DNA from: Escherichia phage vB_EcoM_JNE01
Length of the DNA stretch: 64,000 bases
Sequence record: OR670491
Strand: one strand, 5' to 3'
This document shows positions 1 to 64,000 of this stretch, one piece after another (positions within the stretch are counted from its first letter, which is position 1; each line of letters begins with the position of its first letter). The translations under genes and the position numbers were made by a program. The notes beneath the pieces were generated by a model. The model worked only from the letters and a program-made list of their open reading frames with translations. It was not told the origin of the DNA and searched no databases.

Positions 1-62
1 TAATTAAAAAGGATACACTACTCTTAAGGGACATTGATTCAAAAAACCGCATTCGTGCTAAT

Positions 63-365
63 ATGTTTATTGCCCAGAATACTGAAGAAGAATTATCAGT
101 AAGTGATAACACCGAAAAGACAGAGACAGGTGCATATACTATTGACACCTTCAGTGAAGAATGGTATTTTCAAAACAGCCTTCTTCATCATTTACGCCCG
201 TATCAGGATACAAAATCGTTATGGGATATCTATCAAGTACTGAAATGTTGGGACGGGGGTTCTATTGATATGTTATCAGAGATGACTTCAAACTATTCCA
301 ACAGCACTATTGACACAGATGTAGTACTGAAAAAACTATGGAGCATGGTTGCTACTATAGATTAA
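63..365 (+). CDS. hypothetical protein (100 aa)
   Basis: Complete ORF in co-directional gene train; terminator hairpin directly downstream. Confidence 0.5.
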   Translation: MFIAQNTEEELSVSDNTEKTETGAYTIDTFSEEWYFQNSLLHHLRPYQDTKSLWDIYQVLKCWDGGSIDMLSEMTSNYSNSTIDTDVVLKKLWSMVATID

Positions 366-375
366 AAAAAAACGA

Positions 376-402
376 GCCGGAGTGTTGACTTCGGCTTTTT
401 TG
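376..402 (+). terminator. rho-independent terminator
   Basis: Stem GCCGGAGT/ACTTCGGC with GTTG loop followed by T-run. Confidence 0.55.
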
Positions 403-433
403 TTTGGTACTATATCTAAAAATAGGAGGATTT

Positions 434-988
434 ATGAGTTCAAGTTGTGACACCTTGTTTGAGCTATGCACCGATTCGCAGTTTGAAGGATGGGTGGATA
501 AAGTTAATGAATTAAGCGAACGTTATGCACGTTTCGTACAACTCGGTGAGTCTCTAAGTAACTTGCCGTTTACTGAGACTGGGGAAAGAGGAAGTTTAAG
601 TTATAAATGTGATGCATTGCGTTTAATTTTATCATATGATGGTTACCCATTTCTAAGATTATATCCACGTTCAAGAAATTCCAATAACTTGAATAATATA
701 ATTACACCACTATTTTTAACTTATAATACTCACAGTACTACACGAATTAAAATCAATAATGATATGCTACCGGACGATATATTAACAGTGTATGACCTCA
801 TGTACAGTCCTGATGAGCATTTTCAGTGCAGTACTCTATATAGTGTTCCTACCTATGAGAACGCTATTAAAACATTGGAGTTGATGCACAGTATTCAAGT
901 CCAAAGTGAACTATCATTAACGATGGAGTATTGTTTCTTCAATCATGATATTCTTAATAATCTAGATACAATTTTATACGGGTACTAA
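434..988 (+). CDS. hypothetical protein (~184 aa)
   Basis: ORF; ATG at 434 preceded by AGGAGG; alternative upstream start 404. Confidence 0.5.
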   Translation: MSSSCDTLFELCTDSQFEGWVDKVNELSERYARFVQLGESLSNLPFTETGERGSLSYKCDALRLILSYDGYPFLRLYPRSRNSNNLNNIITPLFLTYNTHSTTRIKINNDMLPDDILTVYDLMYSPDEHFQCSTLYSVPTYENAIKTLELMHSIQVQSELSLTMEYCFFNHDILNNLDTILYGY

Positions 989-989
989 T

Positions 990-1604
990 ATGCGTAAAGA
1001 ATATGTTCAATCTTTTGCTATGTTGCAGCATTTAGAAGAAATACTACCACAGTGTATCAATTTTCAAAAAAGTATATACAAGAAGTACAGTATTTGTTCT
1101 CATATGACACTCCAACATAAGAAGTCAAATTTCTATACAGTGTATGATGATTATAATATCTTCTTAAAAAAGAACGGGTGTGACCTTCTTCATATTGAAA
1201 AGTGCAGTCCTAACAAAAATGACTACAGTGATGAATATGTGTTTATGCCTGAATATGATGAAGTGTATATTAATCCATGTTCGGATTTCACATTTGTTTT
1301 GCACAGCGATGACGATGACTCTGTTTACGATGTTTATGGCGTGTATAATGCAAAGTCTAAGATCATGTCATATGATGGCATTGACTTTAAAATTAAATCT
1401 AAAGATGATTGCGAAGCAGCACTTGCACAAATATTGACATTAGCTAATGTAACTATCAGTACAGACGAAGTGTGGAGTATGATTTCAGTACTTACTTCTT
1501 TGTACAGAAATAAAGATATACGTAATTTTAATATATCTTTTACTGAAACGTTTGATATTAAAAATAAATTGGTAACTGGAAATGAACTATTCGAATCTAA
1601 TTGA
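990..1604 (+). CDS. hypothetical protein (204 aa)
   Basis: Long ORF, + strand, tightly packed. Confidence 0.5.
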   Translation: MRKEYVQSFAMLQHLEEILPQCINFQKSIYKKYSICSHMTLQHKKSNFYTVYDDYNIFLKKNGCDLLHIEKCSPNKNDYSDEYVFMPEYDEVYINPCSDFTFVLHSDDDDSVYDVYGVYNAKSKIMSYDGIDFKIKSKDDCEAALAQILTLANVTISTDEVWSMISVLTSLYRNKDIRNFNISFTETFDIKNKLVTGNELFESN

Positions 1605-2178
1605 AAATGCAAGAAACCTGAAAGGAATCAAAAACCTTTGGAGTACCTATGAATTTAATTTTCCCAAAAGTTCAGGTCTAGAAAGTTTAAATGTAGATAT
1701 CAAATTCCGTTATAATAATGGCATGACTGGAAAGATTAGGCTACATAAACTGGGTGTTACGTTCTATGATGACTGCGACCACAGTGTAGGTTTGGTAGAG
1801 TTCATTGACAACATGCAACAGGGTGAAAATTATATATGCAGTAGGATTGGTTCTGATGATTCTGAATTTATCATCGGTAATGGTTTACAATTCCATCTCA
1901 CTGAAGACTGGGATGAAGATTATTATGTGTATGATTATGAAAGTAAAAACATTTTTGATGAGAGTGATTCTCTTGTCACAGACCTCAACGAGCGTATCTT
2001 CCAGAAGAGTACTATCCAAGATAATGTGAGAACTCCAGAAGAAATTGTTGACATGTGCAATGCGTATGATACACTTATGGATATTATGAAAACTGATGGT
2101 ATCCAGTACATTTATCTTTGCGATGATGTATACGTGAACCAAATTCTGAAACGACTTGAGACATTTACTAAGAGGTAG
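1582..2178 (+). CDS. hypothetical protein (198 aa)
   Basis: Long ORF overlapping upstream gene end by a few codons. Confidence 0.5.
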   Translation: MNYSNLIENARNLKGIKNLWSTYEFNFPKSSGLESLNVDIKFRYNNGMTGKIRLHKLGVTFYDDCDHSVGLVEFIDNMQQGENYICSRIGSDDSEFIIGNGLQFHLTEDWDEDYYVYDYESKNIFDESDSLVTDLNERIFQKSTIQDNVRTPEEIVDMCNAYDTLMDIMKTDGIQYIYLCDDVYVNQILKRLETFTKR

Positions 2179-2180
2179 TT

Positions 2181-2597
2181 ATGTTACTGTATCATGCCAG
2201 CCCAGTTAAAATTGAAAACTTTTACATTCCATTCGGTGGTTTGCATCTGGGCGGCAAGAACAGTGCACTGGAAGCAGCCCTACGCAAGCTGAGAAGCCCT
2301 CTGAACGTCGTAGACGCTAATACGGTACATCTGCATACCTGTGAGGTTAACGTCGCTAACGTGTATTTCAGTGATGATTTGGGTAGTGATGATTCATGGC
2401 GTGAGCTTATTGAGTACTGCCAAGCTAATGGCTATGATGCAGTACAGTACAAGAATGAGTTCGAGCCTGATGCTGTTCCTAGCTACATGATTTGGGATGT
2501 ATCTAACATTCGCATCGTTGAAGTTGATCCTATGCATATGGATGATGCAGAAATGATTTTGGAGGATTTCTATGCAGAGTATGAAGGACAATCTTGA
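2181..2597 (+). CDS. hypothetical protein (138 aa), compositionally atypical (GC-rich)
   Basis: ORF; visibly higher GC than neighbours (e.g. 2221-2340). Confidence 0.5.
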   Translation: MLLYHASPVKIENFYIPFGGLHLGGKNSALEAALRKLRSPLNVVDANTVHLHTCEVNVANVYFSDDLGSDDSWRELIEYCQANGYDAVQYKNEFEPDAVPSYMIWDVSNIRIVEVDPMHMDDAEMILEDFYAEYEGQS

Positions 2598-3105
2598 GTG
2601 CACTAAGGTAATCTTGAAGATTGCTGAAATTTTCAGTACTTTATTGAGCGATGGAAAGATTACAGATGATCTGGTTCTTCCATACCCGTGGAAATTTTCT
2701 AAATTTTCTATATTTTATAAATTAGAATACAAAGAACATGCAGTACTGGAGTTTAATCCTAAAGCTGATTTCATTGAGAATAGTACACTGTTCGGAAAGA
2801 GTGGGTGCTATACATCGGACTTCAAAAAGATTACTACGCATATTCGTCCTTCTCCAGAAGAAAACGAGTTCCATTCATTTCTGTATCCTGAATTTAAGTT
2901 AACTGAAGAACTACTATTTCAGTACTCATTATTGTTCGAAGATGTACAAGATTTAGAGTTCTATAAAGAGTTAGTAGAAACTTTTAAGAATGTGAACCTT
3001 AAAAAAGATATTCTTATATTCTGGTTCATGGAGTATATTTCGAAGGATTTGCTAGATGAGTTTCTTCTAAATATGACAGCAATTAAGGAGAAGTTATATG
3101 CTTGA
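2572..3105 (+). CDS. hypothetical protein (177 aa)
   Basis: Long ORF. Confidence 0.5.
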   Translation: MQSMKDNLECTKVILKIAEIFSTLLSDGKITDDLVLPYPWKFSKFSIFYKLEYKEHAVLEFNPKADFIENSTLFGKSGCYTSDFKKITTHIRPSPEENEFHSFLYPEFKLTEELLFQYSLLFEDVQDLEFYKELVETFKNVNLKKDILIFWFMEYISKDLLDEFLLNMTAIKEKLYA

Positions 3106-3571
3106 CATTTTAGGTAATATTGATACAGTAAACTATTTCGTACAAGATGCATTGGTTGGGATTACGTCTAAGCCATTGCAGGTTCGCAACAATTTCCATC
3201 AGGGTGATGGATACATTGTGGACATTACTGAACCGAAAAAGAATGTATTCAATGTTAACATTGCAACAACAGGTCGTAACAATATCGCACGAATTATCAT
3301 TGACAAGAATGAAATTGTTCTTCGTTACAATGCTAAGTTCATGATGTTCTTCAAGAGTAAGACTGACATGTTCAGTACTAATCTCTTTGATGAACCATTT
3401 AAATTAGAAGATATCGAAGCAGTATTCTTTACTCAGAGTACGTGCTTTAAGTTCAGAGATGTAGAATTCAGTCCAGATGTAATGACTGAAACTTTACAAA
3501 TGCTAAGGATTATCTATTATGGGTTTAATGAGTTTGCACAAGAACGAAACCAGGTTAACAACTGTAGATGA
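3098..3571 (+). CDS. hypothetical protein (157 aa)
   Basis: Long ORF, start overlaps previous stop. Confidence 0.5.
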   Translation: MLDILGNIDTVNYFVQDALVGITSKPLQVRNNFHQGDGYIVDITEPKKNVFNVNIATTGRNNIARIIIDKNEIVLRYNAKFMMFFKSKTDMFSTNLFDEPFKLEDIEAVFFTQSTCFKFRDVEFSPDVMTETLQMLRIIYYGFNEFAQERNQVNNCR

Positions 3572-3977
3572 AACAATCGAGGCAGTACTGGCGAATCTTA
3601 GCTCCAAAAGGGATTACTGGTACAAAGGTATCCGTCTGTATCGTTTAACTGATCGTCACAATCAGGTTACGAATCAGTACGGTACACAGCAAGTCAAGTT
3701 CACTGCCTCAAAACGTAACACAGGGTTTGAAATTTCATGTGTAGTGTTAAATCTAAGTAAAAAACTTCTTGAATGCAATGAAGATTGTGCTATAATGTAT
3801 GCATCTGGTAACGAAGAGATCAAGATCGATTACAGTACACTAGATGAAATTGACTTCTTTCAGTACGAATGCATTGGCATTCAGACTCTAGGAGTTTCTC
3901 ATGATAAACTGAAGAAACTAATTCATACATTAAAAGGTATAATTGAACATGCAAGTAACTCCGCGTCTAAAGCTTAA
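3519..3977 (+). CDS. hypothetical protein (152 aa)
   Basis: Long ORF. Confidence 0.45.
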   Translation: MGLMSLHKNETRLTTVDETIEAVLANLSSKRDYWYKGIRLYRLTDRHNQVTNQYGTQQVKFTASKRNTGFEISCVVLNLSKKLLECNEDCAIMYASGNEEIKIDYSTLDEIDFFQYECIGIQTLGVSHDKLKKLIHTLKGIIEHASNSASKA

Positions 3978-4452
3978 TTTAGAAAAAATTGCTGATTATC
4001 TTCGTACTAACAATATGGAACATAGTCTTTCGATTACAAGTGACCATATCCAATGTAGTACTAATGATTATACTGTACTGTTCGGGTTTCATAGCCTACG
4101 TTTGTCAGTAGTAAATAATCATGATGATACAGCAATTGTCATTACACCTTGTGATGTACTGAACAATGATGGTGAAGTACTTCACAAGAAACAAACCGTA
4201 TTCCATATCTTCAGGGGTGATGAGCCACAAGCATTGGAATACGATACACTGAACGTTGATAGTGGTGAATTGTTCCAGTTGGGTTTAGTACATGATTGTA
4301 CTTTCATGGATAACCGAGTAATTCTTCCTTTGTTGTTGAATATTCTGGTTAACCTTACAACATCTTCAATCCGACACTTCAACGATTCTATTTTAGTACA
4401 GGCGATGATAAACGTTTCAGAGGCAATCGAGGAATACAAAGTCGCCAGTTAA
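3943..4452 (+). CDS. hypothetical protein (169 aa)
   Basis: Long ORF. Confidence 0.5.
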   Translation: MNMQVTPRLKLNLEKIADYLRTNNMEHSLSITSDHIQCSTNDYTVLFGFHSLRLSVVNNHDDTAIVITPCDVLNNDGEVLHKKQTVFHIFRGDEPQALEYDTLNVDSGELFQLGLVHDCTFMDNRVILPLLLNILVNLTTSSIRHFNDSILVQAMINVSEAIEEYKVAS

Positions 4453-4492
4453 CCAATGCACAGGGAGTGCGATAAAGGATCAAGGATAGATC

Positions 4493-4966
4493 ATGGAGAC
4501 GAAAACTGTTGAGAACGGAAAGATAGATGACATTTTAGAATTGGACGCATTTAAAGTTCATGATATAATGTTCAATGTTAAAGACATTATTCAGTGTCTT
4601 TTCTTATGTAGCAAAACTATGCATGACTACTTTCACAACCCAAATACTAACATCTTTATACTTACTATTAGTACTGAAAACTCTTTCATCATGGGTATGC
4701 CTATGAGTACTAATGAAAAGTACATTGATAGTGTAATCCGTAATAATGAGAACATAACCCCACAATCTGAAGTGCATAAGAAGAAAAATACTTATACCAT
4801 TAAAGATGATAAAATTATGTTATGTTGTACTAAGGGATTTATTTTGGATAATTTTAAAGTGAAAGATAGTTATCATGATTTCAAAATATCTGAAAAGCAA
4901 ACTAATGTAGTTTTATATGCCACCGATATTGAAAGCCTAACAGTTAAAGATCCTGATTTGGAGTAA
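4493..4966 (+). CDS. hypothetical protein (157 aa)
   Basis: Long ORF. Confidence 0.5.
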   Translation: METKTVENGKIDDILELDAFKVHDIMFNVKDIIQCLFLCSKTMHDYFHNPNTNIFILTISTENSFIMGMPMSTNEKYIDSVIRNNENITPQSEVHKKKNTYTIKDDKIMLCCTKGFILDNFKVKDSYHDFKISEKQTNVVLYATDIESLTVKDPDLE

Positions 4967-4968
4967 TT

Positions 4969-5100
4969 ATGGCTAAAAATGTAAACAACTTCGTTCAGAA
5001 ACACATGAATGAGTTTAACAAACCTCAAACCCATGTGGATCGCAAAAAAGCGATGAAGAATGGAAAAACAAAACACAAGTCGAGATATATTCTCGACTAA
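4969..5100 (+). CDS. small basic protein (43 aa)
   Basis: ATG 3 nt after upstream stop; lysine-rich MAKNVNNFVQKH...; not in ORF track (<60 aa). Confidence 0.35.
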   Translation: MAKNVNNFVQKHMNEFNKPQTHVDRKKAMKNGKTKHKSRYILD

Positions 5101-5119
5101 TTTTTTGCCTGGAGAAAGT

Positions 5120-5953
5120 ATGAAAGAATTTGATTACAAAAGTAAGTCAGTACTGGAATACATTGAATTACTAAATTCTAAAAATATTCCATTCGATGAT
5201 ACCAAGCTCCTTGGAAATGGAGATGAAAATTCATATAGTACTGAAAACTATGTAATCATTATTTCAAATGCAGCACCAGATATTGACATTACAGTACATA
5301 AGAAAAATAATGCCGCAGTGTTTATGTATACTCAAGATAGTAAATCAGAGTACTTACATTTCAGGGATATGAATTACTACAAAGAGAATGGTGAATTTAT
5401 ATTAAAATACAATATACTAAAGAATATCGAATTAAAAAAAGCACGATACTTTGATGGTGCTTATGACGTTAAAAGTTCAGATAAGCTTTGTATATTCACC
5501 ATGCATAAAAATATAGAAAAAGACAATGGATGGACTGAATTTGAAACTAAGTTCGATGAACAGAAAGTTTCTAATTTGTCAATACAAGAACGTTATGAAG
5601 GTTCAGATGTAGTGTGCAGTGCTGCTTACTTTCGTGCATTTGATAACACAACGAAACGTATGCAAATGCAAAACATTGACATTACGTTCAATGAAGGGTA
5701 TAGTACTGTTACTATTTCTTCAGGATATCGAAACAAGTTTACATTTGAGGTAGCAGTTCCAGACGGGTCAATTCTACACATATTTGACCCTGAATATATG
5801 TTCCAAGTTGAATTAACACTTGACACAGAGCAGTATGATAAATTACAATTTATTAGAAATTCAATCCAAGAAAAATTGGAATTATACCACTTACTAGGTG
5901 GAAAGAATCACAAAGCAACAATAGCATTACAAAATATCAAAAGTAAAAGGTAG
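5120..5953 (+). CDS. hypothetical protein (~277 aa)
   Basis: ORF; ATG 5120 preceded by GGAGAAAG; track start 5060 overlaps small upstream ORF. Confidence 0.5.
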   Translation: MKEFDYKSKSVLEYIELLNSKNIPFDDTKLLGNGDENSYSTENYVIIISNAAPDIDITVHKKNNAAVFMYTQDSKSEYLHFRDMNYYKENGEFILKYNILKNIELKKARYFDGAYDVKSSDKLCIFTMHKNIEKDNGWTEFETKFDEQKVSNLSIQERYEGSDVVCSAAYFRAFDNTTKRMQMQNIDITFNEGYSTVTISSGYRNKFTFEVAVPDGSILHIFDPEYMFQVELTLDTEQYDKLQFIRNSIQEKLELYHLLGGKNHKATIALQNIKSKR

Positions 5954-5972
5954 TTCAAGGAGAGGATTTAGT

Positions 5973-6266
5973 ATGGATACTAAATTTACAATAAAGTTTC
6001 TAGATGAGCCATGTATTCCATATATTGGTGACAGGTTCAAGCCTTATGGTGCGAAGGAAGTTACGCATCCTGATGGCAAAACAATATATTTGGCCCCAGC
6101 GTCTTATGAGCGAGCAGTTGAAATGCTTATCATGAATTCTAAGTATTGCAAAGACAAATATATTAGTTACTTATACAATGAACATGTGTTAGACTTCAAT
6201 GACGAAAACATGTTTGTACTGGTAGTTTCAGATTTTAGTACTTGGCACGAACATCTGTTGTACTAA
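5973..6266 (+). CDS. hypothetical protein (97 aa)
   Basis: ORF with GGAGAGG upstream. Confidence 0.5.
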   Translation: MDTKFTIKFLDEPCIPYIGDRFKPYGAKEVTHPDGKTIYLAPASYERAVEMLIMNSKYCKDKYISYLYNEHVLDFNDENMFVLVVSDFSTWHEHLLY

Positions 6267-6335
6267 AATAAATTGTGGACATTTAAATTCCTTATGATAT
6301 AATGTTCGCATCTTTTTTGATAAACGGAGATATAC

Positions 6336-6722
6336 ATGAATACAAGTTCAGTTCTAAAAGCGATTGGCGGTGTCCTTCTAATTGAAGTTCTAGGTGAGTC
6401 AAAACTCTGCTGCGTAGAAGACATGAAGAGTACTAAATTCTTCAGTACTGGTCAAATCTTCAATGCGATTCGCGTACTGAATGATAAGACTGTTGAAGAC
6501 TACGGCAAGGTTTGGCCTCAATACCGAAACCAAGATGGTGAAATCAGTACTGATTGGAAAACCTTAGAAGCAGTTCGTGAAAGCTGTAATAGCGATTGGG
6601 AATTCGTTATTGAAGTATGTGACCAACTACAAGAAGACGTTCCTGATGTTATCGAACGTAAAGAAGTACAAGCACAACTTGAAAAGTTCCGTCATGGTAC
6701 ACTACCATACGATCTTATCTAA
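6336..6722 (+). CDS. hypothetical protein (128 aa)
   Basis: ORF preceded by AAACGGAGA. Confidence 0.5.
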   Translation: MNTSSVLKAIGGVLLIEVLGESKLCCVEDMKSTKFFSTGQIFNAIRVLNDKTVEDYGKVWPQYRNQDGEISTDWKTLEAVRESCNSDWEFVIEVCDQLQEDVPDVIERKEVQAQLEKFRHGTLPYDLI

Positions 6723-6774
6723 TCTGCGATTTATCAAAAACATCTAATTAACATTATATAAAAAGGAATTTAAA

Positions 6775-7077
6775 ATGGAAGACAACGGAATGAAATTTGA
6801 CATGTTTGAAGGTGTACCAGAGTACGATTTCACTCGAATTGAAGAAGGTGAACAATCTGAAGTAGTTAGTGTTACACTAAAAGCTGATTCCAAAAAGAAA
6901 CCAGCAGAGCGTCGTGCTCGTTCTCAAGAAGAATATGAAACCTTCATCGAGAGCGTACACTATGAAACGTTCTATACTAAAGATGGTGCACCATATGAAG
7001 TTCGCGTTACAGTACTGAAGCCTGAAGTGAATCCACTTGAGAACCTTAAACCAGTTTACTGTTGGGCTAGTCATTAA
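6775..7077 (+). CDS. hypothetical protein (100 aa)
   Basis: ORF preceded by AAAGGAA; terminator downstream. Confidence 0.5.
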   Translation: MEDNGMKFDMFEGVPEYDFTRIEEGEQSEVVSVTLKADSKKKPAERRARSQEEYETFIESVHYETFYTKDGAPYEVRVTVLKPEVNPLENLKPVYCWASH

Positions 7078-7086
7078 TAGTCAAGA

Positions 7087-7114
7087 GGCTGGGAGATAAT
7101 CCTGGCCTTTTTTA
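7087..7114 (+). terminator. rho-independent terminator (wobble-containing stem)
   Basis: GGCTGGGA...TCCTGGCC hairpin then TTTTTTATT. Confidence 0.45.
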
Positions 7115-7128
7115 TTCAGAGGATTTAA

Positions 7129-8082
7129 ATGAAATTATACCTAATTCCATGTTATGATATTGAAGATTACAATTACGCGGAAGATAGCGAAGGTGGTAAT
7201 CACGCTTCCGATATGAATGTATTCAGCGTAAGTACTCATAAGCATGAACGTTATACTAACTTTAGTACATTTCTTCAATATAATACTTTTGAAAATTTGA
7301 CATTTCGCCAGCGTTACAATGCTTACGAATACCAACTAATTGATATTTCAGATGATCTAACTTTTCAATTCATGCTATTAGGTCTAAAGGATTTCGATTT
7401 CATTGCGTATAATCATAAAACTAAGAAGATCTATGTAGGTAATAATTCATATCGTATTGCAGGATTAGCATCTGATCCTAGTGAAGAAGAACCAGATCAA
7501 GCTAATGCTTCAAGTTCGACTTCATTAGCGGGTCGTCGTCGTGCACAATCAAAACATAATTCTTCGTATGGTGGTCGTAGTAATAGACCATCACAGCGTA
7601 TGTTTACGTTCAATTCACCACAAGAAGAACCAGTACCATACGATGAAGAAGATCAAGAAGAAGTTCAGATTCGTATTGACAGTACTAATGGATACGATGA
7701 AATTAAAAAAGAATTAATGGTTTACATGGAAGATATCTACTACAAGATGTTCACTAAAACTGCCATCCATTTACGTAGTTCAGGTAGACATATCATCGGT
7801 GAACAGTCTAATAGTCTGTTTAGTGATGATGGATATTCGTCTGTGTATGACCCAAATGCAGTGCGTAACGCAAATCCAGTAGGTTACAAACGTACTAATT
7901 CCTCTTATGATGAAGCACTACAATTGACCACTGAAGAGTTTGGTTTTTTGTTTGAATCATACTTGAACGATGATGAATTGTGGATTAATACACAAAAGAA
8001 AATCCATCATAGACACAAAGAATGCATTCGTGCTTATACTTGTGATGCATGGAAAAAGTTCACAGAATGTGAGACAAAATAA
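7129..8082 (+). CDS. hypothetical protein (317 aa), acidic/Ser-rich central region
   Basis: Long ORF. Confidence 0.55.
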   Translation: MKLYLIPCYDIEDYNYAEDSEGGNHASDMNVFSVSTHKHERYTNFSTFLQYNTFENLTFRQRYNAYEYQLIDISDDLTFQFMLLGLKDFDFIAYNHKTKKIYVGNNSYRIAGLASDPSEEEPDQANASSSTSLAGRRRAQSKHNSSYGGRSNRPSQRMFTFNSPQEEPVPYDEEDQEEVQIRIDSTNGYDEIKKELMVYMEDIYYKMFTKTAIHLRSSGRHIIGEQSNSLFSDDGYSSVYDPNAVRNANPVGYKRTNSSYDEALQLTTEEFGFLFESYLNDDELWINTQKKIHHRHKECIRAYTCDAWKKFTECETK

Positions 8083-8102
8083 AAATTAGTGATATAATTT
8101 AA

Positions 8103-8134
8103 GGTGATAGCAGAGTTGTTATCACCTTTTTTTT
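8103..8134 (+). terminator. rho-independent terminator
   Basis: GGTGATA...TATCACC stem followed by 8 T. Confidence 0.7.
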
Positions 8135-8757
8135 AATCCTGAAAGGTTCCATAAGGAAATGATTAAGACCTAATCCACTCGAAAAGTAGAGGGTAGTTGA
8201 GTAGTCCTTTCAGTACGAACAGCAGAAGAAACCCGTTAGATGTTGGCATAGTTTGAACCACTCACGGCAATGCGGCTGTATAAAGAACTCCGATAAGCAC
8301 ACAGAGAGTTCCTAGATAGACATATAAGGATCGCACCTTACGAGATTTGCTAAGGGAGATTTCACTTTGAAACGCGGTCGTAATTTATACAATATAGTTG
8401 CGTCCAAAATTTGTGAAATCAAATACAAGTACTGTTCATATGGTATTTGTATTATGTGTCGGGATGTTTAAGACCGACGACCGTTGCTACAAGAACCGCA
8501 ATAGAGAGAAACAGAGCAACCCGCTTTCGCCCCAGTACTGGGAATTTGTGATATGAATATGTGAAGACCATCAGCGTCAAACTTTTTGTTCTTTCCCCTG
8601 CGGGGGGATGAAATATGTTCAAACAAATCCCGTCAATATTAATTAAACTACTAATAAAGCTGAATTAGACATGCGAAGCGTGTATAATTCTACCGATTTT
8701 TATTGAGTGCTAACGAAATAAAAGTCGTGTACATTCATTGATGTTTCCATAGGAATA
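8135..8757. other. ORF-free, GC-elevated region; candidate structured ncRNA or origin/regulatory region
   Basis: No ORF >=60 aa on either strand across ~620 bp in an otherwise gap-free genome; several local hairpins incl. palindrome CCCAGTACTGGG (8531-8542). Confidence 0.35.
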
Positions 8758-9300
8758 ATGATGTCTTCAAGAAAATCAAGTGTAAGTATTGTGTATAAGT
8801 CAAGTAATTTTTTGGATTGTAATGAACCTCAAGACTTTGAGAGTTTTAGTGGTTTTCAAATTATCAGAGAACGAGGTAAGCTCTCTTATATCAGAGAACT
8901 ACAAGACGGAATTGAGATTACATCTATTAAATTCAGACCTACACAAATACCCACAATCCTCAAAGCACAATATGGTAATTACTTCGAAGAGAGATACAAC
9001 GGGAACACTATTAGTTCTAAGTGTCACTTAATCAACGGAGATTTAGAAGGAGAGTACAGAAAGTATAGCCCCGATGGAACGTGCATTGGCGTTAAATATT
9101 TCTGTTCAGGAGTCGATGTAACCCAGGAGATCATTGACTTTTTGAAATTAAATTGCACAGTACTGACAATACATGAGTATAAGTTCACGGAAGAAGAAGA
9201 GTTTGTACTTATGGTCAGATACGGTTCACATTTTAAGTTTTACTATGAATATAACATTGACAGTAGTACTTTTGATAATATAGTACTTAACTGTCTATAA
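8758..9300 (+). CDS. hypothetical protein (180 aa)
   Basis: Long ORF after non-coding region. Confidence 0.55.
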   Translation: MMSSRKSSVSIVYKSSNFLDCNEPQDFESFSGFQIIRERGKLSYIRELQDGIEITSIKFRPTQIPTILKAQYGNYFEERYNGNTISSKCHLINGDLEGEYRKYSPDGTCIGVKYFCSGVDVTQEIIDFLKLNCTVLTIHEYKFTEEEEFVLMVRYGSHFKFYYEYNIDSSTFDNIVLNCL

Positions 9301-9316
9301 TCAAAGGATTGATAAA

Positions 9317-9844
9317 ATGAGTGAAAAGGATTCTACTCAAACAAATAAACATTCAGTACACTTCAGTACTGGAAAGGATAACTGGACTACACCGAAGGAA
9401 TTATTTGAAGATTTGGATGAAATCTGGGGATTTACATTAGATGCTGCTTGTGTTAAAGAAACAGCACTATGTGAGAAGTACTTCACACCAGAAGATGATG
9501 CACTTTCACAGGATTGGGGTAAGAATATTTGCTGGCTCAACCCACCCTATAGTGATTTGAAAACTTGGTTATCTAAGGCGGTGGATGCATACAATAATGG
9601 TGCAACAGTAATGATACTAGTACCTTCAAGAACTGATACTATTGCATTTCAACAGTACGCAGCTAAGGTATGTGATTGTGTATGTTTCATTAAAGGTAGA
9701 TTGCGTTTTGGTATTCCTGAAGAACCTGAAAAGAAAACTGATTCAGCCCCCTTCCCTAGTTGCTTGATAGTACTGGATAAGTACTTGACTCCCGCTAAAC
9801 TAAATTATCTTAAATCTCTTGGATTGGTGATGAAGAACGTATGA
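9317..9844 (+). CDS. dam: DNA N6-adenine methyltransferase (phage Dam-like)
   Basis: Motifs FTLDAAC...WLNPPYS (NPPY catalytic motif) typical of phage Dam-family MTases. Confidence 0.7.
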   Translation: MSEKDSTQTNKHSVHFSTGKDNWTTPKELFEDLDEIWGFTLDAACVKETALCEKYFTPEDDALSQDWGKNICWLNPPYSDLKTWLSKAVDAYNNGATVMILVPSRTDTIAFQQYAAKVCDCVCFIKGRLRFGIPEEPEKKTDSAPFPSCLIVLDKYLTPAKLNYLKSLGLVMKNV

Positions 9845-10380
9845 AAGAAGCTTGTGTAGTAACATTCGGGAGAGTTAACCCGATACATAAAGGACATGGA
9901 TTAGTGTTTGAAAAGGCACAATCCCTACAAGAACAGTACGATGCGGACTTAAAGATCTTCCTAAGTACCAGTACTGATAATGTTAAAAACCCCTTACCAC
10001 CTGAATTGAAAATGTATTACACAGAGGGATTCTATCCTAATGTGCAAGAAAACATTTGCATTGAGGACAATTTATTTGATATAATGAGAGAGTTAGATGG
10101 GAAGTACATGGATGTGTTGTTCATCTGTGGCTCTGACAGGATTAACTCTTTCCAAAAAACTCTTGACAGCTACAATGGTAAGCTGTATAATTTCTGTAAT
10201 ATTAAGGCAATCCAAGCAGGTATTGACCGTAATGTTAGTAAGTACAGTTCAACACAAATGCGTTCCTTTGCTAAGAATGATGACTTCGAAAGCTTCAGTT
10301 CATTTTTACCAGGGAATGATATCGACTTAAAACAAAAACTCTTTGAAGATGTAGTAAAATACATGAGGAAAGAATTATGA
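9841..10380 (+). CDS. nucleotidyltransferase, NMN/NaMN adenylyltransferase-like
   Basis: GRVNPIHKGH (HxGH-type) and C-terminal SSTQMR (SxTxxR-like) motifs. Confidence 0.5.
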   Translation: MKEACVVTFGRVNPIHKGHGLVFEKAQSLQEQYDADLKIFLSTSTDNVKNPLPPELKMYYTEGFYPNVQENICIEDNLFDIMRELDGKYMDVLFICGSDRINSFQKTLDSYNGKLYNFCNIKAIQAGIDRNVSKYSSTQMRSFAKNDDFESFSSFLPGNDIDLKQKLFEDVVKYMRKEL

Positions 10381-10667
10381 CAGTACTGTTCAAAACAAGC
10401 CCATTACTATGGGAACAAAATGAAGCAGCAGGATATCGTAAAGTTCATGTAGAGTACGAGGGTAACACTATCCTTGCTTTCGTTGCGAATCGTACTTTCG
10501 GTAAATGGACTTCACTGCTTATCCCAATGGGGTACACTTACAATCGTTCTGAAGTAACTGCTATCTCTAAGCTGTACAATAATGCTCCGGTAATTATGGA
10601 TCTACTTAGTAAAGACGATTTGACACATGAAGATGTGATTAAATTTCTGGCAACCCTGAATGCATGA
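10377..10667 (+). CDS. hypothetical protein (96 aa)
   Basis: ORF, ATGA overlap with upstream gene. Confidence 0.5.
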   Translation: MTVLFKTSPLLWEQNEAAGYRKVHVEYEGNTILAFVANRTFGKWTSLLIPMGYTYNRSEVTAISKLYNNAPVIMDLLSKDDLTHEDVIKFLATLNA

Positions 10668-10689
10668 GATTGAACTAACAGGATACTTT

Positions 10690-10938
10690 ATGCAAGAATC
10701 CATGATAGAAACTTTCCACAATTTCGAGGCACTTGAGAGTACTCAAATGTGGCAGGTAAAATCAATTTTTGGCGTTTTCAGTACAGAACACCAAGAACTA
10801 TTGAATAAGTTATCGAGTACTGGTATACTGTGTACAATAAAGATTGGTGTTCATGTCCACAAAGGGTATGTCATTTATTTTGACAAATCCAGATATTTTT
10901 ATATTGTAAAGGAGCAATACATTGACAAATACAAATAG
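10690..10938 (+). CDS. hypothetical protein (~82 aa)
   Basis: ORF; internal ATG 10690 chosen (track start 10660). Confidence 0.45.
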   Translation: MQESMIETFHNFEALESTQMWQVKSIFGVFSTEHQELLNKLSSTGILCTIKIGVHVHKGYVIYFDKSRYFYIVKEQYIDKYK

Positions 10939-11539
10939 TAATACTTATTTCCGCTACCTACGTCTCGGCCTGTCTCTACGTCCAATTCGTGGTAAATGTG
11001 ATTCTTTAGCGGACTTAGATTACGCTTATGCATTGCATTGTGATGGTGTACAATATGTCCTGGGTGACTTCGGTACGTTTGAAGAAACCAATGACAGTAC
11101 TGAACTAAAGACTGGTATTGATAATCTCAATCTCATTACCAACAGTTCACGTCATGATATTGTTCTTGAAATTCAAAACTTCATTGAACAAAATACTGGT
11201 AAGCGTACTTGGTCATATGTCGGTACTGATACCCAACTCTCTGTAGCGTTCGGTAATGACGAGGGTTATGTAGCCCAACTTATTATGGACTTTGAGAACG
11301 AAGAGAAGTTCCTTGAGTTCAAGGATAAGATTATGCAATCCTTGATTCATATGGGTATTCAAGAAGAGAATATGCCAGAGATTAAAGATATTGAAGAGTT
11401 TGTTTTAATCCCATCTGATGAGAAGTATGATGCGATGTTTACCAATCTCAAAGTTCCAGGAGTTATCGTGGAGTTCTTTGATGATGGTGATGACAGCATT
11501 TACATCGACCTAGATGACGATGGTGACGATGACGAATAA
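10922..11539 (+). CDS. hypothetical protein (205 aa), acidic C-terminus
   Basis: Long ORF ending DLDDDGDDDE; terminator downstream. Confidence 0.55.
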   Translation: MTNTNSNTYFRYLRLGLSLRPIRGKCDSLADLDYAYALHCDGVQYVLGDFGTFEETNDSTELKTGIDNLNLITNSSRHDIVLEIQNFIEQNTGKRTWSYVGTDTQLSVAFGNDEGYVAQLIMDFENEEKFLEFKDKIMQSLIHMGIQEENMPEIKDIEEFVLIPSDEKYDAMFTNLKVPGVIVEFFDDGDDSIYIDLDDDGDDDE

Positions 11540-11547
11540 TTTTTATT

Positions 11548-11572
11548 GCCCGATGTATGTCGGGCTTTTTTG
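11548..11572 (+). terminator. rho-independent terminator
   Basis: GCCCGA...TCGGGC stem then TTTTTT. Confidence 0.65.
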
Positions 11573-11585
11573 TAAGGAATGATAT

Positions 11586-11870
11586 ATGAAATCAGAAGAT
11601 ATAGAATTTACATATAGAGTTCTTTATAAAATGTATGCAAATCCAGTTGAAAATGATTTCACTTACTATGAAACACTTAGAACAATATGGATAATTTACT
11701 TACAAAATATTAAAGATTATTTCATAGGAAAACATATAACAATTAATAACATAAAATATAAATGTACTGATGTTACTAGTTATAGTGGGAAACTATCTAT
11801 TGAATTTTATCATCAAAATTCTTTTTATAGAAGATATCTTTCGGAGGTTAATTTGAATGATATTCAGTGA
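11586..11870 (+). CDS. hypothetical protein, tandem paralog family A (1/4)
   Basis: ~90 aa ORF; shares motifs (EFTYRVLY..., Y-x-G-[KR]-[IL]) with 11857, 12110, 13012. Confidence 0.5.
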   Translation: MKSEDIEFTYRVLYKMYANPVENDFTYYETLRTIWIIYLQNIKDYFIGKHITINNIKYKCTDVTSYSGKLSIEFYHQNSFYRRYLSEVNLNDIQ

Positions 11871-12129
11871 TTTACAATTCACGTATAAATGTATATTCGA
11901 TATTAAAGAGTCAGATAAATTACTTGACAATTTGTGGAGAATGTATCTAGAAGAAATACGTGAATATTTTTCGAAAGATGGTGGCTACACTATTCTTTAC
12001 AATAACGTAAAGATGGAGTACCAATACCTCCATAGTTACAATGGTAGAATTGAGGTTAGATTCTTTTCTAGTCAAATTGGTGGAAGGGACTTTATTTTGG
12101 AAGAATTAGATGAATACGAAACAGTATAA
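11857..12129 (+). CDS. hypothetical protein, tandem paralog family A (2/4)
   Basis: Overlapping start with previous gene; similar sequence pattern. Confidence 0.5.
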   Translation: MIFSDLQFTYKCIFDIKESDKLLDNLWRMYLEEIREYFSKDGGYTILYNNVKMEYQYLHSYNGRIEVRFFSSQIGGRDFILEELDEYETV

Positions 12130-12415
12130 AGACTGGCAATTCATATACAGATATTTGTACCGCCAGCACATCGATAGTATAGTTGAGAATGACGCATTTC
12201 GAATATTATGGCGTAGGGAGTTAGAAAAGCTTCGTTCACATTTCGTGGATTCTATATTCACACAAGATGGTCACATTTTCAAATGCGTTAGTGAGTACAA
12301 CATTCACTCATATGATGGTAACGTTGCTATAAGTTTTCATAAAATAACTGACGTTGATGATGGAAGAACATATACATACGAGATGACAAAATTACCGGAG
12401 AATCTTAAAACATGA
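12110..12415 (+). CDS. hypothetical protein, tandem paralog family A (3/4)
   Basis: Overlapping start; similar sequence pattern. Confidence 0.5.
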   Translation: MNTKQYKDWQFIYRYLYRQHIDSIVENDAFRILWRRELEKLRSHFVDSIFTQDGHIFKCVSEYNIHSYDGNVAISFHKITDVDDGRTYTYEMTKLPENLKT

Positions 12416-12612
12416 TACACTGTCCACATTGTAACAGTACTCAAATCGCTCGCTTCCGTCTTGATTCAGACTGGGCTAGTGGTGCTGGTGATTTCTTTCC
12501 CGTCAATGATGATGCGGAATATACTGAAGAACAACATAAAGATTTTGATAAATCATGGCGACCTGATATTGAATGCTTTTACTGCCTAGCGTGTGGTCGT
12601 ATCCATGACTAG
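12412..12612 (+). CDS. zinc-ribbon protein (66 aa)
   Basis: CPHC ... CLAC cysteine pairs. Confidence 0.45.
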   Translation: MIHCPHCNSTQIARFRLDSDWASGAGDFFPVNDDAEYTEEQHKDFDKSWRPDIECFYCLACGRIHD

Positions 12613-12838
12613 AGGTGAATTAGCCAGACGTACATTATCTATGCTTAAAGACTTCAACCACCAAAAAACAACTGAATATTACATTTCAACTTTACTTGAT
12701 TATTACTACCAGAGAAAAGTAATCCTGGGTCGTCATGAATTCACAGTGCTACACATGTACAGCAATGGTTTAGTATCTGTTAAAAATGAAACTTATGGTA
12801 CACAAATTTTAGCATTAAACATTCTTGGAGATATATAA
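12593..12838 (+). CDS. hypothetical protein (81 aa)
   Basis: ORF. Confidence 0.45.
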   Translation: MVVSMTRGELARRTLSMLKDFNHQKTTEYYISTLLDYYYQRKVILGRHEFTVLHMYSNGLVSVKNETYGTQILALNILGDI

Positions 12839-13015
12839 ATGAGTAATAAACTATTCTTTTTCCTATGGAGTCTGTTCTCTCTTACAGTACTGTCAATTGC
12901 AGGTGCTTATTTGTTTTTAAGCATGGATACATGGTATATCAATTTACTATGTCCATTTGTTGCAGTTGGATTTGGATTTACTTTACATAGTGTAATTAAA
13001 GACTTTAAAGAATGA
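12839..13015 (+). CDS. small membrane protein (58 aa, two hydrophobic segments)
   Basis: ATG right after upstream TAA; hydrophobic LFFFLWSLFSLTVLSIAGAYLFL; not in ORF track. Confidence 0.35.
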   Translation: MSNKLFFFLWSLFSLTVLSIAGAYLFLSMDTWYINLLCPFVAVGFGFTLHSVIKDFKE

Positions 13016-13302
13016 ATACAGAATCCAGTACTAAACTGCTACTAAAAGACATAGAATTCACTACAAAGGTTTTATATGAGTACTGGTCAGACAAAATTTT
13101 AGTTCAGTGTAATTCTGCTATGACAGATTTATATTTCAATACAGTTGATATTTTTAGAAATGAATTAATGCACAAACCTGTATTGTACAGGAATGAAGAG
13201 TACCAAATAGCTGCTGTTTCAACCAGTGCAGGAATGCTATTCTTGGATATTGAAAATTATAATTCATTTAGACCTGATGTACATTGGAAAACTTTAAGAT
13301 GA
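13012..13302 (+). CDS. hypothetical protein, paralog family A (4/4)
   Basis: DIEFTTKVLYEY motif as in 11586. Confidence 0.5.
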   Translation: MNTESSTKLLLKDIEFTTKVLYEYWSDKILVQCNSAMTDLYFNTVDIFRNELMHKPVLYRNEEYQIAAVSTSAGMLFLDIENYNSFRPDVHWKTLR

Positions 13303-13553
13303 ATCACAAACTAATTAATAATACAGCTACTATGCTTGCAGATAGTACGTATGAAATGGGGTTTGTCTCTAGGGCAATAGTAAAGCGTGAATTTCGAGAG
13401 AATATTCAGACATTGTATCAAGAAAAATATCCAAATGTTATTGACATATTGTTCACCTTTGATATACGTGTTTGCTTTACTAATTGCAGAAATCACCGTG
13501 AGCACTGCCCTTTGGATAAATTTGATATCTATTTCTCTACACCAGAGGTTTAA
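13299..13553 (+). CDS. hypothetical protein (~84 aa)
   Basis: ORF, ATGA overlap with upstream stop. Confidence 0.45.
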   Translation: MNHKLINNTATMLADSTYEMGFVSRAIVKREFRENIQTLYQEKYPNVIDILFTFDIRVCFTNCRNHREHCPLDKFDIYFSTPEV

Positions 13554-13832
13554 ATGACTCAACTTATTAACTGCAATCTTACCCAGCATACTATGAGTAT
13601 GCTTCATAAAAGCCTCCATGAAGAAAATATGAACATACAGAATGATTTGAGAATGAAGATAAAAAATGATCTCAATCGAATAATCAATATGTATTACAAG
13701 ACTAAACACAGTTCTATAATTAGTACATATTATGATTATGACCGCATTCGTGTTTCATACATCAACCGTAGCGGTAGTTTATGTGAGTCATACCTTGATA
13801 CTGTTATTGTTGAAAATATCCGTACAATTTAG
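13554..13832 (+). CDS. hypothetical protein (92 aa)
   Basis: ORF. Confidence 0.45.
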   Translation: MTQLINCNLTQHTMSMLHKSLHEENMNIQNDLRMKIKNDLNRIINMYYKTKHSSIISTYYDYDRIRVSYINRSGSLCESYLDTVIVENIRTI

Positions 13833-13893
13833 TCTGAACAAAATCTCAAGAAGTGATATAATAGTTGGTATGGAATAATAACTAACACAAGGA

Positions 13894-14631
13894 GTGTGTA
13901 AAGTGCTTGACCGTATCCGTTTTGCGACAGAGATCGCTAATCAAATGAATATTGCAAATTTTCAAATGCTCACATCTGTTATGGCTGAACATGCAACAGC
14001 GTATTCAGTAAGTGGTGTTCAGTGTGGACAAGAAAACCTTTTGGCTGATGTTTACAGTGAAGTCCAAAGTAAACAGTACAGCGTTAAAACATTCAGAGAT
14101 AAGTTTGTTAGTCTCTATATGAATGAAGATATTAAAGAAGACCGTAAATTCACGGACTTTATTATCGAACGAAGAGTGTCGGGAGTATCAAATCCTAATG
14201 CAGATAGTGATTCTGTATTTGCTGAAGTACTGAAAGATATATACGAAAATGAAGCTAAAAGTCTTAATCATTACAATGTACGTGAAACTAACACAGTGCT
14301 CTTGGGATATGATGAAGATGACCAGTACTACTATTTTCGTATGACCGAAGTACCATTTGAGTACCCTACACCACAAAGCACTTCAATTAAAGAGTTCACC
14401 GAGAAAAGTAAAAACTTCAAAATGCACGAAGGAAATCGTTGCAGTGTAGAAGGTTATGATGAAAACGGCACACATGTCTATAGCTGGGTCCACCCTAACT
14501 GTCAGACATATACTCGTTGCTTAAAGAAACGTTATAATCTTGAAGAACATGAATCTTTTTACTTTAAAGTTAAAAAACAAGAATACAATCGCCCTGCTGA
14601 CTCTGAGCTAATGGGAATGATTTACTTCTAA
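13894..14631 (+). CDS. hypothetical protein (~245 aa)
   Basis: ORF; GTG starts at 13894/13903 after AAGGAG; start uncertain. Confidence 0.5.
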   Translation: MCKVLDRIRFATEIANQMNIANFQMLTSVMAEHATAYSVSGVQCGQENLLADVYSEVQSKQYSVKTFRDKFVSLYMNEDIKEDRKFTDFIIERRVSGVSNPNADSDSVFAEVLKDIYENEAKSLNHYNVRETNTVLLGYDEDDQYYYFRMTEVPFEYPTPQSTSIKEFTEKSKNFKMHEGNRCSVEGYDENGTHVYSWVHPNCQTYTRCLKKRYNLEEHESFYFKVKKQEYNRPADSELMGMIYF

Positions 14632-14641
14632 GGACTATAGT

Positions 14642-14914
14642 ATGATAAATGATGAATTGAAGCGTGATTTATGGACGTATGATTATCTGGTTGATTTGGA
14701 TTGTGGTTGGAAATATAACTATGTAACACATGCTATACTATCTGATCACAGTATTAAGATATATAACACGTACCATAAGAAGCCAATTCATCACTATGGA
14801 ATGAATAAGTCTGGAATAATTGATGACATTGAATTTGACGTATTTGGTGTATACATACACGTTTCCTTCCTTGATGGTACACAGGGTTTATACACTATAG
14901 ATGAAATGAATTAA
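14642..14914 (+). CDS. hypothetical protein (90 aa)
   Basis: ORF; strong terminator downstream. Confidence 0.5.
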   Translation: MINDELKRDLWTYDYLVDLDCGWKYNYVTHAILSDHSIKIYNTYHKKPIHHYGMNKSGIIDDIEFDVFGVYIHVSFLDGTQGLYTIDEMN

Positions 14915-14915
14915 T

Positions 14916-14940
14916 GACCAGCACTGTGCTGGTCTTTTTT
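14916..14940 (+). terminator. rho-independent terminator
   Basis: GACCAGCA...TGCTGGTC stem then TTTTTT. Confidence 0.7.
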
Positions 14941-14953
14941 GTAGGAATACATA

Positions 14954-15643
14954 ATGATTAAAGATATAGATAAAGTACTGTTTGTACTAAAAGGTATAGT
15001 CACTTTGTATCGTGATATTACAAATATGCAATCCACCTTTGGATTAAAAGACATGGAAACTGAATATACACATTTGGAATACCTTAAATCGTCCCTATGT
15101 ACCGAGGATTCGGAGTACTCAATTCATCCAGTACTGGTAGAGCCATTTCAGGGTACTGGGTTCGGTATTTTCGATAAGAACATGGAACTAATTTCGATGT
15201 TCAGAGTTATGGACGGTCTTATCAACAGAACAGTACTATACAGTACGTGGGCTAACATAAATCCAAAATATCCAACGATTAAAGCCTTTGATGGTTCCCA
15301 AAAAGAAATAACCGTCGATGTTGATGAGAACATGACAGAGGAAGAACACTTCCAGACTTTAATGTTCAGGCAAATGCCAGAGTATAAACATATGATTGAT
15401 GCAATCAATTATACTAAAGAGATACTTCCTGCACTTGAAGTAAACAAATTCATGCACCCTGTTGATTACAATCACTTGAACTTAGATTTATCTAATACAC
15501 ACTTCTCTGAAAAGGTATTACAGTGTATTCAAAATGATACTAAGTTTGATTTCCTAAAAATACTAAAAGAAAATCCAAGAACAGATTTCTTTAAAGAATA
15601 TAATAATTCGTTCAGTACTGGCGATACTTCATGGTGGAAATAA
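14954..15643 (+). CDS. hypothetical protein (229 aa)
   Basis: Long ORF. Confidence 0.55.
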   Translation: MIKDIDKVLFVLKGIVTLYRDITNMQSTFGLKDMETEYTHLEYLKSSLCTEDSEYSIHPVLVEPFQGTGFGIFDKNMELISMFRVMDGLINRTVLYSTWANINPKYPTIKAFDGSQKEITVDVDENMTEEEHFQTLMFRQMPEYKHMIDAINYTKEILPALEVNKFMHPVDYNHLNLDLSNTHFSEKVLQCIQNDTKFDFLKILKENPRTDFFKEYNNSFSTGDTSWWK

Positions 15644-15906
15644 TGGACATACAATCTCAATTACAATTGTTAACAGTACTTGAAGATGCGGCGTTTCAGG
15701 TTGTATCAGATATAAACAAATTACTCCCACCTGGAACTAAAGTACGTGTTAGAGAGAAGAGTTATAATACTTTCGAAATAGTTGAACAGGAATTAACTGT
15801 AAAAAAAGTAACTTATTATGACTCAACATTATGTATTCAGTGCGAAGATAAAGACGAGATGTTATTGTATTATAATCAACACACAGATATAGAGGTAATA
15901 TCATGA
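15643..15906 (+). CDS. hypothetical protein, dispersed small paralog family B
   Basis: ~85 aa; shares [LV]xD...G[KT]KVR core with 19148, 19398, 22117, 23118; start 15631 or 15643. Confidence 0.45.
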   Translation: MDIQSQLQLLTVLEDAAFQVVSDINKLLPPGTKVRVREKSYNTFEIVEQELTVKKVTYYDSTLCIQCEDKDEMLLYYNQHTDIEVIS

Positions 15907-17045
15907 CACATTTACAAATATACGAAGACCTAATGCACTTGTGCAAAACAAATGAAGCATTTTTTTATGTTGATCATAAAAGTCCGGCTGGTGGTACATA
16001 CCGTGTATTCACCTATCGTCTGGCTTCTTACACAGATTTCAGTCTTCCTAATGCACTGGAAACACGTGGTTCTATGTGGGAGATTGATGAAGATGGTGAA
16101 ATGATTCGTTGTGCTTCGCGTGCAATGAAAAAGTTCTTCAATGCTTACGAGAACCCATTTACAATGTTCAGTCCAGATACAACATGCGATGATATTGCTA
16201 TCGTGATGCCTAAACTGGATGGTTCAATCATCAGTACATTTCGTGATAATGATGGTGAAATCCGTTGTAAATCACATACTTCCTTGTCATCTGACCACGC
16301 AATTAACAGTACTCGACTATTGAACGAGAACCGTAATTTGTATGATTATGTAGACGAAGCTGAACGTTTAGGTTATACTGTGAATCTGGAGTATACAAGT
16401 CCAGAGTACCGAATAGTATTACCATATCAAGTAGAACAGTTATTTGTACTTAATGTTCGTCATCGATTGAGTGGTGAGTTGTTATGCGGTGCTGCATTAC
16501 GTTCGAAGTTCCCTTGTTTAGCACAATACAGTACTAACATGACAGGTAATAACATCTGTTCATCGTTTCCGGTGCGTTCTACCTTCAAAGAAAGTGTAGA
16601 TGAAGTACGTAAAATGGTTGACATTGAAGGATTTGTGTGTATCCTAAATAATGGTACAATGTGCAAATTGAAAACTGATTGGTATTGTTCATTGCATCTT
16701 ACAAAAGACAGTATTCTTATACCGTCACATTTGTACGAAACTGTACTCAATGATGCCAGTGATGACCTGAAACAATTGTTCAGTACTGATGAATATGCAA
16801 TGCAGTTGATATTAAAAATGGAACAGCGTGTCTTTTCATGCTATAATGCTTTACAAGATGAAGTAGAGAGCTTCGTCCAACAATACAAGCACTTGGAGCG
16901 AAAGGAATTCGCAATGAAGGTTCAGGAATGTCTTAAGAATGAACTGAACCGTCAGGGCTTGGCCTTTGCGTTGTACAACGGTAAAGTGGTGAATTATAAA
17001 GAAACTTTATTGAAGTACTACAAAGATGTACTAAAGGATTTTTAG
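15903..17045 (+). CDS. rnlA: RNA ligase 1 (T4 Rnl1-like)
   Basis: N-terminal FFY...SPAGGTYRVFTYRLASYTDF...ALETRG and ligase motif I KLDGS align with T4 Rnl1 as recalled. Confidence 0.85.
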   Translation: MTHLQIYEDLMHLCKTNEAFFYVDHKSPAGGTYRVFTYRLASYTDFSLPNALETRGSMWEIDEDGEMIRCASRAMKKFFNAYENPFTMFSPDTTCDDIAIVMPKLDGSIISTFRDNDGEIRCKSHTSLSSDHAINSTRLLNENRNLYDYVDEAERLGYTVNLEYTSPEYRIVLPYQVEQLFVLNVRHRLSGELLCGAALRSKFPCLAQYSTNMTGNNICSSFPVRSTFKESVDEVRKMVDIEGFVCILNNGTMCKLKTDWYCSLHLTKDSILIPSHLYETVLNDASDDLKQLFSTDEYAMQLILKMEQRVFSCYNALQDEVESFVQQYKHLERKEFAMKVQECLKNELNRQGLAFALYNGKVVNYKETLLKYYKDVLKDF

Positions 17046-17074
17046 TACTAACTAGCCTAGCACAAGGAGAAGTG

Positions 17075-17329
17075 ATGGCTAAACCTAAGTATAAAAATGA
17101 CGGTTCCCTTTCTCCGACCGAGTTCAGGAAAATACAACAAGATATCGATGAATTACAGCACAAACGCTCAAAGAAAGGTGTGAAGATTAGTAAGAAAAGA
17201 ATCGAGAATACTTTTGGGTGTAGTAGTACTGAATACAAGAAGAAGAGGAAACCAAAAGACGTGAAACCGAGAATACATGATGTGTCTCGACATACGTCTA
17301 AACGTGAAAACAAATTCGATCCACTATAA
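17075..17329 (+). CDS. small lysine-rich basic protein
   Basis: ORF after AAGGAG; K/R-rich. Confidence 0.45.
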   Translation: MAKPKYKNDGSLSPTEFRKIQQDIDELQHKRSKKGVKISKKRIENTFGCSSTEYKKKRKPKDVKPRIHDVSRHTSKRENKFDPL

Positions 17330-17338
17330 GGAGTTCAT

Positions 17339-17569
17339 ATGAAAGTTGAAGTTCAGCATAGTATTGTACAAGATATGTCCGTTGTGAAATTTCTATCATT
17401 GAAAGATTATTTCAGATGCATCAAGTTCCTAGAAGAATCGAAACTACAGTGGACACCGTTGAAGTACAGTTCATCCAATGATACAGCCAGTATTCGTTGT
17501 GATGAATCTGTGCTTGTGAAAATCTCTAAGAGATTTGGGGTAGGTAAAGTTAATGAGCACAGTAAGTGA
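17339..17569 (+). CDS. hypothetical protein (76 aa)
   Basis: ORF after AAGGAG. Confidence 0.45.
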   Translation: MKVEVQHSIVQDMSVVKFLSLKDYFRCIKFLEESKLQWTPLKYSSSNDTASIRCDESVLVKISKRFGVGKVNEHSK

Positions 17570-17807
17570 TCTAAAATACTACAACAAAACTGCGGATACG
17601 TTTATTACTCATTTATATGAAGAATTTAGTCGTATCCGCACGGAATATACAGGTAAATGTATTTTTTATTGTTCTTATCATAGTGGCGAAATTGAACGTG
17701 CTTACATTACTAAAGTGAAGTTCAGTGATGACTATCAATTACTCTTTGAATTAGATAATTGTTTCGTTATTGAAGCTAGTTTGATAATGGATGTACTGGA
17801 TAATTGA
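17553..17807 (+). CDS. hypothetical protein (84 aa)
   Basis: ORF. Confidence 0.45.
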   Translation: MSTVSDLKYYNKTADTFITHLYEEFSRIRTEYTGKCIFYCSYHSGEIERAYITKVKFSDDYQLLFELDNCFVIEASLIMDVLDN

Positions 17808-17813
17808 GGACAT

Positions 17814-18128
17814 ATGAATAAAGAACTTGCACATGAAGGTATCGAAAAGTTAAAGTACATTGAAAGGGAACTAATAGAATCCGTCGAATCTTTGATAGAA
17901 GATTACGTTTTCGATTTTAAGAAAACATTGATTGGATGTAAAGTAAAATGCTGGGATCATACAATCAGAGAATGGTTCAGTACTATTATTCTTGATGTTA
18001 AAGTATCTCGTACTGCTATTGGTAACTTAGTAAATGGTGAATGCTTTGTATACACTGAATACAATAACGGAACACGTCACCTTTCAAGAGGATGGCACAG
18101 ACTCGAAGATGTAAAATTTATCGAGTAA
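17814..18128 (+). CDS. hypothetical protein (104 aa)
   Basis: ORF. Confidence 0.45.
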   Translation: MNKELAHEGIEKLKYIERELIESVESLIEDYVFDFKKTLIGCKVKCWDHTIREWFSTIILDVKVSRTAIGNLVNGECFVYTEYNNGTRHLSRGWHRLEDVKFIE

Positions 18129-18140
18129 TAAGGAGTAATA

Positions 18141-19085
18141 ATGCCGACTATTACATTAACAGTTGGTTTGCCAGGATGTGGTAAAACTACATGGGCTGTT
18201 GAAGCAATTCGAAAAGCAAAGTCAAAGACTGTCAATATCAACCGTGATGACATTCGTGAGTCAATGGCTGGTTCACATGATGCATACAAATTCAACGACG
18301 CTAATGAGCAGTACGTAACTACATTACAGTTCAGTGCAGCCGATTTAGCAGCTAAGAATTCGTGGAACATCATCGTTTCTGACACGAACCTTAAACAAGG
18401 TTTTCGTGATAAATGGAAAATGTGGGCTTCAGACAATGGGTACGACTACAAAGAAAAAGACTTCTATCAGGATTTTGAACCTAAAGAAGACCGTGGTGCT
18501 GATGTACATGAATTCTTTAAGATTAAAGAATATGTAAAACTTTGTAAGACTCGTAACCTAAAACGCGAACGTTCAGTACAGGACAGTATCATTGATACTA
18601 TGGCACATACGTACTATTACAGTAAAATGCGTATGTTCAATGCGTATGAGCTTCAGAATTATGACTCATTACCGCATTGTATTATTGTTGATATCGATGG
18701 TACACTAGCTCATAAAGGGGGTCGTAATCCATTCGATGAAAGTACTGTCCTACAGGATACTCCAGACGAGGAAGTAATTCTTTCAGTAATTGCAGAAGCA
18801 CAGTTCTTTAAACGCAAGATTATCGTTATGTCCGGCAGGACTGAAGGGTGCAGAGAAGATACTGAGAAGTGGTTACTGACTTGGGGTGTGCCTTATGATG
18901 AACTATATATGCGAGCAATTGATGATAAACGTCCTGATGATGTAGTTAAGTACGAGTTACTATCTAAACACGTTGCTGGGAAGTACACGGTCAAGAAGGT
19001 TTATGATGACCGTGAGGCAGTAACATTTATGTGGCGTAACCTAGTAGGATTGAAAGTATTCCAAGTCGAACCTGGATTATTTTGA
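18141..19085 (+). CDS. pseT: polynucleotide 5'-kinase/3'-phosphatase (T4 Pnk-like)
   Basis: Walker A GLPGCGKTT, NINRDD, HAD motif IVDIDGTLA; overall pattern like T4 PseT. Confidence 0.85.
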   Translation: MPTITLTVGLPGCGKTTWAVEAIRKAKSKTVNINRDDIRESMAGSHDAYKFNDANEQYVTTLQFSAADLAAKNSWNIIVSDTNLKQGFRDKWKMWASDNGYDYKEKDFYQDFEPKEDRGADVHEFFKIKEYVKLCKTRNLKRERSVQDSIIDTMAHTYYYSKMRMFNAYELQNYDSLPHCIIVDIDGTLAHKGGRNPFDESTVLQDTPDEEVILSVIAEAQFFKRKIIVMSGRTEGCREDTEKWLLTWGVPYDELYMRAIDDKRPDDVVKYELLSKHVAGKYTVKKVYDDREAVTFMWRNLVGLKVFQVEPGLF

Positions 19086-19098
19086 TACAATAAAATAT

Positions 19099-19130
19099 AT
19101 GAGCGGATCATTTGATTCCGCTCATTTTTA
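19099..19130 (+). terminator. rho-independent terminator
   Basis: ATGAGCGGA...TCCGCTCAT stem then TTTT. Confidence 0.65.
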
Positions 19131-19147
19131 TCTAAGGATAAAGTACT

Positions 19148-19405
19148 ATGGATATGTTACAAGTGCAATTAAAACAAAGTACTGACTTGATACTTTCTAT
19201 TATTGAAGATCTAAATCAACAGTACTTAGGAAAACGTGTCATAACTCATACAAAGATTAAAGGGTTTGTTTCGTTAATTTATTTTAATTCATATGAAAAT
19301 AAACTATGCGTTCGAATTAGAACCATAGATGAAGAAACTGGGTATGAGGATGGTGGATTAGCATCTATACCTTTTCAAAATTTAAGGTTATTAGAAGATG
19401 ATTAA
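19148..19405 (+). CDS. hypothetical protein, paralog family B
   Basis: ...EDLNQQYLGKRV...; related to 19398. Confidence 0.5.
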   Translation: MDMLQVQLKQSTDLILSIIEDLNQQYLGKRVITHTKIKGFVSLIYFNSYENKLCVRIRTIDEETGYEDGGLASIPFQNLRLLEDD

Positions 19406-19649
19406 AACAGAATTAGCATTAGTAAAACTGCATGTAGACTACGCAACAGTACTCGTAGAAGATCTATCAAAAAAGTACGTTGGTAAACGTGTGCGTTGCT
19501 ATTATAGTGAATATGATTATAAACATGATTTCCGTGTACAAGAGATTTTTCTGTTCGACGGGGTTATTAATATTCGTGTAATCAATGAACATAACCATAC
19601 CTATACATATGGCCTAAATGCAACTATAGAGGAATTGCCAGATGAATAG
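19398..19649 (+). CDS. hypothetical protein, paralog family B
   Basis: ...EDLSKKYVGKRVR... Confidence 0.5.
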   Translation: MIKTELALVKLHVDYATVLVEDLSKKYVGKRVRCYYSEYDYKHDFRVQEIFLFDGVINIRVINEHNHTYTYGLNATIEELPDE

Positions 19650-19938
19650 TGTTTTGTCAAAATTAAAAGAATTGAATTTCTATACTTACCTGTGGCTTGA
19701 TGAACAGGAACAGGTTGTAAGCAGATCTTATTCCCATATAATGATTGAGTTATCAAAGGATATACTAAAAACAGAAGTAAAAGTATTTTGTCCAGAAGCT
19801 AATATGGGTGGGAAGATTGTTGATTTTACTTTCGCTGGATTTATCAACTATAATTACGAACGTTCACTTGGTATTAAGGTTGAAATTGGGGAAGACGATT
19901 ATTGTACCTTTCAGTTGCCCGATTTGGTGATACAATGA
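19642..19938 (+). CDS. hypothetical protein (98 aa)
   Basis: ORF. Confidence 0.45.
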   Translation: MNSVLSKLKELNFYTYLWLDEQEQVVSRSYSHIMIELSKDILKTEVKVFCPEANMGGKIVDFTFAGFINYNYERSLGIKVEIGEDDYCTFQLPDLVIQ

Positions 19939-20234
19939 ATGAGGAAGATTTAAGAATATTAACCTACTATAGTAATCATTCGATAATTTTATATGAGATG
20001 GTTTATGAATACAAATACAGCGAGTATCCTTTATTTGATTTAGTACTGAATTTTTATAACGAAGTACGTGACAAATATTACGGTAAACCCATTGTAATAT
20101 TAGATGATACATTTTATATAGCAGCAGTGCATGGTTCATTAAATGGTATATTCTTTGATTTGAAATCGGATCTTAAATCAAAACATGTTGATGATAGTTT
20201 GTATATTTCGGAGATACCAAAATGTCAAATTTAA
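19935..20234 (+). CDS. hypothetical protein (~99 aa)
   Basis: ATGA overlap start chosen (track start 19902). Confidence 0.45.
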   Translation: MNEEDLRILTYYSNHSIILYEMVYEYKYSEYPLFDLVLNFYNEVRDKYYGKPIVILDDTFYIAAVHGSLNGIFFDLKSDLKSKHVDDSLYISEIPKCQI

Positions 20235-20548
20235 CAGAAGAAGATTTAAAGTATCTTCTGTACGTAGAAAAATCTACCATATTAATTTCGTCGGTTTGTG
20301 AAGAGTTTGACGATACCAGATGGAAAGGATGTGTGCCAACATACATCTTCGACACTATGGAAATATTGGAAAATAAGTTCTATAATAAATTAGTATATGA
20401 AAAGGAATATCCTAAAGTCAAACTTTATATTAAAGAATGCTTTTTCGCTGGACGCAGTGGTTTTATGTTTGATACAGGACGAAACGAAAAAGAAAAGTAC
20501 ACTTTTACTAGTGTTTATCTTGATGAGATTTTGTTAGCAAAAGATTGA
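20222..20548 (+). CDS. hypothetical protein (108 aa)
   Basis: ORF. Confidence 0.45.
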   Translation: MSNLTEEDLKYLLYVEKSTILISSVCEEFDDTRWKGCVPTYIFDTMEILENKFYNKLVYEKEYPKVKLYIKECFFAGRSGFMFDTGRNEKEKYTFTSVYLDEILLAKD

Positions 20549-20571
20549 CATTGAACTGGAATTGAACTATA

Positions 20572-20886
20572 ATGGACGAACTATTAAAAGAAATACTACA
20601 ATGGGAAAAGGATTTTGTTTTCATCAGTGAACAAAGAAACAATGCACCAAAGAGTGTTCGATCTGCCATTGAGTACTACATTGATGAAATGTGTGAATAC
20701 CTGACTAAAAAGTACTGTCCATTTAGTTCAGGATATTCCACCAACAGTTTTGTAACCAAACGAGATGTAGGTGAAATTCATATTGTAAAACGCATCACAC
20801 CTGGATTTGGTAACTGGTTTGTATTCAATACTGAACAATCTGAATACCTATACATCGAAGATTTAAGAAATATTATCAAAAAATAA
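20572..20886 (+). CDS. hypothetical protein (104 aa)
   Basis: ORF. Confidence 0.45.
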   Translation: MDELLKEILQWEKDFVFISEQRNNAPKSVRSAIEYYIDEMCEYLTKKYCPFSSGYSTNSFVTKRDVGEIHIVKRITPGFGNWFVFNTEQSEYLYIEDLRNIIKK

Positions 20887-20897
20887 GGAGAGTACAT

Positions 20898-21518
20898 ATG
20901 TTAACAACACTAGCAATTATTTGGGTTCTTGGTGTAATCATCACTGCTATGCTTGCATACAATCACAATCGCAATATCATTGGGTATTCTGTACTCGGTG
21001 TAGTACTGTCACCTGTGATTTCAATCGGTGTTCTCCTAATGCTAGGTGAACGCAACCCCAATCTATTCATCAATGACAACCGTGATAAGGTTACACCAGT
21101 ACCAGAAACTGTTATTCCTGAAGAACTAGCACCTGCACCGGAAGTTGTTGAAGTAATAGAAGAAGTCGTGGAACCTGTCAAACCAGTACCGCCAGTATTC
21201 CCTGAAGTGCAGGTTGTTCCTGAAGTTAAAAAGCATAAGTCCAATAAGTCCTCAAAGAAAGCACGATATACTAAAGGCAAGAACAAAGGTAAGAAACCAG
21301 ATACCCAAAGCACTTCCACTTCCACCACAACCACCACCAATACCCCTGATAACGCAGCAGGCATCGCTACAGCAGCCGTAATGACTGCCCTGTACGTTGG
21401 TGACGATTACAGTGATTACACCACTACAACGACGTATAGCTCGTCCTCTGACACTTCTTCATATGACAGTTCCAGTTCATGTGATAGCAGCAGTTCTTCT
21501 TCTGGTAGTTGTGATTAA
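20898..21518 (+). CDS. membrane protein with Pro/Val/Glu-rich linker and Ser/Thr-rich tail
   Basis: Two N-terminal hydrophobic segments; low-complexity PEVVEVIEEVVEPVKPVPP and T/S runs. Confidence 0.5.
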   Translation: MLTTLAIIWVLGVIITAMLAYNHNRNIIGYSVLGVVLSPVISIGVLLMLGERNPNLFINDNRDKVTPVPETVIPEELAPAPEVVEVIEEVVEPVKPVPPVFPEVQVVPEVKKHKSNKSSKKARYTKGKNKGKKPDTQSTSTSTTTTTNTPDNAAGIATAAVMTALYVGDDYSDYTTTTTYSSSSDTSSYDSSSSCDSSSSSSGSCD

Positions 21519-21519
21519 T

Positions 21520-21885
21520 ATGAAAGACCTGAAATACGTTTCAATGTATTACGAGGTACTCACTAATCAAATCCTAGAATACATCGATTCGGTCAGAAAG
21601 GATCTTACGGGTAAAACCGTAAGATTCACCGACGAATACATTGAACAACAGAACAGGGTTGAATCTTATACCTTCATTGATGACGATGGTACAATTTTTG
21701 AAGATGCAGAGGATATCACACATATCAGTACTGATATTAAGATGGAAGTCATTACTATTGTTAGTAAGAACACAACCAGACTATACGCAGTAGTTGAATG
21801 TCTATCATGTCCAGATGACACTGTGTATGATTTTGACCAATACATAGATCTTAAAAATTTAGTACTTATGGGAGTGGAGGAATAA
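21520..21885 (+). CDS. hypothetical protein (~121 aa)
   Basis: ATG just after upstream TAA; track start 21397 is an overlap-frame extension. Confidence 0.5.
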   Translation: MKDLKYVSMYYEVLTNQILEYIDSVRKDLTGKTVRFTDEYIEQQNRVESYTFIDDDGTIFEDAEDITHISTDIKMEVITIVSKNTTRLYAVVECLSCPDDTVYDFDQYIDLKNLVLMGVEE

Positions 21886-21887
21886 TT

Positions 21888-22124
21888 ATGATGACATTTT
21901 TTGGAATTTATGGTTTCGTTGCTATATGTTCATTTGTATGCAACTTTATAGTACTAAATTGGGGTTGTTTCAAAGATGAACTAATCACCATAATTAGTCT
22001 ACAATCCGCAGCACTTATGGCTATTATATGGCCTGTAACATTGGTATATCTTCTTATCTCATTGGTGCGAGATGTAAAAGATAAGTACGTTAAGAACTCT
22101 AAAAAAGGTGAGAAACATGACTAA
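21888..22124 (+). CDS. small membrane protein (78 aa, 2 TM)
   Basis: Hydrophobic segments; GGAGTGGAGG upstream. Confidence 0.5.
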   Translation: MMTFFGIYGFVAICSFVCNFIVLNWGCFKDELITIISLQSAALMAIIWPVTLVYLLISLVRDVKDKYVKNSKKGEKHD

Positions 22125-22374
22125 TGTAGATAAATCTCATATTCGTTATTTGTTTTCTTTAGTTGATGATTTCTTACAAGATATCAAGCCCAAGTACATT
22201 GGGAAAGAAGTCCGTTTGACACATACCAGAGGTTACTATAAACATATCATTGAAGATGTTATTCTTCGTAAGGGTGAGTTGTGCTTTAAAGTTTGCAATT
22301 ACCTTGAAGATGGTACGTATGCTGGTTCTCAAATGGTACATGATGATAAGATTATTTGGATGAATATTGAATGA
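22117..22374 (+). CDS. hypothetical protein, paralog family B
   Basis: ...DDFLQDIKPKYIGKEVR...; ATG 22117 after AAGGTGAG. Confidence 0.5.
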   Translation: MTNVDKSHIRYLFSLVDDFLQDIKPKYIGKEVRLTHTRGYYKHIIEDVILRKGELCFKVCNYLEDGTYAGSQMVHDDKIIWMNIE

Positions 22375-23114
22375 AACATTTTTTAGAAGTAACTGTTCCA
22401 GATGATAAAGAACTATATATTGTAGGCGACATTCATGGTAATGCTAAACTATGGGATATAACTAAAACAGAATTTGGCATTACTTCTGATGATTATGTTT
22501 TTAGCTTAGGTGATCTAATAGACCGAGGAACTCAAAGTGCTAAGTTACTTTTTGAGTTCCTTTTTTCTGATAACCGTTTTATGATTCTCGGCAATCATGA
22601 ACAGCTATGTGTTGATTCAGAAAAGTACAGAGACTGGCATCACTGTTGGTTATCGAATGGTGGAGATAAGTTCATCGAGGAAATCGGTGATACTGGTATT
22701 CAGTTCTTTAGACAGTACTTAAATCAGTTGCCTACAATCATCCAAATCAATCACAGAGGTCTGAAGATTGGACTCGTTCATGCTGGTGTTGATCTGAAGT
22801 ATCAAAACTGGGATCAGTTTATTTCTGGAACAAAGTCGCTTAGTACTGATATAATTGAGTCATTGCTATGGGAACGTAAGACATTTGATTTCTGCAAAGG
22901 AAACAATGTATACAATGCACCACGCATTCAGGGTGTTGACTACGTTCTTAGTGGTCATACTGGTGTGGTTGACCCATTGATTTATGGCAATCGCGTATGG
23001 ATAGACAGTCAATTCATGAGTGGTGATTTAACCGTTGCCACCCCACAAAGTGGCAAGATGCGTTACTTGCGTCGAGAAAAGGACGATTATTCTTTTAATC
23101 GTTTTAAAAGGTAA
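22371..23114 (+). CDS. Ser/Thr protein phosphatase (PPP family, lambda-PPase/ApaH-like)
   Basis: Motifs GDIHG, GDLIDRG, GNHE. Confidence 0.75.
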   Translation: MKHFLEVTVPDDKELYIVGDIHGNAKLWDITKTEFGITSDDYVFSLGDLIDRGTQSAKLLFEFLFSDNRFMILGNHEQLCVDSEKYRDWHHCWLSNGGDKFIEEIGDTGIQFFRQYLNQLPTIIQINHRGLKIGLVHAGVDLKYQNWDQFISGTKSLSTDIIESLLWERKTFDFCKGNNVYNAPRIQGVDYVLSGHTGVVDPLIYGNRVWIDSQFMSGDLTVATPQSGKMRYLRREKDDYSFNRFKR

Positions 23115-23117
23115 ATT

Positions 23118-23381
23118 ATGCACGAAGAGATACAACAAATCATCAAAACTCGCATCAATTTTGAAAGTACAGTTTCGTCGATGGTCCATGATTATCGAAA
23201 CGATGTTCAAGCGTATCTATCTGACAAAGTTGTTGGGAAACGTGTGTGGTTTGAAGACATGTACCCAGAAGGTATTATCACGCGTATTGTAACAATGGGT
23301 ACAAACACTATATACGTAGAAATACAGTACAGTGGAAATAGATTATATCAAACGGATATTAAGTACGTTACGTTTTTATAA
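23118..23381 (+). CDS. hypothetical protein, paralog family B
   Basis: ...YLSDKVVGKRVW... Confidence 0.5.
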   Translation: MHEEIQQIIKTRINFESTVSSMVHDYRNDVQAYLSDKVVGKRVWFEDMYPEGIITRIVTMGTNTIYVEIQYSGNRLYQTDIKYVTFL

Positions 23382-23391
23382 GGAAATAAAA

Positions 23392-23619
23392 ATGAAAGAA
23401 ATTCTGGTCCAAGTAAAGAAATATCAAACTGAAGATGGTAAGATTTTTGATTCAGCCCGTGAAGCAGAACACCATGAACGTATCATTTGTGGGGTAAGAA
23501 AGACATGTCCACATTGTAATGGTACACAGCAAGTTCCTGATGAAGAATTTCGTCGTTTCTATGCGTGTCCAACATGTGATGGTCGCGGATGGGTAGAAAA
23601 ACAAGAGGTATGGAAATGA
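23392..23619 (+). CDS. small zinc-finger protein (DnaJ-type CxxCxGxG repeats)
   Basis: CPHCNGTQ ... CPTCDGRGW. Confidence 0.45.
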   Translation: MKEILVQVKKYQTEDGKIFDSAREAEHHERIICGVRKTCPHCNGTQQVPDEEFRRFYACPTCDGRGWVEKQEVWK

Positions 23620-24029
23620 AATTATATTGCTTAACAAATATGTACTGTCAGGGAACGCAAGCTGGGATTCAGGCATTTCATGCTGGTGTAAGACTAATCA
23701 AAGAGTATGAAGGTTCACACTTCAGTACTATGATTGATGAGTGGTACTATGACCATGAAACGGTTGTAGTACTGAATGCTGGCTCTCACACTGCACTTGA
23801 AAAATACATGCAAGACTTAAAACAGCAAGGGAAGGTTCCATATGCTGAGTTCAAAGAGATCGGCTTAAATGATGCACTAACTAGTATTGCAGTACTATGC
23901 ACATCTGAAATGGTTGAAGACATGGCAGTACTGCGTATGAATCTACCTGCGGGTGAACAGCTAATGGAAGTTAAATATGGCAAGCTATATCCAGTACTGA
24001 AAGCTATTAGTACCATGAGGACATTGTAA
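23616..24029 (+). CDS. hypothetical protein (~137 aa)
   Basis: ATGA overlap start chosen (track start 23589). Confidence 0.45.
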   Translation: MKLYCLTNMYCQGTQAGIQAFHAGVRLIKEYEGSHFSTMIDEWYYDHETVVVLNAGSHTALEKYMQDLKQQGKVPYAEFKEIGLNDALTSIAVLCTSEMVEDMAVLRMNLPAGEQLMEVKYGKLYPVLKAISTMRTL

Positions 24030-25237
24030 TGAAGTTTCCTGAACAACTCTATGTAGCAAGAAAATATGTATCATCCGAGCGTGTAGAAGCAATGGTAACT
24101 GATGCTACAAAAACACACACAAAAGCATTCGAAACTAAAAAAGAACGACTGGATAGTTGGGCTAGTAAAGCAGGTAGCAAAGAACTACCATCTATTTTCA
24201 TCGAAAACAAACCAACTATCGGTTTTAGTATTGTAAAAATGGTTTATTCCTACAACCGCGACACTTTCTTCACAGTTCGACACCCTGAAGGTTTTGAGTT
24301 CTATATTCCTGCAAGCAATATGAATGATCTTATTGCCAACAATGATATCATTAAAGGTGTTTTCCAAGCCCCATTGTACTTCAATGACAAAATGGAACTA
24401 ATCAATGAAAGTACTTCATTATTTGAAAAAATGAAAAAAGAGGAAGAGAAACAAAGTGAACGTAAAGATTTTGTGCAAACTCTTAAAGTAGGTGATGGTT
24501 TTACTTACAAAGATAATGACTATTATTATTGTGGTCGTGTTCACGCAATTTGTATGATGAAGTCAAAAGAATATAGTATTCCAGAAAAGAGTTCTCTGTA
24601 TCATTTAGTTTATAATATTAGTAAGCAGCATTATGTACTGAACACTAAACTGGATAAGTACACCTTAGCTCCTAAAGCATTGCTTAATGCCAAAACTACA
24701 ATTGATAAAGAAATTTCCAAAGCAAATGCCGAAATATATGAATCAAAAGATAAATTGAGTGATCATTTGAGTGATAGTCTCAAGCCTATCATTATGGCAG
24801 AGAAACCATTCAAAAAGACTAGTTTAAAAATCCGTTATGAGAAAATTGATGTAAAAGATATTTTCAACAAGACTAAACGCTTCAATAGTGATTTGATTTA
24901 CAAAGTACACAAAGATGGTCAAGACTATCGTGTGTTTGTTGGGTTAAAGGCTACTGCGTATGATCGCTATTCATATAACAGAAATGATTACAGTTTGATT
25001 TATTACGGGGAATTTGATGTATTTGCTGGTACTGAAGTTGATATTGATGAAAATGGTATCATGACATTAGATGTTGACCTAGATAAACATACATCATTCG
25101 GTTCATGGAATGGTTATCAATCTCCGTTCTATCCCCCTACTAAAAAATATTCATCATCTAACAGTTATGCTGACAGAAAACAAATGGTTCAACTATCAAC
25201 TGACCTTGAATTGTTTGTAAGCCATTACTACCTGTAA
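24029..25237 (+). CDS. hypothetical protein (402 aa)
   Basis: Long ORF. Confidence 0.55.
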   Translation: MKFPEQLYVARKYVSSERVEAMVTDATKTHTKAFETKKERLDSWASKAGSKELPSIFIENKPTIGFSIVKMVYSYNRDTFFTVRHPEGFEFYIPASNMNDLIANNDIIKGVFQAPLYFNDKMELINESTSLFEKMKKEEEKQSERKDFVQTLKVGDGFTYKDNDYYYCGRVHAICMMKSKEYSIPEKSSLYHLVYNISKQHYVLNTKLDKYTLAPKALLNAKTTIDKEISKANAEIYESKDKLSDHLSDSLKPIIMAEKPFKKTSLKIRYEKIDVKDIFNKTKRFNSDLIYKVHKDGQDYRVFVGLKATAYDRYSYNRNDYSLIYYGEFDVFAGTEVDIDENGIMTLDVDLDKHTSFGSWNGYQSPFYPPTKKYSSSNSYADRKQMVQLSTDLELFVSHYYL

Positions 25238-25265
25238 ACGGAATTTATATAAAAAGGATTTTACA

Positions 25266-26684
25266 ATGAGCATTCTATCTATTATCGAAAACATTAAAAG
25301 TGTTAGCAGTACCCTTGGCAAGAAAGCTATCCTGGAAGAGAACAAAGATAATGAAACTCTCAAGAAAGTACTGAAATATACACTAGACCCTAGTATTGTA
25401 AGTGGCTATAAGAAGCTACCAGAAGCCCATGACGCATCTCAACATATGTCATTGGATGAAGCTATAGATAAGCTGGAATGCATCTATAAGCGTGATGTGA
25501 CGGGCCATGCAGGGCGTGATTTCATTGCTTCAGTACTGGGTAGTGTAAGTCCAGATGATGCTGAAGTTATTCGTAAGATGCTTACCAAGAACCTAGATTG
25601 TGGTATTCAAGAGAAGAACTGTAACGATGTATTCGGTAAAGGTTTCATCAAAGATGAACCATATATGCGTTGTTCTTTGCTTGATAAAAAGACTGTTAAG
25701 AACATCAACTTCAAAGGTCATGGTTATGCTGTCTCCGAGGTCAAAATGGATGGCACTTACCTGAACCACGTAGTTATCAATGGTTCTCTTACTTCTTCCT
25801 CCCGTAATGGTAAACTATATGACTTCTTAGGTTGTCGTGATGGTGAGATGGCAGGTCTTGCACATCAAATCCAAATGAATGATGATCGTTTTAGTAGTGG
25901 CGTAGTCTTTATGGGCGAAGGTCTAGTACTTGATAATGACGGTGAAACTATTCTCCCACGCACAACTGGTAATGGTATCATCCAGAAAGCTGGGAAAGAC
26001 AGTATCAACCAAAATGAAGCAATGCGTACTGTATTTGTCCTGTGGGATGTTGTTCCTTATGATGCATTCTGCGACGGTACATGGAACGTAAAACGTAAAG
26101 AACGTCGTGAACTGCTTGAAAATGCAATCAATGCATTGGGTAGTGAATTTGTCCGTATGGTGAAATACCGTAAGGTTAAAAACATCAAAGAAGCATTTGA
26201 GTACAATAACGAACTCATGGAACAGGGTGAAGAAGGTTCAGTACTGAAATGTGAAGATGGTGTCTGGAAATCACATACGTCTCCTAAGCAGTTGAAAGTA
26301 AAACTAAAAATGCAATTGGATTTGCGTATTGTTGGCTTCAACGAAGGTGAAGGTAAACGTAAAGGTTCACTTGGTTCTTTACAACTCGAAAGTGCATGTG
26401 GTACACTAAAAGTAAATGTAGGAACAGGTATCAAAGAGAAAGATGCAGAGTGGACATTCAAAACCATTTGGGAACGAATGCAAGAACTAATTGGTAAAGT
26501 CGTTACCGTTGAGTGTAATGAAATAGTTATTGACAGTAAAACTGGTGAACCATCACTATTTTTACCAGTGTTTATTGAATTTAGATTTGACAAAAACACG
26601 TGTGACGATTATACTCGTATCTTAGAAATTCGTGATAGTGCTGTTGAGGTGTTCTCTAACAGTATCATTGAATCAATAGCTTAA
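25266..26684 (+). CDS. ATP-dependent DNA ligase (T4 gp30-like)
   Basis: N-terminus ...KKAILEENKDNETLKKV... resembles T4 ligase; motif I KMDGTY. Confidence 0.8.
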   Translation: MSILSIIENIKSVSSTLGKKAILEENKDNETLKKVLKYTLDPSIVSGYKKLPEAHDASQHMSLDEAIDKLECIYKRDVTGHAGRDFIASVLGSVSPDDAEVIRKMLTKNLDCGIQEKNCNDVFGKGFIKDEPYMRCSLLDKKTVKNINFKGHGYAVSEVKMDGTYLNHVVINGSLTSSSRNGKLYDFLGCRDGEMAGLAHQIQMNDDRFSSGVVFMGEGLVLDNDGETILPRTTGNGIIQKAGKDSINQNEAMRTVFVLWDVVPYDAFCDGTWNVKRKERRELLENAINALGSEFVRMVKYRKVKNIKEAFEYNNELMEQGEEGSVLKCEDGVWKSHTSPKQLKVKLKMQLDLRIVGFNEGEGKRKGSLGSLQLESACGTLKVNVGTGIKEKDAEWTFKTIWERMQELIGKVVTVECNEIVIDSKTGEPSLFLPVFIEFRFDKNTCDDYTRILEIRDSAVEVFSNSIIESIA

Positions 26685-26702
26685 CCTTATCTGGAGGTAA
26701 TT

Positions 26703-27494
26703 ATGAAATTTGTTGTAACATCTGACGTACACGGTGGAACTAATTACCTCCATAGCGGTGATTACAGTGACGTAGTACTGATCATTGCTGGTGACTTTGA
26801 CGAAGTAAAGCGTAGTCGTTATCGTACCGGAATCGAAGAACTGTGTAAGCAGTTCTATAAGGTAGTACTGGTTCCTGGGAATCACGAATACTACGGTTCC
26901 AATATCCAAAAGACGCATCAAGTACTGTCCACTATGCAGGATGAGATTCCTAATTTCATCTTCCTACAAAACAAGTTCCAGTTCATTGGTGATGTACTGC
27001 TCGTTGGTAGTACTCTGTGGACTGACTTTGATAAAGGTAATTCACTGGTTAAGTTTGATGCTAAGATGAAGATGAATGATTACAAACACATTCGTCATGG
27101 CACTACGTCTGAACCTTGGCGTAAGAAGCTGACCCCTGAAGATACTGAGTTCATGCACCATCAGGATAAACAATTCATCAAGAATGCGATTTGTAGTGCT
27201 CGTTTGATGAGTGGTGATGATATTAAAGTACTGGTAGTTACTCACCACGCACCGAGTTACCAAAGTGTATCTCCACGATATAAGAATGATTCACTGAATG
27301 GCTGTTACTGTTCTGATATGGATCAGTTCATCGAAGATGTAGGAGCAGATGTATGGGTACATGGTCACGTACATAGCAGCTTTGACTACAATATCGGAAA
27401 GACACGTATTATTTGTAACCCAAAAGGTTATGAGTCATTTAGTGGTGCATCTGAGAACTTCGACTACAATCCACAATTTGTATTTGAAATCTAG
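26703..27494 (+). CDS. calcineurin-like metallophosphoesterase
   Basis: Motifs SDVHGG, GDFDE, GNHEY, THHAP, GHVHS. Confidence 0.7.
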   Translation: MKFVVTSDVHGGTNYLHSGDYSDVVLIIAGDFDEVKRSRYRTGIEELCKQFYKVVLVPGNHEYYGSNIQKTHQVLSTMQDEIPNFIFLQNKFQFIGDVLLVGSTLWTDFDKGNSLVKFDAKMKMNDYKHIRHGTTSEPWRKKLTPEDTEFMHHQDKQFIKNAICSARLMSGDDIKVLVVTHHAPSYQSVSPRYKNDSLNGCYCSDMDQFIEDVGADVWVHGHVHSSFDYNIGKTRIICNPKGYESFSGASENFDYNPQFVFEI

Positions 27495-27502
27495 GAGTCA
27501 AA

Positions 27503-27901
27503 ATGTCCATAACTTGCTTTACTTTTTCACCTGATGTCAGCGAGATTGTTCGTGTGTATCAGGTTAATTACCAGGTTAATTACCAGGGACGACCCACTAC
27601 TGATTCGTTTTTGGTAATGTCGGCTAACAAGGTAACTACTTTTTATCGTCATCAAGACCCATTTGTTATAAAAGACCGATATGGTATACGTGGAAATAAA
27701 GAACCGCCTATCAGTACTCATACTGGTATTGTACTGGTATGTGTACCGACTAGAGACTATATGTTCAGTACTGAAACTATTCAACAGCAAACATTAAACA
27801 TGGCAGCTTCACGTTCACGTGGAATGTATATTCGTGTAAATTTAGATGACATTGACCCTGGTTTGCGTTATGATTATATTAATGCGTTAGGGAGATTGTG
27901 A
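27503..27901 (+). CDS. hypothetical protein (132 aa) containing 12-bp tandem repeat
   Basis: ORF; QVNYQVNYQ encoded by duplicated CAGGTTAATTAC. Confidence 0.45.
   Translation: MSITCFTFSPDVSEIVRVYQVNYQVNYQGRPTTDSFLVMSANKVTTFYRHQDPFVIKDRYGIRGNKEPPISTHTGIVLVCVPTRDYMFSTETIQQQTLNMAASRSRGMYIRVNLDDIDPGLRYDYINALGRL
27560..27587 (+). repeat. direct tandem repeat (2 x 12 bp CAGGTTAATTAC + partial)
   Basis: Seen directly in sequence. Confidence 0.8.
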
Positions 27902-28308
27902 TAGTGATTAAATTAGATATGGATATCACACAACTAACACTACGCAAGGATAAGAAGATTTCATATGTTATGATGTTTGATGAAGTCTTTGCTAACAAGT
28001 TGACTGGGTGTGCAATAGAAATTCAAACTTTCTTCATTAATGATGACAGCGTTTATGTTAGTCAAGGTGGTCAGCGTGGATGGTTTGATGAGGTATTCAT
28101 GCAACCATATGATATTCAACCAAGTTATGACTACTACTTTTTAGTACCTGGTGATTATGGAACTGTTATGATTGATGATATCACTGACAGTTGTTATACA
28201 GATTCATTAAAACGCTTGACATTTATGAAGTTTGATCCTACAATGTTTAACAAGTTCACAGTTTACTATCTAGCCGAAGTATTTGATGAAATGATGAAAA
28301 AAGGCTAG
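27898..28308 (+). CDS. hypothetical protein (136 aa)
   Basis: ORF with GTG start after GGGAG. Confidence 0.45.
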   Translation: MIVIKLDMDITQLTLRKDKKISYVMMFDEVFANKLTGCAIEIQTFFINDDSVYVSQGGQRGWFDEVFMQPYDIQPSYDYYFLVPGDYGTVMIDDITDSCYTDSLKRLTFMKFDPTMFNKFTVYYLAEVFDEMMKKG

Positions 28309-28364
28309 ACAAACCAAATCAACGTGATATAATACTCACACATTAACAGCAGAGGAAATTAACA

Positions 28365-29060
28365 ATGGTTGAACAATTTATGTTTGGTGGTTATGCAAAT
28401 GGTGAAGTACGTAACATTTCTATTCCTTATGTTGTAGAAAAAGTTAACGGTTCAGAACGCACATATGACTTGGCATCTCGTATGATGCAAGACCGTATCC
28501 TATTCTTGGATACCGATTTCAACGACCAGATGGCACACATTATCAAACAACAATTGGTATGGCTTGATTCACAAGGTGATTCTCCAATCACTATGTATAT
28601 CTCGTCCCCAGGCGGTTCAGTTCACGCTGGTTTGGGTATTGCTGATGTTGCAAAATCCTGTATCTCTCCAATTCGTACTGTTGTTATGGGTTATGCTGCT
28701 TCTATGGGTTGCTATACTCAATCAGTACTGGGTACTAAGGGTTATCGTCTAGGTGGTAAGCGTTCATTCTTCATGTGTCACCAAGTAAGTTCTGGTACAC
28801 AGGGTTTGATTACTGACCAGAAGATTTCTTTGAGGCATTCTGACTCTCTGAACACGCTTCTAACGAAAGAAATCGCTGAAGCAGTAGGTGTGTCTCATGA
28901 ACAACTTCTGAAAGACGCAGACCGTGATTTGTGGCTAAATGCAGAAGAAGCACTTGAGTACGGCGAACATGGTTTCATTGATGGTATCATCCTTGGGCCA
29001 CGTGATGAAGCTGGTAAGTACCTTGTTAAGCGTCGTGGCGGCGTGGAAGAGTGGGTGTAA
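28365..29060 (+). CDS. clpP: ATP-dependent Clp protease proteolytic subunit (ClpP-like)
   Basis: SPGGSV, catalytic-Ser motif GYAASMG, His motif MCHQVSSG, Asp region RDLWLNAEEALEYG. Confidence 0.8.
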   Translation: MVEQFMFGGYANGEVRNISIPYVVEKVNGSERTYDLASRMMQDRILFLDTDFNDQMAHIIKQQLVWLDSQGDSPITMYISSPGGSVHAGLGIADVAKSCISPIRTVVMGYAASMGCYTQSVLGTKGYRLGGKRSFFMCHQVSSGTQGLITDQKISLRHSDSLNTLLTKEIAEAVGVSHEQLLKDADRDLWLNAEEALEYGEHGFIDGIILGPRDEAGKYLVKRRGGVEEWV

Positions 29061-29073
29061 TTGGTTGAGTATT

Positions 29074-29092
29074 GTGCCTCGAATTGAGGCAC
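29074..29092 (+). terminator. hairpin, possible terminator (weak T-tract)
   Basis: GTGCCTC-GAATT-GAGGCAC. Confidence 0.35.
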
Positions 29093-29122
29093 ATTATTGA
29101 TATTTTATTGAGGTAATTTCAA

Positions 29123-29407
29123 ATGACAAAAGTACTCGTTCGTAATAACAGTACTGAAGAAGTTCAAGTACTCGATGATTCAGAATTCATTGATGTAGCA
29201 CTAACTCAAATGTCCGAAGCTGCATTGTCAGTTAAAGGATGTACACAGTCTGAAGAACTGCTTGATGGTTTAGCTGTAGTTCTTGAACTAATGCAAGAAG
29301 TACTTGCAAAAAATAACATCAATCCAATTAACGTTGTGACACATGCAACCAATCTACGTAATGAGTTTGGTTCATTCAGTGACAAAAAAGCATCCACTAA
29401 AGAATAA
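29123..29407 (+). CDS. hypothetical protein (94 aa)
   Basis: ORF. Confidence 0.5.
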   Translation: MTKVLVRNNSTEEVQVLDDSEFIDVALTQMSEAALSVKGCTQSEELLDGLAVVLELMQEVLAKNNINPINVVTHATNLRNEFGSFSDKKASTKE

Positions 29408-29421
29408 GGAATAATAAGACA

Positions 29422-29865
29422 ATGGCTAATGATCAATACAAAGATGGACTAGAAGCATTCAAAGCAAAAGTAGTTCTAACTAATGAACAACTAAAAATGC
29501 AGCATCCACGATTCCGTCAGGGTTATCGTTCTGCACAAGAAGCAGCGATGAAGAAAAACAATCCAACGTTCCCTACAGCATTGTTTGATATTCCTAAACG
29601 TCCTGAAGTGTTTAAGGTCGAATGGACAGACATTATGGCTGCGACCAAACGACCTCGTTTTGCAAAACTTCATACCGATGAAGGTCGCTGGATGCTCATG
29701 GAAATCATGAAAGCAGTAGAAAAACAAGCCGACAAAATCGTTCGTTATAAAGATGTAGTGAATATGGTAGACAAAGCGTTTAACATTATCCTACAGTACG
29801 GTTACGATGAAGGTGTACTGACCGTAACTGATTGCGAACAGTACGATTTCGTACCAGTACAATAA
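29422..29865 (+). CDS. hypothetical protein (147 aa)
   Basis: ORF. Confidence 0.5.
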   Translation: MANDQYKDGLEAFKAKVVLTNEQLKMQHPRFRQGYRSAQEAAMKKNNPTFPTALFDIPKRPEVFKVEWTDIMAATKRPRFAKLHTDEGRWMLMEIMKAVEKQADKIVRYKDVVNMVDKAFNIILQYGYDEGVLTVTDCEQYDFVPVQ

Positions 29866-30013
29866 TCTTTTAAGGGAGTCTTTATGGCTCCCTATTCTCA
29901 TATGAGGAATATATGGAACTTTTAGTGCGGATATACATAAATCATTGTACAAAAATTGTCACTTTTGGGGTAAATACCGAAGGGTAACAGTTTTATAACA
30001 AGGTAGGTGGCAT

Positions 30014-30529
30014 ATGCAACACAAACTAAGTGAAGATCAAAGTGATGTTTTCTTACACCATATGTTTATAATTGATAAGTTTTTTGAGGGATTAAATGCG
30101 GAAGCAACTGCAATAATTAAGAAGTGGTATAAAGCTTATAAAAGAAATAAGAAATGGTATTGGTTGAATCGTGATATGGATTCTTTTATCCGAAAAATCA
30201 CATACAAAGACACCATAGAATTGAAACGTAGTTCTATGGGTTATAGCTATCTTTCTAAAACTCACGAAGAATCATGGAATATTGGGGTTAAAGTATCCGT
30301 TGTAGTTGATATGACCGGATTACCACAATCTGTTATCCAGGAAGAAACTGAGAAGTTATGGAAGATAGTAGAGTTCATGCACGATAACATTTCATTCGTT
30401 TATAAGAATTTCGATGCTTTTACTGACATAAAAGCGTACAATAGAAGCCCATATGTTCTTAGTGATAAACTTTATCATCACATGGAACTATGTAAGGCTT
30501 ATGTGAAGGAATGGAATCTAGAGGAATAA
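30014..30529 (+). CDS. hypothetical protein (171 aa)
   Basis: ORF after ~150 bp intergenic gap. Confidence 0.5.
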   Translation: MQHKLSEDQSDVFLHHMFIIDKFFEGLNAEATAIIKKWYKAYKRNKKWYWLNRDMDSFIRKITYKDTIELKRSSMGYSYLSKTHEESWNIGVKVSVVVDMTGLPQSVIQEETEKLWKIVEFMHDNISFVYKNFDAFTDIKAYNRSPYVLSDKLYHHMELCKAYVKEWNLEE

Positions 30530-30530
30530 A

Positions 30531-31055
30531 ATGAAATATACAGTACTGTCAGCACAAGACACAGAGATATGGCTTGGTAACGTATTAAAAACACTGATGG
30601 TTATAAAGAAGTTGATTTCATCTATCGGTGCTATTGAGACTAATCTCAAGCAAGATATCTTAAATGACTTCCACCGAAACGCGTACATGAAGTTCTACTC
30701 CAATATGTTCTATGGACTTTATGATTCTGATGATATCTGCATTTTTCCAAGTGGGAAAGCATGGTCATTAAACAGTGCATGTTTCAGTGATCTAAGGTAC
30801 AGTTTAACCCAAGAACAAGTGGATGCAAGAAAATACTTGGAACAAATCATGGATGATGGTACAATTACTTTCGTATCGGAAATCAGTCATTGCTGGAATG
30901 TCTATGCAGACAAACCATTCAATATTTCAGAAGAAGATATCATCAATTACACCCGCATCATGAGAATTCATGAATGTGTTAAAATGGCATTAAAAGATAT
31001 AGGACTATACGATGAAGCATGTAACTTGGATGAAGATAGCAGAAGTAGTAGCTGA
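30531..31055 (+). CDS. hypothetical protein (174 aa)
   Basis: ORF. Confidence 0.5.
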   Translation: MKYTVLSAQDTEIWLGNVLKTLMVIKKLISSIGAIETNLKQDILNDFHRNAYMKFYSNMFYGLYDSDDICIFPSGKAWSLNSACFSDLRYSLTQEQVDARKYLEQIMDDGTITFVSEISHCWNVYADKPFNISEEDIINYTRIMRIHECVKMALKDIGLYDEACNLDEDSRSSS

Positions 31056-31488
31056 GGAAAGTAAGTGTCTTTCCCAGCACGTAGGTTGTGTAATCGTCAA
31101 GAATGACCGAGTGTTAAGTACTGGATACAATGGTACTCCATCTAAGCAGGTAAACTGTTGTGATGCGAATGCAAATTTGGTTCACGATGGTAAGTTTCAA
31201 GATTGGGTATCTGAGGATGCAAAACATGAACACCATGAGTGGAGTAATCTCCATGAGATTCATGCTGAGATGAATGCAATTCTTTACAGTTCTCCTACAG
31301 AACGTCAAGGTGCAACACTTTACAGTACTCTCCAACCGTGTTATACTTGTTCTAAGTTAATCGCTGGAAGTGGTATTAAGCGTGTTATCTATATGAAAAG
31401 CTACCCAAGAACTCCAGCAGAAGCCATCAAAGTACTGGAAGATGCTGGGATTGAAGTTAACTGTATTTTTGACATGGGATTAAAATAA
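31012..31488 (+). CDS. cd: dCMP deaminase
   Basis: ESKC..VGCVIV..TGYNG..VNCCD..HAEMNAIL..PCYTCSKLIAGSGIKRV; zinc-binding HAE/PCxxC deaminase motifs as in T4 Cd. Confidence 0.8.
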   Translation: MKHVTWMKIAEVVAEESKCLSQHVGCVIVKNDRVLSTGYNGTPSKQVNCCDANANLVHDGKFQDWVSEDAKHEHHEWSNLHEIHAEMNAILYSSPTERQGATLYSTLQPCYTCSKLIAGSGIKRVIYMKSYPRTPAEAIKVLEDAGIEVNCIFDMGLK

Positions 31489-31787
31489 TGATTCAAGCTT
31501 TTGTTTTTCTTGGTCTGGGGTCGTTCTTACTAATCGTGTGGGTTATTGTTTGTTCTATCATATCAGTAACTGACAGTCCACATAAGATTAAAAAATATGA
31601 GGTTCGTTATGAACCAAAAAACAATAAGTACTATATCGTTCGAACATTCTGCTACTTAGATAAAGAAGAACGCATTCGTGGACGTTTGAGACTAACGATT
31701 TATTATAAAGATATCTCGAAAGCATCATATGTGTGTGAATTACTGAATAAAGATTACAGTGCGATTTCTGGTAATACTGAACTATAA
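31488..31787 (+). CDS. membrane protein (99 aa, N-terminal TM)
   Basis: Hydrophobic FVFLGLGSFLLIVWVIVCSIISV. Confidence 0.5.
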   Translation: MIQAFVFLGLGSFLLIVWVIVCSIISVTDSPHKIKKYEVRYEPKNNKYYIVRTFCYLDKEERIRGRLRLTIYYKDISKASYVCELLNKDYSAISGNTEL

Positions 31788-31795
31788 AAGAAAAA

Positions 31796-31817
31796 GGAGC
31801 CATAAGGCTCCTTTTTT
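31796..31817 (+). terminator. rho-independent terminator
   Basis: GGAGCC-ATAA-GGCTCC then TTTTTT. Confidence 0.75.
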
Positions 31818-31939
31818 GTTATTTAAAAACTATGAATGTAAATGTTAATAGAATGGTCTATTTGTGAAAAATTGGTACATTAGAAGTACTGTAATGTAGT
31901 TATATCTCACCCTGTTCGTTAAGAGATAATAAATTTAGT

Positions 31940-31968
31940 TTGACTTAAGGGAAACTTCCATGTATCAT
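31940..31968 (+). promoter_or_regulatory. sigma70-like promoter (TTGACT-17-TATCAT)
   Basis: Hexamers with 17-nt spacer seen in sequence. Confidence 0.45.
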
Positions 31969-32022
31969 TACTTCATCGTCTTAGAAACACATGGCGATTG
32001 ATGCACAAGTGAACTATAAGTG

Positions 32023-32051
32023 TTGACTTATGGCAAATCTAGTGATACAAT
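32023..32051 (+). promoter_or_regulatory. sigma70-like promoter (TTGACT-17-TACAAT)
   Basis: Hexamers with 17-nt spacer; ~45 nt upstream of ATG 32093. Confidence 0.5.
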
Positions 32052-32092
32052 GCAAGAAACAACATAAAGAGGGCAAAAAAGTGTATCGATTC

Positions 32093-32692
32093 ATGAAGGA
32101 AGTGTTTCAAGCAGTTATCGTTATGATGCTTATCAATTTCCCATGCAGTGCAGGTGTGGAACGAACAAGTGTCATGCGATATTATGAGGAACCTAATGCT
32201 CTGGTGGTTATATCAGAGTTAACGGATGGTTCTGCTGACCGTATAATCAATTTTTACGATAAGACCCCATTCAAAACATTAATCATTACATCTCCAGGTG
32301 GGAGTGTAGATGCAGGTCTGAAATTGGGTTCTTTAGTGAAAGAAAATGGAATTCAAGTGATTGTTGTAAAGTACTGCAACTCTGCATGTTCCCTCGTGTA
32401 CTTCAGTTCACCGAAGGATAAGAGACTAATGGAAGATGATTCAGTACTTGGACTACATAACGTTTCAATTGAAAGCAAAGGGGGTGATGGTGATAACACT
32501 TATGTGACTATTCGACAGTTGAAGCAGTTCACAGAGGAATTGTCATCTAAAGTAGGTTTTATGTTTACGTTGTACGCCAGTAATGGTATTCCTACAAACG
32601 TACTAATGCGTATCGCAACTGCACGTGGTGATGATGTAATTGTTGTCACTAAAAAAGAATTAGAAGTTTGGGAAGCATCAATCCCTGACTGA
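32093..32692 (+). CDS. secreted ClpP/S49-like serine peptidase (putative)
   Basis: Signal-like N-terminus MKEVFQAVIVMMLINFPCSAG; TSPGGSV; CNSACS and GLHNVS motifs resembling ClpP Ser/His regions. Confidence 0.5.
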   Translation: MKEVFQAVIVMMLINFPCSAGVERTSVMRYYEEPNALVVISELTDGSADRIINFYDKTPFKTLIITSPGGSVDAGLKLGSLVKENGIQVIVVKYCNSACSLVYFSSPKDKRLMEDDSVLGLHNVSIESKGGDGDNTYVTIRQLKQFTEELSSKVGFMFTLYASNGIPTNVLMRIATARGDDVIVVTKKELEVWEASIPD

Positions 32693-32765
32693 TTATAATT
32701 ACAAGAGGATGATATGTGTTGTACTCCCCTTGTAAAAAACATATAAAATACACTGGGATATTAAT

Positions 32766-33026
32766 ATGAGCACATTGCTTGATTGGATTTCAATCCTTTA
32801 TTATTCAATTTTAGTTTTATACAGTTTCACTATTCTACTTTCCGTTGGAATGTATAAAGAATTTCGTAATGGTTTTTTGAATGAAAAAACTAATAAGTTT
32901 GCTTCTAAATTCGAAGCAGTACTTTATTATTGTTTAGCTTCTGGATACATTACCTGTTTAGTACTAATGGGTATTCTTATGTATTTTATGGGAACCATTT
33001 TACAAGTTCTTCCATCTCTAAGTTAA
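32766..33026 (+). CDS. membrane protein (86 aa)
   Basis: Two to three hydrophobic segments. Confidence 0.5.
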   Translation: MSTLLDWISILYYSILVLYSFTILLSVGMYKEFRNGFLNEKTNKFASKFEAVLYYCLASGYITCLVLMGILMYFMGTILQVLPSLS

Positions 33027-33032
33027 GTGAAT

Positions 33033-33058
33033 AAAAAAGGGAGCATAAGCTCCCTTTT
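33033..33058. terminator. bidirectional terminator
   Basis: AAAAAA-GGGAGC-ATAA-GCTCCC-TTTT between convergent genes. Confidence 0.7.
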
Positions 33059-33063
33059 CTAAT

Positions 33064-33972
33064 TTAAGCTGCACTTACAACATAAGTACATTCAGCAGTA
33101 TGTGAACCATCAACTGTAGTTACGATAACACTAGCATTACCTTCACCAACTAATGTCACTAAACCTGCATTTGATACAGTAAGAACTTCATCGTTAGTAC
33201 TTGACCATACAACATCTTTGTTAGCTGCATTTACTGGGAGTACAGTTGCAATTAGTGTTTCGGTTCCACCAATTGGGCCATTACTTGATGTTTTACTTAA
33301 AGTAACACCAGTAACTGGGGTATTGACAACATATGCACAAGATGCTACTTTAGAACCATCAACTGTTGTTGCGTTGACTGTTGCTGAACCGTTACCAACT
33401 AGAGTTACTAATCCAGAATTAGACACGGTGAGTACTGCGTCATTAGTACTTGACCATACAACTGATTTATTTGTTGCATTTTCAGGTAATACAGTTGCAA
33501 CTAGTGTTTCAGAACCACCAATCTGACCATTACTAGAATTTTTATTCAATGAAATACTTTCGACTGGAACAACAACTGCGACATACTTAGTCGCGTACTT
33601 ACCAGTTTGTACTTCATTGCCATTAGTAAGAATTACTTTATGGGTGAAAAATTTATATGCAAAACCGAGTGCTTCCATAGTTGTTGCATCATAAACTTTA
33701 ACAGCGAATTCATCACGACCAAGTGCACTTGCAATTTCTTGGGCAGTGGCTGATAAATCAAGTAGGTTACGATTTTTATCTCGACCAACCATTGATACTC
33801 TTTGATAAACAGTAGTTGAATCACTATCAACTAAGTCAAACATGCGAGTACTACACTCGTTGATAATGTATAGTTCTTTATCAATTTCTTGAGCACTGTG
33901 ATCAGTTGCTGCAAAAACACAGATACCACCAACGTTGAATGGCAATTCACCAAATTTAGCTATAGGCTTCAT
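33064..33972 (-). CDS. Ig-like (Big_2 repeat) domain protein, Hoc/decoration- or tail-like
   Basis: Only reverse-strand gene; two ~85-aa repeats ...GGSETL.ATVLP.NA.NK.VVWSSTND.VLTVSN.GLVTLVG.G.A.V..TTVDGS...; AGGAG RBS. Confidence 0.6.
   Translation of the reverse strand: MKPIAKFGELPFNVGGICVFAATDHSAQEIDKELYIINECSTRMFDLVDSDSTTVYQRVSMVGRDKNRNLLDLSATAQEIASALGRDEFAVKVYDATTMEALGFAYKFFTHKVILTNGNEVQTGKYATKYVAVVVPVESISLNKNSSNGQIGGSETLVATVLPENATNKSVVWSSTNDAVLTVSNSGLVTLVGNGSATVNATTVDGSKVASCAYVVNTPVTGVTLSKTSSNGPIGGTETLIATVLPVNAANKDVVWSSTNDEVLTVSNAGLVTLVGEGNASVIVTTVDGSHTAECTYVVSAA
33100..33620 (-). repeat. tandem duplication (~255 bp period) encoding two Ig-like domains
   Basis: Repeated peptide blocks in both the - frame and the + shadow frame. 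Confidence 0.5.
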
Positions 33973-34003
33973 TTGCTTCTCCTATCAATAGAATTATTTT
34001 AAT

Positions 34004-34011
34004 TATTTATA
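34004..34011 (-). promoter_or_regulatory. T4-type late promoter motif TATAAATA (reverse strand)
   Basis: Exact TATAAATA ~32 nt upstream of the reverse-strand ATG at 33972. Confidence 0.5.
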
Positions 34012-34020
34012 AAATTCAGG

Positions 34021-34049
34021 TTGACAAACATCAACAATCCTAATACAAT
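34021..34049 (+). promoter_or_regulatory. sigma70-like promoter (TTGACA-17-TACAAT)
   Basis: Consensus -35 and near-consensus -10 with 17-nt spacer, ~30 nt upstream of ATG 34081. Confidence 0.6.
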
Positions 34050-34080
34050 AGTACTAAATCCAACCGAATAGGAATAAGAC

Positions 34081-34683
34081 ATGACTTGCATCATCGCTCA
34101 CGCAACACGTACTTCATCGTTTATTGCTGCTGACAAGTTAGGTAGCAATAACTTTACAAAAGCAATCCAATCTGAGCCAAAGATCTTTGAGAAAGAGTTC
34201 GATTCTCGTGTATTGGAAGAAGGGTTTATCCCAACAATTCACAAAGATACCATGACAATCGGATACACTACATCGTTCCGTATGGGACAGTTGTTGGAAC
34301 ATTGTCTTGTTCTACCAGAGAAGCAACCAACCCAATCGTTCAAGGAATATCTAGTACAATCAGTAGTTCCAGCTATCCGCACTTTATTCCGTGAAGAATG
34401 GGGTTCTCGTGCCGATAATCAAGATGTAGGTGGTGGTCAGTTCATCATCCTTCATAAGCACAAGATCTATGAAATTCATGAAGACTTCTGTGTACTTGAA
34501 CCAAAAAACAACATCAGTGCAGTTGGTAGTGGTGCATATCATGCAATTGCAGCAATGGCAGCTTATCTAACAGTTGAAACTGAAACTGAAGTTCCATTGG
34601 TTGACCGTATTGGTTCGATCTTTGATATCGTCAGCGATCATGTTGTTAGCGTGAGTTTTGAGCATGACATTCTAAAATACTAA
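34081..34683 (+). CDS. HslV/proteasome-beta-like Ntn hydrolase (putative)
   Basis: Thr at position 2 (MTCIIA...) and ...ISAVGSGAYHAIAAMAAYL resembling HslV GSGG.YA.AAA.AL region. Confidence 0.45.
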   Translation: MTCIIAHATRTSSFIAADKLGSNNFTKAIQSEPKIFEKEFDSRVLEEGFIPTIHKDTMTIGYTTSFRMGQLLEHCLVLPEKQPTQSFKEYLVQSVVPAIRTLFREEWGSRADNQDVGGGQFIILHKHKIYEIHEDFCVLEPKNNISAVGSGAYHAIAAMAAYLTVETETEVPLVDRIGSIFDIVSDHVVSVSFEHDILKY

Positions 34684-34711
34684 TAGGTGCACTAATATAA
34701 TAAGAGAGTAC

Positions 34712-34906
34712 ATGATGACATGGGATATTCTTGACATTGTTTTGCAGTTCTTGATGATTTTGATTGCAGTTGTTTGGTACAATCACATTGTTCTGTTATA
34801 TAATGAAGTTCGTAGTACTAAAGCAGATAAACATTTGACGTACCACATTTCAATCATCGTAAGTGCTTCAATTGTTCTTCTAACGAACTATTTGTTTGCA
34901 CGTTGA
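34712..34906 (+). CDS. small membrane protein (64 aa)
   Basis: Two hydrophobic segments. Confidence 0.45.
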   Translation: MMTWDILDIVLQFLMILIAVVWYNHIVLLYNEVRSTKADKHLTYHISIIVSASIVLLTNYLFAR

Positions 34907-34917
34907 AAGGTCAACAT

Positions 34918-35670
34918 ATGTCTACACAATCCTTTTTAGAAAAAGCAGGGGAAAAACGTTTACTGATAATCAGCGGGGCTGGGTTATCGGTTGAAAGTGG
35001 GATGGAGCCATTTCGTTTTGATGATGGCTTATGGGATAACTTTCAAATCAATGACGTGTGTAATATTGCACGTCTTAGTTCCAAATATCATATAGTACAT
35101 GCATTCTATAATACTCTAAGAGTAAAATTAGGTTCGTGTGAACCAAATGCAATGCACTATTACATCAAATCATTAGAGGATCAGTACAAAGATAATTTCT
35201 TACACATGACCTCCAATATGGATGATTTGTACACTCGAATCGGTGGAACCGAGTTGAAGCTTCATGGTAATCTACGAGAAGTTATTAAAAACTACTCAAT
35301 CAATAGTGATGACTATGAAGTAATTGACTGTGGTTATGAACCGTTCATTCCAGAGACTGATGTGTTCTCTAAACCAAATGTTGTTATGATTGGTGAATAT
35401 CATCGTTATGTGGATGGGAACCGTCTTCCTATCTACGAAGAACGAAATGAAGTGTTGCGTAGTCTTACTGAAAATGATACAGTAATTGTTATTGGGAGCA
35501 GTGATACAGTACTGGTATGGTCCAGACTAGCTGGGGCGTTACCTTGTTATAGTGTTACTGTTAACGTCAGAAAGAATGACAATGACTTCCTATTCAATGA
35601 ACGTATCATTAAGCCAGCAACTAAAGCAATTCCAGTACTGGAGCCAATCATTAAGGAAAGAATGAAATGA
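34918..35670 (+). CDS. Sir2-family protein (NAD+-dependent deacylase/ADP-ribosyltransferase/NADase-like), no Zn-ribbon module
   Basis: GAGLSVESGMEPFRFDDGLW, TSNMDDLYTRIGG, KLHGNL, VIVIGSSDTVL match sirtuin motifs; ATG 34918 after GAAAGG. Confidence 0.65.
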   Translation: MSTQSFLEKAGEKRLLIISGAGLSVESGMEPFRFDDGLWDNFQINDVCNIARLSSKYHIVHAFYNTLRVKLGSCEPNAMHYYIKSLEDQYKDNFLHMTSNMDDLYTRIGGTELKLHGNLREVIKNYSINSDDYEVIDCGYEPFIPETDVFSKPNVVMIGEYHRYVDGNRLPIYEERNEVLRSLTENDTVIVIGSSDTVLVWSRLAGALPCYSVTVNVRKNDNDFLFNERIIKPATKAIPVLEPIIKERMK

Positions 35671-36224
35671 GTTTGAGAGAAGTACCACTCGGAGAATTTG
35701 GCAAACAAGCAAACTTTGTATTCTGTTACTTCTTTGCACGAAATTGTAATCCATATGAGAATTACGAGTTGAATGATATTCCAGTAGTTAATCTGGTACT
35801 CCTTCAACTCCGTTGGGATGGGTTGATGGGTGGATGTGGAGGAACAGTTGAAGATTCTGATACTTCACTTGAAGCTGCGTTGAAGCGTGAAATCCAAGAA
35901 GAAATGGATTATAATATTTCCATTGAACAGTTGAAACCTCTAAAGACGTTTGAATTGTTCCCTGGTGCTAACACTCATAGCTTCAGTTATGAAGTCACAT
36001 ATGATGAGTTGAAAGCGATTCGTGACGGGTACAGTACTGCTAAACATGCCAGTGCTGAAGTAGCGGGTGTAAATTTATGTCACATTTCTCGATATTCTAA
36101 GGGAAAAAATCGAGAAGCAGGATATAATAATCTCATGACACAAAACTTCATTGGAACAGCTAAGGAAGAATTGCAGTACTTAGTTGAAAATGAAAACTTA
36201 CTTATCAGTTACTTACAAGGGTAG
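35667..36224 (+). CDS. Nudix-like hydrolase (putative, divergent Nudix box)
   Basis: GGCGGTVEDSDTSLEAALKREIQEEMDY resembles GX5EX7REUXEEXGU with altered spacing. Confidence 0.4.
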   Translation: MSLREVPLGEFGKQANFVFCYFFARNCNPYENYELNDIPVVNLVLLQLRWDGLMGGCGGTVEDSDTSLEAALKREIQEEMDYNISIEQLKPLKTFELFPGANTHSFSYEVTYDELKAIRDGYSTAKHASAEVAGVNLCHISRYSKGKNREAGYNNLMTQNFIGTAKEELQYLVENENLLISYLQG

Positions 36225-36230
36225 AACAAA

Positions 36231-36551
36231 ATGTCATATGAAATGTTCCTCGATGATATTCGTAACCCAGGATACTATTATCCAGGTCGTTCGATGGTTG
36301 TATGTCGTGATTTTAAAAGTGCATGTAAACAAGTTGAAAAATTTGGTATTCCATCATTTATTTCATTCGATCACGATTTGGGCGACATGAATTATGATGA
36401 AAAAACTGGGTATTCCTTCGCTAAATGGATTATTGATTATATGTTTGAGCACGAAATCAAAACACCTTTTGCATTTCATGTTCACAGTAGTAATCCAGTT
36501 GGTAAAGTGAATATCGAACATTACCTTAACAATGCATTCGAAAATTTATGA
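36231..36551 (+). CDS. hypothetical protein (106 aa), conserved acidic motifs
   Basis: FLDDIR and SFDHDLG motifs; no family assigned. Confidence 0.45.
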   Translation: MSYEMFLDDIRNPGYYYPGRSMVVCRDFKSACKQVEKFGIPSFISFDHDLGDMNYDEKTGYSFAKWIIDYMFEHEIKTPFAFHVHSSNPVGKVNIEHYLNNAFENL

Positions 36552-36838
36552 AACAGTTAATTATAAGTGCATTAATAACAATAGCGTTATGTACGGTGTG
36601 TATTCTAATTTTGAATTATATTGACCAAAATTCAAAACAGAATGAACACTTTCAGTCCGCTGTAGTAATTTCATTAGGTCAGTGCAGTAAAAGTGCATGT
36701 TCTTTCACTTACAAAACCGAAGATGGTTATGTAATGTCTGGACTGTCAGAAAAACCAGTATCGATTGGTCAGATTGTTTACCAAAAGTGCTGGGAAACTA
36801 AAGTGCGAGGTCATGCTTGTAGTGATTTCGTGCAATAA
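36548..36838 (+). CDS. secreted/membrane Cys-containing protein (96 aa)
   Basis: N-terminal hydrophobic segment. Confidence 0.45.
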   Translation: MKQLIISALITIALCTVCILILNYIDQNSKQNEHFQSAVVISLGQCSKSACSFTYKTEDGYVMSGLSEKPVSIGQIVYQKCWETKVRGHACSDFVQ

Positions 36839-36888
36839 GTAATCTACCAATCGAGTACAAGGATGTACTCATAACTCAAGGATGTTTT

Positions 36889-38328
36889 ATGAAAAAATAT
36901 ACAATTGACACAAACGTACTACTATCTGATCCAAATGCTACCATTGCTTTTGATGGAGCAGCTATCATTCTACCGTTCACAGTACTTGAAGAATTGGATT
37001 CAATCAAAAGTCGTAATGTGGATGTTTCCCGTGATGCTCGTGTTGCAATCCGTAATATTGAAGCAATCCTTTCTGATGCATCACATGAAGAAATTAGTAG
37101 TACTGGTGTTAATATTGCTGATGTTCATACTAATATGAGTCCTGAAAGCAAATTGTTTGTTATTACAAGCGAAGAAGCTGAAGCACTAATTCGCACTGCT
37201 GGTAACGAAGAGAAAGTTCAAACTCTTCTAAAAAGCACAGTACCAGATGATAAAATCATTTTAGTAGCATTAGCAACTGATTCAGTACTGGTTACCCGTG
37301 ATATCAATATGCGTATCAAGGCTCTAAGCTACGGGGTGGAAGTTCAAGATTACCGTCATGATATCGTGATTGGTGATAGTGATTTGATTCACATTGGTCA
37401 ACATCACCTTGACCTACATTTCTGGGATGTGTATAGTAATCTGACTGATGTATCTATTCAGTCTGAACAAGTTGGTCGTCGTTTGTACCACTACATTCCA
37501 AAAAGCTTGATTGAACATATCATGCCACAAAATATTTGCATCGGTGATTACCTATATGATAATGCTGATGTTCTATTTGTGTACGAAGGCCAATCTGCAA
37601 TTGAAGAAGATGATGGTACTTTAACACCAGAAGATATTCTTGTATTCCAAGATATTGGACAATCTGTTGCTCTACGTGCTAAAGTGTGGGATATTAAGGC
37701 TAAGAATATTCAACAAGCACTAGCAATCAACAGTATCCTAGATCCTGATGTTCATCTAACAGTACTGTTGGGTTCCGCAGGTACTGGTAAAACGCTAATT
37801 ACCATTGCGACTGCACTTGAATTGGTTCTTGAGAAGAAGAAATATGACCGTATTATGTTCTCAAAACCACAAGATTCACAATGGGCCGAAATCGGTTTCT
37901 TACCAGGCACTGAAATGGAAAAAATGCTACCACATTGTGGCCCTGCATTGGATGCTTTGGAATTCTTACATAAAGATGATGCATCACCACAAGGTAGTAT
38001 TGAGGAAATAATCAAGCGTAATGTTATTCAGTTCAAAGCATTGAACTTCATTCGCGGTCGTTCATTTACCAACACTATTCTGGTTGTGGATGAGTTTCAG
38101 AACATCACACCTGCTCAGGCTAAGACAATCCTTACCCGTGCTGGCATGAACTGCAAAGTGATTATTCTTGGGAACTTGGCACAGATTGATAGTAAATTCA
38201 TTAGCCCAGTTAACAGCGGCTTAACATATGTTGTTGAGAAATTTAAAAACTGGGATGGTTGTCGAGTAATCGAACTCGAAGGTGTTGTTCGTTCACCACT
38301 GGCAGAATTTGCTGAAGAAAATATGTAA
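36889..38328 (+). CDS. phoH: PhoH-like ATPase with N-terminal PIN domain
   Basis: PIN-like YTIDTNVLLSD...; Walker A LLGSAGTGKTLITIA; Walker B-like ILVVDEFQN. Confidence 0.8.
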   Translation: MKKYTIDTNVLLSDPNATIAFDGAAIILPFTVLEELDSIKSRNVDVSRDARVAIRNIEAILSDASHEEISSTGVNIADVHTNMSPESKLFVITSEEAEALIRTAGNEEKVQTLLKSTVPDDKIILVALATDSVLVTRDINMRIKALSYGVEVQDYRHDIVIGDSDLIHIGQHHLDLHFWDVYSNLTDVSIQSEQVGRRLYHYIPKSLIEHIMPQNICIGDYLYDNADVLFVYEGQSAIEEDDGTLTPEDILVFQDIGQSVALRAKVWDIKAKNIQQALAINSILDPDVHLTVLLGSAGTGKTLITIATALELVLEKKKYDRIMFSKPQDSQWAEIGFLPGTEMEKMLPHCGPALDALEFLHKDDASPQGSIEEIIKRNVIQFKALNFIRGRSFTNTILVVDEFQNITPAQAKTILTRAGMNCKVIILGNLAQIDSKFISPVNSGLTYVVEKFKNWDGCRVIELEGVVRSPLAEFAEENM

Positions 38329-38337
38329 TAATACGTC

Positions 38338-38363
38338 GGAGTGCTTTTTATAGCACTCCTTCT
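38338..38363 (+). terminator. hairpin, probable terminator
   Basis: GGAGTGC...GCACTCC with T-rich loop/tail. Confidence 0.45.
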
Positions 38364-38374
38364 AAGGAATTATA

Positions 38375-39655
38375 GTGATAATAAAACATCTGTATTATAT
38401 TGACTCAAATTTCAGAAAATACGATAAAGTTTCAAAACTTAATCCAAAATACATTACAGATGTTATTTTCCAAGAAAAATACAACATAGATCGAAACAGT
38501 ACTGAAATACTACAGGATGATATATCATCATATACACCAAACGTAACGGGTTTTTATTATATAAAATACCCAACTGGTGTTAGAAAAGTTTATGCTTTAA
38601 AATGTAATGAGTGCTCTAAAAACTCAGTATTACATGGCGAAGGAATATATCTGGTTCACTTGTCACACATCAAAAACGGAATCATTTCGTGTGGGTGTGC
38701 AAAACGCACAAACTGGACACCATATCAATATTACATAAAAATGATATCAGAATGTAAAAATCGTAATTGCATTTTTTTAGGTTACGATAAAAAACACTTA
38801 CGTTTATATTGTCTCGAACATGGTTACTGGAATACCACATCCAAAGCACACTTCTTTAATGGGAAAGGATGTAGTAAATGTGGGGACACCAATTCAAGAG
38901 TGTTGAGAACAAAAGACAGTTATTTTCATATATCTAAATTTAAAATCTTAAATGCGTATAATTATCGACGTTCCGACAAGATTGATAGTAGTGGTCGCTT
39001 GCGTTATTGGGAATATATGTGTAAGAAATGTTCACATGATGAGTATGTTAGGCTCGGTTTGTGTAATGGGATTTTTACATCATTTAATAGTGATTTAGTA
39101 AAGGGTAAGAAATCATGTCGTTGTTCAAGTAACTATAGATGGACAGAAAAACAGCGTGAATATCAAATCACCAAACTCCTAAAATCCAATTTTCCTCACA
39201 TTAGCTTTAAAGGTTGGGTAAATAGTTATAAAAATATCCATAGTAAGGCGATTTTAAATTGTAATATTCATAATAATTATACGCAAAAAGTAAACTACAT
39301 ACTTAATAATAATTGTGGTTGTCCACAATGTGCTGGGATGACACAGACAGAATGTTATATAAATGTAATATATGATGTGTTTCCAATTGCTATAAAATAT
39401 GGAATTTCAACACATACAAAAAACCGCGTTTGTAGTCAAAATAATAAATCACCATTTGACGTTATTAATCATGGAATTTGGGATTTTGAAAATCCATATT
39501 TATGCAAAATGGCAGAAAATGAATGCAAGCGAACGGTAAGTCGTGTTCTATCAGAACGCGAGCTACCTGACGGATTTACTGAAACCGCTGAAGTGAAATA
39601 TATTGATGATATAATTAAAATATATGAAAGCTGGGGTGGTATCAAACGAAAATAG
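38375..39655 (+). CDS. Cys-rich multi-CxxC protein (426 aa), very AT-rich gene
   Basis: Repeated CxxC/CxC motifs (CNEC, CGC, CSKCGD, CKKCSHDE, CRCSS, CGCPQC); lower GC than flanks. Confidence 0.5.
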   Translation: MIIKHLYYIDSNFRKYDKVSKLNPKYITDVIFQEKYNIDRNSTEILQDDISSYTPNVTGFYYIKYPTGVRKVYALKCNECSKNSVLHGEGIYLVHLSHIKNGIISCGCAKRTNWTPYQYYIKMISECKNRNCIFLGYDKKHLRLYCLEHGYWNTTSKAHFFNGKGCSKCGDTNSRVLRTKDSYFHISKFKILNAYNYRRSDKIDSSGRLRYWEYMCKKCSHDEYVRLGLCNGIFTSFNSDLVKGKKSCRCSSNYRWTEKQREYQITKLLKSNFPHISFKGWVNSYKNIHSKAILNCNIHNNYTQKVNYILNNNCGCPQCAGMTQTECYINVIYDVFPIAIKYGISTHTKNRVCSQNNKSPFDVINHGIWDFENPYLCKMAENECKRTVSRVLSERELPDGFTETAEVKYIDDIIKIYESWGGIKRK

Positions 39656-39726
39656 TAGTTTTTTGTAGACAAAACGAAAAATAGTGATATAATAATGTTA
39701 TTAACAACAAAGAAGGAGAATCAATC

Positions 39727-39924
39727 ATGGCTAAACAACCTAAGAAAAAAGAACCTGAAGTTAAAGTTAAGAAAGTTAAAGTTATTCAATCTAAAGAACA
39801 ACGTAATTACGAACTACGTAAAGCAGAAACCCTATCAGGTCTTCAAGCTCTACGTAAACAAGGTGTTCTAACTCGTGCTCAATACCGTGAGATAGTAGCA
39901 CAAAAAGGTTATTGGTCCATTTGA
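39727..39924 (+). CDS. small basic protein (65 aa)
   Basis: K-rich MAKQPKKKEPEVKVKKVKV; AAGGAGAA RBS. Confidence 0.5.
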   Translation: MAKQPKKKEPEVKVKKVKVIQSKEQRNYELRKAETLSGLQALRKQGVLTRAQYREIVAQKGYWSI

Positions 39925-40020
39925 AGCAATAAACTGGAGTTCTTCATAAATACTTTCATAAGAATAATAATACTTTTTATGAAAATTAAAAAGAACTCCA
40001 TGTGTTATTTCAGTTTTTCA

Positions 40021-40046
40021 TCCCTGTCTTTTGGCAGGGATTTTTT
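40021..40046 (+). terminator. rho-independent terminator
   Basis: TCCCTG...CAGGGA stem then TTTTTT. Confidence 0.7.
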
Positions 40047-40065
40047 CTATCCATAGGAAAGTGAG

Positions 40066-40800
40066 ATGAGCATAACTGATATATCCAATAAAGTTATTAA
40101 TGAATTGGTACAGAGAGGTTTTGCATCACCTATGATATATGGTTCGTGGTGCTACTATGAAAAGTACAAATTCGATGACAAGTATCCTAATGACATTGAT
40201 GTGATTAACATAGTACATGAAGAGTCGGAGGAAGGTGAATTTACTTTGGAGTTGAATTGTATTGACATTCCAGTTAATGTCGAATGCATGACTCTTCAGC
40301 ATTTTAGACAAGATTACAAGACTCCACAAATTAAGTACTTGGGTATAGGTCTTGCAGGTTCCAACAATTCATCAATCAATCACATCTTTTTATATCTAGG
40401 TGCAGTTCACAGTTACTATGCTGAACTTCCCAAAAATGTTGTTCGAACTATGTGCAGTTCATCATCGTCTAAGGCATTTAACAAAGGTGTTAAGAAACTG
40501 ACACTTGACGATGACTACGATAAAGATTTGGGTCTAAAAAACATCTGGCATAGCATTCATTTCATTTCTATAGTAGATTCATATTACAAGTCCTACGATG
40601 ATAGTCTTAATGTTGCAGAATATGCGTTGTATACTGAATATAACATGTTGCGTTGTATCCCGATGCGTGATATGATATATAAAATTTACGAGGAAACTGA
40701 AGGTTCTCTTCAGGATAAGGCTCAAGCAGTCATAGACTATGCAAAGCCTTTACGTAACAAATTAATGACAGAATTTCGTGCCTTATACCCAAAGGAGTGA
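40066..40800 (+). CDS. hypothetical protein (244 aa); possible minimal nucleotidyltransferase motif
   Basis: YGSWCYY...DIDV resembles GS...DxD; weak. Confidence 0.4.
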   Translation: MSITDISNKVINELVQRGFASPMIYGSWCYYEKYKFDDKYPNDIDVINIVHEESEEGEFTLELNCIDIPVNVECMTLQHFRQDYKTPQIKYLGIGLAGSNNSSINHIFLYLGAVHSYYAELPKNVVRTMCSSSSSKAFNKGVKKLTLDDDYDKDLGLKNIWHSIHFISIVDSYYKSYDDSLNVAEYALYTEYNMLRCIPMRDMIYKIYEETEGSLQDKAQAVIDYAKPLRNKLMTEFRALYPKE

Positions 40801-40867
40801 TATAATGAAAAAACATACAGGAAAACAGCCGTTCCATTAGGTTAATTTAACTTAAAGGAGACTATAT

Positions 40868-41392
40868 ATGTTTTTTGAACAATCTTTTATTCTGTACTAC
40901 GATTCTGGTAAAGTTGAATACACTGATAACCTTTTTGAAGTTATCAACCGAATGGGTGGAGTTGATAGTTTTCATGCTGCAATGAAATTCAATCTAGGTG
41001 AATTCAACAAACGTAACGGTAAACTGTATAATATCAGTACTGGATTTTTCTTGTGCAATGCTAAAGGCTTGATGATTTCCCCTGATCTGTTATACGATGA
41101 GTATCAGATTGCATGGGATGAATTTTGGAAGAATAAGCGTAAAGCTATTGATGACAAATTCAAACACAACAGGTCTTGGCGTTTTAAACACAGTCAAGTT
41201 CGTTACAAACACCCACATACTCAACAAGAACGTCGCATGGCATGTGCAGTTCAAAAAGATGAGGGTGAACCTAGTATTCGTGGTAAACGCAAAATGCGTT
41301 CTATCCCTTCTTTATGGGATGATAAAAAGACAAGACACAGTACTGGATGGAAAACTAGTACTAAGCGTAAACATCAATACAAAGGGAGCTAA
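40868..41392 (+). CDS. hypothetical protein (174 aa) with highly basic C-terminus
   Basis: ORF; K/R-rich tail. Confidence 0.5.
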   Translation: MFFEQSFILYYDSGKVEYTDNLFEVINRMGGVDSFHAAMKFNLGEFNKRNGKLYNISTGFFLCNAKGLMISPDLLYDEYQIAWDEFWKNKRKAIDDKFKHNRSWRFKHSQVRYKHPHTQQERRMACAVQKDEGEPSIRGKRKMRSIPSLWDDKKTRHSTGWKTSTKRKHQYKGS

Positions 41393-41406
41393 TGCTCCCT
41401 ATTTTT
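41384..41406 (+). terminator. rho-independent terminator overlapping stop codon
   Basis: GGGAGC-TAAT-GCTCCC then T-tract. Confidence 0.55.
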
Positions 41407-41420
41407 ATGGATACAATAAA

Positions 41421-41759
41421 ATGAATACCAATGACCGACACACAATTATAGTAGAACTAGGCTACATTGAAATTGAAAATTGTAGTATTGATAAAATGAT
41501 TGAAGTACTACAAAAGTATCGTTCGGAATATGACGGATACATGTCACTCGTCCCTGAAGGTGGGTATAGTGGTTTTGACGGTTATAAAATCCTTTTATCA
41601 CGAGATGAAACTGATGAAGAAATTATTGCTCGTCATGCAGCAGAAAAGAAACGTAAAGAGGATGCTGAACGTACTGAAATGAATCGTTTAATGCAAAAGA
41701 AATCATTGAATGCTTCTCAAAAAGAAACTCTTATTAAATATATCCAGGAATATATGTAA
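41421..41759 (+). CDS. hypothetical protein (~112 aa)
   Basis: Internal ATG 41421 after terminator; track start 41097 is an overlap-frame artefact. Confidence 0.5.
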   Translation: MNTNDRHTIIVELGYIEIENCSIDKMIEVLQKYRSEYDGYMSLVPEGGYSGFDGYKILLSRDETDEEIIARHAAEKKRKEDAERTEMNRLMQKKSLNASQKETLIKYIQEYM

Positions 41760-42415
41760 TGAAAAATATCACACAAGAGAAGATCCTGTACCTCGCAAAA
41801 TATAATGGTGGTTTTAATATCCAAAGCTGTGAGTACACTGGAAATATGGCTAAAATACTTGACTCTCTATTAAGTCTAGGATTGATTCGTTGGGATACTA
41901 ATGAACTTTGGTATGAATATGCTGGACAGCAATGGGAAAGTGATTATGACCATGCAATCCATTCATATACCATTACTAAAGCAGGTGAAGTTCGTTTAGC
42001 CATTATGCGTTGTGCCTATACCTATAAAAACTTCAAAGGTGAAGAGAAACATATCCGACGTAATCAAGAACTCATTCATCTCATGGGTGAAGCTGGTATC
42101 AAGATGGATGTTTTGTTGAATGAACCACGTTGGGTTAACAATCTCACCAAAGCAGAGTCGAAAGCACTACGATACATTACAGAACAAGAAGTTCAACCTT
42201 CTAAACCGGAAAAAGTACTACAAGGTGATGGTGAGTTAAGTCTTCAAAATGTGTTCGAAAGTACCAGTACTGAAAGTATTTCTGATATATCAGTCCAGAT
42301 GGCAATCAAAGCTATGGAGCTTTTTAAGACCCAATACGAAGGTACAAGTGCAGATGAAGTAGAACGTGAGTTCATTACTCGTGTACAAATTGCGTTACAT
42401 AAAAATAAAAAGTAG
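41759..42415 (+). CDS. hypothetical protein (218 aa)
   Basis: Long ORF. Confidence 0.5.
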   Translation: MKNITQEKILYLAKYNGGFNIQSCEYTGNMAKILDSLLSLGLIRWDTNELWYEYAGQQWESDYDHAIHSYTITKAGEVRLAIMRCAYTYKNFKGEEKHIRRNQELIHLMGEAGIKMDVLLNEPRWVNNLTKAESKALRYITEQEVQPSKPEKVLQGDGELSLQNVFESTSTESISDISVQMAIKAMELFKTQYEGTSADEVEREFITRVQIALHKNKK

Positions 42416-42421
42416 GTTCAT

Positions 42422-42601
42422 ATGAAAATTTTACTTGTACTAATAGCCGTAGTTATGGTATTATCTTGTTCAGTTAGTAATGGTAAGTACATTTACATGT
42501 CTGCGTTCGAGGAAGCACCGACAAACTGTGTACAAACTCATTCAGGTCTTATGCTAGTTAATGGCAGACCTTCAATTGAATACTTATGTATAGGTGATTA
42601 A
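42422..42601 (+). CDS. small putative lipoprotein (59 aa)
   Basis: MKILLVLIAVVMVLSC lipobox-like; not in ORF track. Confidence 0.35.
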   Translation: MKILLVLIAVVMVLSCSVSNGKYIYMSAFEEAPTNCVQTHSGLMLVNGRPSIEYLCIGD

Positions 42602-42604
42602 ATT

Positions 42605-42835
42605 ATGAAATTATTGTGTATTGCTATTGTTTCTTCTATTGTATTTCTAAGTGGGTGTGCACCTAAAGTTAATGAGATGGATGCTGAACTCATCCGTCTT
42701 GGATTGACTAAACTCAATCACGATGGTACACTGTATGCATGTCATGAAATGCGTCACGGTCAAGATCTGAACTTAATGTGCAGAAAGATTGTGAATCGTA
42801 AACGTATTAATACAATCCCAAGGGATGTACAATGA
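42605..42835 (+). CDS. putative lipoprotein (76 aa)
   Basis: MKLLCIAIVSSIVFLSGC lipobox. Confidence 0.5.
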   Translation: MKLLCIAIVSSIVFLSGCAPKVNEMDAELIRLGLTKLNHDGTLYACHEMRHGQDLNLMCRKIVNRKRINTIPRDVQ

Positions 42836-43053
42836 AAGCAAAAGAATTAGCAGAATTACTGTTACAACATCCTGACGCAGAAGTTATTGTTTGTGATGAA
42901 GAAATGTTTTTAGTTAATGCGTCTAAAGTAACGGTTTATGAAAAAGATGAGATGATAAAAGAAGGTGATGGTAGTACCAAATCGGAAGACCTTACTTCTC
43001 TTGGAATCTACGATTATCCAATTTGTAATACACAAGTTATTTTTATTTCATGA
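42832..43053 (+). CDS. hypothetical protein (73 aa)
   Basis: ORF. Confidence 0.45.
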   Translation: MKAKELAELLLQHPDAEVIVCDEEMFLVNASKVTVYEKDEMIKEGDGSTKSEDLTSLGIYDYPICNTQVIFIS

Positions 43054-43060
43054 GGAAACT

Positions 43061-43420
43061 ATGAGTGATTATGTTGGATTCCTATACCGCTTTGGTGTTG
43101 CACAAGAAAAACACATCATCCGTATGCCAGCATATGGTGAGAAAGGATGGTATAAGAGTATTATCAGTGTAGGTGCATTTCGTGACCGTGAAGCAGTATA
43201 CTTCCTTAAGAGTCTCAGTGATGAACCTATTCGCTTCTCACTTCAGCGTTTATCAGAATGGGAGGAAAGTAATAAAATCACAGCAGAATCAATGCAAGCC
43301 GTATGTGGTATTCAAAATTATGTCCATCCATATGACAATCTTCCTTGTACTGTGCATAATTCAGTGTTTGACTTTTATGCAGCAGTAGGGTATGATTATA
43401 AAAAGAAACGTTACATTTGA
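43061..43420 (+). CDS. hypothetical protein (~119 aa)
   Basis: ATG 43061 after GAGGAAA; track start 42965 overlaps upstream gene. Confidence 0.5.
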   Translation: MSDYVGFLYRFGVAQEKHIIRMPAYGEKGWYKSIISVGAFRDREAVYFLKSLSDEPIRFSLQRLSEWEESNKITAESMQAVCGIQNYVHPYDNLPCTVHNSVFDFYAAVGYDYKKKRYI

Positions 43421-43439
43421 ATTTCAATGGGGATTTAAA

Positions 43440-44057
43440 ATGACAGCAGCCGACAAGTACTGGTGGATTTACAACCACGCCTCATTCGTCAACAAAGATT
43501 TAGTATATCCAAAGATTGAGATTGAACCACATAACGTATGCCCTGATACCAATCGCATTGAAGACCATGAATATCTAAATACAAAGGTTCAGTACTGGGT
43601 AGAGTTGATGACCCCTGAATTCGATGAAGATTCACAAAACTGGATTCTTTCACACGATTATCAGTTAGATTGTGGTGGTGATACCTTTGAAGAAGCAATT
43701 GATGCAGTGTACAATAAGGTTTTGGAACGTTACGGTACATACAAACAAGAAGATGCAGATGCGTTATTTGATTCATTGTTTAAAAAATCATCACAACCAA
43801 ATCCAGCATACCAGCAATTTAGCAATCCACATGAACGATTATACAGTGCTACGTTTCTGTTGTTGAATTACGATGACAAGTTCTCGCTGATTGATAGCAT
43901 AGATACTCGTAAAAATACAATAAAGTCCTTGCAGAAGTACATTGCTTCTTGTACAATAGAGCAATCAGAGAAAGCAAAGATTGCATTAGAAGATGAAGAA
44001 TGTTTGCTTTGGTTGCAAGAACTATCACTTAAAACAGGCGTGGATTTATTACTATGA
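43440..44057 (+). CDS. hypothetical protein (~205 aa)
   Basis: ATG 43440 after GGGGA. Confidence 0.5.
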   Translation: MTAADKYWWIYNHASFVNKDLVYPKIEIEPHNVCPDTNRIEDHEYLNTKVQYWVELMTPEFDEDSQNWILSHDYQLDCGGDTFEEAIDAVYNKVLERYGTYKQEDADALFDSLFKKSSQPNPAYQQFSNPHERLYSATFLLLNYDDKFSLIDSIDTRKNTIKSLQKYIASCTIEQSEKAKIALEDEECLLWLQELSLKTGVDLLL

Positions 44058-44422
44058 ACAGTAAACTGGAAAAACTAATTGAAGAACTTCGACGGATGCC
44101 GCCAATTGAGCAAGTTGGCAATTACAAGCGTTATCGCGTTATAGCACGAGCACTGGATAAGAAAGGTCGAGTACTGGCAACTCGTACCAACTCTTATACA
44201 CAAACTCATCCTAAACAGAAAGGGTTTGCGATTCGTGCTGGACGTCCACAAGGTGAGTTTCTTCATGCTGAAATTTCATGTTTACTGGCTGCACGGGCTG
44301 AAGTTCATACTCTGTTGATTGCACGAGTCAGTAAAGATGGCATTCCAGTTCCAGCTAAACCATGCGAGATTTGCACTTTAGCTATCCAAGAATATGGAGT
44401 AAAAGAAATTATTCACACATGA
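44054..44422 (+). CDS. small CDA-fold zinc deaminase-like protein
   Basis: HAEISCLLAA ... PCEICTLAI (H[AC]E / PCxxC). Confidence 0.5.
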   Translation: MNSKLEKLIEELRRMPPIEQVGNYKRYRVIARALDKKGRVLATRTNSYTQTHPKQKGFAIRAGRPQGEFLHAEISCLLAARAEVHTLLIARVSKDGIPVPAKPCEICTLAIQEYGVKEIIHT

Positions 44423-44643
44423 AAACTGAATACTACGATAAACATACTGTATTCTATACTAAATCCACTATACTGTATTATTACATATTTGAACCTAATT
44501 ACTGTTTACAGATAACAACCTACGCAAATGGTAGATTTAAAGATGTAAACTTCCCATTAACCGATTTAGCAAAACATATCAGTACTGAACATTTCATTAA
44601 TTTAGTACAAGTATATTGTAAACCAAACCCTAACAACACTTAA
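44419..44643 (+). CDS. hypothetical protein (~74 aa)
   Basis: ATGA overlap start. Confidence 0.4.
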   Translation: MKTEYYDKHTVFYTKSTILYYYIFEPNYCLQITTYANGRFKDVNFPLTDLAKHISTEHFINLVQVYCKPNPNNT

Positions 44644-44658
44644 ACTAAGGAGTCAATA

Positions 44659-45021
44659 ATGGCTAAAACAATTTCAATGAAAGACGATACCGTTGGTATT
44701 CGCAAAGATGGTTTCTATGGTTTCTCATGGACTACCCTATTCTTCGGTCCAATCCCTGCACTATTCCGTGGTGATTTCCTAACATTCCTTGGTGTAGTAG
44801 CTGTGTACGTAGTTCTTAACGTATTCACTATGGGTATTCTCGGAACCCTAGCTATGGTAGTATGGGCGTTCATGTACAACAAATATTACACCCAAAGCCT
44901 ACTCAAGAAAGGTTTTAAATTCAATGGCAGTGATGAAGACAACAAAGAAGCAGCAATGTATTTGCATGTGGAATTGAACTCTCATAACACGGTTGATAAA
45001 AACAAAGGTCCAGAGGTCTAA
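44659..45021 (+). CDS. membrane protein (120 aa)
   Basis: Hydrophobic segments; AAGGAG RBS. Confidence 0.55.
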   Translation: MAKTISMKDDTVGIRKDGFYGFSWTTLFFGPIPALFRGDFLTFLGVVAVYVVLNVFTMGILGTLAMVVWAFMYNKYYTQSLLKKGFKFNGSDEDNKEAAMYLHVELNSHNTVDKNKGPEV

Positions 45022-45200
45022 TGGAAATCTTTAAAAAAGATTATGATGGGGAAAGTCTTTATGATATGCAGCGTGACGTACACGAAGCGTTTGATTCAAG
45101 ATTTAACCCATTAGCCGACCAGATTCCACAAGATGAATTTGGTTTTCAAGAAGGTACATTCACAGTAACTATTACCTGGACACCGGATGAGAATAATTAA
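45021..45200 (+). CDS. small acidic protein (59 aa)
   Basis: TAATG overlap start; not in ORF track. Confidence 0.35.
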   Translation: MEIFKKDYDGESLYDMQRDVHEAFDSRFNPLADQIPQDEFGFQEGTFTVTITWTPDENN

Positions 45201-45303
45201 ACTTTTGATTGGCTTATTAGCAATGATATTGTTTTTTATATGTTCCGCTCCAATTAATACTATGGTGTTGATTTGGGCAGTTGTAATTTTAGCAGTACTT
45301 TAA
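45187..45303 (+). CDS. small hydrophobic peptide (38 aa)
   Basis: MRIIKLLIGLLAMILFFICSAP...; terminator follows. Confidence 0.3.
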   Translation: MRIIKLLIGLLAMILFFICSAPINTMVLIWAVVILAVL

Positions 45304-45304
45304 A

Positions 45305-45327
45305 AGCACCCTAGTGGTGCTTTTTTC
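45305..45327 (+). terminator. rho-independent terminator
   Basis: AGCACC-CTAGT-GGTGCT then TTTTTT. Confidence 0.7.
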
Positions 45328-45464
45328 ATTTGTACAAATAAAAACCTATCTACCCTTTCATTGATTCAGGTCAAAAGAAACATAGCGTTCTGGAGCTATA
45401 ATGTTGTCTTGTGGAGTTAAATAACTTCACCCCAGATGAATTATAGAATACAAGGAAGAATTAA

Positions 45465-47267
45465 ATGCAACTAGATAAACTTTACACGGACGTGACTAAT
45501 TTCCTCAATCAGAACAATTCTGACCTAACCAACGAAAACGCGAATAAGGATGCTAAATGTGTCAATACCCATAGAGACTTGCTTGCAGGTATTCTTTCTA
45601 AACACTATTCACAAGATGTTATTGCACCCGACCTGATGCAATGGCATAATGATGGATATGGTCATATTCATGATTTGGACTACTATATTAGCCCGTTAAC
45701 TAACTGTTGCTTAGTAAATTACCCTGATATGCTCAAGAACGGTTTTACTATTGGCTGTGCCAAAATTGAAGAACCAAAGAGTTTCAGTGTAGCGTGTACA
45801 GTACTGACACAGATTGTTCAAGCTGTTGCTAGTTCCCAGTACGGTGGTCAATCACTGGCACATATTGATGTTGGTTTAGAACCATACGTCGAAAAGTCAT
45901 GGAATAAGCTATTAGCTAAACAAAAGAAATACAATCTAAGTACTGAATATATTGAAGAAGAATTACGTAAAGAAGTATATGATGGTTGTCAAACTCTCCT
46001 GTACCAGACTAACTCTATGATTAGTACCAATGGTCAGGCTGCATTCATTTCTTTAAGCTTAGGACTGAATACTTCCAAATTTGGCAAACTAATCACTGAA
46101 CAGTACTTAAAAGTACATGAAAATGGTTTAGGTGTTAATAAGATCACTCCGGTGTTCCCTAAAGTGATTTTCTTTTTACAAGATGGCATTAACATGAATC
46201 CAAAGGATATTAGCTACGATATGAAGCAATTGGCTATGCGTTGTGCTTCTAAGCGTATATACCCTGATTTCGTTAGTGTTCCACTAAATCACAAGGTTAC
46301 TGGGGCATCAAGTGCTGTTACTCCTATGGGATGCCGAAGCTTCTTAGGTAAATGGGAAGATGCTAATGGAAACGAACAGTACAATGGTCGCTTCAACTTA
46401 GGTGTAGTGTCTATCAACTTACCGCTAATTGCTCTTGAAAGCACTTCAGATGGTGATTTCTTTGATAAGATAGACGAGCACATGAATATTGCGTACAGAG
46501 CACAGATGAACCGTGTAGAGCGTTTAAAAGGTACTAAGGCTAAACAGAACCCTATCCTGTTCATGGAAGGTGCTCTTGCTCGTCTTGGTGCAGAAGAAAC
46601 TATTGACAAACTCTTCTACGATGGTTATGCTAGTATCAGTATTGGATATGTAGGATTAGTTGAATGTTCAGAGATTTTGACTGGTTCAATCAGTAAAGAG
46701 TTCTGCATGTCAGTACTGAATTATATGAAAGTGAAATGTGATGAATTCAAGAATGAGAGCAATATAGCCTTTAGTCTATATGGAACTCCTGCTGAATCAT
46801 TATGTTACAAGTTTGCTCGTTGTATCGAGGTAAAACACCCATCAGTACTTAAACGTGACTACATTACAAACTCATTCCATCAACCTGTATGGGTTGAGAG
46901 TACTCCATTCGAGAAGTGGGTTTATGAAGAAGGATTTGCATATTTGAGTGCAGGTGGTAACATTAGCTACGTCGAGTCACCAAATCTTTCAAACAACATA
47001 CAAGCACTAGAAACACTAATAAACTACGCATATACTAAGATTCCTTACTTTGGTATCAACCAACCAGTGGATCGTTGTTATGAGTGTAATTTTGAAGGTG
47101 AGTTCAGTGTTGATAAGCACGGGTTCCATTGTCCAGTTTGTGATAACAGAAATGAGAAAACCATCTCTGTAATTCGTCGTGTATCTGGATACTTAGGAAA
47201 TCCGTCTTCCCGTGGTTTTAACAAGGGTAAACAGCAAGAATGTTGTGAGAGAGTACAACACAAATAA
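45465..47267 (+). CDS. nrdD: anaerobic ribonucleoside-triphosphate reductase (class III RNR)
   Basis: C-terminal Zn site CYECNF...CPVCDN and glycyl-radical motif RRVSGYLG; ORF is continuous. Confidence 0.85.
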   Translation: MQLDKLYTDVTNFLNQNNSDLTNENANKDAKCVNTHRDLLAGILSKHYSQDVIAPDLMQWHNDGYGHIHDLDYYISPLTNCCLVNYPDMLKNGFTIGCAKIEEPKSFSVACTVLTQIVQAVASSQYGGQSLAHIDVGLEPYVEKSWNKLLAKQKKYNLSTEYIEEELRKEVYDGCQTLLYQTNSMISTNGQAAFISLSLGLNTSKFGKLITEQYLKVHENGLGVNKITPVFPKVIFFLQDGINMNPKDISYDMKQLAMRCASKRIYPDFVSVPLNHKVTGASSAVTPMGCRSFLGKWEDANGNEQYNGRFNLGVVSINLPLIALESTSDGDFFDKIDEHMNIAYRAQMNRVERLKGTKAKQNPILFMEGALARLGAEETIDKLFYDGYASISIGYVGLVECSEILTGSISKEFCMSVLNYMKVKCDEFKNESNIAFSLYGTPAESLCYKFARCIEVKHPSVLKRDYITNSFHQPVWVESTPFEKWVYEEGFAYLSAGGNISYVESPNLSNNIQALETLINYAYTKIPYFGINQPVDRCYECNFEGEFSVDKHGFHCPVCDNRNEKTISVIRRVSGYLGNPSSRGFNKGKQQECCERVQHK

Positions 47268-47274
47268 GGTACAT

Positions 47275-47604
47275 ATGTGCGATTTAAAACCAATAGTTGT
47301 TAACAAATACAAAGAACAGTATGATGTGTACATTGGTCGTGGGTCGAAATGGGGAAATCCATTCACCCACATTAAAGACAAGGAAACTAAAGCAGAATTC
47401 ATTGTTGCGACCCGCGAAGAGTCAATTGAGAAGTTCAGAGACTATATTCTGGAACGTATCGAAAAGGGTGAAGTTCAAATTGATGAACTCCTTGAACTCG
47501 CTGGGAAACGTCTTGGTTGCTTTTGTAAGCCCAAATCATGTCATGGTGATGTTCTTGTGGAAATAGTGAGTGCTATACTAGATGAACTATCAGACGATAA
47601 TTAA
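47275..47604 (+). CDS. DUF4326-like protein (YIGRGSKWGNPF motif)
   Basis: ATG 47275 after AAGG; motifs YIGRG..WGNPF and LGCFCKPKSCHGDVL; family assignment from memory. Confidence 0.45.
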   Translation: MCDLKPIVVNKYKEQYDVYIGRGSKWGNPFTHIKDKETKAEFIVATREESIEKFRDYILERIEKGEVQIDELLELAGKRLGCFCKPKSCHGDVLVEIVSAILDELSDDN

Positions 47605-48052
47605 AGACGATTTAGTTAACGGGGAGGGAGTACGATGCTCTCTCTTCGTGAGTGGTTGTAGCCACGGATGTGATGGGTGTTTCAATGAAGAAGCATGGGA
47701 TTACAGAAGTGGATCAAAATTCAGTACTGCTGAAGTTGAAGTTATTCTTAAAGAGTTAGATAAGCCATATGTTACCGGATTATCTTTACTTGGGGGAGAT
47801 CCTCTTATGCCAAAGAATATCAGTACTGTTATTGATTTATGTAAAACTGTAAAAGAATTACATCCTACCAAAACAATTTGGTGCTGGAGTGGCTATACTT
47901 TAGAAGAGATTAAACTAAATCATTCTAAGGATATTCTTCAGTACTTAGATGTTTTAGTAGATGGTAAGTTTATTGAATCCGAAAAGAATCTAAGATTACC
48001 TTTTAGGGGTTCTAATAACCAACGTATTCTTCACAAAGACAAAGATTTTTAA
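47582..48052 (+). CDS. nrdG: anaerobic RNR activating protein (radical SAM)
   Basis: GEGVRCSLFVSGCSHGCDGCFN (CxxxCxxC cluster). Confidence 0.8.
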   Translation: MNYQTIIKDDLVNGEGVRCSLFVSGCSHGCDGCFNEEAWDYRSGSKFSTAEVEVILKELDKPYVTGLSLLGGDPLMPKNISTVIDLCKTVKELHPTKTIWCWSGYTLEEIKLNHSKDILQYLDVLVDGKFIESEKNLRLPFRGSNNQRILHKDKDF

Positions 48053-48057
48053 AATGT

Positions 48058-48082
48058 GGCTTCCCTAGTGGAAGCCTTTTTG
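48058..48082 (+). terminator. rho-independent terminator
   Basis: GGCTTCC-CTAGT-GGAAGCC then TTTTT. Confidence 0.7.
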
Positions 48083-48156
48083 CGTTCAAAGGAACTGTAG
48101 GTACGCGAATATGTGCATAAATACATGAACAAATATCTATAATAAAAGGGATATAT

Positions 48157-50856
48157 ATGTCAAAGAAAATATATGGTGGCTTAGATGTCACACATAATGT
48201 TACAGTGAAAGGGAAACGTACTGTTCAAGGTATCAATGATCAAGTTTTTGATTCCAATGGTAACATGGAACTTGATACTTATACTAAAGAAGAAATTCTT
48301 GACGTAATTAGTATGATGCCTTTGTCACATTATGGTACACATAACTATCTACCTGCTGGTGTAAGTGGTGACTTCAACGGAGCATCAGAAAACACATCAC
48401 AGCGTAGAAACAAAATTCTATTAGAAGATGACGGAACATTAGTAATGTTGCGTGCTGGTACAAACGGTAGTGTGGAAGGTCTATTCTACTCTTACCTAGC
48501 GAACGCATTAACTATTGAAGATATGGGTCGTACCGTGAATACTGGTAAGCAGTATCAACCAGGGTTTTTGGGTTCCACAAAAGTTGCTTTCGGTTTATAT
48601 AACACTGATAGTAATATAATGATTGGTCAATATAAAGATACAACTAATAGCACTACTGGTTATTTTGTATCTATTACAAACAATACACTTGATGATACTC
48701 AGCACTCAGGATTTATCATTAATCAGTACACTGACCTTTCACCACAAGGTAACATTGAATATGCAATGATGGCAGAAGATGGTTCAATCTATGTGTTTAG
48801 TTTAGATGTTGCAGATAATAAAATGCACATGATTGTACAGCGTATTGTGTTTAATATTAGTGCTGGTACATACACTACATCACGTATATCTGGATGGACT
48901 ACAAAAACATTCTACAATACAACTATCAGTGCTAATACTAATATAGTATTAACCAACAGAACTTATTCAACTGATATTGTAGATAAACCATATGCTCTTG
49001 TACCAACTAACCTACGTGGTATTGGTATATACATGACTTCATATGATTTATATGTTGCACAACAGCCTGGTACTCAGAACTTCCGTTTCCGTTTAAATGG
49101 GGACTTATGGGCGACAATGGCAGACTATAATACACGTCCACAACATAGTTTTAGTTTCAATTTCAATATGAGTACTAAACAATGTACGTTAGATACTGGC
49201 AATGACATTGGTTCATTCCAAGCACCTATCGTTATTACAAATACTGGGACTCAATTAGTTGCTACTGGTAATGCTCTAAACAAAGATGATTTTTATAACC
49301 ACAGTGGTGCACGTAACATTTATAGTGGATATTACTATTCAGTAGAAGGTGTTGCTTTCTGTACAATATGTCCAAACCTAGCAGAACCATTACACATGGA
49401 AAAAGGTCATTACCCAGCACAATCTGTTTATAGCATGATAAATGTTAGAGCAGTGAGTTGTACAGATTTTCGTGATGGAAGAGTTGGTCCGACATTTGGT
49501 TCAGCAGTAGGGTCATATATCAACGGTGTTGAATTGTTACCTGATAACAGTACTAAACAGTTCTCTCGTGCTTCCGGTACAGGTTCTTACCAACCATCAT
49601 ATGCAGTGCATAAGAGTACTCCTAACTTTACGTTCAAATCACTTTCAATGGGGACTATTCAGGGTTATGAGCCAACAGCAGAACGTGCAAACGTAGCTGA
49701 TACGACCAACAACCGAGTATTCATTAGTTCAATTTCAGGAAGTACAGTTACAACTAATGGTGGTGTACTAATATGTGGTCAACGTTACTCACAGTCGTTA
49801 TCATATGATAAGTACATGAATGGTACTAACGTAATTAGTGTTACTCAATCAGTACTTGACAACTTCAGAACAGCAGAGTATGCTAAAGTTGCTAGTTCAT
49901 GGAACCTATCAAGTGCATCGGGTAAAGACATGTCGTTGTTTGTTCCACAGCAATCTGACATTCCAGCGTTTGTGTTTCTCAGTTCAGTGACGAACAATAA
50001 CCAGAACTATATTCGTGTTGCAGAAGTTAATGTTAATACAAGAGTAGGGAACATTACTAGTATTACATTTAAACGTTTAGTTTATGAAAACGTTCATGGT
50101 GATAACTTCGTTTCGAATACATCAGGTTCATTCTCTTCTTCATCTGTTGGTATGACAATTTATGATGGTGGTTCATTCTATTTCTTAGGTGGTTCTGATC
50201 CATTAACACATAATACTATCGGTAACACAAATACACATATGTTCCGTGCTTATGTTACTAAATCCACTGCAACTATTGATAGCTTCATTATTGCGGGTGG
50301 TCACGCCAGTTATGAACAAGGTGCTCAACCAGCAGCGTTGCCTGGATTGGGTTTTGGTATTTTTGCTGCAATTGACTATTCTAACAAAATGACATTCGTA
50401 CCTTTTGGAACAACTATTGCTGATTATAACGCATGGACACAGAAAGCGACTGCAATAAACTTAGTATCACAAGACGTTGCACAAGGTTTTATCGTGTACT
50501 TCACCGAAGAAACACCAGTAATACTATCAGGTAAATCATTTACTCTACCTATTTCGAATATTGATTTAACAACTGTAAAAGCTAATCCAGCCAATACGAC
50601 GTTTTATCTTTATATTAAAATGGAGCAAGGTAATGTTAAATACCACATAACTACTGAAGTTATTTCAGAAGCTGGTACTTCTGCATATAACGTATTTTGG
50701 ATTGGAACAATTAAAACTAACTCTCTTCAAATTGAAACAGTAAATGTTGAAAAACGTTCTCGTTTGGATATATTTGGTGCATCACTAGAAGCAGCAGGTT
50801 CTTCATTCCCAGTAAGTTATGGTTTACCATCACAAACAGGAACTATCAACTGGTAA
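48157..50856 (+). CDS. putative tail fibre/receptor-binding protein, paralog 1 (899 aa)
   Basis: Large Ser/Thr/Gly/Asn-rich protein; N- and C-terminal blocks shared with 50869 and 51473. Confidence 0.4.
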   Translation: MSKKIYGGLDVTHNVTVKGKRTVQGINDQVFDSNGNMELDTYTKEEILDVISMMPLSHYGTHNYLPAGVSGDFNGASENTSQRRNKILLEDDGTLVMLRAGTNGSVEGLFYSYLANALTIEDMGRTVNTGKQYQPGFLGSTKVAFGLYNTDSNIMIGQYKDTTNSTTGYFVSITNNTLDDTQHSGFIINQYTDLSPQGNIEYAMMAEDGSIYVFSLDVADNKMHMIVQRIVFNISAGTYTTSRISGWTTKTFYNTTISANTNIVLTNRTYSTDIVDKPYALVPTNLRGIGIYMTSYDLYVAQQPGTQNFRFRLNGDLWATMADYNTRPQHSFSFNFNMSTKQCTLDTGNDIGSFQAPIVITNTGTQLVATGNALNKDDFYNHSGARNIYSGYYYSVEGVAFCTICPNLAEPLHMEKGHYPAQSVYSMINVRAVSCTDFRDGRVGPTFGSAVGSYINGVELLPDNSTKQFSRASGTGSYQPSYAVHKSTPNFTFKSLSMGTIQGYEPTAERANVADTTNNRVFISSISGSTVTTNGGVLICGQRYSQSLSYDKYMNGTNVISVTQSVLDNFRTAEYAKVASSWNLSSASGKDMSLFVPQQSDIPAFVFLSSVTNNNQNYIRVAEVNVNTRVGNITSITFKRLVYENVHGDNFVSNTSGSFSSSSVGMTIYDGGSFYFLGGSDPLTHNTIGNTNTHMFRAYVTKSTATIDSFIIAGGHASYEQGAQPAALPGLGFGIFAAIDYSNKMTFVPFGTTIADYNAWTQKATAINLVSQDVAQGFIVYFTEETPVILSGKSFTLPISNIDLTTVKANPANTTFYLYIKMEQGNVKYHITTEVISEAGTSAYNVFWIGTIKTNSLQIETVNVEKRSRLDIFGASLEAAGSSFPVSYGLPSQTGTINW

Positions 50857-50868
50857 GGGATTACAATT

Positions 50869-51456
50869 ATGGCTTATATTATAAGATCAGATATTGAAGC
50901 AATGACAACAATTAAGTCCAGGGGATTAGACACTGGACTTTCATTAACAGACATTGATGACGTATCTTATTCAACTGATGTTAACGGGGAATGTACGTTC
51001 CCTGTATTAACCTCAGATGAAATCGACTACATTATGAATGGTTTACCACTGTCACAGTACGGTGAACTATATGATTCAACCAGTCTAGGTGTTACATTTT
51101 CTGGTTATGATTTGAAATTTGGACGAATTGTTCCGGCGTTTATTGGTGGACATTTATATGATTACCCAGTCAGTACTGTTAAAGCTAAAACAGTAACGTC
51201 AGGTACACACACACAATATGTGTATGCTACGTTAGTACTGGGTGTACCATTATATGAAATTTCAGCGACCGCCATTGCTGAAACACAAATTCAAATGTTC
51301 ATTGGTACAATAACAGTTGGTACAGCAGGAATAACAGCAGCAAACATAGAACGCGTTTCAAGGTTCAGTACATATAGACCTAGTACTACTCAGAAAGGTT
51401 CGTCCTTCCCAGTCAGTACAGGAAATCCGGCACAAACTGGTTCTATAGGCTGGTAA
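50869..51456 (+). CDS. short paralog of the tail-fibre-like family (195 aa)
   Basis: Contains only the shared N-terminal (LPLSQYGE) and C-terminal (RFSTYRPSTTQKGSSFPVSTGNPAQTGSIGW) blocks. Confidence 0.4.
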   Translation: MAYIIRSDIEAMTTIKSRGLDTGLSLTDIDDVSYSTDVNGECTFPVLTSDEIDYIMNGLPLSQYGELYDSTSLGVTFSGYDLKFGRIVPAFIGGHLYDYPVSTVKAKTVTSGTHTQYVYATLVLGVPLYEISATAIAETQIQMFIGTITVGTAGITAANIERVSRFSTYRPSTTQKGSSFPVSTGNPAQTGSIGW

Positions 51457-51472
51457 TTAAAGGGAAATTAAC

Positions 51473-54199
51473 ATGTCATCACAAAGAATTATTGGTAACG
51501 CCAGTATATTAGGCAACTTGGCAATTGCTGGAAAAAATGCAATGCGTACTTTTAATGGAGTCTCACCAGACTCCAATACTGGTATTGTCGATTACCCAAT
51601 ATACAAACGTTCAGAAGTACAGAAAATTCTTGATATGATGCCTATTTCGCGTATAGGGGAGATGGACTATCTCCCTTTGAACGTAAATGGTTCATATGAA
51701 GGTGCAACTTCAAACTCAGCTACATATCGTATTCAGCCAACTATCATTGAAGATGATGGTACTGGTGTAGTAATACGTGCAGGCACAAACGGAAGTAAAA
51801 ATGGTTACTATTACTCGTTTATACGAGATTTAAGAAACATTACTTCTTTTACTCAGGATATGGTTATATCAACTACAACTGAATATAAACCATCTATTCT
51901 AAGTACTGGTGAAAATATTATTCGTTTCATCGGCACAAATGGTTATGAACTTTTAGTTTCATATACCTCCGGCTCTAATTATGTTTTCACATTAACAAAC
52001 GGTACATTCAACGAAGTATCACATATTCATGCTAAGTTAGCTGAATCAAGATTCGGTACTGACAAACCATTATATGCTCATGTGGTTGGTTCGAATATTT
52101 TTGTTTGGTGCAAAGACACCACGGTAGCAAACGGTGGATTAGCATATACATTGTATACAGTTTCCAGAAGTAATATAGTTGATGGTACTATGACTTCTTT
52201 TGCTAAAGTGACTGGTTTTTCTGGTCAAACAGTAAGGAATACAAACTATAGTGCATCAAATAATATTAGAGTTTTTGACCGTTACTGGTCTACAACTACT
52301 GGTACTGATTCACTATATGATATTGTTAGTCCAGTGAACAGTGTTGAATATATTGATTATAATGATTATAATATCCAAGCAAATGCCAGTACTGACAACT
52401 CTAAAATACGAGTTACTTTATACATAACTCCACGTTTCAAGACTCCATTAGCAATTTCAACTGTTCAGCCAACTGGTATTAGTTTTGTTTATAATATTAG
52501 TTCAAAGGTTATGACATTAGATGGGTCAGCAAGAGCACCAGCAACAGCAGCATACACTAATAATAATTTTGTTGTTACCAACCCATTCTCAATTTCAATG
52601 AGTAACTTTACTGGTTCAACTAATAGTTCATCTTCATTAGGTGACTGCGGTTCAATCTGTCAAACATCAGATGGTCTTGTTTTTACATCAAAATCAAGAT
52701 GGATATCAGATGAAACCTATGGTTTACAACTATATAAAGTACAAGGTACTCCATACGATAGTTGGGTCGCTAGTACTCGTAAGTCCAGTGATTTAACTAA
52801 CGTAAATGTTAAACCAACATATGGTTCTGCTGTAGGGGAAAACTTACTTGGTGTTAGATTTATTGATAAAAGAAAAGTACTTCTTGCATGTTCCAGTACT
52901 AGCGATGGTGTTACTTATGGCTATGACAGTACTGTATCCTCTGATATAGGAGACTCTCCAGTATACACATATAATAGTGTTGTAACTGGGTCTACAATTG
53001 AAGGTTTTGCTCCTGAAGCTGGACGTGAATATCATGGAAATAGTTATGATTATACCGCTATGGTTTCTTTGATTGCGGCTGATGGAACAGTAAAAACATA
53101 TGGTTCTTCATTTATAGAAGGAATAGCCAAAGATGCAAATGGATTATTAGATCCAGATACAATGACATTCTCAGGAAAATACACAATGAGTAATACTGCT
53201 TTGATGAATCTCAAACAATCGATCATTGATAGTGCAGATATTACTGGGACCAGTACTTCTAGGATTTGTTTTTATTATGTACCTGATAATACATTCTCAA
53301 GATCTATGGCAGTTGTTTGTACATACAATCCAACTAACAACCAAGGTTATGCTATTTTTGCAGAAGTAAATGCTGTTCTAAGTGGTTCAGAAATTACAAG
53401 TGCATCAGTATATACAACCAGATATGAAGTACTTGGTAGTATATCAGGAATCCAAAGTAATGCTCTAATGAAGCGTTGTACTGGATTAACAGTTGCAAAA
53501 TACTCTGGATTCAATTATCTTGGTATTGATACTATCCATCAGTTCACAGTTCCTGGTGATGTTAGTCAGAAAATGATGATAGCTAAAGTTAAAAATGGTG
53601 ATATCAGTACTAACCGTTATTTTACAACCTATCATGTTAGCAACGGTTCAGCTTTCCAGAGTGGTGCTATCCCTGGTGGTGGATTCGGTTATTATAACTT
53701 CAGTAATTCCGACTTACAGACAAAAGCAGTTCTTTCAGTATTCGGGACAACAGAAGCCCAGATGGATGGTTTGATTGCTGGTACTGGTGCAGTACTGAAC
53801 AATTATGTTGTAGTTTCTCAAGATGTAGCTGCTGGTTTCAACGTGTACTTCACCCGTGAAGTTCCGGTGTTCCTTGCTGGTATGTTCGACCGTCTGGTAG
53901 TTCAGACACTTGACCTAACAACCATCAAGAGTAATCCAGCTAACAGTACTTTCTACATTTACATAGAAATGAACCGAAGTACTGGTAAGGCTTCTTATGT
54001 TGTGAGTACTATACTCCTTGATGAAACGTTGACACGAGCCTTCATAGGAACTATAATTACTGGTGCTACTAACATATCATCAATTGAAACAGAAAAAGTG
54101 ACAAGGTTCTTGACCTATCGCCCAAGTACAACAAAACGTGGTTCTGCAATCCCGTCTAGTACTGGCGTACCGTCAGGCACTGGTACACGTTGGAAATAA
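51473..54199 (+). CDS. putative tail fibre/receptor-binding protein, paralog 2 (908 aa)
   Basis: Shared termini with 48157; divergent centre. Confidence 0.4.
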   Translation: MSSQRIIGNASILGNLAIAGKNAMRTFNGVSPDSNTGIVDYPIYKRSEVQKILDMMPISRIGEMDYLPLNVNGSYEGATSNSATYRIQPTIIEDDGTGVVIRAGTNGSKNGYYYSFIRDLRNITSFTQDMVISTTTEYKPSILSTGENIIRFIGTNGYELLVSYTSGSNYVFTLTNGTFNEVSHIHAKLAESRFGTDKPLYAHVVGSNIFVWCKDTTVANGGLAYTLYTVSRSNIVDGTMTSFAKVTGFSGQTVRNTNYSASNNIRVFDRYWSTTTGTDSLYDIVSPVNSVEYIDYNDYNIQANASTDNSKIRVTLYITPRFKTPLAISTVQPTGISFVYNISSKVMTLDGSARAPATAAYTNNNFVVTNPFSISMSNFTGSTNSSSSLGDCGSICQTSDGLVFTSKSRWISDETYGLQLYKVQGTPYDSWVASTRKSSDLTNVNVKPTYGSAVGENLLGVRFIDKRKVLLACSSTSDGVTYGYDSTVSSDIGDSPVYTYNSVVTGSTIEGFAPEAGREYHGNSYDYTAMVSLIAADGTVKTYGSSFIEGIAKDANGLLDPDTMTFSGKYTMSNTALMNLKQSIIDSADITGTSTSRICFYYVPDNTFSRSMAVVCTYNPTNNQGYAIFAEVNAVLSGSEITSASVYTTRYEVLGSISGIQSNALMKRCTGLTVAKYSGFNYLGIDTIHQFTVPGDVSQKMMIAKVKNGDISTNRYFTTYHVSNGSAFQSGAIPGGGFGYYNFSNSDLQTKAVLSVFGTTEAQMDGLIAGTGAVLNNYVVVSQDVAAGFNVYFTREVPVFLAGMFDRLVVQTLDLTTIKSNPANSTFYIYIEMNRSTGKASYVVSTILLDETLTRAFIGTIITGATNISSIETEKVTRFLTYRPSTTKRGSAIPSSTGVPSGTGTRWK

Positions 54200-54205
54200 A
54201 TTTTA

Positions 54206-54234
54206 AGCTCGTCTATTGACGGGCTTTTCTTTTA
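54206..54234 (+). terminator. rho-independent terminator
   Basis: AGCTCGTC-TATT-GACGGGCT (one wobble) then T-tract. Confidence 0.55.
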
Positions 54235-54269
54235 TGTGTATACTGTATGAAAACTGGGAGGTATTTTGT

Positions 54270-54812
54270 ATGAAATTCTTTAAGAAGAAAGACGATTTAG
54301 ATTGGTGTGCGTATGTCCAAGAACGTAAGATTAATAAATGTATTTTTAAATTAATTACTAAAAGTATCTTACTCAAAGAAAGTATCAAAACGGATCAAGA
54401 CCGTAGAGATTTAATCAATTTAAAGTACAAAGTAAGTTCATTTTTCTTTTACAATCTAATGAAAGAAATTGCCACGAGTACAGATCCTGATCGTTGGGAT
54501 GTTGATGTTGACCGATATTACGGTGGGGACATTAGTTTCACTATTCGTGATAGAAAGAAGAATGTATCCATCAACGCGGATTATGATACTGCTGATAATG
54601 TTCAGTTTGATGATCCCAATTTACGAATTAAAGATGAAGAAGTCAGAGTGAGTATTCGCAAAGATTTTGTTAAAACACATTTAGAAAGTCCAGAGAAATT
54701 CATTATGATTTACTTTGTAATGGAGTACGTTAGTGTTACAGAAAATCTAAAGAATTTAAGAAGACTACAAAATGAGCACGAGCTAAAACTATCAGTCAGA
54801 GATTGGTACTAG
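54270..54812 (+). CDS. hypothetical protein, tandem paralog family C (1/3)
   Basis: MKFFKKKDDLDW...DQDRRDLINLKYKV; GGGAGG RBS. Confidence 0.5.
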   Translation: MKFFKKKDDLDWCAYVQERKINKCIFKLITKSILLKESIKTDQDRRDLINLKYKVSSFFFYNLMKEIATSTDPDRWDVDVDRYYGGDISFTIRDRKKNVSINADYDTADNVQFDDPNLRIKDEEVRVSIRKDFVKTHLESPEKFIMIYFVMEYVSVTENLKNLRRLQNEHELKLSVRDWY

Positions 54813-54820
54813 GAGAGAAC

Positions 54821-55339
54821 ATGTTTTTCAAAAAAGACAAAGTGGAAAAAGAAGAGAAGAATTTAAACTTTCTTAATGACATTATCCAAGTCCTTATGAA
54901 AAGTTATCAACTCAAAGATAAAGTACTGAATGATGACGACCGCCGATTGGTTATCGATATTAAGTACAAATTGAGTAAACATCCTTTACTAACTCTAATC
55001 ACAGAGATTGTTAAAGATCCACACGACAGCCGATGGAGATGGATTGAACAGTGTGCTTCCGTTTATTCCACTACTCGTTATGAATTACTTGACACAGTAA
55101 CTGACGTTCAAGTGGGTGTGCGATGCTTTGATATAAAAAACGCAACACGACACAAAAACATCCGAAGTTCTGTTGATTTTAATAGTGATGTATTAGTAGA
55201 AGACGAATCCATCTTTTTATTCTGTTTCTTGCACGGTTTGAATCAAATGTACACTACGATTTCAGTACTGAACCAGCAGCAGAAAAATCTACAAAAACGT
55301 AATGAAATTAAGGATTTATATCAATGTTCAAAATCTTAA
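54821..55339 (+). CDS. hypothetical protein, tandem paralog family C (2/3)
   Basis: MFFKKDKVEK...DDDRRLVIDIKYKL. Confidence 0.5.
   Translation: MFFKKDKVEKEEKNLNFLNDIIQVLMKSYQLKDKVLNDDDRRLVIDIKYKLSKHPLLTLITEIVKDPHDSRWRWIEQCASVYSTTRYELLDTVTDVQVGVRCFDIKNATRHKNIRSSVDFNSDVLVEDESIFLFCFLHGLNQMYTTISVLNQQQKNLQKRNEIKDLYQCSKS

Positions 55340-64000: not shown

Follow-up and report, generated by a model that had tools for sequence, protein, structure and literature searches.

Comeau and colleagues reportedly described, in 2007, hyperplastic regions of small early ORFs in the T4-superfamily phages. The locus analyzed here resembles these regions in that a conserved enzyme backbone alternates with slots holding small, fast-turnover genes behind sigma-70-type promoters. 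It differs in that a large share of the slot genes appears to come from a single fold family; to our knowledge, a single fold family filling many slots has not been described as a feature of the T4 hyperplastic regions.

The stretch of DNA that was analyzed (the window) consists of 64,000 nucleotides of Escherichia phage vB_EcoM_JNE01 (OR670491). It shares 95% nucleotide identity with phage Turkey5, and its source is an Asteriusvirus-type (Rak2-like) jumbo coliphage. The GC content is 35%, and small ORFs rich in K, I, N, and Y are numerous in the genome. In Asteriusvirus, about 83% of the genes carry a hypothetical annotation (PMC7247149). The small genes of interest are interleaved with those for a T4-type RNA ligase 1 (Rnl1), a polynucleotide kinase-phosphatase (PNKP), a metallophosphatase, and a DNA ligase. 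Pfam matches confirm these context enzymes, and a PTH2-like match among the neighboring genes is weak. Phage CMSTMSU was left out of the comparisons because its assembly is riddled with frameshifts.

Five small genes and a motif shared by four

All five small ORFs named in the original prediction were found in place, with the quoted strings verbatim (5/5), ATG starts, and lengths of 83–87 aa:

A, 15643..15906, forward strand: 87 aa; directly upstream of the RNA ligase gene and overlapping it; possible to probable distant member
B, 19148..19405, forward strand: 85 aa; YLGKRV; core member; 8-nt overlap with C
C, 19398..19649, forward strand: 83 aa; YVGKRV; core member
D, 22117..22374, forward strand: 85 aa; YIGKEV; core member; structure modeled
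E, 23118..23381, forward strand: 87 aa; VVGKRV; probable distant member

The start codons are the same in the Turkey5 annotation. An AAGG/AAGGT-type ribosome-binding site is visible upstream of B, C, D, and E (4/5), and the start codon of A lies 4 codons inside an overlapping ORF. Because syntenic orthologs of all five occur in four divergent Asteriusvirus genomes (121Q, ph0011, Turkey3, and EC.P1) and dN/dS relative to Turkey5 is mostly 0–0.4, A–E are genuine protein-coding genes. The dN/dS values against Turkey5, with too few substitutions for a test, gave no sign of positive selection.

A central motif had been proposed as common to all five genes, and this held for four of them. Among the 110 proteins of the window, only B, C, D, and E carry the pattern [YV][LIV]GK[RE]V. 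Residue shuffling gave an expectation of 0.01 compared with the 4 observed, and 0/1000 shuffles reached 4; the motif is thus significant against shuffled controls for these four genes. On the other hand, A carries PPGTKV, without a match to the pattern. Its GTKV fits only a very loose pattern, which also matches four unrelated window proteins.

Homology and extent of the array

Smith–Waterman z-scores, computed pairwise against shuffles, were 9–10.7 for C–D, 6.8–7.4 for B–C, 5–5.8 for B–D, and 3.9 for A–C, whereas E gave z ≤2 with any of the other four; pairwise identities among family members are only 20–33%. Furthermore, C matched D at 2e-05 in phmmer, B matched D with an hhalign probability of 87%, and B, C, and D gave reciprocal profile matches above all decoys, a similarity that is kept across orthologue sets from five genomes. 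Profile searches were scored against 10x–30x decoys, with related groups standing above them, and 16 unrelated small-gene profiles gave no above-decoy match; in hhalign, negative-control small-gene profiles had z ≤1.2. Judged from these comparisons, B, C, and D, together with the gene at 17814 (below), clearly form a homologous core.

A profile made from B, C, D, and their orthologs (the B/C/D profile) was searched by hmmsearch with 3,570 decoys, the best of which scored 10.5 bits. E scored 12.5 bits, and in hhalign it aligned to this profile in register across the motif, with a probability of 57%, an E-value of 1e-4, and a z of 7.6 (column shuffles; 0/40 reached this value). It is a probable distant family member. 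A, at 6.4 bits to the same profile, was at noise level, and its direct hhalign z was 2.7–3.0, rising to 4.2–4.7 once RaK2 ORF463 was added. This ORF occupies the same position as A, upstream of rnlA, and its alignments to the A profile (22.2 bits), the 17814 profile (19.4), and the extended profile (18.9) are full-length and in register, with decoys at ≤13. Because of this intermediate, and of a predicted fold with matching architecture, A is joined to the family as a possible to probable distant member.

Is the family limited to the five genes, as first proposed? It is not: profile searches tie nine or more additional small genes in the 11.5–23.4 kb stretch to it:

17814..18128, forward strand: 104 aa; LIGCKV; additional member; hhalign to the B/C/D profile with probability 89% and z 15
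17553..17807, forward strand: 84 aa; YTGKCI; probable member; 18.8–20.3 bits to the extended profile (decoy 11.0); hhalign z 6.6
19935..20234, forward strand: 99 aa; YYGKPI; probable member; hhalign z 5.5 to the B/C/D profile; 12.8–16.1 bits (decoy 10.5)
20222..20548, forward strand: 108 aa; paralog of 19935, with its family link via 19935; Smith–Waterman z 10.2 to 19902–20234
21520..21885, forward strand: 121 aa; LTGKTV; acidic insertion; probable member; hhalign z 8.0 to the B/C/D profile
11586..12415, forward strand: three tandem paralogs (11586–11870, 11857–12129, and 12110–12415) forming a second sub-cluster; FIGKHI in 11586
13012..13302, forward strand: 96 aa; bridge linking the 11586 cluster with 19935; extended-profile z 3.8
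14642..14914, forward strand: 90 aa; possible member; hhalign z 4.4 to the extended profile

Several of these links are reciprocal. Above-decoy matches were obtained in both directions between 17814 and D, as well as between 13012 and both 11586 and 19902; likewise, 19935 is tied to 13012 and to 20222 (13.5 and 17.2 bits for the latter pair), with 20222 itself at z 3.8 to the extended profile. The profile of 21520 matched D at 12.4 bits (decoy 10.8). Within the second sub-cluster, mutual hhalign probabilities were 98.7–99.8%, and 11586 had a z of 7.4 to the extended profile, to which its Turkey5 ortholog scored 15.8 bits (decoy 11.0). The Turkey3 ortholog of 14642 scored 17.0 bits (decoy 11.0). 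For two other genes inside the array, 19642–19938 and 20572–20886, no convincing link was obtained (z ≤2.4), and profile searches detected no member in the remaining 50 kb of the window.

Together, these genes make up a superfamily of roughly 14–15 small genes (83–121 aa) between 11.5 and 23.4 kb. The original prediction of repeated duplication of one small domain stands for B, C, and D, which are demonstrable paralogs, with E, and more weakly A, as distant copies. The accompanying notion of dispersal over 8 kb is misleading, as the genes make up one local array, at 11.5–23.4 kb, in which conserved enzyme genes (Rnl1, PNKP, and phosphatase) intervene. Each copy has orthologs at the matching position in 121Q, ph0011, Turkey3, and EC.P1, so the duplications predate the Asteriusvirus radiation. 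In PHROGs, A matches phrog_28139 (E 5e-27), B phrog_29519 (5e-05), C phrog_33398 (8e-21), D phrog_37322 (8e-29), E phrog_38615 (3e-08), and 17814 phrog_31355 (2e-54), all six labeled "unknown function". PHROGs separates these genes into small families, and their kinship, fold, and array organization are absent from it.

Could only B, C, D, and 17814 be related, the likeness of E, A, and the other small genes being due to convergence or chance? The shared traits would then amount to a very common architecture, a helix plus a small β-barrel, and a short Gly-Lys-x-Val strand start. This appears quite unlikely, given the z and probability with which E matches the B/C/D profile, its motif in register, and the failure of the negative-control profiles to rise to such values. 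In addition, three profiles (A, 17814, and extended) each match RaK2 ORF463 independently (19–22 bits), and the candidates all lie in one 12-kb stretch.

Predicted fold and sequence divergence

Structures were modeled for D and A, from alignments of window paralogs plus four database sequences; as the alignment for A was made of window paralogs, its model is not independent evidence of kinship. The AlphaFold model of D has a helix at residues 6–27 and strands at 31–36, 39–51, 54–60, 66–69, 73–76, and 79–83. The AlphaFold2 model of A (pLDDT 88.9) has a helix at 3–27 and strands at 33–39, 46–59, 62–68, 74–78, and 82–85. Structure prediction, which had been put forward as a check, thus gave for both an N-terminal helix (~22–25 residues) and a five- or six-stranded small β-barrel, and the fold predicted to be common to these two members is a helix followed by an SH3/Tudor/PRC/Sm-like small β-barrel.

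In the predicted fold, the motif Y-x-G-K-x-V covers the helix C-cap/end, a glycine turn, and the first β-strand, a placement that points to a structural role as a folding signature; the motif has likely been kept for folding. Pull-downs for a common target had been put forward as a check; with this placement, the shared motif is probably not a target-binding site.

What is new here is the sequence family, as the fold is already known. Pfam, NCBIfam, and PDB sequence searches returned nothing significant. RimM has the ribosomal protein uS19 as its partner. The PRC-barrel/RimM C-terminal domain (PDB 3h9n, 7cq1, 8onw, and 3htr) has only 10–20% sequence identity to the phage proteins, which do not match the PRC-barrel (PF05239)/RimM Pfam model and differ from it in having a long N-terminal helix and in being free-standing at ~85 aa. 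The Tudor-like domains that interact with RNA polymerase (CarD, Mfd RID, and the UvrD/PcrA C-terminal Tudor) and the eukaryotic Tudor/chromo domains show no sequence-level match, including to CarD_TRCF_RID, and lack the N-terminal helix of the phage proteins. Sm/LSm proteins (Hfq and Gemin6/7) and bL19 differ from the phage proteins, which are acidic and gave no Pfam LSM, Hfq, or bL19 match; the LSM and Hfq models revealed no Sm1/Sm2 motifs, and the N-terminal helix has about twice the length of that in Sm proteins. For KOW domains (NusG/Spt5/uL24 and the T4 MotB N-terminal domain), Pfam gave no match, and a PDB profile search reached eL26 at a nonsignificant E of 1.3.

Klebsiella phage RaK2 also has the family, in the corresponding part of its genome. 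The small genes diverge much faster than their neighbors: ortholog identity is 22–57% or undetectable, compared with 74–93% for the enzymes; the syntenic ortholog of B in 121Q is 22% identical, and orthologs of C were found only in Asteriusvirus (36–40%). Salmonella phage PHA46 keeps the enzyme backbone and has no family member detectable by sequence profile. A word-indexed search of 5.8 billion proteins (queries C, the B/C/D alignment, and A) found near-identical sequences only, and when 1.84 billion representatives were searched exhaustively by HMMER with the B/C/D profile, the only matches were Asteriusvirus ortholog groups and one repetitive protein of 2,652 aa, which we regard as spurious. 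One locus from a single-protein scan of IMG/VR with D was also judged spurious, as it lies on an unrelated contig of different composition, with no ORF ≥55 aa listed beneath the match.

It might be supposed that these are nucleic-acid-binding small β-barrels (Sm/Hfq-, KOW-, or PRC/RimM-like) whose targets are RNA, tRNA, or ribosomes and whose function is tied to the genes next to them (RNA ligase, PNKP, and peptidyl-tRNA hydrolase). We consider this improbable. The family members are acidic or neutral (pI 4.4–6.9; net charge −0.2 to −8.4), which is not typical of proteins that bind RNA or DNA. Moreover, the Pfam LSM, KOW, and PRC models gave no match even at E ≤ 1, the BFVD matches all have E ≥ 0.01 (0.025–0.13 for the MotB-like ones), and hypervariability between close phages sits poorly with conserved RNA targets.

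Expression and possible role of the array

Perfect TTGACA-17-TATAAT sites occur at 10163 and 20545, the latter overlapping the start codon of gene 20572, and near-perfect promoter sites in the window number 9, compared with 1.8 expected. Sigma-70-like sites overall are not enriched in the 10–26 kb region (56 found, 74 expected). Judged by its consensus promoter matches, the array is perhaps transcribed early from host-type promoters; a search of the literature yielded no usable Asteriusvirus transcriptomics.

Jumbo phages carry many uncharacterized virion proteins, and a ClpP-like head protease gene lies in the window ~5 kb downstream, so the small proteins might belong to the large virion or help to assemble it, for instance as internal head proteins, decoration proteins, or chaperones. 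This is highly improbable, as the phAPEC6 orthologs gp377, gp373, gp370, gp363, and gp361 are absent from the list of 62 virion proteins identified by mass spectrometry (PMC7247149), the small genes sit among nucleic-acid enzyme genes outside the structural module, and extreme sequence turnover is atypical of structural components. The view that there is no gene family, and that the motif likeness stems from chance or composition because the genome is AT-rich and crowded with small K/I/N/Y-rich ORFs and pairwise identities are low, has almost no likelihood: the shuffled controls already refute such an origin for B, C, D, and E, and Smith–Waterman z-scores of up to 10.7, reciprocal profile matches above all composition-matched decoys, and the persistence of the likeness across the five-genome orthologue sets all speak against it.

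The explanation that we favor, and hold as a whole to be moderately probable, is one larger superfamily of predicted non-structural binders that arose by local duplication and divergence. Local tandem duplication would have built the array; the copies would then have diverged rapidly, with recombination replacing some alleles. The proteins made would be acidic, cytoplasmic, and non-virion, and in each paralog the barrel surface would act as a small module that binds a different macromolecule of the host or phage, most likely a protein. The array would then constitute a host-takeover or counter-defense repertoire in the plastic region of the phage. A more specific possibility, which we think rather unlikely, is a repertoire of single-fold binders, in which one small helix-plus-barrel scaffold was duplicated ~15 times and quickly diversified, and each paralog neutralizes or redirects a different host factor; the targets may include defense nucleases that are also countered by the Rnl1/PNKP module, or components of RNA polymerase or the ribosome.

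No new mechanism is revealed, multigene families of small early proteins and small β-barrel binders both being familiar, and the individual ortholog groups were already catalogued in PHROGs. Nevertheless, ~15 neighboring "hypothetical proteins" per genome are reduced to one superfamily with a predicted fold, and unannotated members, such as the B ortholog in phAPEC6, come to light. The family also offers a small, concrete set of candidates for host-takeover/anti-defense screens in jumbo coliphages considered for therapy. It is the fast-evolving part of an otherwise conserved region of RNA-repair and DNA enzymes, which RaK2 has as well. If the array is indeed a repertoire of single-fold binders, the counter-defense island of the Rak2-like jumbo phages would be a natural library of diversified scaffolds.

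Genomic setting and the shared motif

The 15–24 kb region is 95% identical in nucleotide sequence to Escherichia phage Turkey5 over 98% of its length and about 83% identical, in the conserved parts only, to the 121Q/PBECO4 group (genus Asteriusvirus, jumbo myoviruses of about 350 kb). The window has a GC content of about 35%, and almost all of its genes lie on the plus strand. The five small genes singled out in the original prediction (A–E) are all present, with the quoted strings verbatim, and the same genes are called in the Turkey5 annotation.

Genes A–E and Pfam-annotated genes
15643–15906, plus strand: gene A
15903–17045: T4-type RNA ligase 1 (Rnl1)
18141–19085: polynucleotide kinase-phosphatase (PNKP)
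19148–19405, plus strand: gene B
19398–19649, plus strand: gene C
22117–22374, plus strand: gene D
22371–23114: calcineurin-like phosphatase
23118–23381, plus strand: gene E
23392–23619: DnaJ-type zinc-finger protein, 75 aa
Further Pfam matches: ATP-dependent DNA ligase; PTH2 (weak)

Syntenic orthologues of each of the five genes occur in 121Q, ph0011, Turkey3 and EC.P1, and dN/dS against Turkey5 is 0–0.4 in four of them (0.96 in D, from only 10 substitutions). These two lines of evidence indicate that A–E are genuine coding genes. Plausible ribosome-binding sites lie upstream of B, C, D and E.

All five had been predicted to share a central motif. B, C, D and E do carry [YV][LIV]GK[RE]V, which is absent from the other window proteins (110); residue shuffles gave an expectation of 0.01, and none of 1000 reached four occurrences. 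The shuffled control named in the original prediction as a possible refutation thus leaves the motif standing. A does not carry it, as its 'LLPPGTKVRVR' fits only G[KT][RKE]V, a pattern so loose that four unrelated proteins match it too. The observation is real by motif for four genes and, for A, only via more sensitive evidence.

A local array of paralogues

In Smith–Waterman comparisons against shuffles, z was 9–10.7 for C–D, 6.8–7.4 for B–C, 5–5.8 for B–D and 3.9 for A–C, and 2 or below for E with any partner; hhalign of the orthologue alignments gave 87% for B–D, 77% for C–D and 53% for B–C. Other genes are named here by their start, 19902 and 21397 being the open reading frames of 19935–20234 and 21520–21885. 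An HMM of B, C, D and their orthologues (the B/C/D profile) was run on every ORF from five genomes, with shuffled decoys added in 10-fold excess; 19902–20234, 17814–18128 and E (12.5 bits) all outranked the best decoy (10.5), and A, at 6.4 bits, was noise. Profile–profile comparison against column-shuffled controls gave z 15 for 17814 (probability 89%), 8.0 for 21397, 7.6 for E (57%), 5.5 for 19902 and 3.0 for A (1.8%). Seven of eight control small-gene profiles had z 0.4 or below; the exception, 14642 (z 2.4), subsequently emerged as a possible family member.

Every orthologue-group HMM was also searched against the decoy-spiked ORF set, and the above-decoy matches form a connected network. 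There are mutual links among 11586, 11857, 12110 and 13012 and among B, C, D and 17814; 13012 and 19902, and 19902 and 20222, match reciprocally; the 19902 profile and 21397 match D, 17553 matches 21397, and E matches C and 20572. In the same set, no above-decoy match came from any of 16 unrelated profiles. With a widened family HMM (the extended profile), z rose to 7.4 for 11586, 6.6 for 17553, 4.4 for 14642 and 3.8 for 13012 and 20222, the negative controls still being at 1.2 or below, and no window protein outside 11.5–23.4 kb scored above decoys. The candidates align in register (helix, [aromatic]-x-G-K-x-[VI], strands).

The predicted duplication of one small domain is borne out as a homologous network of paralogues, but 'five genes' and 'dispersal' both understate a local array of about 14–15 genes. 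Overlaps of a few bases, of the kind seen in tightly packed operons, join B to C, C to 19642, 19642 to 19935 and 19935 to 20222. A tight cluster of three tandem paralogues at 11586–12415 (94, 90 and 101 aa; mutual hhalign probability 98.7–99.8%), plus 13012–13302, is probably the 'family A' of the original prediction. The 13012/19902 link and the direct 11586 match suggest that this cluster and the family studied here are one superfamily.

Mid-array, 20898–21518 encodes a protein of 206 aa without a Pfam match: its N-terminal region is hydrophobic, with two likely transmembrane segments, its middle is rich in Pro, Glu and Val, and it ends in a long low-complexity tail rich in Ser, Thr and Asp. 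Elsewhere in the window, 48157–50856 and 51473–54199 are large paralogues of 899 and 908 aa that align over their full length (blastp E 2e-61), and the 195-aa ORF between them (50869–51456) aligns with the last ~120 residues of each (E 4e-13 and 9e-18); the three are possibly duplicated fibre or structural genes.

Perfect TTGACA-17-TATAAT promoters occur in the window at 10163, 20545 and 54029, and near-perfect matches are enriched (9 versus 1.8 expected); looser sigma-70 matches show no enrichment in 10–26 kb. The -10 hexamer of the 20545–20573 promoter overlaps the ATG of gene 20572–20886 (TATAATG), so that the transcript would begin within this gene, which puts either its annotated start or the promoter role in doubt. 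After the PNKP stop codon, and only about 20 nt ahead of B's ribosome-binding site, comes a terminator-like hairpin at 19101–19130 (GAGCGGATCATTTGATTCCGCTC then ATTTTTAT), which was absent from the output of a simple terminator scan.

Gene A and Klebsiella phage RaK2

Could gene A belong to this family? The direct evidence stayed weak across three profile iterations. Klebsiella phage RaK2 keeps the same enzyme backbone, and its ORF463 (90 aa) lies directly upstream of rnlA and overlaps it, the exact counterpart of A's placement. Compared with the best of 30× decoys, ORF463 scored 22.2 bits with the A profile (decoy 8.8), 19.4 with the 17814 profile (9.2), 18.9–19.8 with the extended profile, A not included (11–13), and 12.5 with the E profile (11.6). 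The alignments are in register, those of the A, 17814 and extended profiles spanning about 60–80 residues and that of E being the weakest. With ORF463 added, the A profile scored 20.4 against the B/C/D profile in a 72-column alignment (z 4.2), and none of 60 shuffles reached this score. This intermediate, rather than the quoted motif, makes A a possible to probable distant member.

RaK2 ORF473, ORF467 and, marginally, ORF471 (12.5 versus 11.0) also scored above decoys, and ORF456 and ORF469 each had one sub-cluster profile match. The RaK2 matches, ORF463 included, indicate that the superfamily is older than the Asteriusvirus/Alcyoneusvirus split. Salmonella phage PHA46 keeps the backbone and has zero members detectable by profile search.

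Fold, divergence and possible role

The AlphaFold2 model of D (10-row MSA; pLDDT 79, pTM 0.64) has a helix at 6–27 followed by six strands, and that of A (pLDDT 88.9, pTM 0.70; its MSA, drawn from window paralogues, is not independent) a helix at 3–27 followed by five strands. In both, the conserved glycine, which is G29 in D and G31 in A, falls 2–4 residues past the helix and two ahead of strand 1. This places the motif at the helix-cap, turn and strand-1 junction; we read it as a structural signature. Both models are predicted small beta-barrels of the SH3/Tudor/PRC/Sm class, and the scores below do not separate these classes.

Structural match scores
D model: RimM PRC barrel, 6.6; PRC-barrel proteins, 5.3–5.6; CdvA, 5.1; CarD, Tudor and chromo, 4.5–4.7; Gemin7, 4.6; Hfq-like, about 4
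A model: bL19, 7.9; BirA C-terminal domain, 7.5; 53BP1 Tudor, 7.4; Gemin7, 6.6; PcrA/UvrD Tudor, 6.3–6.6; NusG KOW, 6.3; CarD, 6.1

Foldseek against BFVD gave weak matches only (E 0.01 or above), including another 121Q protein, five RaK2 proteins (90–99 aa) and T4-type MotB-like proteins. There was no sequence match in Pfam, NCBIfam or PDB; in PHROGs, A–E and 17814 fall into six separate families of unknown function, and an exhaustive HMMER search with the B/C/D profile, covering 1.84 billion representatives, found nothing beyond Asteriusvirus orthologue groups. We hold the homology and the fold description with high confidence. The sequence family is new and unannotated, its fold class is well known, and the plastic region is of a kind familiar in phages.

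The enzymes are 74–93% identical between this phage and 121Q, and family members are far less so: A 57%, D 54%, C 40%, 21397 38%, E and 20222 31%, the 11586 cluster (11586, 11857 and 12110) about 30–36% and B 22%, with no orthologue of 13012 or 19902 detectable in 121Q. The members 17553 (90%) and 17814 (92%) are conserved with 121Q, but Turkey3 lacks 17553 and its 17814 orthologue is only 33% identical. Against Turkey5, dS is 0.44 in E, 1.48 in 21888–22124 and 0.32 in the RNA ligase, compared with about 0.02–0.15 in neighbours, which suggests patches of mosaic replacement by recombination in a genome pair otherwise 95% identical.

Between the RNA ligase and family members, 17072–17329 and 17339–17569 encode small, very basic proteins (pI 10.2 and 9.2) that are 93–99% identical to 121Q; their charge and strong conservation set them apart from the surrounding family, which is acidic and fast-evolving. 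The 23392–23619 protein (DnaJ-type CxxCxGxG zinc-finger and Anti-TRAP-like matches, E 2e-06 and 1e-05, below gathering scores) is 75% conserved with 121Q, in contrast to adjoining E. In phAPEC6, gp371c and gp370c flank an unannotated gap that contains an intact 86-aa B orthologue (MDKFHTDITQ...YLGRNV...; locus L009, 4241–4501; MK817115, approx. 273337–273597, minus strand).

What might such a family do? In T4, the Rnl1/PNKP module mends tRNA after its cleavage by anticodon nucleases of the host. The acidic to neutral pI of the members (4.4–6.9) counts against generic nucleic-acid binding. Mass spectrometry found 62 proteins in the phAPEC6 virion, and the family's orthologues there (gp377, gp373, gp370, gp363 and gp361) are not among them (PMC7247149). 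The conserved enzyme backbone whose small-gene slots are hypervariable, the tendency of Tudor/SH3/PRC barrels to bind proteins and the adjoining Rnl1/PNKP genes point, tentatively, to a set of small binding proteins that are non-structural and probably early, each of which would have a different target among host or phage macromolecules; this is the likeliest role we can propose, and a doubtful one. The moderate interest of the finding lies mainly in giving host-interaction screens a defined set of candidates.

Follow-up and report, generated by a model that had tools for sequence, protein, structure and literature searches.

The ligase-kinase locus of Escherichia phage vB_EcoM_JNE01 is, on balance, best read as a tRNA-repair module of the T4 'heal and seal' type in an Asteriusvirus jumbo coliphage, accompanied by two candidate accessory genes, ORFs B and C. 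The window, a stretch of 64,000 nucleotides from sequence record OR670491 with a GC content of 35%, originates from an Asteriusvirus-like jumbo coliphage with 95.7% nucleotide identity to phage Turkey5 and about 84% to phage 121Q. The repair pair itself is ordinary and already annotated in this phage group, with RNA-repair annotations present in relatives since 2013, and the enzymes offer nothing new. The distance between the Rnl1 stop and the Pnk start is 1095 nt, in agreement with the separation of about 1.1 kb given in a first-pass annotation of this DNA. That annotation had announced five small ORFs between the enzymes, although its own text listed four, and four were found: the gap is tiled, with almost no spacing, by the plus-strand ORFs B, C, D and E. 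The same four intervening genes are annotated in Turkey5 and 121Q, the nearest deposited relatives. The features of the locus are as follows.

15903-17045, plus strand: Rnl1, RNA ligase 1 of the T4 RnlA family, 380 aa
17075-17329, plus strand: ORF B, 84 aa, pI 10.2, 25 K+R residues, family phrog_15306
17339-17569, plus strand: ORF C, 76 aa, small alpha/beta protein, orphan family phrog_14730
17553-17807, plus strand: ORF D, 84 aa, acidic, lineage-specific insert at the C/Pnk junction
17814-18128, plus strand: ORF E, 104 aa, family phrog_31355, lineage-specific polymorphic insert
18141-19085, plus strand: Pnk, T4 PseT-type bifunctional polynucleotide 5'-kinase/3'-phosphatase, 314 aa

Both enzyme assignments of the first-pass annotation were borne out, and the two proteins are almost certainly T4-type Rnl1 and Pnk. 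The ligase ORF matches the Pfam profiles RNA_lig_T4_1 (E 4e-16) and T4_Rnl1_C (E 9e-15, residues 268-362), reaches 298.5 bits with the NCBIfam equivalog TIGR02308, whose cut-off is 242, aligns over its full length with T4 RnlA at 36% identity (E 3e-66) and matches PDB 2c5u (E 1e-59). Alignment with T4 RnlA places PKLDGS opposite T4 TKEDGS, with the motif I lysine kept, and further pairs ETRG with ECRG, KKFFN with EKFFN, DIEGFV with NIEGYV, and CKLKTDWY with FKIKSDWY. Equivalents of T4 R54, K75/F77, E227/G228 and K240/K242 align in the window protein; mutagenesis in the Shuman laboratory reportedly found R54, K75, F77, E227, G228, K240 and K242 to be essential in T4 Rnl1. The Rnl1-specific C-terminal domain, to which T4 Rnl1 owes its tRNA specificity, is retained in the window ligase according to both Pfam and NCBIfam.

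The kinase ORF matches Pfam AAA_33 (E 9e-13) and the full HAD_PNKP profile (E 1.4e-42), T4 PseT over its full length at 33% identity (E 8e-42), and PDB 1ltq (E 6e-35). Kinase motifs were defined by a GxxGxGK[ST] P-loop and the catalytic Asp and Arg residues (D35 and R38 in T4), and alignment set the window sequences GLPGCGKT and NINRDDIR opposite T4 GCPGSGKS and NINRDDYR. The phosphatase motif DIDGTLA, opposite T4 DVDGTLA, carries the DxDGT nucleophile signature of the HAD family. The kinase domain also holds an insert of ~15-30 aa relative to T4.

Homology and these intact catalytic motifs predict the repair activities of the pair. At a break made by a host anticodon nuclease, Pnk would strip the 2',3'-cyclic phosphate or 3'-phosphate from one end and add a phosphate to the 5'-OH of the other; Rnl1, which retains the C-terminal domain for tRNA specificity, would close the anticodon loop again. 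The T4 precedent that the first-pass annotation invoked is correct: tRNA cleaved by PrrC is healed by Pnk and then sealed by Rnl1. Both T4 enzymes are active in vitro without partners. Orthologues of the window enzymes occupy the same locus in RaK2 (RNA ligase gp464, Pnk gp470) and 121Q (gp438 and gp443), where the ligases are 63-85% and the kinases 64-77% identical to those of the window, and the same B and C genes lie between them in both phages. The RaK2 enzymes were called RNA repair proteins in the genome paper (PMC3622015), and the Rnl1, PNK-HAD and RlaP systems of jumbo phages have been surveyed (PMC7824862); the passages of these two papers reached by term search make no mention of the small intervening ORFs. 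Our literature searches found nothing on those ORFs or on PDB entry 9DO4.

Judged from their sequences, B, C, D and E look like genuine coding genes. Comparison with 121Q indicated purifying selection on all four, with dN/dS values of 0.007 for C, 0.07 for B, 0.20 for E and 0.37 for D, alongside 0.10 for Rnl1 and 0.15 for Pnk. The sequence AAGGAG lies upstream of each of B, C and Pnk, and ribosome-binding sites accompany B, C and E. Short reading frames, 35% GC and the lack of database annotation might suggest that the small ORFs are annotation noise, that is, chance open frames in AT-rich DNA. This is hardly credible in view of the selection on all four, the nearly gapless tiling and the ribosome-binding sites; moreover, three of the four belong to PHROG families (E below 1e-39), and B and C have tens of homologues each. 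No promoter or terminator within the cassette exceeded shuffled expectation, and the closest plausible plus-strand terminators lie at 14916-14934 and 20445-20460. The whole window contains no tRNAs or Rfam families, and the locus no meaningful repeats.

The separation of the two enzymes, presented in the first-pass annotation as noteworthy, has a direct counterpart in T4, where the order is rnlA, alc, pseT.3, pseT.2, pseT.1 and pseT, so that the ligase gene comes first, the kinase gene last, and both have the same orientation as in the window. Four small or medium genes intervene in each case; they take up 1.43 kb in T4, against 1.10 kb in the window. In T4 these are alc, a transcription factor for shut-off, the spanin pair PseT.3/PseT.2 for lysis, and one gene of unknown role, whereas the window has two clade-conserved orphans and two variable inserts. 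Because T4 shares the layout with intervening genes unrelated to RNA repair, position alone is weak evidence of function. BLASTP of B-E against T4 alc, pseT.1-3 and cd.3-5 gave nothing below E 0.2, profiles of B and C reached hhalign probabilities of 0.5% or less against each T4 intervening protein, and reading of the B-E sequences by eye found no transmembrane segment or lipobox of the kind expected in spanins.

The presence of alc and the spanins between rnlA and pseT lends weight to the view that the four small ORFs are early genes with unrelated functions, placed by inherited gene order, as in T4, a reading that falls somewhat short of an even chance. The conservation of B and C would then be due to another core early role, for instance host take-over or a form of nucleic-acid binding that has no part in tRNA repair. 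Collinearity across genera extends over the 50-kb neighbourhood regardless of gene function (Dam, cytidyltransferase and DNA ligase included), so the position of B and C may reflect descent only. Set against this is the fate of the other small ORFs in the region. Window positions 1-45000 hold 42 small ORFs, only 5 of which have homologues in the collinear regions of all three phages GAP32, RaK2 and XaC1, and the small ORFs listed for the flanks (11586-15906 and 19148-22374) have no homologue in any of these three phages. B and C belong to the small minority that was kept, directly between the enzymes and with neighbours that turn over fast, an observation that counts against unrelated function but is not decisive.

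The distribution of the four ORFs very probably separates them into two classes, with B and C as a core and D and E as lineage-specific inserts. In every isolate that we read at the locus, the Rnl1-Pnk interval contains both B and C; the isolates are Turkey5, 121Q, PBECO4, A4, SD-6_S16, RaK2, GAP32, fHe-Yen9-04 and XaC1, a sample that spans Asteriusvirus, Alcyoneusvirus, Mimasvirus and Eneladusvirus as well as the unclassified phage XaC1. The Rnl1-B-C-Pnk order, counted with X (the GAP32_082 family) or variable ORFs allowed in between, also occurs in metagenomic contigs L009-L011 and L016. The two genes are tightly packed on the same strand with strong ribosome-binding sites, and Rnl1-B-(X)-C-Pnk may be a cassette inherited as a unit in the RaK2-like clade, with B and C as core members. 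Within this clade their presence is nearly invariant, and co-occurrence with the enzymes is barely informative there. The expectation of the first-pass annotation that accessory factors would be conserved among relatives thus held for B and C and failed for D and E, which are restricted in range and absent from SD-6_S16.

Beyond the RaK2-like clade no homologues of B or C were detectable, and neither was detected in more than 1,400 T4-like phages that carry Rnl1. Sequence profiles from the PDB gave nothing below E 0.5 for either protein, no homology, domain or fold match pointed to a function for B or C, and the predicted folds were uninformative. The genes matched by B and C in the records of annotated relatives are labelled 'hypothetical protein'. 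None of the small ORFs matched NCBIfam, and B, C and E matched nothing in PADLOC, a defence-protein library that holds no anti-defence proteins.

These results also bear on the proposal, made in the first-pass annotation, that the small ORFs include inhibitors of host RNA-targeting defences. Small phage proteins are often inhibitors, and apart from the proximity to the repair enzymes nothing that we found supports the idea. B and C hardly vary among phages of eight host genera (Escherichia, Klebsiella, Cronobacter, Yersinia, Erwinia, Serratia, Pectobacterium and Xanthomonas), and such slow evolution runs contrary to the usual behaviour of inhibitors that compete in an arms race with variable host nucleases. 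Natural phages can do without D and E, as SD-6_S16 illustrates, and our searches revealed no resemblance to characterised proteins. Direct inhibition of a host anticodon nuclease, or of some other RNA-targeting defence, by at least one small ORF is accordingly very unlikely, and we think that B and C are not inhibitors of variable host nucleases.

ORF D was found in only 12 phage records, all from the 121Q subgroup; its allele in phage A4 is 35% identical, and it is absent from PBECO4-type phages and SD-6_S16. ORF E is, like D, confined to Asteriusvirus, with alleles at about 92% and at 32-38% identity, and Salmonella phage SD-6_S16, of the same genus, is without both. The C/Pnk junction carries 0 to 3 unrelated small ORFs depending on lineage, and would be a hot spot in which D and E are inserts that the phage can do without. 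The dS of ORF D against 121Q is only 0.14, compared with about 1.0-1.1 for the flanking enzymes, and the roughly five-fold deficit in dS of D and E relative to flanking genes points to recent horizontal exchange. ORF D has no PHROG or Pfam match, and its sole PADLOC match, Cas2b at E 0.027, is at chance level.

A weak paralogue of ORF D lies at window positions 21463-21885 (E 1e-4). Iterative HMM search linked ORF E to ORFs at 15631-15906, 19148-19405, 19398-19649, 22117-22374, 23118-23381 and 11586-11870 and to RaK2 ORF463/467, in a paralogy search that admitted one decoy match at the inclusion threshold. Support from hhalign for the E family links was moderate (P about 1e-4, from thin profiles). 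We tentatively regard D and E as paralogous with neighbouring small ORFs, and E as possibly one of a dispersed set of related small early proteins.

A junction with such lineage-dependent content could be an accessory hot spot at which D, E and the other C/Pnk-junction ORFs are counter-defence or host-range genes swapped among phages. The E alleles that are 32-38% identical to each other, the raised dN/dS (0.37 for D, 0.20 for E) and the low dS all fit such traffic. We nevertheless consider it unlikely. Nearly every small ORF in the early region turns over likewise, so the junction pattern is not specific to the repair locus; furthermore, D and E match no known defence-related family in PADLOC and seem to be part of diffuse paralogue families scattered through the region. 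With D and E set aside as dispensable, two of the four candidates drop out and the list of targets becomes sharper.

ORF B is predicted to be a very basic, mostly helical protein. It matches the orphan family phrog_15306 at E 9e-40 and was found by tblastn in 53 phage records from Asterius-, Mimas- and Eneladusvirus and related phages, while local BLASTP of the RaK2 and XaC1 loci recovered shorter homologues (E 1e-6 and 6e-14, respectively). A profile search gathered 66 homologues, all of 57-97 aa and none with a Pfam domain, and a Pfam scan of every B-family member returned chance-level matches only. ORF B is also present in the distant metagenomic contigs L015-L017 and is the sole small gene found in every Rnl1-Pnk interval examined. 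The AlphaFold2 model has a long helix at residues 14-45 and a short helix at 51-57 (pLDDT 79, pTM 0.44); as an extended helix with this pTM, it is unsuited to fold search. A helix-turn-helix noted by eye near NTFGVSSTxYKK was rejected, as the model does not support it and the segment is deleted in RaK2-type B.

ORF C is the most conserved gene of the cassette, its dN/dS against 121Q lying below that of either enzyme, and its identities of 70, 66 and 61% in GAP32, RaK2 and XaC1 are the highest among the five retained small ORFs. Searches for remote homologues by word-indexed search and full HMM scan of 1.84 billion representatives returned clade members only; the other matches in the C search were long repetitive proteins, which we judged spurious. 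X was considered as a diverged C paralogue and rejected at an hhalign probability of 0.1%. In the record of fEgEco12, a gene under the C and E matches is labelled 'transcriptional regulator'.

In four relatives, those without inserts, the C stop overlaps the Pnk start, which suggests coupled expression and argues, though not decisively, against the view that C is unrelated to its neighbours. That view gains in turn from a distant metagenomic lineage (contigs L015 and L017) in which both enzymes are kept and C is missing from the interval, and from the lack of functional annotation for B and C. Since both enzymes persist there, C is not obligatory.

Returning to the reading that we prefer, in which the repair pair is accompanied by candidate accessory genes, it is possible, at somewhat less than even likelihood, that B and C work alongside Rnl1 and Pnk on a target that is itself conserved. 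ORF B could serve as a basic helical RNA- or protein-binding factor, and C as a small alpha/beta partner co-produced with Pnk. A more specific form of this proposal, which we hold to be somewhat doubtful, would make C, possibly with B, a non-catalytic subunit of Rnl1-Pnk tRNA repair in RaK2-like jumbo phages. As a small alpha/beta adaptor whose translation is coupled to that of Pnk, C might for example hold the broken anticodon loop or pass healed ends from Pnk to Rnl1, in which case contact with an unvarying partner, for instance tRNA, would account for its dN/dS of 0.007. B and especially C are the best-conserved small genes of a fast-evolving region, locked between both enzymes. If they work with Pnk and Rnl1, the classic two-enzyme pathway of phage tRNA repair gains accessory components; if not, C is still a strongly constrained jumbo-phage orphan that deserves a phenotype.

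Known systems offer a precedent for accessory components, as the healing and sealing enzymes of Pnkp-Hen1 and Pnkp1-Rnl-Hen1 are co-encoded with an extra member of the complex. In the bacterial Pnkp1-Rnl-Hen1 system, repair enzymes can recruit a co-encoded third protein (PMC4411300). The likeness has limits: Hen1 is a large 2'-O-methyltransferase, whereas B and C measure 76-84 aa and have no methyltransferase or other recognisable domain. The window Pnk itself matches Pnkp1 (PDB 4xrp) at E 3e-32.

The Rnl1-Pnk locus lies in a 4-kb region with 95.7% nucleotide identity to Escherichia phage Turkey5 and ~84% to phage 121Q and other Asteriusvirus jumbo coliphages, whose genomes are roughly 350 kb in size. 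Window GC content is ~35%, and nearly all window genes are carried on the + strand. Pfam, NCBIfam, identity to T4 proteins and catalytic motifs all bear out the RNA repair pair described in the first-pass annotation, except that five intervening small ORFs had been claimed where there are four, tightly packed on the + strand in a gap of 1095 nt:

15903-17045, + strand: Rnl1, 380 aa (Pfam RNA_lig_T4_1 and T4_Rnl1_C)
17075-17329, + strand: ORF B, 84 aa, pI 10.2
17339-17569, + strand: ORF C, 76 aa
17553-17807, + strand: ORF D, 84 aa
17814-18128, + strand: ORF E, 104 aa
18141-19085, + strand: Pnk, 314 aa (Pfam AAA_33 and HAD_PNKP)

Rnl1 exceeds the cut-off of the NCBIfam T4 RnlA equivalog, aligns with RnlA over its full length (36% identity, E 3e-66) and recovers solved T4 Rnl1 structures (E 1e-59), with the motif I lysine and other essential residues of T4 Rnl1 matched in the alignment. 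Pnk shares 33% identity with T4 PseT (E 8e-42), matches PDB 1ltq and retains the P-loop, RDD motif and DxDGT phosphatase motif, with an extra insert in the kinase domain relative to T4. Homology and intact motifs allow us to predict with high confidence that the module would repair tRNA by healing and sealing breaks in the anticodon loop, as its T4 counterpart does. The pair is already annotated in the RaK2-like clade: gp464 and gp470 are named as RNA repair proteins in the 2013 RaK2 genome paper (PMC3622015), and the Turkey5 genes are labelled 'RNA ligase' and 'RNA repair'. What is new here is a narrower and better-justified list of candidate accessory genes, namely C and B, with D and E removed.

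The layout mirrors that of T4, where rnlA, alc, pseT.3, pseT.2, pseT.1 and pseT follow one another in the same orientation and four intervening genes span 1.43 kb; separation of the two enzymes by small genes is not unusual. Because the T4 intervening genes (a host-transcription inhibitor, a spanin pair and one unknown) have no known RNA-repair role, position between the enzymes is weak evidence of function. Neither sequence nor profile comparison relates ORFs B to E to the T4 intervening genes. A strong AAGGAG site precedes each of B, C and Pnk, and weaker sites are found at D and E.

The small ORFs divide into two classes by their distribution. A tblastn search of 50,697 phage records with them detected B in 53 and C in 70, all of them RaK2-like jumbo phages, with hosts among Escherichia, Salmonella, Klebsiella, Cronobacter, Yersinia, Erwinia, Serratia, Pectobacterium and Xanthomonas. 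D was restricted to 12 records of the 121Q subgroup, and E to 31 records, without exception Asteriusvirus, in alleles of ~92% and 32-38% identity.

Content of the Rnl1-Pnk interval in the window and its relatives
Window, Turkey5, 121Q: B, C, D, E
A4: B, C, divergent D, divergent E
PBECO4: B, C, divergent E
Salmonella phage SD-6_S16 (same genus): just B and C, the latter overlapping the start of Pnk
RaK2, metagenomic contig L009: short B, C, plus three further small ORFs
GAP32, fHe-Yen9-04, XaC1, metagenomic contig L011: B, X (74-aa gene, unrelated), C, with an overlap between C and Pnk

From these layouts the ancestral cassette was probably Rnl1-B-X-C-Pnk. The junction between C and Pnk is an insertion hot spot with 0 to 3 ORFs that differ by lineage; D and E count among these inserts, and natural phages can do without them. 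Of three metagenomic contigs found via the most divergent B homologues, L016 has the order Rnl1-B-X-C-Pnk with a diverged C (E 1.6e-10), and L015 and L017, Logan contigs SRR5240359_806 and SRR22973663_12731, read Rnl1-B-X-Pnk, with C missing from the interval. B is the sole universal small gene of the interval, and C is not obligatory for phages having both enzymes. Gene X (GAP32_082; locus L006, 3264-3488) separates B from C in Mimasvirus, Eneladusvirus, XaC1 and several metagenomic contigs, is retained in L015 and L017, and is absent from Asteriusvirus and Alcyoneusvirus; profile comparison rejected it as a relative of C.

Where present, C exceeds both enzymes in conservation against each of five relatives.

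Amino acid identity of window proteins to their counterparts
121Q: C 98.7%, Rnl1 85%, Pnk 76%
GAP32: C 70%, Rnl1 57%, Pnk 58%
fHe-Yen9-04: C 69%, Rnl1 58%, Pnk 57%
RaK2: C 66%, Rnl1 63%, Pnk 64%
XaC1: C 59%, Rnl1 49%, Pnk 44%

Nei-Gojobori estimates against 121Q gave a dN/dS of 0.007 for C (dS 0.76), followed by B (0.07), Rnl1 (0.10), Pnk (0.15), E (0.20) and D (0.37). When all 42 small ORFs (≤120 aa) of window positions 1-45000 were set against the 50-kb regions of GAP32, RaK2 and XaC1 that are collinear with the window, only five were conserved in all three, C with the highest identity; the small ORFs listed in the cassette flanks had no homologues in these regions. Invariant residues of C (H7, S8, Q11, D12, K17, Y43, S44, S45, S51, R53 and E56) fall on strands and hairpins, a placement compatible with a binding surface and nothing more. 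B is 30% Lys+Arg, and its predicted structure comprises one long and one short helix (pTM 0.44); a helix-turn-helix motif suspected at first found no support.

The extreme constraint across phages of many hosts makes an invariant partner a far better fit for B and C than a host nuclease that varies. The suggestion that the small ORFs directly inhibit host anticodon nucleases found no support, and we regard it as very improbable. We tentatively propose instead that B and C may work beside Rnl1 and Pnk on a conserved target, B as a basic RNA- or protein-binding helix and C as a small partner co-translated with Pnk. The main rival, that B and C are unrelated core early genes placed by descent as in T4, is a serious contender, if short of an even chance. 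Dam, cytidyltransferase, a 242-aa protein, DNA ligase, ClpP, dCMP deaminase and PhoH occur in collinear order in relatives; since the whole neighbourhood is collinear among RaK2-like phages irrespective of gene function, the kept position of B and C could reflect simple descent.

D and E are most readily understood as ordinary, variable early genes. For either of them, a role in counter-defence seems unlikely, and would not be specific to the Rnl1-Pnk locus. Relative to 121Q, dS is only 0.14-0.22 across the D-E block (17553-18128), far below the ~1.0-1.1 of flanking Rnl1 and Pnk, which points to recent exchange of the block. Against Turkey5, dS is 0.32 for Rnl1, 0.02 for B and C, and 0.08 for Pnk; the cassette is a recombination mosaic. 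E, and with less clarity D, seem to be members of diffuse families whose small early proteins are spread across the window, although the statistical support is moderate. Three neighbours of the cassette may be counted among these proteins:

15631-15906, + strand: ORF of 91 aa; its stop and the start of Rnl1 overlap (ATGA)
19148-19405 and 19398-19649, + strand: two neighbouring small ORFs that overlap each other, just after Pnk

The upstream ORF, a tentative member of the E family, diverges fast (57% identity to 121Q), and its counterparts 121Q gp437, PBECO4 gp130 and RaK2 ORF463 also lie immediately upstream of Rnl1. The downstream ORFs resemble tandem paralogues: common to both is a 35-nt direct repeat (77% identity) encoding the motif EDL..(Q/K)(Q/K)Y(L/V)GKRV, and they cluster with E in an iterative HMM search.

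Other genes of the window are as follows:

20898-21518, + strand: 206-aa protein
22371-23114, 25266-26684, 26703-27494, 28365-29060, 34918-35670 and 45465-47267, + strand: two calcineurin-like phosphoesterases, ATP-dependent DNA ligase, ClpP-like protease, SIR2-family protein and NrdD (anaerobic ribonucleotide reductase)
33064-33972, - strand: Big_2 Ig-like domain protein, 302 aa
36889-38328, + strand: PIN domain and PhoH-like ATPase fusion, 479 aa (PIN_4 E 2e-20, PhoH E 2e-44)
56655-57896, + strand: RlaP-domain protein, 413 aa (Pfam RlaP E 9e-16)

The RlaP-domain gene, ~38 kb downstream of the cassette, is a third RNA-repair-associated gene; Pfam describes the family as 'RNA repair pathway DNA polymerase beta family', and published work (PMC7824862) associates these nucleotidyltransferases with RNA ligases in jumbo phages. 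The PIN-PhoH fusion, in the same early region as the cassette, is possibly an RNA-processing enzyme and is kept at 45-77% identity in GAP32, RaK2 and XaC1. No tRNA genes, and no Rfam families at gathering threshold, were found in the whole 64 kb; published genomes of this phage group, such as RaK2, report several tRNA genes. The order of the phosphoesterase-to-NrdD genes is collinear with GAP32 and RaK2. By eye, the 206-aa protein has hydrophobic, membrane-like N-terminal segments, then a Pro/Glu/Val-rich repeat region and a tail of extreme Ser/Thr/Asp low complexity terminating in SSSSSSGSCD; none of the GAP32, RaK2 and XaC1 regions yielded a homologue. The Big_2 protein is the sole minus-strand ORF with a family match among scanned ORFs of at least 130 aa, and the GAP32, RaK2 and XaC1 counterparts carry the label 'major tail protein'.

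What the first reader, a model, noticed from the sequence alone, without database searches (positions are those of the whole stretch)
28365..29060. Phage-encoded ClpP outside any head-morphogenesis context
Clear ClpP Ser/His/Asp motifs, but the gene lies among early/accessory genes with its own terminator and is not next to portal or capsid genes, so a prohead-protease role is not obvious. It may act with host ClpX/ClpA to remodel the host proteome or degrade defence proteins (inference).
Basis: partly seen in the sequence, partly recalled or inferred. Interest (0 to 1): 0.45.

Follow-up and report, generated by a model that had tools for sequence, protein, structure and literature searches.

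The report
Jumbo-phage ClpP, not a head protease
This is a real, intact ClpP protease gene of a 350-kb E. coli jumbo phage that is not the capsid-maturation enzyme and most likely works with the phage's own ClpA-like unfoldase, but the gene is already annotated and discussed in the literature, so it is a known, uncharacterised accessory gene.

Summary
The ORF at 28365-29060 (+, 231 aa) is a genuine ClpP-family serine peptidase. It scores 141 bits on Pfam CLP_protease, is 36% identical to E. coli ClpP, and has the triad S113/H139/D188. The axial gating loop is conserved and dN/dS is 0.03.

The window comes from an Asteriusvirus (121Q/PBECO4, Rak2-like) jumbo phage and is 97% identical to Escherichia phage Turkey5, where this gene is already annotated as ClpP.

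Complete relatives carry a T4 gp21-like protease (Peptidase_S77) between portal, scaffold and major capsid genes, about 125 kb away. phAPEC6 virion proteomics lists that protease and no Clp protein.

The unfoldase keeps a ClpP-docking loop (IGL changed to IGM). Both genes lie outside the window. In Turkey5 all three genes sit behind host sigma-70-type promoters.

The phage ClpP clade has clade-specific changes in the ATPase-docking pocket (F82 to N/S, L114 to G) and a conserved C-terminal tail.

Best reading: it is the proteolytic core of an early-expressed, phage-encoded ClpA-ClpP(-ClpS) machine whose substrates are unknown. This is known at the annotation and literature level, and of moderate interest.

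The parts
28306..28333 (+). Sigma-70-type promoter with extended -10: TAGACA, 16 nt, TGATATAAT
   Evidence: It matches 11 of 12 consensus positions with TG before the -10. TGNTATAAT occurs 17 times in the window against 6.4 expected, and 0 of 100 shuffles reach 17. Five other + strand sites share the nGACA -35 element and sit in front of ORFs. The -35 and the GTGATATAATACT box are conserved in 121Q while the spacer has diverged. Promoter function and early timing are inferred, not measured.
28351..28356 (+). Ribosome-binding site AGAGGA, 8 nt before the ATG
   Evidence: Read from the sequence. The stretch AGAGGAAATTAACAATG is invariant in the window, Turkey5 and 121Q.
28365..29060 (+). clpP coding sequence, 231 aa. 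Residues 1 to about 18 are a variable presequence. Residues 20-48 form the axial gating loop and helix A. Catalytic residues are S113, H139 and D188. Residues from about 210 to 231 form a clade-specific C-terminal tail.
   Evidence: dN/dS is 0.03.
28701..28703 (+). Codon of catalytic Ser113 (motif GYAASMG)
   Evidence: It aligns to E. coli Ser97 in mature numbering and is invariant in 68 of 68 clade members.
28779..28781 (+). Codon of catalytic His139
   Evidence: It aligns to E. coli His122 and is invariant in the clade.
28926..28928 (+). Codon of catalytic Asp188 (motif DRD)
   Evidence: It aligns to E. coli Asp171 and is present in 67 of 68 clade members, the exception being a gap.
29073..29093 (+). 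Terminator-like hairpin: 9-bp stem with 5 G-C pairs and a 3-nt loop, followed by TTATTGATATTTTATT
   Evidence: Found by the terminator scan. MFE is -16.5 kcal/mol, z = -3.5, and 2 of 200 shuffles fold as well. The stem is kept in 121Q with U-A to G-C and G-C to A-U compensatory changes. The T-tract is interrupted, so termination efficiency is unknown.

Best explanation
The gene encodes a catalytically competent ClpP-family chamber peptidase of an Asteriusvirus (Rak2-like) jumbo phage. It is not the capsid-maturation protease. It is transcribed by host RNA polymerase from its own extended -10 sigma-70-type promoter as a single-gene unit (inferred from sequence). It most likely assembles into the usual double-heptamer barrel and is fed unfolded substrates by the phage's own ClpA-like double-ring AAA+ unfoldase. 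That unfoldase is encoded about 90 kb away and keeps a ClpP-docking loop (IGM in place of E. coli IGL). A phage ClpS-like adaptor may select substrates. Together these make a phage-encoded ClpA-ClpP(-ClpS) degradation machine active from early infection. Shown here: family membership, intact active site and gating loop, purifying selection, separation from the head module, and presence of the ClpA-like and ClpS-like genes in relatives. Inferred: promoter timing, oligomeric state, the ClpA-like partnership and the role of ClpS. Unknown: the substrates, which could be host proteins, defence proteins, or phage early or misfolded proteins.
For: (1) It is a true ClpP. Pfam scores 141 bits. Cellular ClpP models of NCBIfam score about 150 bits, against 52 bits for the ClpP-related head-maturation model. 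It is 36% identical to E. coli ClpP. The triad and the gating residues P4, V6, E8, E14, R15, D18, R22 and R27 are invariant or nearly so in 68 clade members. dN/dS is 0.03.
(2) It is not the head protease. 121Q gp601 matches Peptidase_S77 at 9.9e-21 and lies between portal gp598, scaffold gp602 and Gp23-type capsid gp603. Turkey5 has the same arrangement at 196.7-202.8 kb, with ClpP at 74.4 kb. The text and virion table of the phAPEC6 paper contain no 'Clp', while the prohead protease is listed (PMC7247149). The only T4-type late promoter TATAAATA in the window drives the minus-strand Ig-domain structural gene, not clpP.
(3) The phage has its own partner. The Turkey5 ClpA-like protein aligns over residues 16-739 with E. 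coli ClpA 19-733 at E 3.7e-180. It has both Walker A/B pairs, the KYR and GYVG pore loops, and IGM at the IGL position (121Q copy).
(4) A ClpS-like protein is present. It scores 24.7 bits on Pfam ClpS against a cut-off of 23. The top 36 PDB fold matches of its AF2 model are all ClpS, with E. coli ClpS best at TM 0.69 and rmsd 2.2 A. D82, D83, T86, A88 and N114 are invariant in 13 homologues.
(5) The three genes co-occur. ClpP at >=60% identity is found in 69 phage records, ClpA-like in 70 and ClpS-like in 71, in the same genera. At least 12 named phages were seen in all three lists. PA5oct-like Pseudomonas phages have both ClpP and ClpA-like, 11 records each.
(6) The promoters are of the same kind. 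Turkey5 clpA-like is preceded by TTGACA, 16 nt, TGATATAAT, the same class as clpP. The IF3-clpS pair is preceded by TTGACA, 17 nt, TATAAT.
(7) Both ClpP and ClpA-like form sharply separated phage clades, >=57% and >=52% identical within the clade and dropping to about 45% and 41% against bacterial proteins. This is consistent with long joint residence in these phages.
Against: The three genes are dispersed (74, 164 and 249 kb in Turkey5) and not in an operon, so the link rests on co-occurrence and shared promoter type. The docking tripeptide in phage ClpA-likes is variable (IGM, MGM, LGL, IGV, MSM, MNM, IGG, IGA), and some variants lack the Gly or the third hydrophobic residue. No co-variation with the ClpP pocket was visible in 10 genome-matched pairs. 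The ClpP pocket has lost two hydrophobic residues (F82 to N/S, L114 to G), which could weaken docking of any IGL/IGF loop. The ClpS-like model has only moderate confidence (mean pLDDT 55, core 62-82). The CBB virion proteome reported one ClpP peptide at 4.5% coverage (PMC5259590). The partner genes were seen in the 97%-identical relative, not in the window itself. No experiment exists on any of these proteins, to my knowledge and in the searched library.
Confidence: 0.6

Rival explanations
1. One reading: the phage ClpP barrel docks onto host ClpX and/or host ClpA. This would boost or redirect host Clp proteolysis towards host or defence proteins, without needing the phage ClpA-like protein.
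For: The gating loop that communicates with Clp ATPases is conserved. Ten of the 12 pocket positions listed for E. coli ClpAP (bioRxiv 10.1101/820209) remain hydrophobic or conservative, including Y62. Iyer et al. 2021 suggest an anti-host role for jumbo-phage ClpP.
Against: F82 and L114 are hydrophobic in 41 of 44 and 41 of 44 (Leu in 40) of the bacterial ClpPs sampled. They are N/S/G/C and G in 64 of 68 phage-clade members. R192 and Y20 are also not kept. A conserved extra C-terminal tail lies next to the pocket-forming C-terminal strand. A dedicated phage ClpA-like protein co-occurs in essentially all relatives. This reading is not exclusive with the best explanation.
Confidence: 0.2
2. Mixed-barrel or poison subunit: phage ClpP rings stack on, or phage subunits mix into, host ClpP. 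This would change or block host ClpXP/ClpAP activity, in the manner of ClpP1P2 hetero-complexes, for example to protect phage proteins from host degradation.
For: The diverged docking pocket resembles the situation in two-paralogue ClpP systems, where only one ring binds the ATPase (my own knowledge of the ClpP1P2 literature; PMC11005422 was listed but not read). The R187-D188 pair of the ring-ring sensor region is conserved.
Against: An invariant catalytic triad under dN/dS 0.03 argues for an active peptidase rather than a poison. At 36% identity to the host ClpP, co-assembly is uncertain. Nothing in the data specifically supports mixing.
Confidence: 0.07
3. Head-maturation protease, as many automated annotations (PHROG 94) call it: ClpP-fold prohead protease that trims scaffold and capsid proteins.
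For: The best PHROG hit is phrog_94 'head maturation protease' at 7.9e-44. RefSeq 121Q, GAP32 and several GenBank records use that name. One ClpP peptide was seen in CBB virions.
Against: A separate T4 gp21-type protease sits in the head module. The protein scores 52 bits against a cut-off of 120 on the ClpP-related head-maturation model, but about 150 bits on cellular ClpP models. It has the ATPase-facing gating loop, has an early-type promoter rather than a late one, is absent from the phAPEC6 virion list, and keeps a non-structural synteny.
Confidence: 0.03
4. Stand-alone or housekeeping peptidase: ClpP acts without any unfoldase on peptides or unstructured proteins, or simply supplements host proteostasis during the long jumbo-phage cycle alongside the phage GroES-, DnaJ- and HslV-like genes.
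For: The phage carries other proteostasis genes: GroES-like and DnaJ-like genes in 121Q, and an HslV-like and a second ClpP-fold protease within 6 kb of clpP. Attai et al. 2018 propose a general stress-survival role.
Against: ClpP alone degrades only short peptides (established ClpP biochemistry, my own knowledge). Conservation of the gating loop and of a co-occurring ClpA-like protein argues for ATPase-coupled use.
Confidence: 0.1

Closest known systems
Bacterial ClpP (MEROPS S14), e.g. E. coli ClpP in ClpAP/ClpXP
   Same: It has the same fold family, 36% identity, the Ser-His-Asp triad, the SPGG and AASMG motifs, the N-terminal axial gating loop (P4, V6, E8, E14, R15) and the RD pair of the ring sensor. 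Its length is comparable and it has a short presequence.
   Different: It scores below every NCBIfam ClpP equivalog cut-off, about 150 bits against 249-361. Pocket residues F82 and L114 are replaced (S98 and G131 here; N/S and G across the clade). Y20 and R192 are not kept. A conserved C-terminal tail of about 22 aa ending in RR..G..EW[VI] is added. It is encoded by a virus and driven by an early phage promoter.
ClpP genes of other Rak2-like jumbo phages (Turkey5 XMR01696, 121Q gp464, PBECO4, RaK2, GAP32, CBB_104, Atu_ph07 gp676)
   Same: It is the same gene: 99% amino-acid identity to Turkey5, 93-96% to 121Q/PBECO4-type phages and 65-75% to Klebsiella, Erwinia and Cronobacter relatives. Flanking genes are the same.
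   Different: There is nothing substantive. [quoted passage not shown]
ClpP-related phage head-maturation proteases (NCBIfam NF045542; PHROG 94/1684/2976/133)
   Same: It shares the ClpP/crotonase-type fold and the Ser-His catalytic core, and is grouped with them in PHROG 94.
   Different: Those enzymes are encoded next to portal, scaffold and capsid genes and lack the ATPase-facing N-terminal loop (my knowledge). This protein fails the family cut-off (52 against 120 bits), lies 125 kb from the head module, and that module has its own protease.
T4 gp21 prohead core protease (Peptidase_S77)
   Different: It is an unrelated fold and family. The phage has its own copy (121Q gp601; Turkey5 199765-200385) in the canonical position.
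Bacterial ClpAPS N-degron pathway
   Same: All three component types are encoded by the phage lineage. The ClpA-like protein has an N-domain (Clp_N, seen as precomputed Pfam hits in part of the clade), two AAA+ rings and a docking loop. The ClpS-like core superposes on E. coli ClpS. D35 and T38 equivalents of the N-degron pocket are kept.
   Different: The genes are dispersed. The ClpS-like protein has an extra N-terminal region of about 70 aa. Its pocket reads DD..T.A instead of ND..T.M, based on a manual alignment that is uncertain around H66. No biochemical evidence exists.

Membership tests
ClpP family (Pfam PF00574 / MEROPS S14) | Significant match to the family profile above the curated cut-off, over the full domain | tested here: met
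   It scores 141.1 bits against a cut-off of 20.2, over profile positions 2-179 of 182. 104 distinct PDB ClpP chain sequences match at E <= 1e-10.
ClpP family (Pfam PF00574 / MEROPS S14) | Ser-His-Asp catalytic triad at the canonical positions | tested here: met
   S113, H139 and D188 align to E. coli S97, H122 and D171 and are invariant in the clade.
ClpP family (Pfam PF00574 / MEROPS S14) | N-terminal axial gating loop (P4, V6, E8, E14, R15 and partners) | tested here: met
   The segment IPYVVEKVNGSERTYD aligns to VPMVIEQTSRGERSFD. P, V, E, E and R are conserved in 65-67 of 68 clade members. K25 is Q/N/K.
ClpP family (Pfam PF00574 / MEROPS S14) | Hydrophobic IGF/IGL-docking pocket (L23, L48, F49, A52, Y60, Y62, F82, I90, M92, F112, L114, L189; list from bioRxiv 10.1101/820209) | tested here: inconclusive
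   Ten of 12 positions are conservative. F82 becomes S (N/S/G/C in 64 of 68) and L114 becomes G (64 of 68), whereas bacterial sequences keep an aromatic or Leu residue. Whether docking is kept, lost or re-tuned cannot be told from sequence.
ClpP family (Pfam PF00574 / MEROPS S14) | Double-heptamer (tetradecamer) chamber | not testable with these tools
   No multimer prediction is available. Only the R187-D188 ring-sensor pair was seen to be conserved.
Bacterial ClpP equivalog (NCBIfam TIGR00493 / NF001368) | Score above the curated equivalog or subfamily cut-off | tested here: not met
   It scores 150.7 bits against 308.6, and 154 against 249. It is a divergent, phage-specific clade and not an orthologue of the host gene.
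ClpP-related head maturation protease (NCBIfam NF045542; PHROG 94 label) | Score above the curated cut-off of the head-maturation model | tested here: not met
   It scores 51.6 bits against a cut-off of 120. The PHROG 94 hit (7.9e-44) reflects a broad cluster that also holds true ClpPs.
ClpP-related head maturation protease (NCBIfam NF045542; PHROG 94 label) | Encoded within the head module, next to portal, scaffold and major capsid genes | tested here: not met
   There are no head genes in the 64-kb window. In Turkey5 the head module is 125 kb away and has its own S77 protease. The synteny without head genes is kept in distant relatives.
ClpP-related head maturation protease (NCBIfam NF045542; PHROG 94 label) | Late expression and presence in proheads | tested here: inconclusive
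   The sequence shows an early-type promoter and no late TATAAATA box. The phAPEC6 paper's text and virion table contain no 'Clp', but CBB virions gave one peptide. No expression data exist for this phage.
Phage-encoded ClpA-ClpP-ClpS system (proposed here) | Co-encoded Clp/Hsp100 unfoldase with a ClpP-docking loop | tested here: met
   This was shown in relatives, not in the window. The Turkey5 761-aa protein aligns to E. coli ClpA at E 3.7e-180 with IGM at the IGL position. It is present in 70 records at >=60% identity. The loop is retained but variable across 110 clade members.
Phage-encoded ClpA-ClpP-ClpS system (proposed here) | Physical and functional coupling of the phage ClpP with the phage ClpA-like protein | not testable with these tools
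   Only co-occurrence and a shared promoter class are available. No co-variation signal was seen in 10 pairs.

The most novel reading that the evidence does not exclude
The Rak2-like phage ClpP and ClpA-like proteins form an orthogonal, insulated protease pair. The clade-specific pocket changes (F82 to N/S, L114 to G), the extra C-terminal tail and the altered docking loop (IGM/MGM/MSM) would stop cross-talk with host ClpX, ClpA and ClpP. With the divergent ClpS-like adaptor, whose gatekeeper Met is replaced by Ala, the phage would then own a private N-degron degradation pathway. That pathway would be switched on early to destroy selected host or defence proteins.
Probability: 0.2. Interest if true: 0.6.

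Novelty: already known. Interest (0 to 1): 0.3.

Why it matters
If the phage really runs its own ClpA-ClpP-ClpS machine from early infection, this would be a virus bringing a complete regulated-proteolysis system into the cell. Its substrates would show which host proteins, or which of its own, a 350-kb phage needs to remove. A naturally orthogonal ClpAP pair would also be useful for targeted-degradation tools. There is a practical point as well. Many database records, including RefSeq 121Q and GAP32, label this gene 'head maturation protease'. The evidence here shows that label is wrong for this lineage, because the real prohead protease is the T4 gp21-like gene in the head module.

Tried and rejected
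(1) Head-protease reading. It was rejected after locating the S77 protease, scaffold and capsid genes in 121Q and Turkey5 and comparing model scores.

(2) Co-variation between the ClpA-like docking loop and the ClpP pocket.

(3) Gene adjacency of ClpP with an unfoldase in more distant relatives. None was found. The search instead revealed conserved synteny of ligase, Sir2, ClpP, dCMP deaminase and an HslV-like gene.

(4) AF2 single-sequence model of the HslV-like ORF. It was unusable, with pLDDT 35.

(5) Sequence search of the ClpS-like protein against the PDB. No ClpS hit was found. The fold search of the AF2 model was needed instead.

(6) Literature search for experimental work on phage-encoded ClpP. 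Exact-phrase searches returned nothing. Only genomic commentary was found. The PhageExpressionAtlas mention of clpP concerns the host gene, and the PA5oct omics paper does not mention Clp.

(7) Generic promoter scan. The total count of sigma-70-like sites was not above shuffles, 37 against 37.7. Only the specific extended -10 class was used as evidence.

(8) tRNA scan of the window. No tRNA genes were found.
Full report
OBSERVATION

It matches Pfam CLP_protease at E 4.8e-41 (141 bits) across nearly the whole profile. It matches 104 distinct solved ClpP chain sequences at E <= 1e-10. It is 36% identical to E. coli ClpP. The catalytic residues are S113, H139 and D188. In an alignment of 68 members of its clade, 9 intermediate sequences and 44 bacterial ClpPs, the triad is invariant. 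Against the 121Q orthologue the gene is 84% identical in DNA but 96% identical in protein. That gives dN/dS 0.03 at dS 1.2, so it is a working gene.

WHERE THE WINDOW COMES FROM

The region is 97% identical in DNA to Escherichia phage Turkey5 (PQ471516, 351 kb) and about 80-82% identical to 121Q, PBECO4, phAPEC6 and other Asteriusvirus (Rak2-like) jumbo myophages. [quoted passage not shown] Other records call it 'protease' or 'head maturation protease'. The latter name follows PHROG 94, which is also the best PHROG hit here.

IS IT THE HEAD PROTEASE? NO

- The 64-kb window has no recognisable portal, scaffold, capsid or Clp-ATPase gene.
- In 121Q the head module is contiguous. It runs portal gp598, gp601 (Pfam Peptidase_S77, the T4 gp21 family, 9.9e-21), scaffold gp602 and Gp23-type major capsid gp603 (1.3e-89).
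- Turkey5 has the same block at 196.7-202.8 kb, while ClpP is at 74.4 kb.
- Published work agrees. CBB_255 and RaK2 gp092 are the gp21-type proteases (PMC5259590, PMC3622015).
- The text and virion-protein table of the phAPEC6 paper (62 proteins) list the prohead protease and contain no 'Clp' (PMC7247149). CBB virions gave a single ClpP peptide at 4.5% coverage, which is weak.
- NCBIfam models point the same way. Cellular ClpP models score about 150 bits. The 'ClpP-related head maturation protease' model scores 52 bits against a cut-off of 120.
- The protein keeps the N-terminal axial loop that faces the unfoldase in ClpAP/ClpXP. P4, V6, E8, E14, R15, D18, R22 and R27 are conserved in 64-68 of 68 clade members.

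TRANSCRIPTION UNIT

Upstream of the gene lies TAGACA, 16 nt, TGATATAAT (28306-28333), followed by an AGAGGA ribosome-binding site. A generic sigma-70 scan is not enriched over shuffles. The extended -10 motif TGNTATAAT is enriched: 17 sites against 6.4 expected, and no shuffle out of 100 reaches 17. Thirteen sites are on the coding strand. Six of them, including the clpP site, share an nGACA -35 element in front of ORFs.

The -35 and -10 boxes are conserved in 121Q while the spacer has diverged. By contrast the T4-type late promoter TATAAATA occurs once in the window, against 8.4 expected. That single copy is at 34004-34011 on the minus strand, just upstream of the only structural-looking gene, the Ig-domain protein at 33064-33972.

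Downstream of clpP is a hairpin at 29073-29093 (-16.5 kcal/mol, z = -3.5). It is kept in 121Q by two compensatory changes. So clpP looks like a self-contained unit read by host RNA polymerase early in infection. The timing is inferred, not measured.

These phages encode their own Clp partners outside the window.

- ClpA-like unfoldase. 121Q gp581 (762 aa) and the Turkey5 'heat shock protein' (164493-166778) have AAA, AAA_lid_9, AAA_2 and ClpB_D2-small domains. The Turkey5 protein aligns over residues 16-739 with E. coli ClpA 19-733 at E 3.7e-180. It has both Walker A/B pairs and the KYR and GYVG pore loops. At the position of the ClpP-docking IGL tripeptide it has IGM.
- ClpS-like adaptor. 121Q gp48 and Turkey5 249084-249629 encode a 181-aa protein that passes the Pfam ClpS cut-off, 24.7 bits against 23. 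An AF2 model built from 13 homologues has mean pLDDT 55, with the core at 62-82. Its 36 best PDB fold matches are all ClpS structures, E. coli ClpS first (TM 0.69 on the target, rmsd 2.2 A).
- ClpS-like pocket. D82, D83, T86, A88 and N114 are invariant in those homologues. By manual alignment they correspond to the N-degron pocket residues N34, D35, T38 and M40, and possibly H66, of E. coli ClpS. This correspondence is my inference.

CO-OCCURRENCE AND CO-REGULATION

In the phage collection, ClpP at >=60% identity is found in 69 records, the ClpA-like protein in 70 and the ClpS-like protein in 71, in the same genera. At least a dozen named phages appear in all three lists. Examples are 121Q, slurp01, G17, fEgEco12, EC.P1, K64-1, RaK2, XbC2, fHe-Yen9-04, CBB, GAP32 and Turkey5. 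PA5oct-like Pseudomonas phages carry ClpP and ClpA-like (11 records each) but no ClpS-like hit.

Both ClpP and ClpA-like form tight phage clades that drop abruptly to bacterial-level similarity. In Turkey5 the clpA-like gene is an isolated plus-strand gene among minus-strand tail genes. It has TTGACA, 16 nt, TGATATAAT upstream, the same promoter class as clpP. The IF3-clpS pair has a consensus TTGACA, 17 nt, TATAAT.

DOCKING SURFACE

I used the pocket list from the E. coli ClpAP cryo-EM study (bioRxiv 10.1101/820209). Ten of the 12 positions are conservative in the phage protein. Two are changed in a clade-specific way.

- F82 is Y/F/L in 41 of 44 bacterial sequences. It becomes N/S/G/C in 64 of 68 phage-clade members (S98 here).
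- L114 is L in 40 of 44 bacterial sequences. It becomes G in 64 of 68 (G131 here).

Y20 and R192 are also not kept. The clade adds a conserved C-terminal tail of about 22 aa (G.RNE.G.Y.VKRR.G..EW[VI]) after the pocket-forming C-terminal strand. The N-terminal presequence is variable, 4-35 aa.

The docking tripeptide in 110 phage ClpA-likes is retained as a loop but varies: IGM, MGM, LGL, IGV, MSM, MNM, IGG, IGA and VGF. Ten genome-matched pairs showed no clear co-variation. Sequence therefore cannot say whether host ClpX or ClpA can still dock.

BEST EXPLANATION AND RIVALS

The most economical reading is that this ClpP is the proteolytic core of an early-expressed, phage-encoded ClpA-ClpP(-ClpS) machine (confidence about 0.6). 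The conclusion that it is an active ClpP and not the head protease is much firmer, about 0.9.

- Stand-alone or housekeeping peptidase: about 0.1.
- Mixed or poison barrel with host ClpP: about 0.07.
- Head-maturation reading: about 0.03.

Substrates are unknown.

COMPARISON WITH WHAT IS KNOWN, AND NOVELTY

The gene is annotated in dozens of GenBank records. Attai et al. 2018 list ClpP, ClpA, ClpS, ClpX and ClpB homologues in Atu_ph07 and note that ClpA is conserved in Rak2-like phages (PMC6102473). Iyer et al. 2021 single out ClpP as the most prominent patchily distributed peptidase of jumbo phages and consider it probably aimed at the host. They mention phage ClpS and ClpA/ClpX separately (PMC7824862).

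The finding as stated is therefore already known. This analysis adds four things:

- an explicit demonstration that the 'head maturation protease' label is wrong for this lineage;
- the near-universal three-way co-occurrence of ClpP, ClpA-like and ClpS-like genes;
- the shared early promoter class;
- the clade-specific docking-pocket and C-terminal features.

No experimental study of a phage ClpP was found in the searched library.

VERDICT

Novelty: already known. Interest 0.3. The most novel reading not excluded is an insulated, orthogonal phage ClpAPS pathway (probability about 0.2, interest 0.6 if true).

Noticed in passing
window 32081-32692 (+) (a longer ORF runs from 32030): This is a second, very divergent ClpP-fold serine protease of 203 aa. 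It scores 22 bits on Pfam CLP_protease, with weak NfeD/SDH hits, and 4.4e-74 on PHROG 26024 'protease'. It shares the SPGGSV..AGL block and the aligned Ser and His with the focal ClpP. Its N-terminus is hydrophobic and signal-peptide-like (MKEVFQAVIVMMLINFPCSAG), so it may be exported. It is annotated 'protease (ClpP-like)' in 121Q (gp473).
   Followed up: partly
window 34081-34683 (+): This is an HslV/proteasome-like ORF of 200 aa. It matches PHROG 1040 'peptidase HslV family' at 2.6e-21 and NCBIfam HslV only weakly, at 18.9 bits. It starts MT..., so Thr2 could be the N-terminal nucleophile. No HslU-like partner was seen. A 'Proteasome (faint)' ORF keeps the same relative position in distant relatives (L011 6532-7083). 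A single-sequence AF2 model was unusable (pLDDT 35).
   Followed up: partly
window 25266-36224; loci L008, L010 and L011: The gene neighbourhood of ClpP is conserved across relatives whose ClpP is only about 50% identical. It comprises DNA ligase, metallophosphoesterase, Sir2, ClpP, dCMP deaminase, an HslV-like gene and NUDIX. In L010 the Sir2 gene overlaps the clpP start by 26 nt. A functional link between Sir2 (a protein deacylase or NADase) and ClpP is conceivable but untested.
   Followed up: partly
window 34004-34011 (-) and 33064-33972 (-): TATAAATA, the T4-type late promoter, is strongly depleted in the window: 1 site against 8.4 expected. The single copy sits about 32 nt upstream of the only minus-strand gene here, an Ig-domain (Big_2 x2) structural-type protein. 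This is a late structural gene embedded, in the opposite orientation, in an early region.
   Followed up: partly
window-wide, e.g. 6295, 8090, 13854, 28325, 39685, 61426 (+): The extended -10 motif TGATATAAT is enriched: TGNTATAAT occurs 17 times against 6.4 expected, and no shuffle out of 100 reaches 17. It is often paired with an nGACA(A) -35 element 16 nt upstream, in intergenic positions. This looks like the early-promoter class of this phage. The same motif precedes the clpA-like gene in Turkey5 (L005 9425-9453).
   Followed up: partly
window 48157-50856 and 51473-54199 (+); also 58615-61410 (+): Two adjacent ORFs of about 900 aa are paralogues (28% identity, E 6e-68) with no Pfam hit. 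A third ORF of 931 aa nearby is unrelated to them and also has no Pfam hit. They are annotated hypothetical in Turkey5.
   Followed up: partly
window 36889-38328, 38375-39655 and 56643-57896 (+): Other accessory genes are present: a PIN-PhoH fusion (479 aa), a protein with three CapR-homology domains (426 aa), and an RlaP-type RNA-repair nucleotidyltransferase (417 aa). Together with the RNA ligase, 'RNA repair' protein and peptidyl-tRNA hydrolase annotated in Turkey5, they suggest a region rich in RNA-repair or counter-defence functions.
   Followed up: no
database records (121Q NC_025447 gp464, GAP32, E9.1, WPEC5, JP4 and others): The ClpP orthologue is labelled 'head maturation protease' in RefSeq and in Pharokka-style annotations, although the same genomes carry a T4 gp21-like prohead protease in the head module. 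This is a systematic annotation error that propagates from PHROG 94.
   Followed up: yes

Follow-up and report, generated by a model that had tools for sequence, protein, structure and literature searches.

As a cytoplasmic tetradecamer, ClpP (MEROPS S14; PF00574) uses N-terminal gating loops to dock a AAA+ unfoldase, and its partner unfoldases are ATP-driven and likewise cytoplasmic. SppA/protease IV (S49) and NfeD/1510-N use a Ser-Lys dyad, and NfeD/1510-N, a membrane-bound ClpP-fold protease, processes its operon partner stomatin. Few phage proteins are sent early to the periplasm, and known ones, as T4 and T5 illustrate, mostly govern superinfection, the timing of lysis or the availability of receptors. 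COG3904 ("predicted periplasmic protein") is a family widespread among bacterial exported proteins, for which we found no dedicated Pfam or NCBIfam model. In the literature searched, one mention gives "function unknown", another is apparently a labelling error for CopG, and we found no biochemical data for any member; our literature search on periplasmic ClpP-like proteins found nothing relevant. Phage orthologues of the gene described here have been labelled "protease (ClpP-like)" since 2014. They include 121Q gp473 under that name, RaK2 ORF497, and the "ClpP/crotonase-like domain protein" of phage A4, and PHROG 26024 is named "protease". None of the GenBank orthologue annotations examined names export, a cysteine pair or a link to COG3904.

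The window (64,000 nts of Escherichia phage vB_EcoM_JNE01, sequence record OR670491) comes from an Asteriusvirus-type jumbo phage, with 97% identity to Escherichia phage Turkey5. The gene is a CDS of 203 codons on the plus strand (32081-32692; phrog_26024), annotated here as a predicted exported, COG3904-like ClpP-fold Ser-His hydrolase. We consider it probable that the gene product is a periplasm-targeted, ATP-independent ClpP-fold serine hydrolase that belongs to a phage branch of COG3904. The sequence-only reading had counted three protease-like genes within 6 kb (28365, 32093 and 34081), and the family matches of the two neighbors confirm this count: a canonical ClpP (28365-29060; PF00574, 4.8e-41) and an HslV-like protein (34081-34683; phrog_1040, 2.6e-21). 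Both of these neighbors are without an N-terminal hydrophobic leader. The target lies among genes of nucleotide and NAD metabolism, and neither the target nor its neighbors match any defence-system family in PADLOC. The GenBank orthologues named above are 32-54% identical to the target and syntenic, found close to dCMP deaminase, HslV-like, Sir2 and PhoH genes.

The start codon is more likely GTG 32081 than the ATG 32093 originally proposed, which we place 12 nts too far downstream. The sequence features that favor GTG 32081 are a Shine-Dalgarno element, AAAGAGGG (32066-32073, plus strand), with a 7 nt spacer to the GTG and at 19 nts from the ATG, the Turkey5 annotation, which uses the GTG, and the N-termini of the orthologues, which align there. 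A GAGG-like element occurs at the same place in the orthologues. We rejected a longer ORF from ATG 32030, which starts inside the spacer of the proximal promoter and has no Shine-Dalgarno; the orthologues begin at the position of GTG 32081.

The AlphaFold model (pLDDT 91.5, pTM 0.82) has a ClpP/crotonase-type alpha/beta fold. Its best structural match is ClpP (Foldseek against the PDB, 9e-10), and the family profile also reaches a PDB ClpP (1.4e-8). The ClpP-like TSPGGS, Ser and His motifs described in the earlier reading fall at ClpP positions. The TSPGGS motif (residues 70-75; 32288-32305, plus strand) aligns with the SPGG oxyanion-hole region of ClpP, with S71 in 93/97 homologues and both G73 and G74 in all 97. 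The predicted nucleophile Ser101 (32381-32383, plus strand; 96/97 homologues) aligns with the catalytic Ser of ClpP, and it sits between two invariant cysteines (97/97 each) in Cys99-Asn-Ser101-Ala-Cys103 (32375-32389, plus strand). His126 (32456-32458, plus strand; 96/97) aligns with the catalytic His. The match of Ser101 and His126 to the ClpP residues appears in phmmer, hhalign and profile alignments, and both residues are invariant in 10 aligned phage sequences. The third residue of the ClpP triad, an Asp, is not conserved. Positions 184-186 are variable across the family; hhalign sets the ClpP Asp opposite V186, beside D185, and the residues that the family has at position 185 include D (20), E (12), N (11) and S (9). 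An S49 label, also suggested at first, does not survive: the S49 model PF01343 has no match to the protein, which is without a Ser-Lys dyad. Unlike S49 and NfeD proteins, the target family keeps a His at the ClpP position, and the target is much smaller and single-domain.

An exhaustive protein search, which finds 596 cluster representatives at E<=1e-3, was required before this family became visible. A word-indexed search started from the single sequence returns only its own near-identical cluster, and started from a 25-sequence profile it returns 16 matches. Membership in COG3904 rests on homology to one relative, P0154 (profile E 1.8e-8), which bears the UniRef name "COG3904 family protein" and carries SPGG, CASAC and GVH. 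The signature of the family is SxGG ... C-x-S-x-C ... G-x-H, in which G73, G74, C99 and C103 are invariant, while 90% or more of the 97 homologues have S71, S101 and H126. The target shares with COG3904 these three elements in order and spacing, a signal or lipoprotein leader, and the ClpP-type core. The bacterial members differ in that they are mostly 230-390 residues long, they have other C-terminal regions or added domains (fusions to PG_binding_1, SH3_3, LprI, PAN and Sel1/TPR domains), and their alignment to the phage protein is mostly confined to its residues 35-135, approximately. Where their clusters are given a name, it is "hypothetical protein". The phage branch has 186-225 residues and a conserved C-terminal part of its own (Y165, G169, P171). 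The homologue is conserved in RaK2/121Q jumbo phages and also occurs in one T4-like contig; an IMG/VR scan recovered only 121Q and RaK2 themselves. Judging from these comparisons, the hydrolase appears to be the phage branch of a widespread uncharacterised family rather than a new kind of system, and the initial description of a periplasm-targeted ClpP-fold peptidase as unusual was overstated, since exported ClpP-fold proteins make up a large family in bacteria.

Residues 1-24 (32081-32152, plus strand) form a predicted Sec-type signal peptide, with n-region MYRFMKE, h-region VFQAVIVMMLINF, c-region PCSA, and predicted cleavage before Gly25. The n-region is positively charged, the hydrophobic core is 13 residues long, and the cleavage site has a Pro at -4 and small residues at -3 and -1. 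The Kyte-Doolittle maximum is 2.75 at residue 8 for an 11-residue window, and 2.61 for a 10-residue window. In the AlphaFold model, the N-terminus is a helix (2-19) followed by a low-confidence linker. The orthologues conserve the hydrophobic core, and most of the enterobacterial-phage orthologues in the alignment, although not RaK2, also retain a small-x-Ala cleavage site preceded by Pro at -4; the orthologue motifs are ASA-G, AAA-E and SSA-E, with the hyphen marking the cut. Of the full-length homologues, 85/92 have a hydrophobic N-terminal leader (78 of those 85 with a K or R before it), and 18/92 have a lipobox-like leader. In 84/92 of them, the number of cysteines beyond residue 35 is even. 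These features agree with the signal-peptide-like N-terminus proposed from the sequence alone, where both the signal peptide and its cleavage (as opposed to an uncleaved anchor) are judged by rules and conservation. The sequence-only reading had named two findings that would count against it, namely no cleavable signal peptide and no conserved Ser-His dyad; we looked for both features computationally, and both are predicted to be present. We rejected a lipoprotein reading of the target itself, as NFPC is unlike a lipobox and Cys22 is replaced by Ala or Ser in the orthologues. Because the protein bears an export signal, the hydrolase most likely acts in the host periplasm.

The tandem TTGACT-17-TA(T/C)(C/A)AT promoters reported at about 80 bp from each other are found exactly as described, at a distance of 83 bp. 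The distal sigma70-like promoter P1 (TTGACT-17-TATCAT; 31940-31968, plus strand) has identical hexamers in Turkey5, and the proximal P2 (TTGACT-17-TACAAT; 32023-32051, plus strand) has a TG extended -10. Both sit in a 293-nt intergenic region that opens with a bidirectional intrinsic terminator, GAAAAAGGAGCC-ATAA-GGCTCCTTTTTT (31790-31817, both strands; a 12-bp stem with 5 GC pairs and a T-run). This terminator closes the upstream unit and insulates the promoters of the hydrolase gene. The window contains 4 copies of the pattern TTGACT-N16-18-TAnnAT versus 1.58 expected, an enrichment that is weak by itself as 7/100 shuffles reach 4 occurrences. Conservation across related sequences provides the stronger argument for the promoters. 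A proximal sigma70-like site with its -10 ending 29-38 nts 5' of the start codon is present in 9/12 orthologous loci, also in EJP2 and Erwinia phage Hallingskeid, where the proteins are only about 28-30% identical. The TTGAC of the P2 -35 is invariant in a 6-phage alignment, and a distal second site appears 98-135 nts upstream of the start in Turkey5, 121Q, Turkey3 and phAPEC6. The hydrolase gene is likely an early gene of the phage; RpoD-like promoters have been predicted as early-gene marks in the RaK2-like phage CBB (PMC5259590).

An 86-codon gene downstream (32766-33026, plus strand), which encodes a predicted membrane protein with two TM segments, is probably co-transcribed with the hydrolase gene. 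We found no canonical terminator between the two. A hairpin immediately 3' of the hydrolase gene (32699-32735) was considered and rejected as a terminator, since it has no T-run and its folding is at the level of shuffled sequences (z -0.74). The probable 3' end of the two-gene unit is a bidirectional terminator hairpin, AAAAAAGGGAGC-ATAA-GCTCCCTTTTC (33034-33060), which lies between convergent genes; it is missing from the list of the consensus terminator scan and was identified by reading the sequence. The 86-residue protein matches no Pfam, PHROG or PADLOC family.

This arrangement bears on an unlikely alternative, in which the same catalytic domain works at the same periplasmic site with its N-terminus as an uncleaved inner-membrane anchor, and acts with or on the co-transcribed 86-residue protein, for which NfeD/1510-N and stomatin are the model. 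The gene for the small membrane protein does lie directly 3' of the hydrolase gene in the Asteriusvirus relatives too, with no intervening terminator, and some homologues (the Vibrio phage protein, P0038, P0011, P0015 and P0153) have long TM-like N-terminal segments without a clear small-x-small site. The retention of small-x-Ala and Pro at -4 in most enterobacterial-phage orthologues argues against an anchor, as does the hydrophobic core, since its roughly 13 residues are few for a TM helix that is to be stable. Further, the small membrane protein gene is absent beside the orthologues in RaK2, EJP2, Hallingskeid, XaC1 and the Vibrio phage, and the NfeD Pfam and NCBIfam scores are far under their cut-offs (NfeD1b_N, PF25145, has 16.4 bits versus a cut-off of 40). 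There is no SPFH/stomatin gene near the hydrolase gene.

For the cleaved, soluble hydrolase that we favor, the steps would be as follows. The sequence and the conservation of the promoters suggest that host sigma70 RNA polymerase transcribes the hydrolase and the 86-residue membrane protein as a two-gene unit, set between two strong terminators, from P2 and in this lineage from P1 as well. Translation would begin at GTG 32081, the 24-residue signal peptide would direct Sec export, and signal peptidase I would cut after Ala24 to leave a soluble mature protein of about 19.5 kDa. In the oxidising periplasm, Cys99 and Cys103 would probably form a disulfide that braces the strand-Ser-helix turn with Ser101. 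The two are the only cysteines of the mature protein. Ser101, His126 and the SPGG oxyanion region would then hydrolyse peptide bonds, or conceivably other amides or esters. Early in infection, the likeliest substrates would be proteins or peptides of the periplasm or envelope, belonging either to the host or to superinfecting phages; we infer both the peptidase activity and the action on host envelope proteins. More tentatively, we can imagine that the phage exports a self-contained ClpP-fold protease early into the periplasm to remodel the envelope, degrading receptors, sensors of envelope stress or proteins that superinfecting phages eject, so that it acts as a proteolytic superinfection-exclusion or takeover factor, with a disulfide-clamped Ser-His site as the defining feature of COG3904. 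If true, the envelope-remodelling reading would tell what hundreds of "predicted periplasmic proteins" do in bacteria, and would define a phage effector of a new class, acting in the periplasm. Until a substrate is identified, the finding is a refinement at the level of annotation, and a conserved exported hydrolase in RaK2/121Q jumbo phages would offer a workable way into what COG3904 does.

Because C99 and C103 equal or surpass the Ser in conservation, their role may be other than that of a structural disulfide. One could then propose an exported protein that is not a protease, acting as a hydrolase of peptidoglycan stem peptides or of lipid/acyl esters, or binding metal or serving in redox via Cys99, Cys103 and His126. 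The absence of a conserved ClpP Asp and the peptidoglycan-binding domains fused to some bacterial relatives point the same way. We regard it as distinctly improbable, given that the catalytic positions of ClpP still carry Ser101, His126 and the SxGG oxyanion motif, and that there is no similarity to known metal-site families.

The comparison with ClpP itself includes the homologous SPGG, Ser and His, and a long helix (144-167) where ClpP has its "handle" helix. The differences are that the target has a predicted export signal while ClpP is cytoplasmic, that a cysteine pair flanks the Ser, and that a different structure takes the place of the N-terminal gating segment and first helix, with a beta-hairpin (E31-35, E40-44) before the first core strand. 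We expect the hydrolase to have no ATPase partner, because this N-terminal segment is replaced and the unfoldases that work with ClpP are driven by ATP in the cytoplasm. It is very hard to see the protein as a Clp subunit that joins the phage ClpP (28365-29060) or host ClpX/ClpA in a complex and whose hydrophobic N-terminus is a propeptide, even with a canonical phage ClpP 3 kb upstream and the name used in GenBank annotations of relatives. The PF00574 score of 22.0 bits is borderline, just over the 20.2 cut-off; all NCBIfam ClpP models score 16-22 bits versus cut-offs of 228-251, and true ClpPs have neither family-wide export signals nor the invariant cysteine pair.

The labels "ATP-dependent Clp subunit", "head maturation protease" and nudix hydrolase given to relatives are unsupported by this analysis. 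These misleading labels can be corrected, and neither a second ATP-dependent Clp subunit nor a head-maturation protease should be credited to the phage on account of this gene. The head-maturation (prohead) protease annotated in fEgEco12, vB_Ec-M-J and WPEC5 is barely credible here, as the weak similarity to NF045542 Clp_rel_HeadMat (22.8 bits) is far under the 120-bit cut-off, the gene lies behind sigma70-like promoters outside the head module, an export signal is incompatible with cytoplasmic prohead assembly, and phAPEC6 encodes a T4-type "prohead core scaffold and protease" separately, as gp227c (PMC7247149). On the basis of the phAPEC6 virion proteome, the hydrolase does not belong to the virion: the 62 virion proteins of that phage include the neighbor gp347 but not the orthologue gp346c itself (PMC7247149).

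The gene at 32081-32692 (plus strand, 203 codons) probably encodes a soluble periplasmic Ser-His hydrolase. The sequence-only reading had proposed a ClpP-like Ser-His enzyme that is exported and whose gene has tandem sigma70-like promoters in front of it; this core is supported. In the mechanism we propose, the host sigma70 RNA polymerase would transcribe the gene early, the product would be exported by Sec, signal peptidase would cut after Ala24, C99 and C103 would be oxidised, and Ser101 and His126 would hydrolyse a substrate in the periplasm independently of ATP. The most likely start codon is GTG 32081, because a Shine-Dalgarno sequence (AAAGAGGG) lies 7 nt upstream, this start is annotated in Turkey5, and the aligned start position is common to all orthologues. 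It thus moves 12 nt upstream of the ATG 32093 first proposed, which codes for residue 5; the start of the mechanically called ORF, ATG 32030, falls within the spacer of the proximal promoter. We found no T-run terminator after the stop codon, and a hairpin (33034-33060) appears only after the next gene (32766-33026), so the two genes probably form a bicistronic unit. The product of the second gene, 86 residues long, has a basic loop (KEFRNGFLNEKTNKFASKFE) and two segments predicted to be TM, and is without family assignment. It is conserved directly 3’ of the ClpP-like gene in Asteriusvirus, with 36-40% identity to the window protein, and was not found in RaK2, EJP2, Hallingskeid, XaC1 or the Vibrio phage.

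Export was assessed by rules and by comparison. The protein begins with MYRFMKE (two basic residues and one acidic), followed by VFQAVIVMMLINF and then PCSA↓G, where the arrow marks the predicted cleavage, and its Kyte-Doolittle maximum over an 11-residue window is 2.75; the N-terminus is signal-peptide-like, as first noticed. It has neither a twin-arginine motif nor a lipobox, and Cys22 is not conserved. Small residues at -3 and -1 with Pro at -4 are kept in orthologues (NFPASA↓G, NFPAAA↓E, PSSA↓E, SANA↓G); no obvious cleavage site is seen in RaK2 (IFPSHD) or in the longer, TM-like N-terminus of the Vibrio phage protein. A membrane-tethered variant acting together with the downstream two-TM protein we consider unlikely. 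Among 92 full-length homologues, 85 carry an N-terminal hydrophobic leader (10-residue window scoring at least 2.0), preceded by K or R in 78 of the 85; 18 are lipoprotein-like, and 84 have an even number of cysteines past residue 35, as one would expect of exported proteins with disulfide bonds. Relatives in bacteria carry fused peptidoglycan-binding, SH3b, LprI, PAN and Sel1/TPR modules. No comparable leader was found on the window's canonical ClpP or its HslV-like protein.

Three independent alignments place Ser101 at the ClpP nucleophile, His126 at the ClpP His, and TSPGGS at the SPGG oxyanion region, which bears out the motifs initially picked out. S71, G73, G74, C99, S101, C103 and H126 are invariant in all ten aligned phage sequences. 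In a set of 97 homologues, G73, G74, C99 and C103 remain invariant, with S101 and H126 each present in 96 and S71 in 93. The ClpP Asp aligns with positions 185/186, which vary in the family, so these look like Ser-His dyad enzymes or enzymes using another third residue. Cys-x-Ser-x-Cys is absent from the true ClpPs examined, such as P0165 (a protein from the representative search) and the window's own ClpP, and is the hallmark of the family. Since C99 and C103 are the only two cysteines of the predicted mature protein, a disulfide across the nucleophile turn can reasonably be proposed. We give little credence to a non-protease role or to one in metal or redox chemistry. At a Mesorhizobium locus (L015, 6001-9145), the neighbours of a COG3904 gene include genes for a KAP NTPase and, about 1.6 kb away, for DsbB, a proximity that may be notable given the invariant cysteine pair, or may be coincidence.

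At the sequence level the protein resembles ClpP weakly but consistently: PF00574 matches with 22 bits, just over its cut-off, phmmer against ClpPs in the PDB gives E of about 0.03-0.1, and all NCBIfam ClpP models score far under their cut-offs. Computation bears out the ClpP-type fold: the AlphaFold model (97-sequence alignment) is a confident one, at pLDDT 91.5 and pTM 0.82, with an N-terminal helix at residues 2-19 and a low-confidence linker at 20-30. The catalytic centre would work like that of ClpP, but the protein departs from ClpP in the Asp, the N-terminal gating region, the predicted compartment and the curated NCBIfam thresholds, and a cytoplasmic ClpP is very improbable. The S49 label attached to it at first was wrong: the conserved residue is His, not Lys, and no S49 or NfeD model matches over cut-off, so that by sequence it is neither S49 nor NfeD. 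Every recognisable feature of COG3904-type exported proteins is present, and these features, with homology to a protein bearing that name, make the kinship probable. A prohead protease, as the "head maturation protease" label in some records would have it, is barely credible, since the phAPEC6 orthologue gp346c is not among 62 virion-associated proteins identified by mass spectrometry, among which are gp347 (75% coverage), encoded next to it, and the PhoH-like protein gp341c (30.9% coverage), and phAPEC6 has a separate T4-type prohead protease (PMC7247149).

The family is large. PHROG 26024 ("protease") matches at 4e-74, and by tblastn 48 phage records contain an orthologue, all of them genomes of 310-386 kb except for one 46.8-kb Klebsiella phage record. 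An exhaustive HMMER search returns 596 cluster representatives at E<=1e-3 and 15 at E<=1e-10. The close full-length homologues (186-225 residues) are in phage contexts: those in RaK2-like contigs adjoin NMNAT-NUDIX, NAMPT, Acb1 and Sir2 genes, and one in a T4-like contig comes right behind dCMP deaminase. The other matches are from bacteria and about 230-390 residues long; one of them, from Mesorhizobium, has the UniRef name "COG3904 family protein"; by cluster name, the named bacterial relatives are all "hypothetical protein". COG3904 is listed as function unknown, and the literature searched holds no functional study of it. GenBank labels of orthologues are inconsistent (protease, hypothetical protein, ATP-dependent Clp subunit, head maturation protease, and nudix hydrolase in vB_EcoM_CRJP21). 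Deposited orthologues have carried the name "protease (ClpP-like)" since 2014, and calling the protein unusual was an overstatement; it is an added member, better annotated, of a known but uncharacterised family. Evidence of a periplasmic substrate, or of a part in superinfection or takeover, would make this member of greater interest. In the T4-like contig, which is metagenomic and also has gp45, gp44/62 and RegA, a COG3904-like predicted exported protein directly follows dCMP deaminase (5591-6681 of that contig). The jumbo-phage orthologue likewise lies just 3’ of a dCMP deaminase gene (window 31012-31488), so that unrelated phage groups share this adjacency, with no evident cause.

Both promoter-like sites are present as originally described: the distal TTGACT-17-TATCAT at 31940-31968 and the proximal TTGACT-17-TACAAT at 32023-32051, with a TG extended -10, both on the plus strand. 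Raw counts of such sites are unpersuasive in AT-rich DNA (35 sigma70-like sites observed in 10 kb versus 39 expected; 4 exact TTGACT-N16-18-TAnnAT matches in the window versus 1.58 expected), whereas context and conservation are persuasive. The pair sits in a 293-nt intergenic gap directly after a bidirectional terminator with a 12-bp stem (GGAGCC-ATAA-GGCTCC, 31790-31817, flanked by A-runs and T-runs). In a six-phage alignment, the proximal -35 TTGAC is invariant while the upstream DNA otherwise diverges. A proximal site at which 29-38 nt separate the end of the -10 from the start codon is present at 9 of 12 orthologous loci, among them those of EJP2 and Erwinia phage Hallingskeid, where the protein shares about 28-30% identity with that of the window. 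A distal site 98-135 nt upstream is also found in Turkey5, 121Q, Turkey3 and phAPEC6, so the tandem arrangement belongs to the lineage and is no accident of one genome. Together with the prediction that RpoD-like promoters mark early genes in the RaK2-like phage CBB (PMC5259590), this context and conservation suggest that the gene is expressed early. Across the window, the plus strand, which is rich in genes, has 25 matches to TTGAC[AT]-16..18-TAnnnT and the minus strand two, many matches falling within upstream ORFs or at their ends; the asymmetry suggests a dense early-promoter array, with compositional bias as an alternative source. The hairpin at 33034-33060, AAAAAAGGGAGC-ATAA-GCTCCCTTTTC (GGGAGC-ATAA-GCTCCC, also bidirectional and flanked by A- and T-runs), was missed by the consensus terminator scan; with 31790-31817 it makes a pair of near-twins bracketing the two-gene unit.

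The window (35.9% G+C) is 97.1% identical over 31000-34000 to Escherichia phage Turkey5, a jumbo phage of 351 kb; 121Q, PBECO4 and phAPEC6 (Asteriusvirus) and RaK2 and K64-1 (Alcyoneusvirus) are more distant. A DNA ligase and then a metallophosphatase gene precede the canonical ClpP gene (28365-29060; PF00574, 4.8e-41), followed by a MazG-like gene, dCMP deaminase, a 99-residue membrane protein gene and the first terminator. Beyond the two-gene unit and its terminator lie a minus-strand gene for a Big_2 Ig-domain protein with two repeats (33064-33972) and an HslV-like gene (34081-34683; phrog_1040, 2.6e-21). Sir2-like, NUDIX and PIN-PhoH fusion (479 residues) genes follow at 34903-38328; as related contigs carry NAMPT, NMNAT-NUDIX and Acb1 genes close by, the region has the look of a neighbourhood for NAD salvage and counter-defence. 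The opposite-strand genes of 121Q (Ig-domain structural protein), phAPEC6 (unannotated virion protein gp347) and A4 (putative structural protein) are shorter than the Big_2 gene and lie upstream of the ClpP-like gene, so the position and length of the insert vary among relatives; in 121Q the operon of the ClpP-like gene runs straight on into the HslV-like gene. The HslV-like product starts MTCIIA, and its Thr2 could become the nucleophile of an N-terminal-nucleophile hydrolase; no HslU-like partner is among the genes examined at 27000-37000. This gene has its own promoter (TTGACA-17-TACAAT, -10 ending 31 nt before the ATG; window 34021-34683). The canonical ClpP gene likewise has tandem sigma70-like sites, TTGACA-17-TACAAT at 28216-28244 (about 120 nt from the start codon, within the upstream ORF) and TAGACA-16-TATAAT with TG at 28306-28333 (about 31 nt), at nearly the same spacing as those of the exported enzyme's gene.
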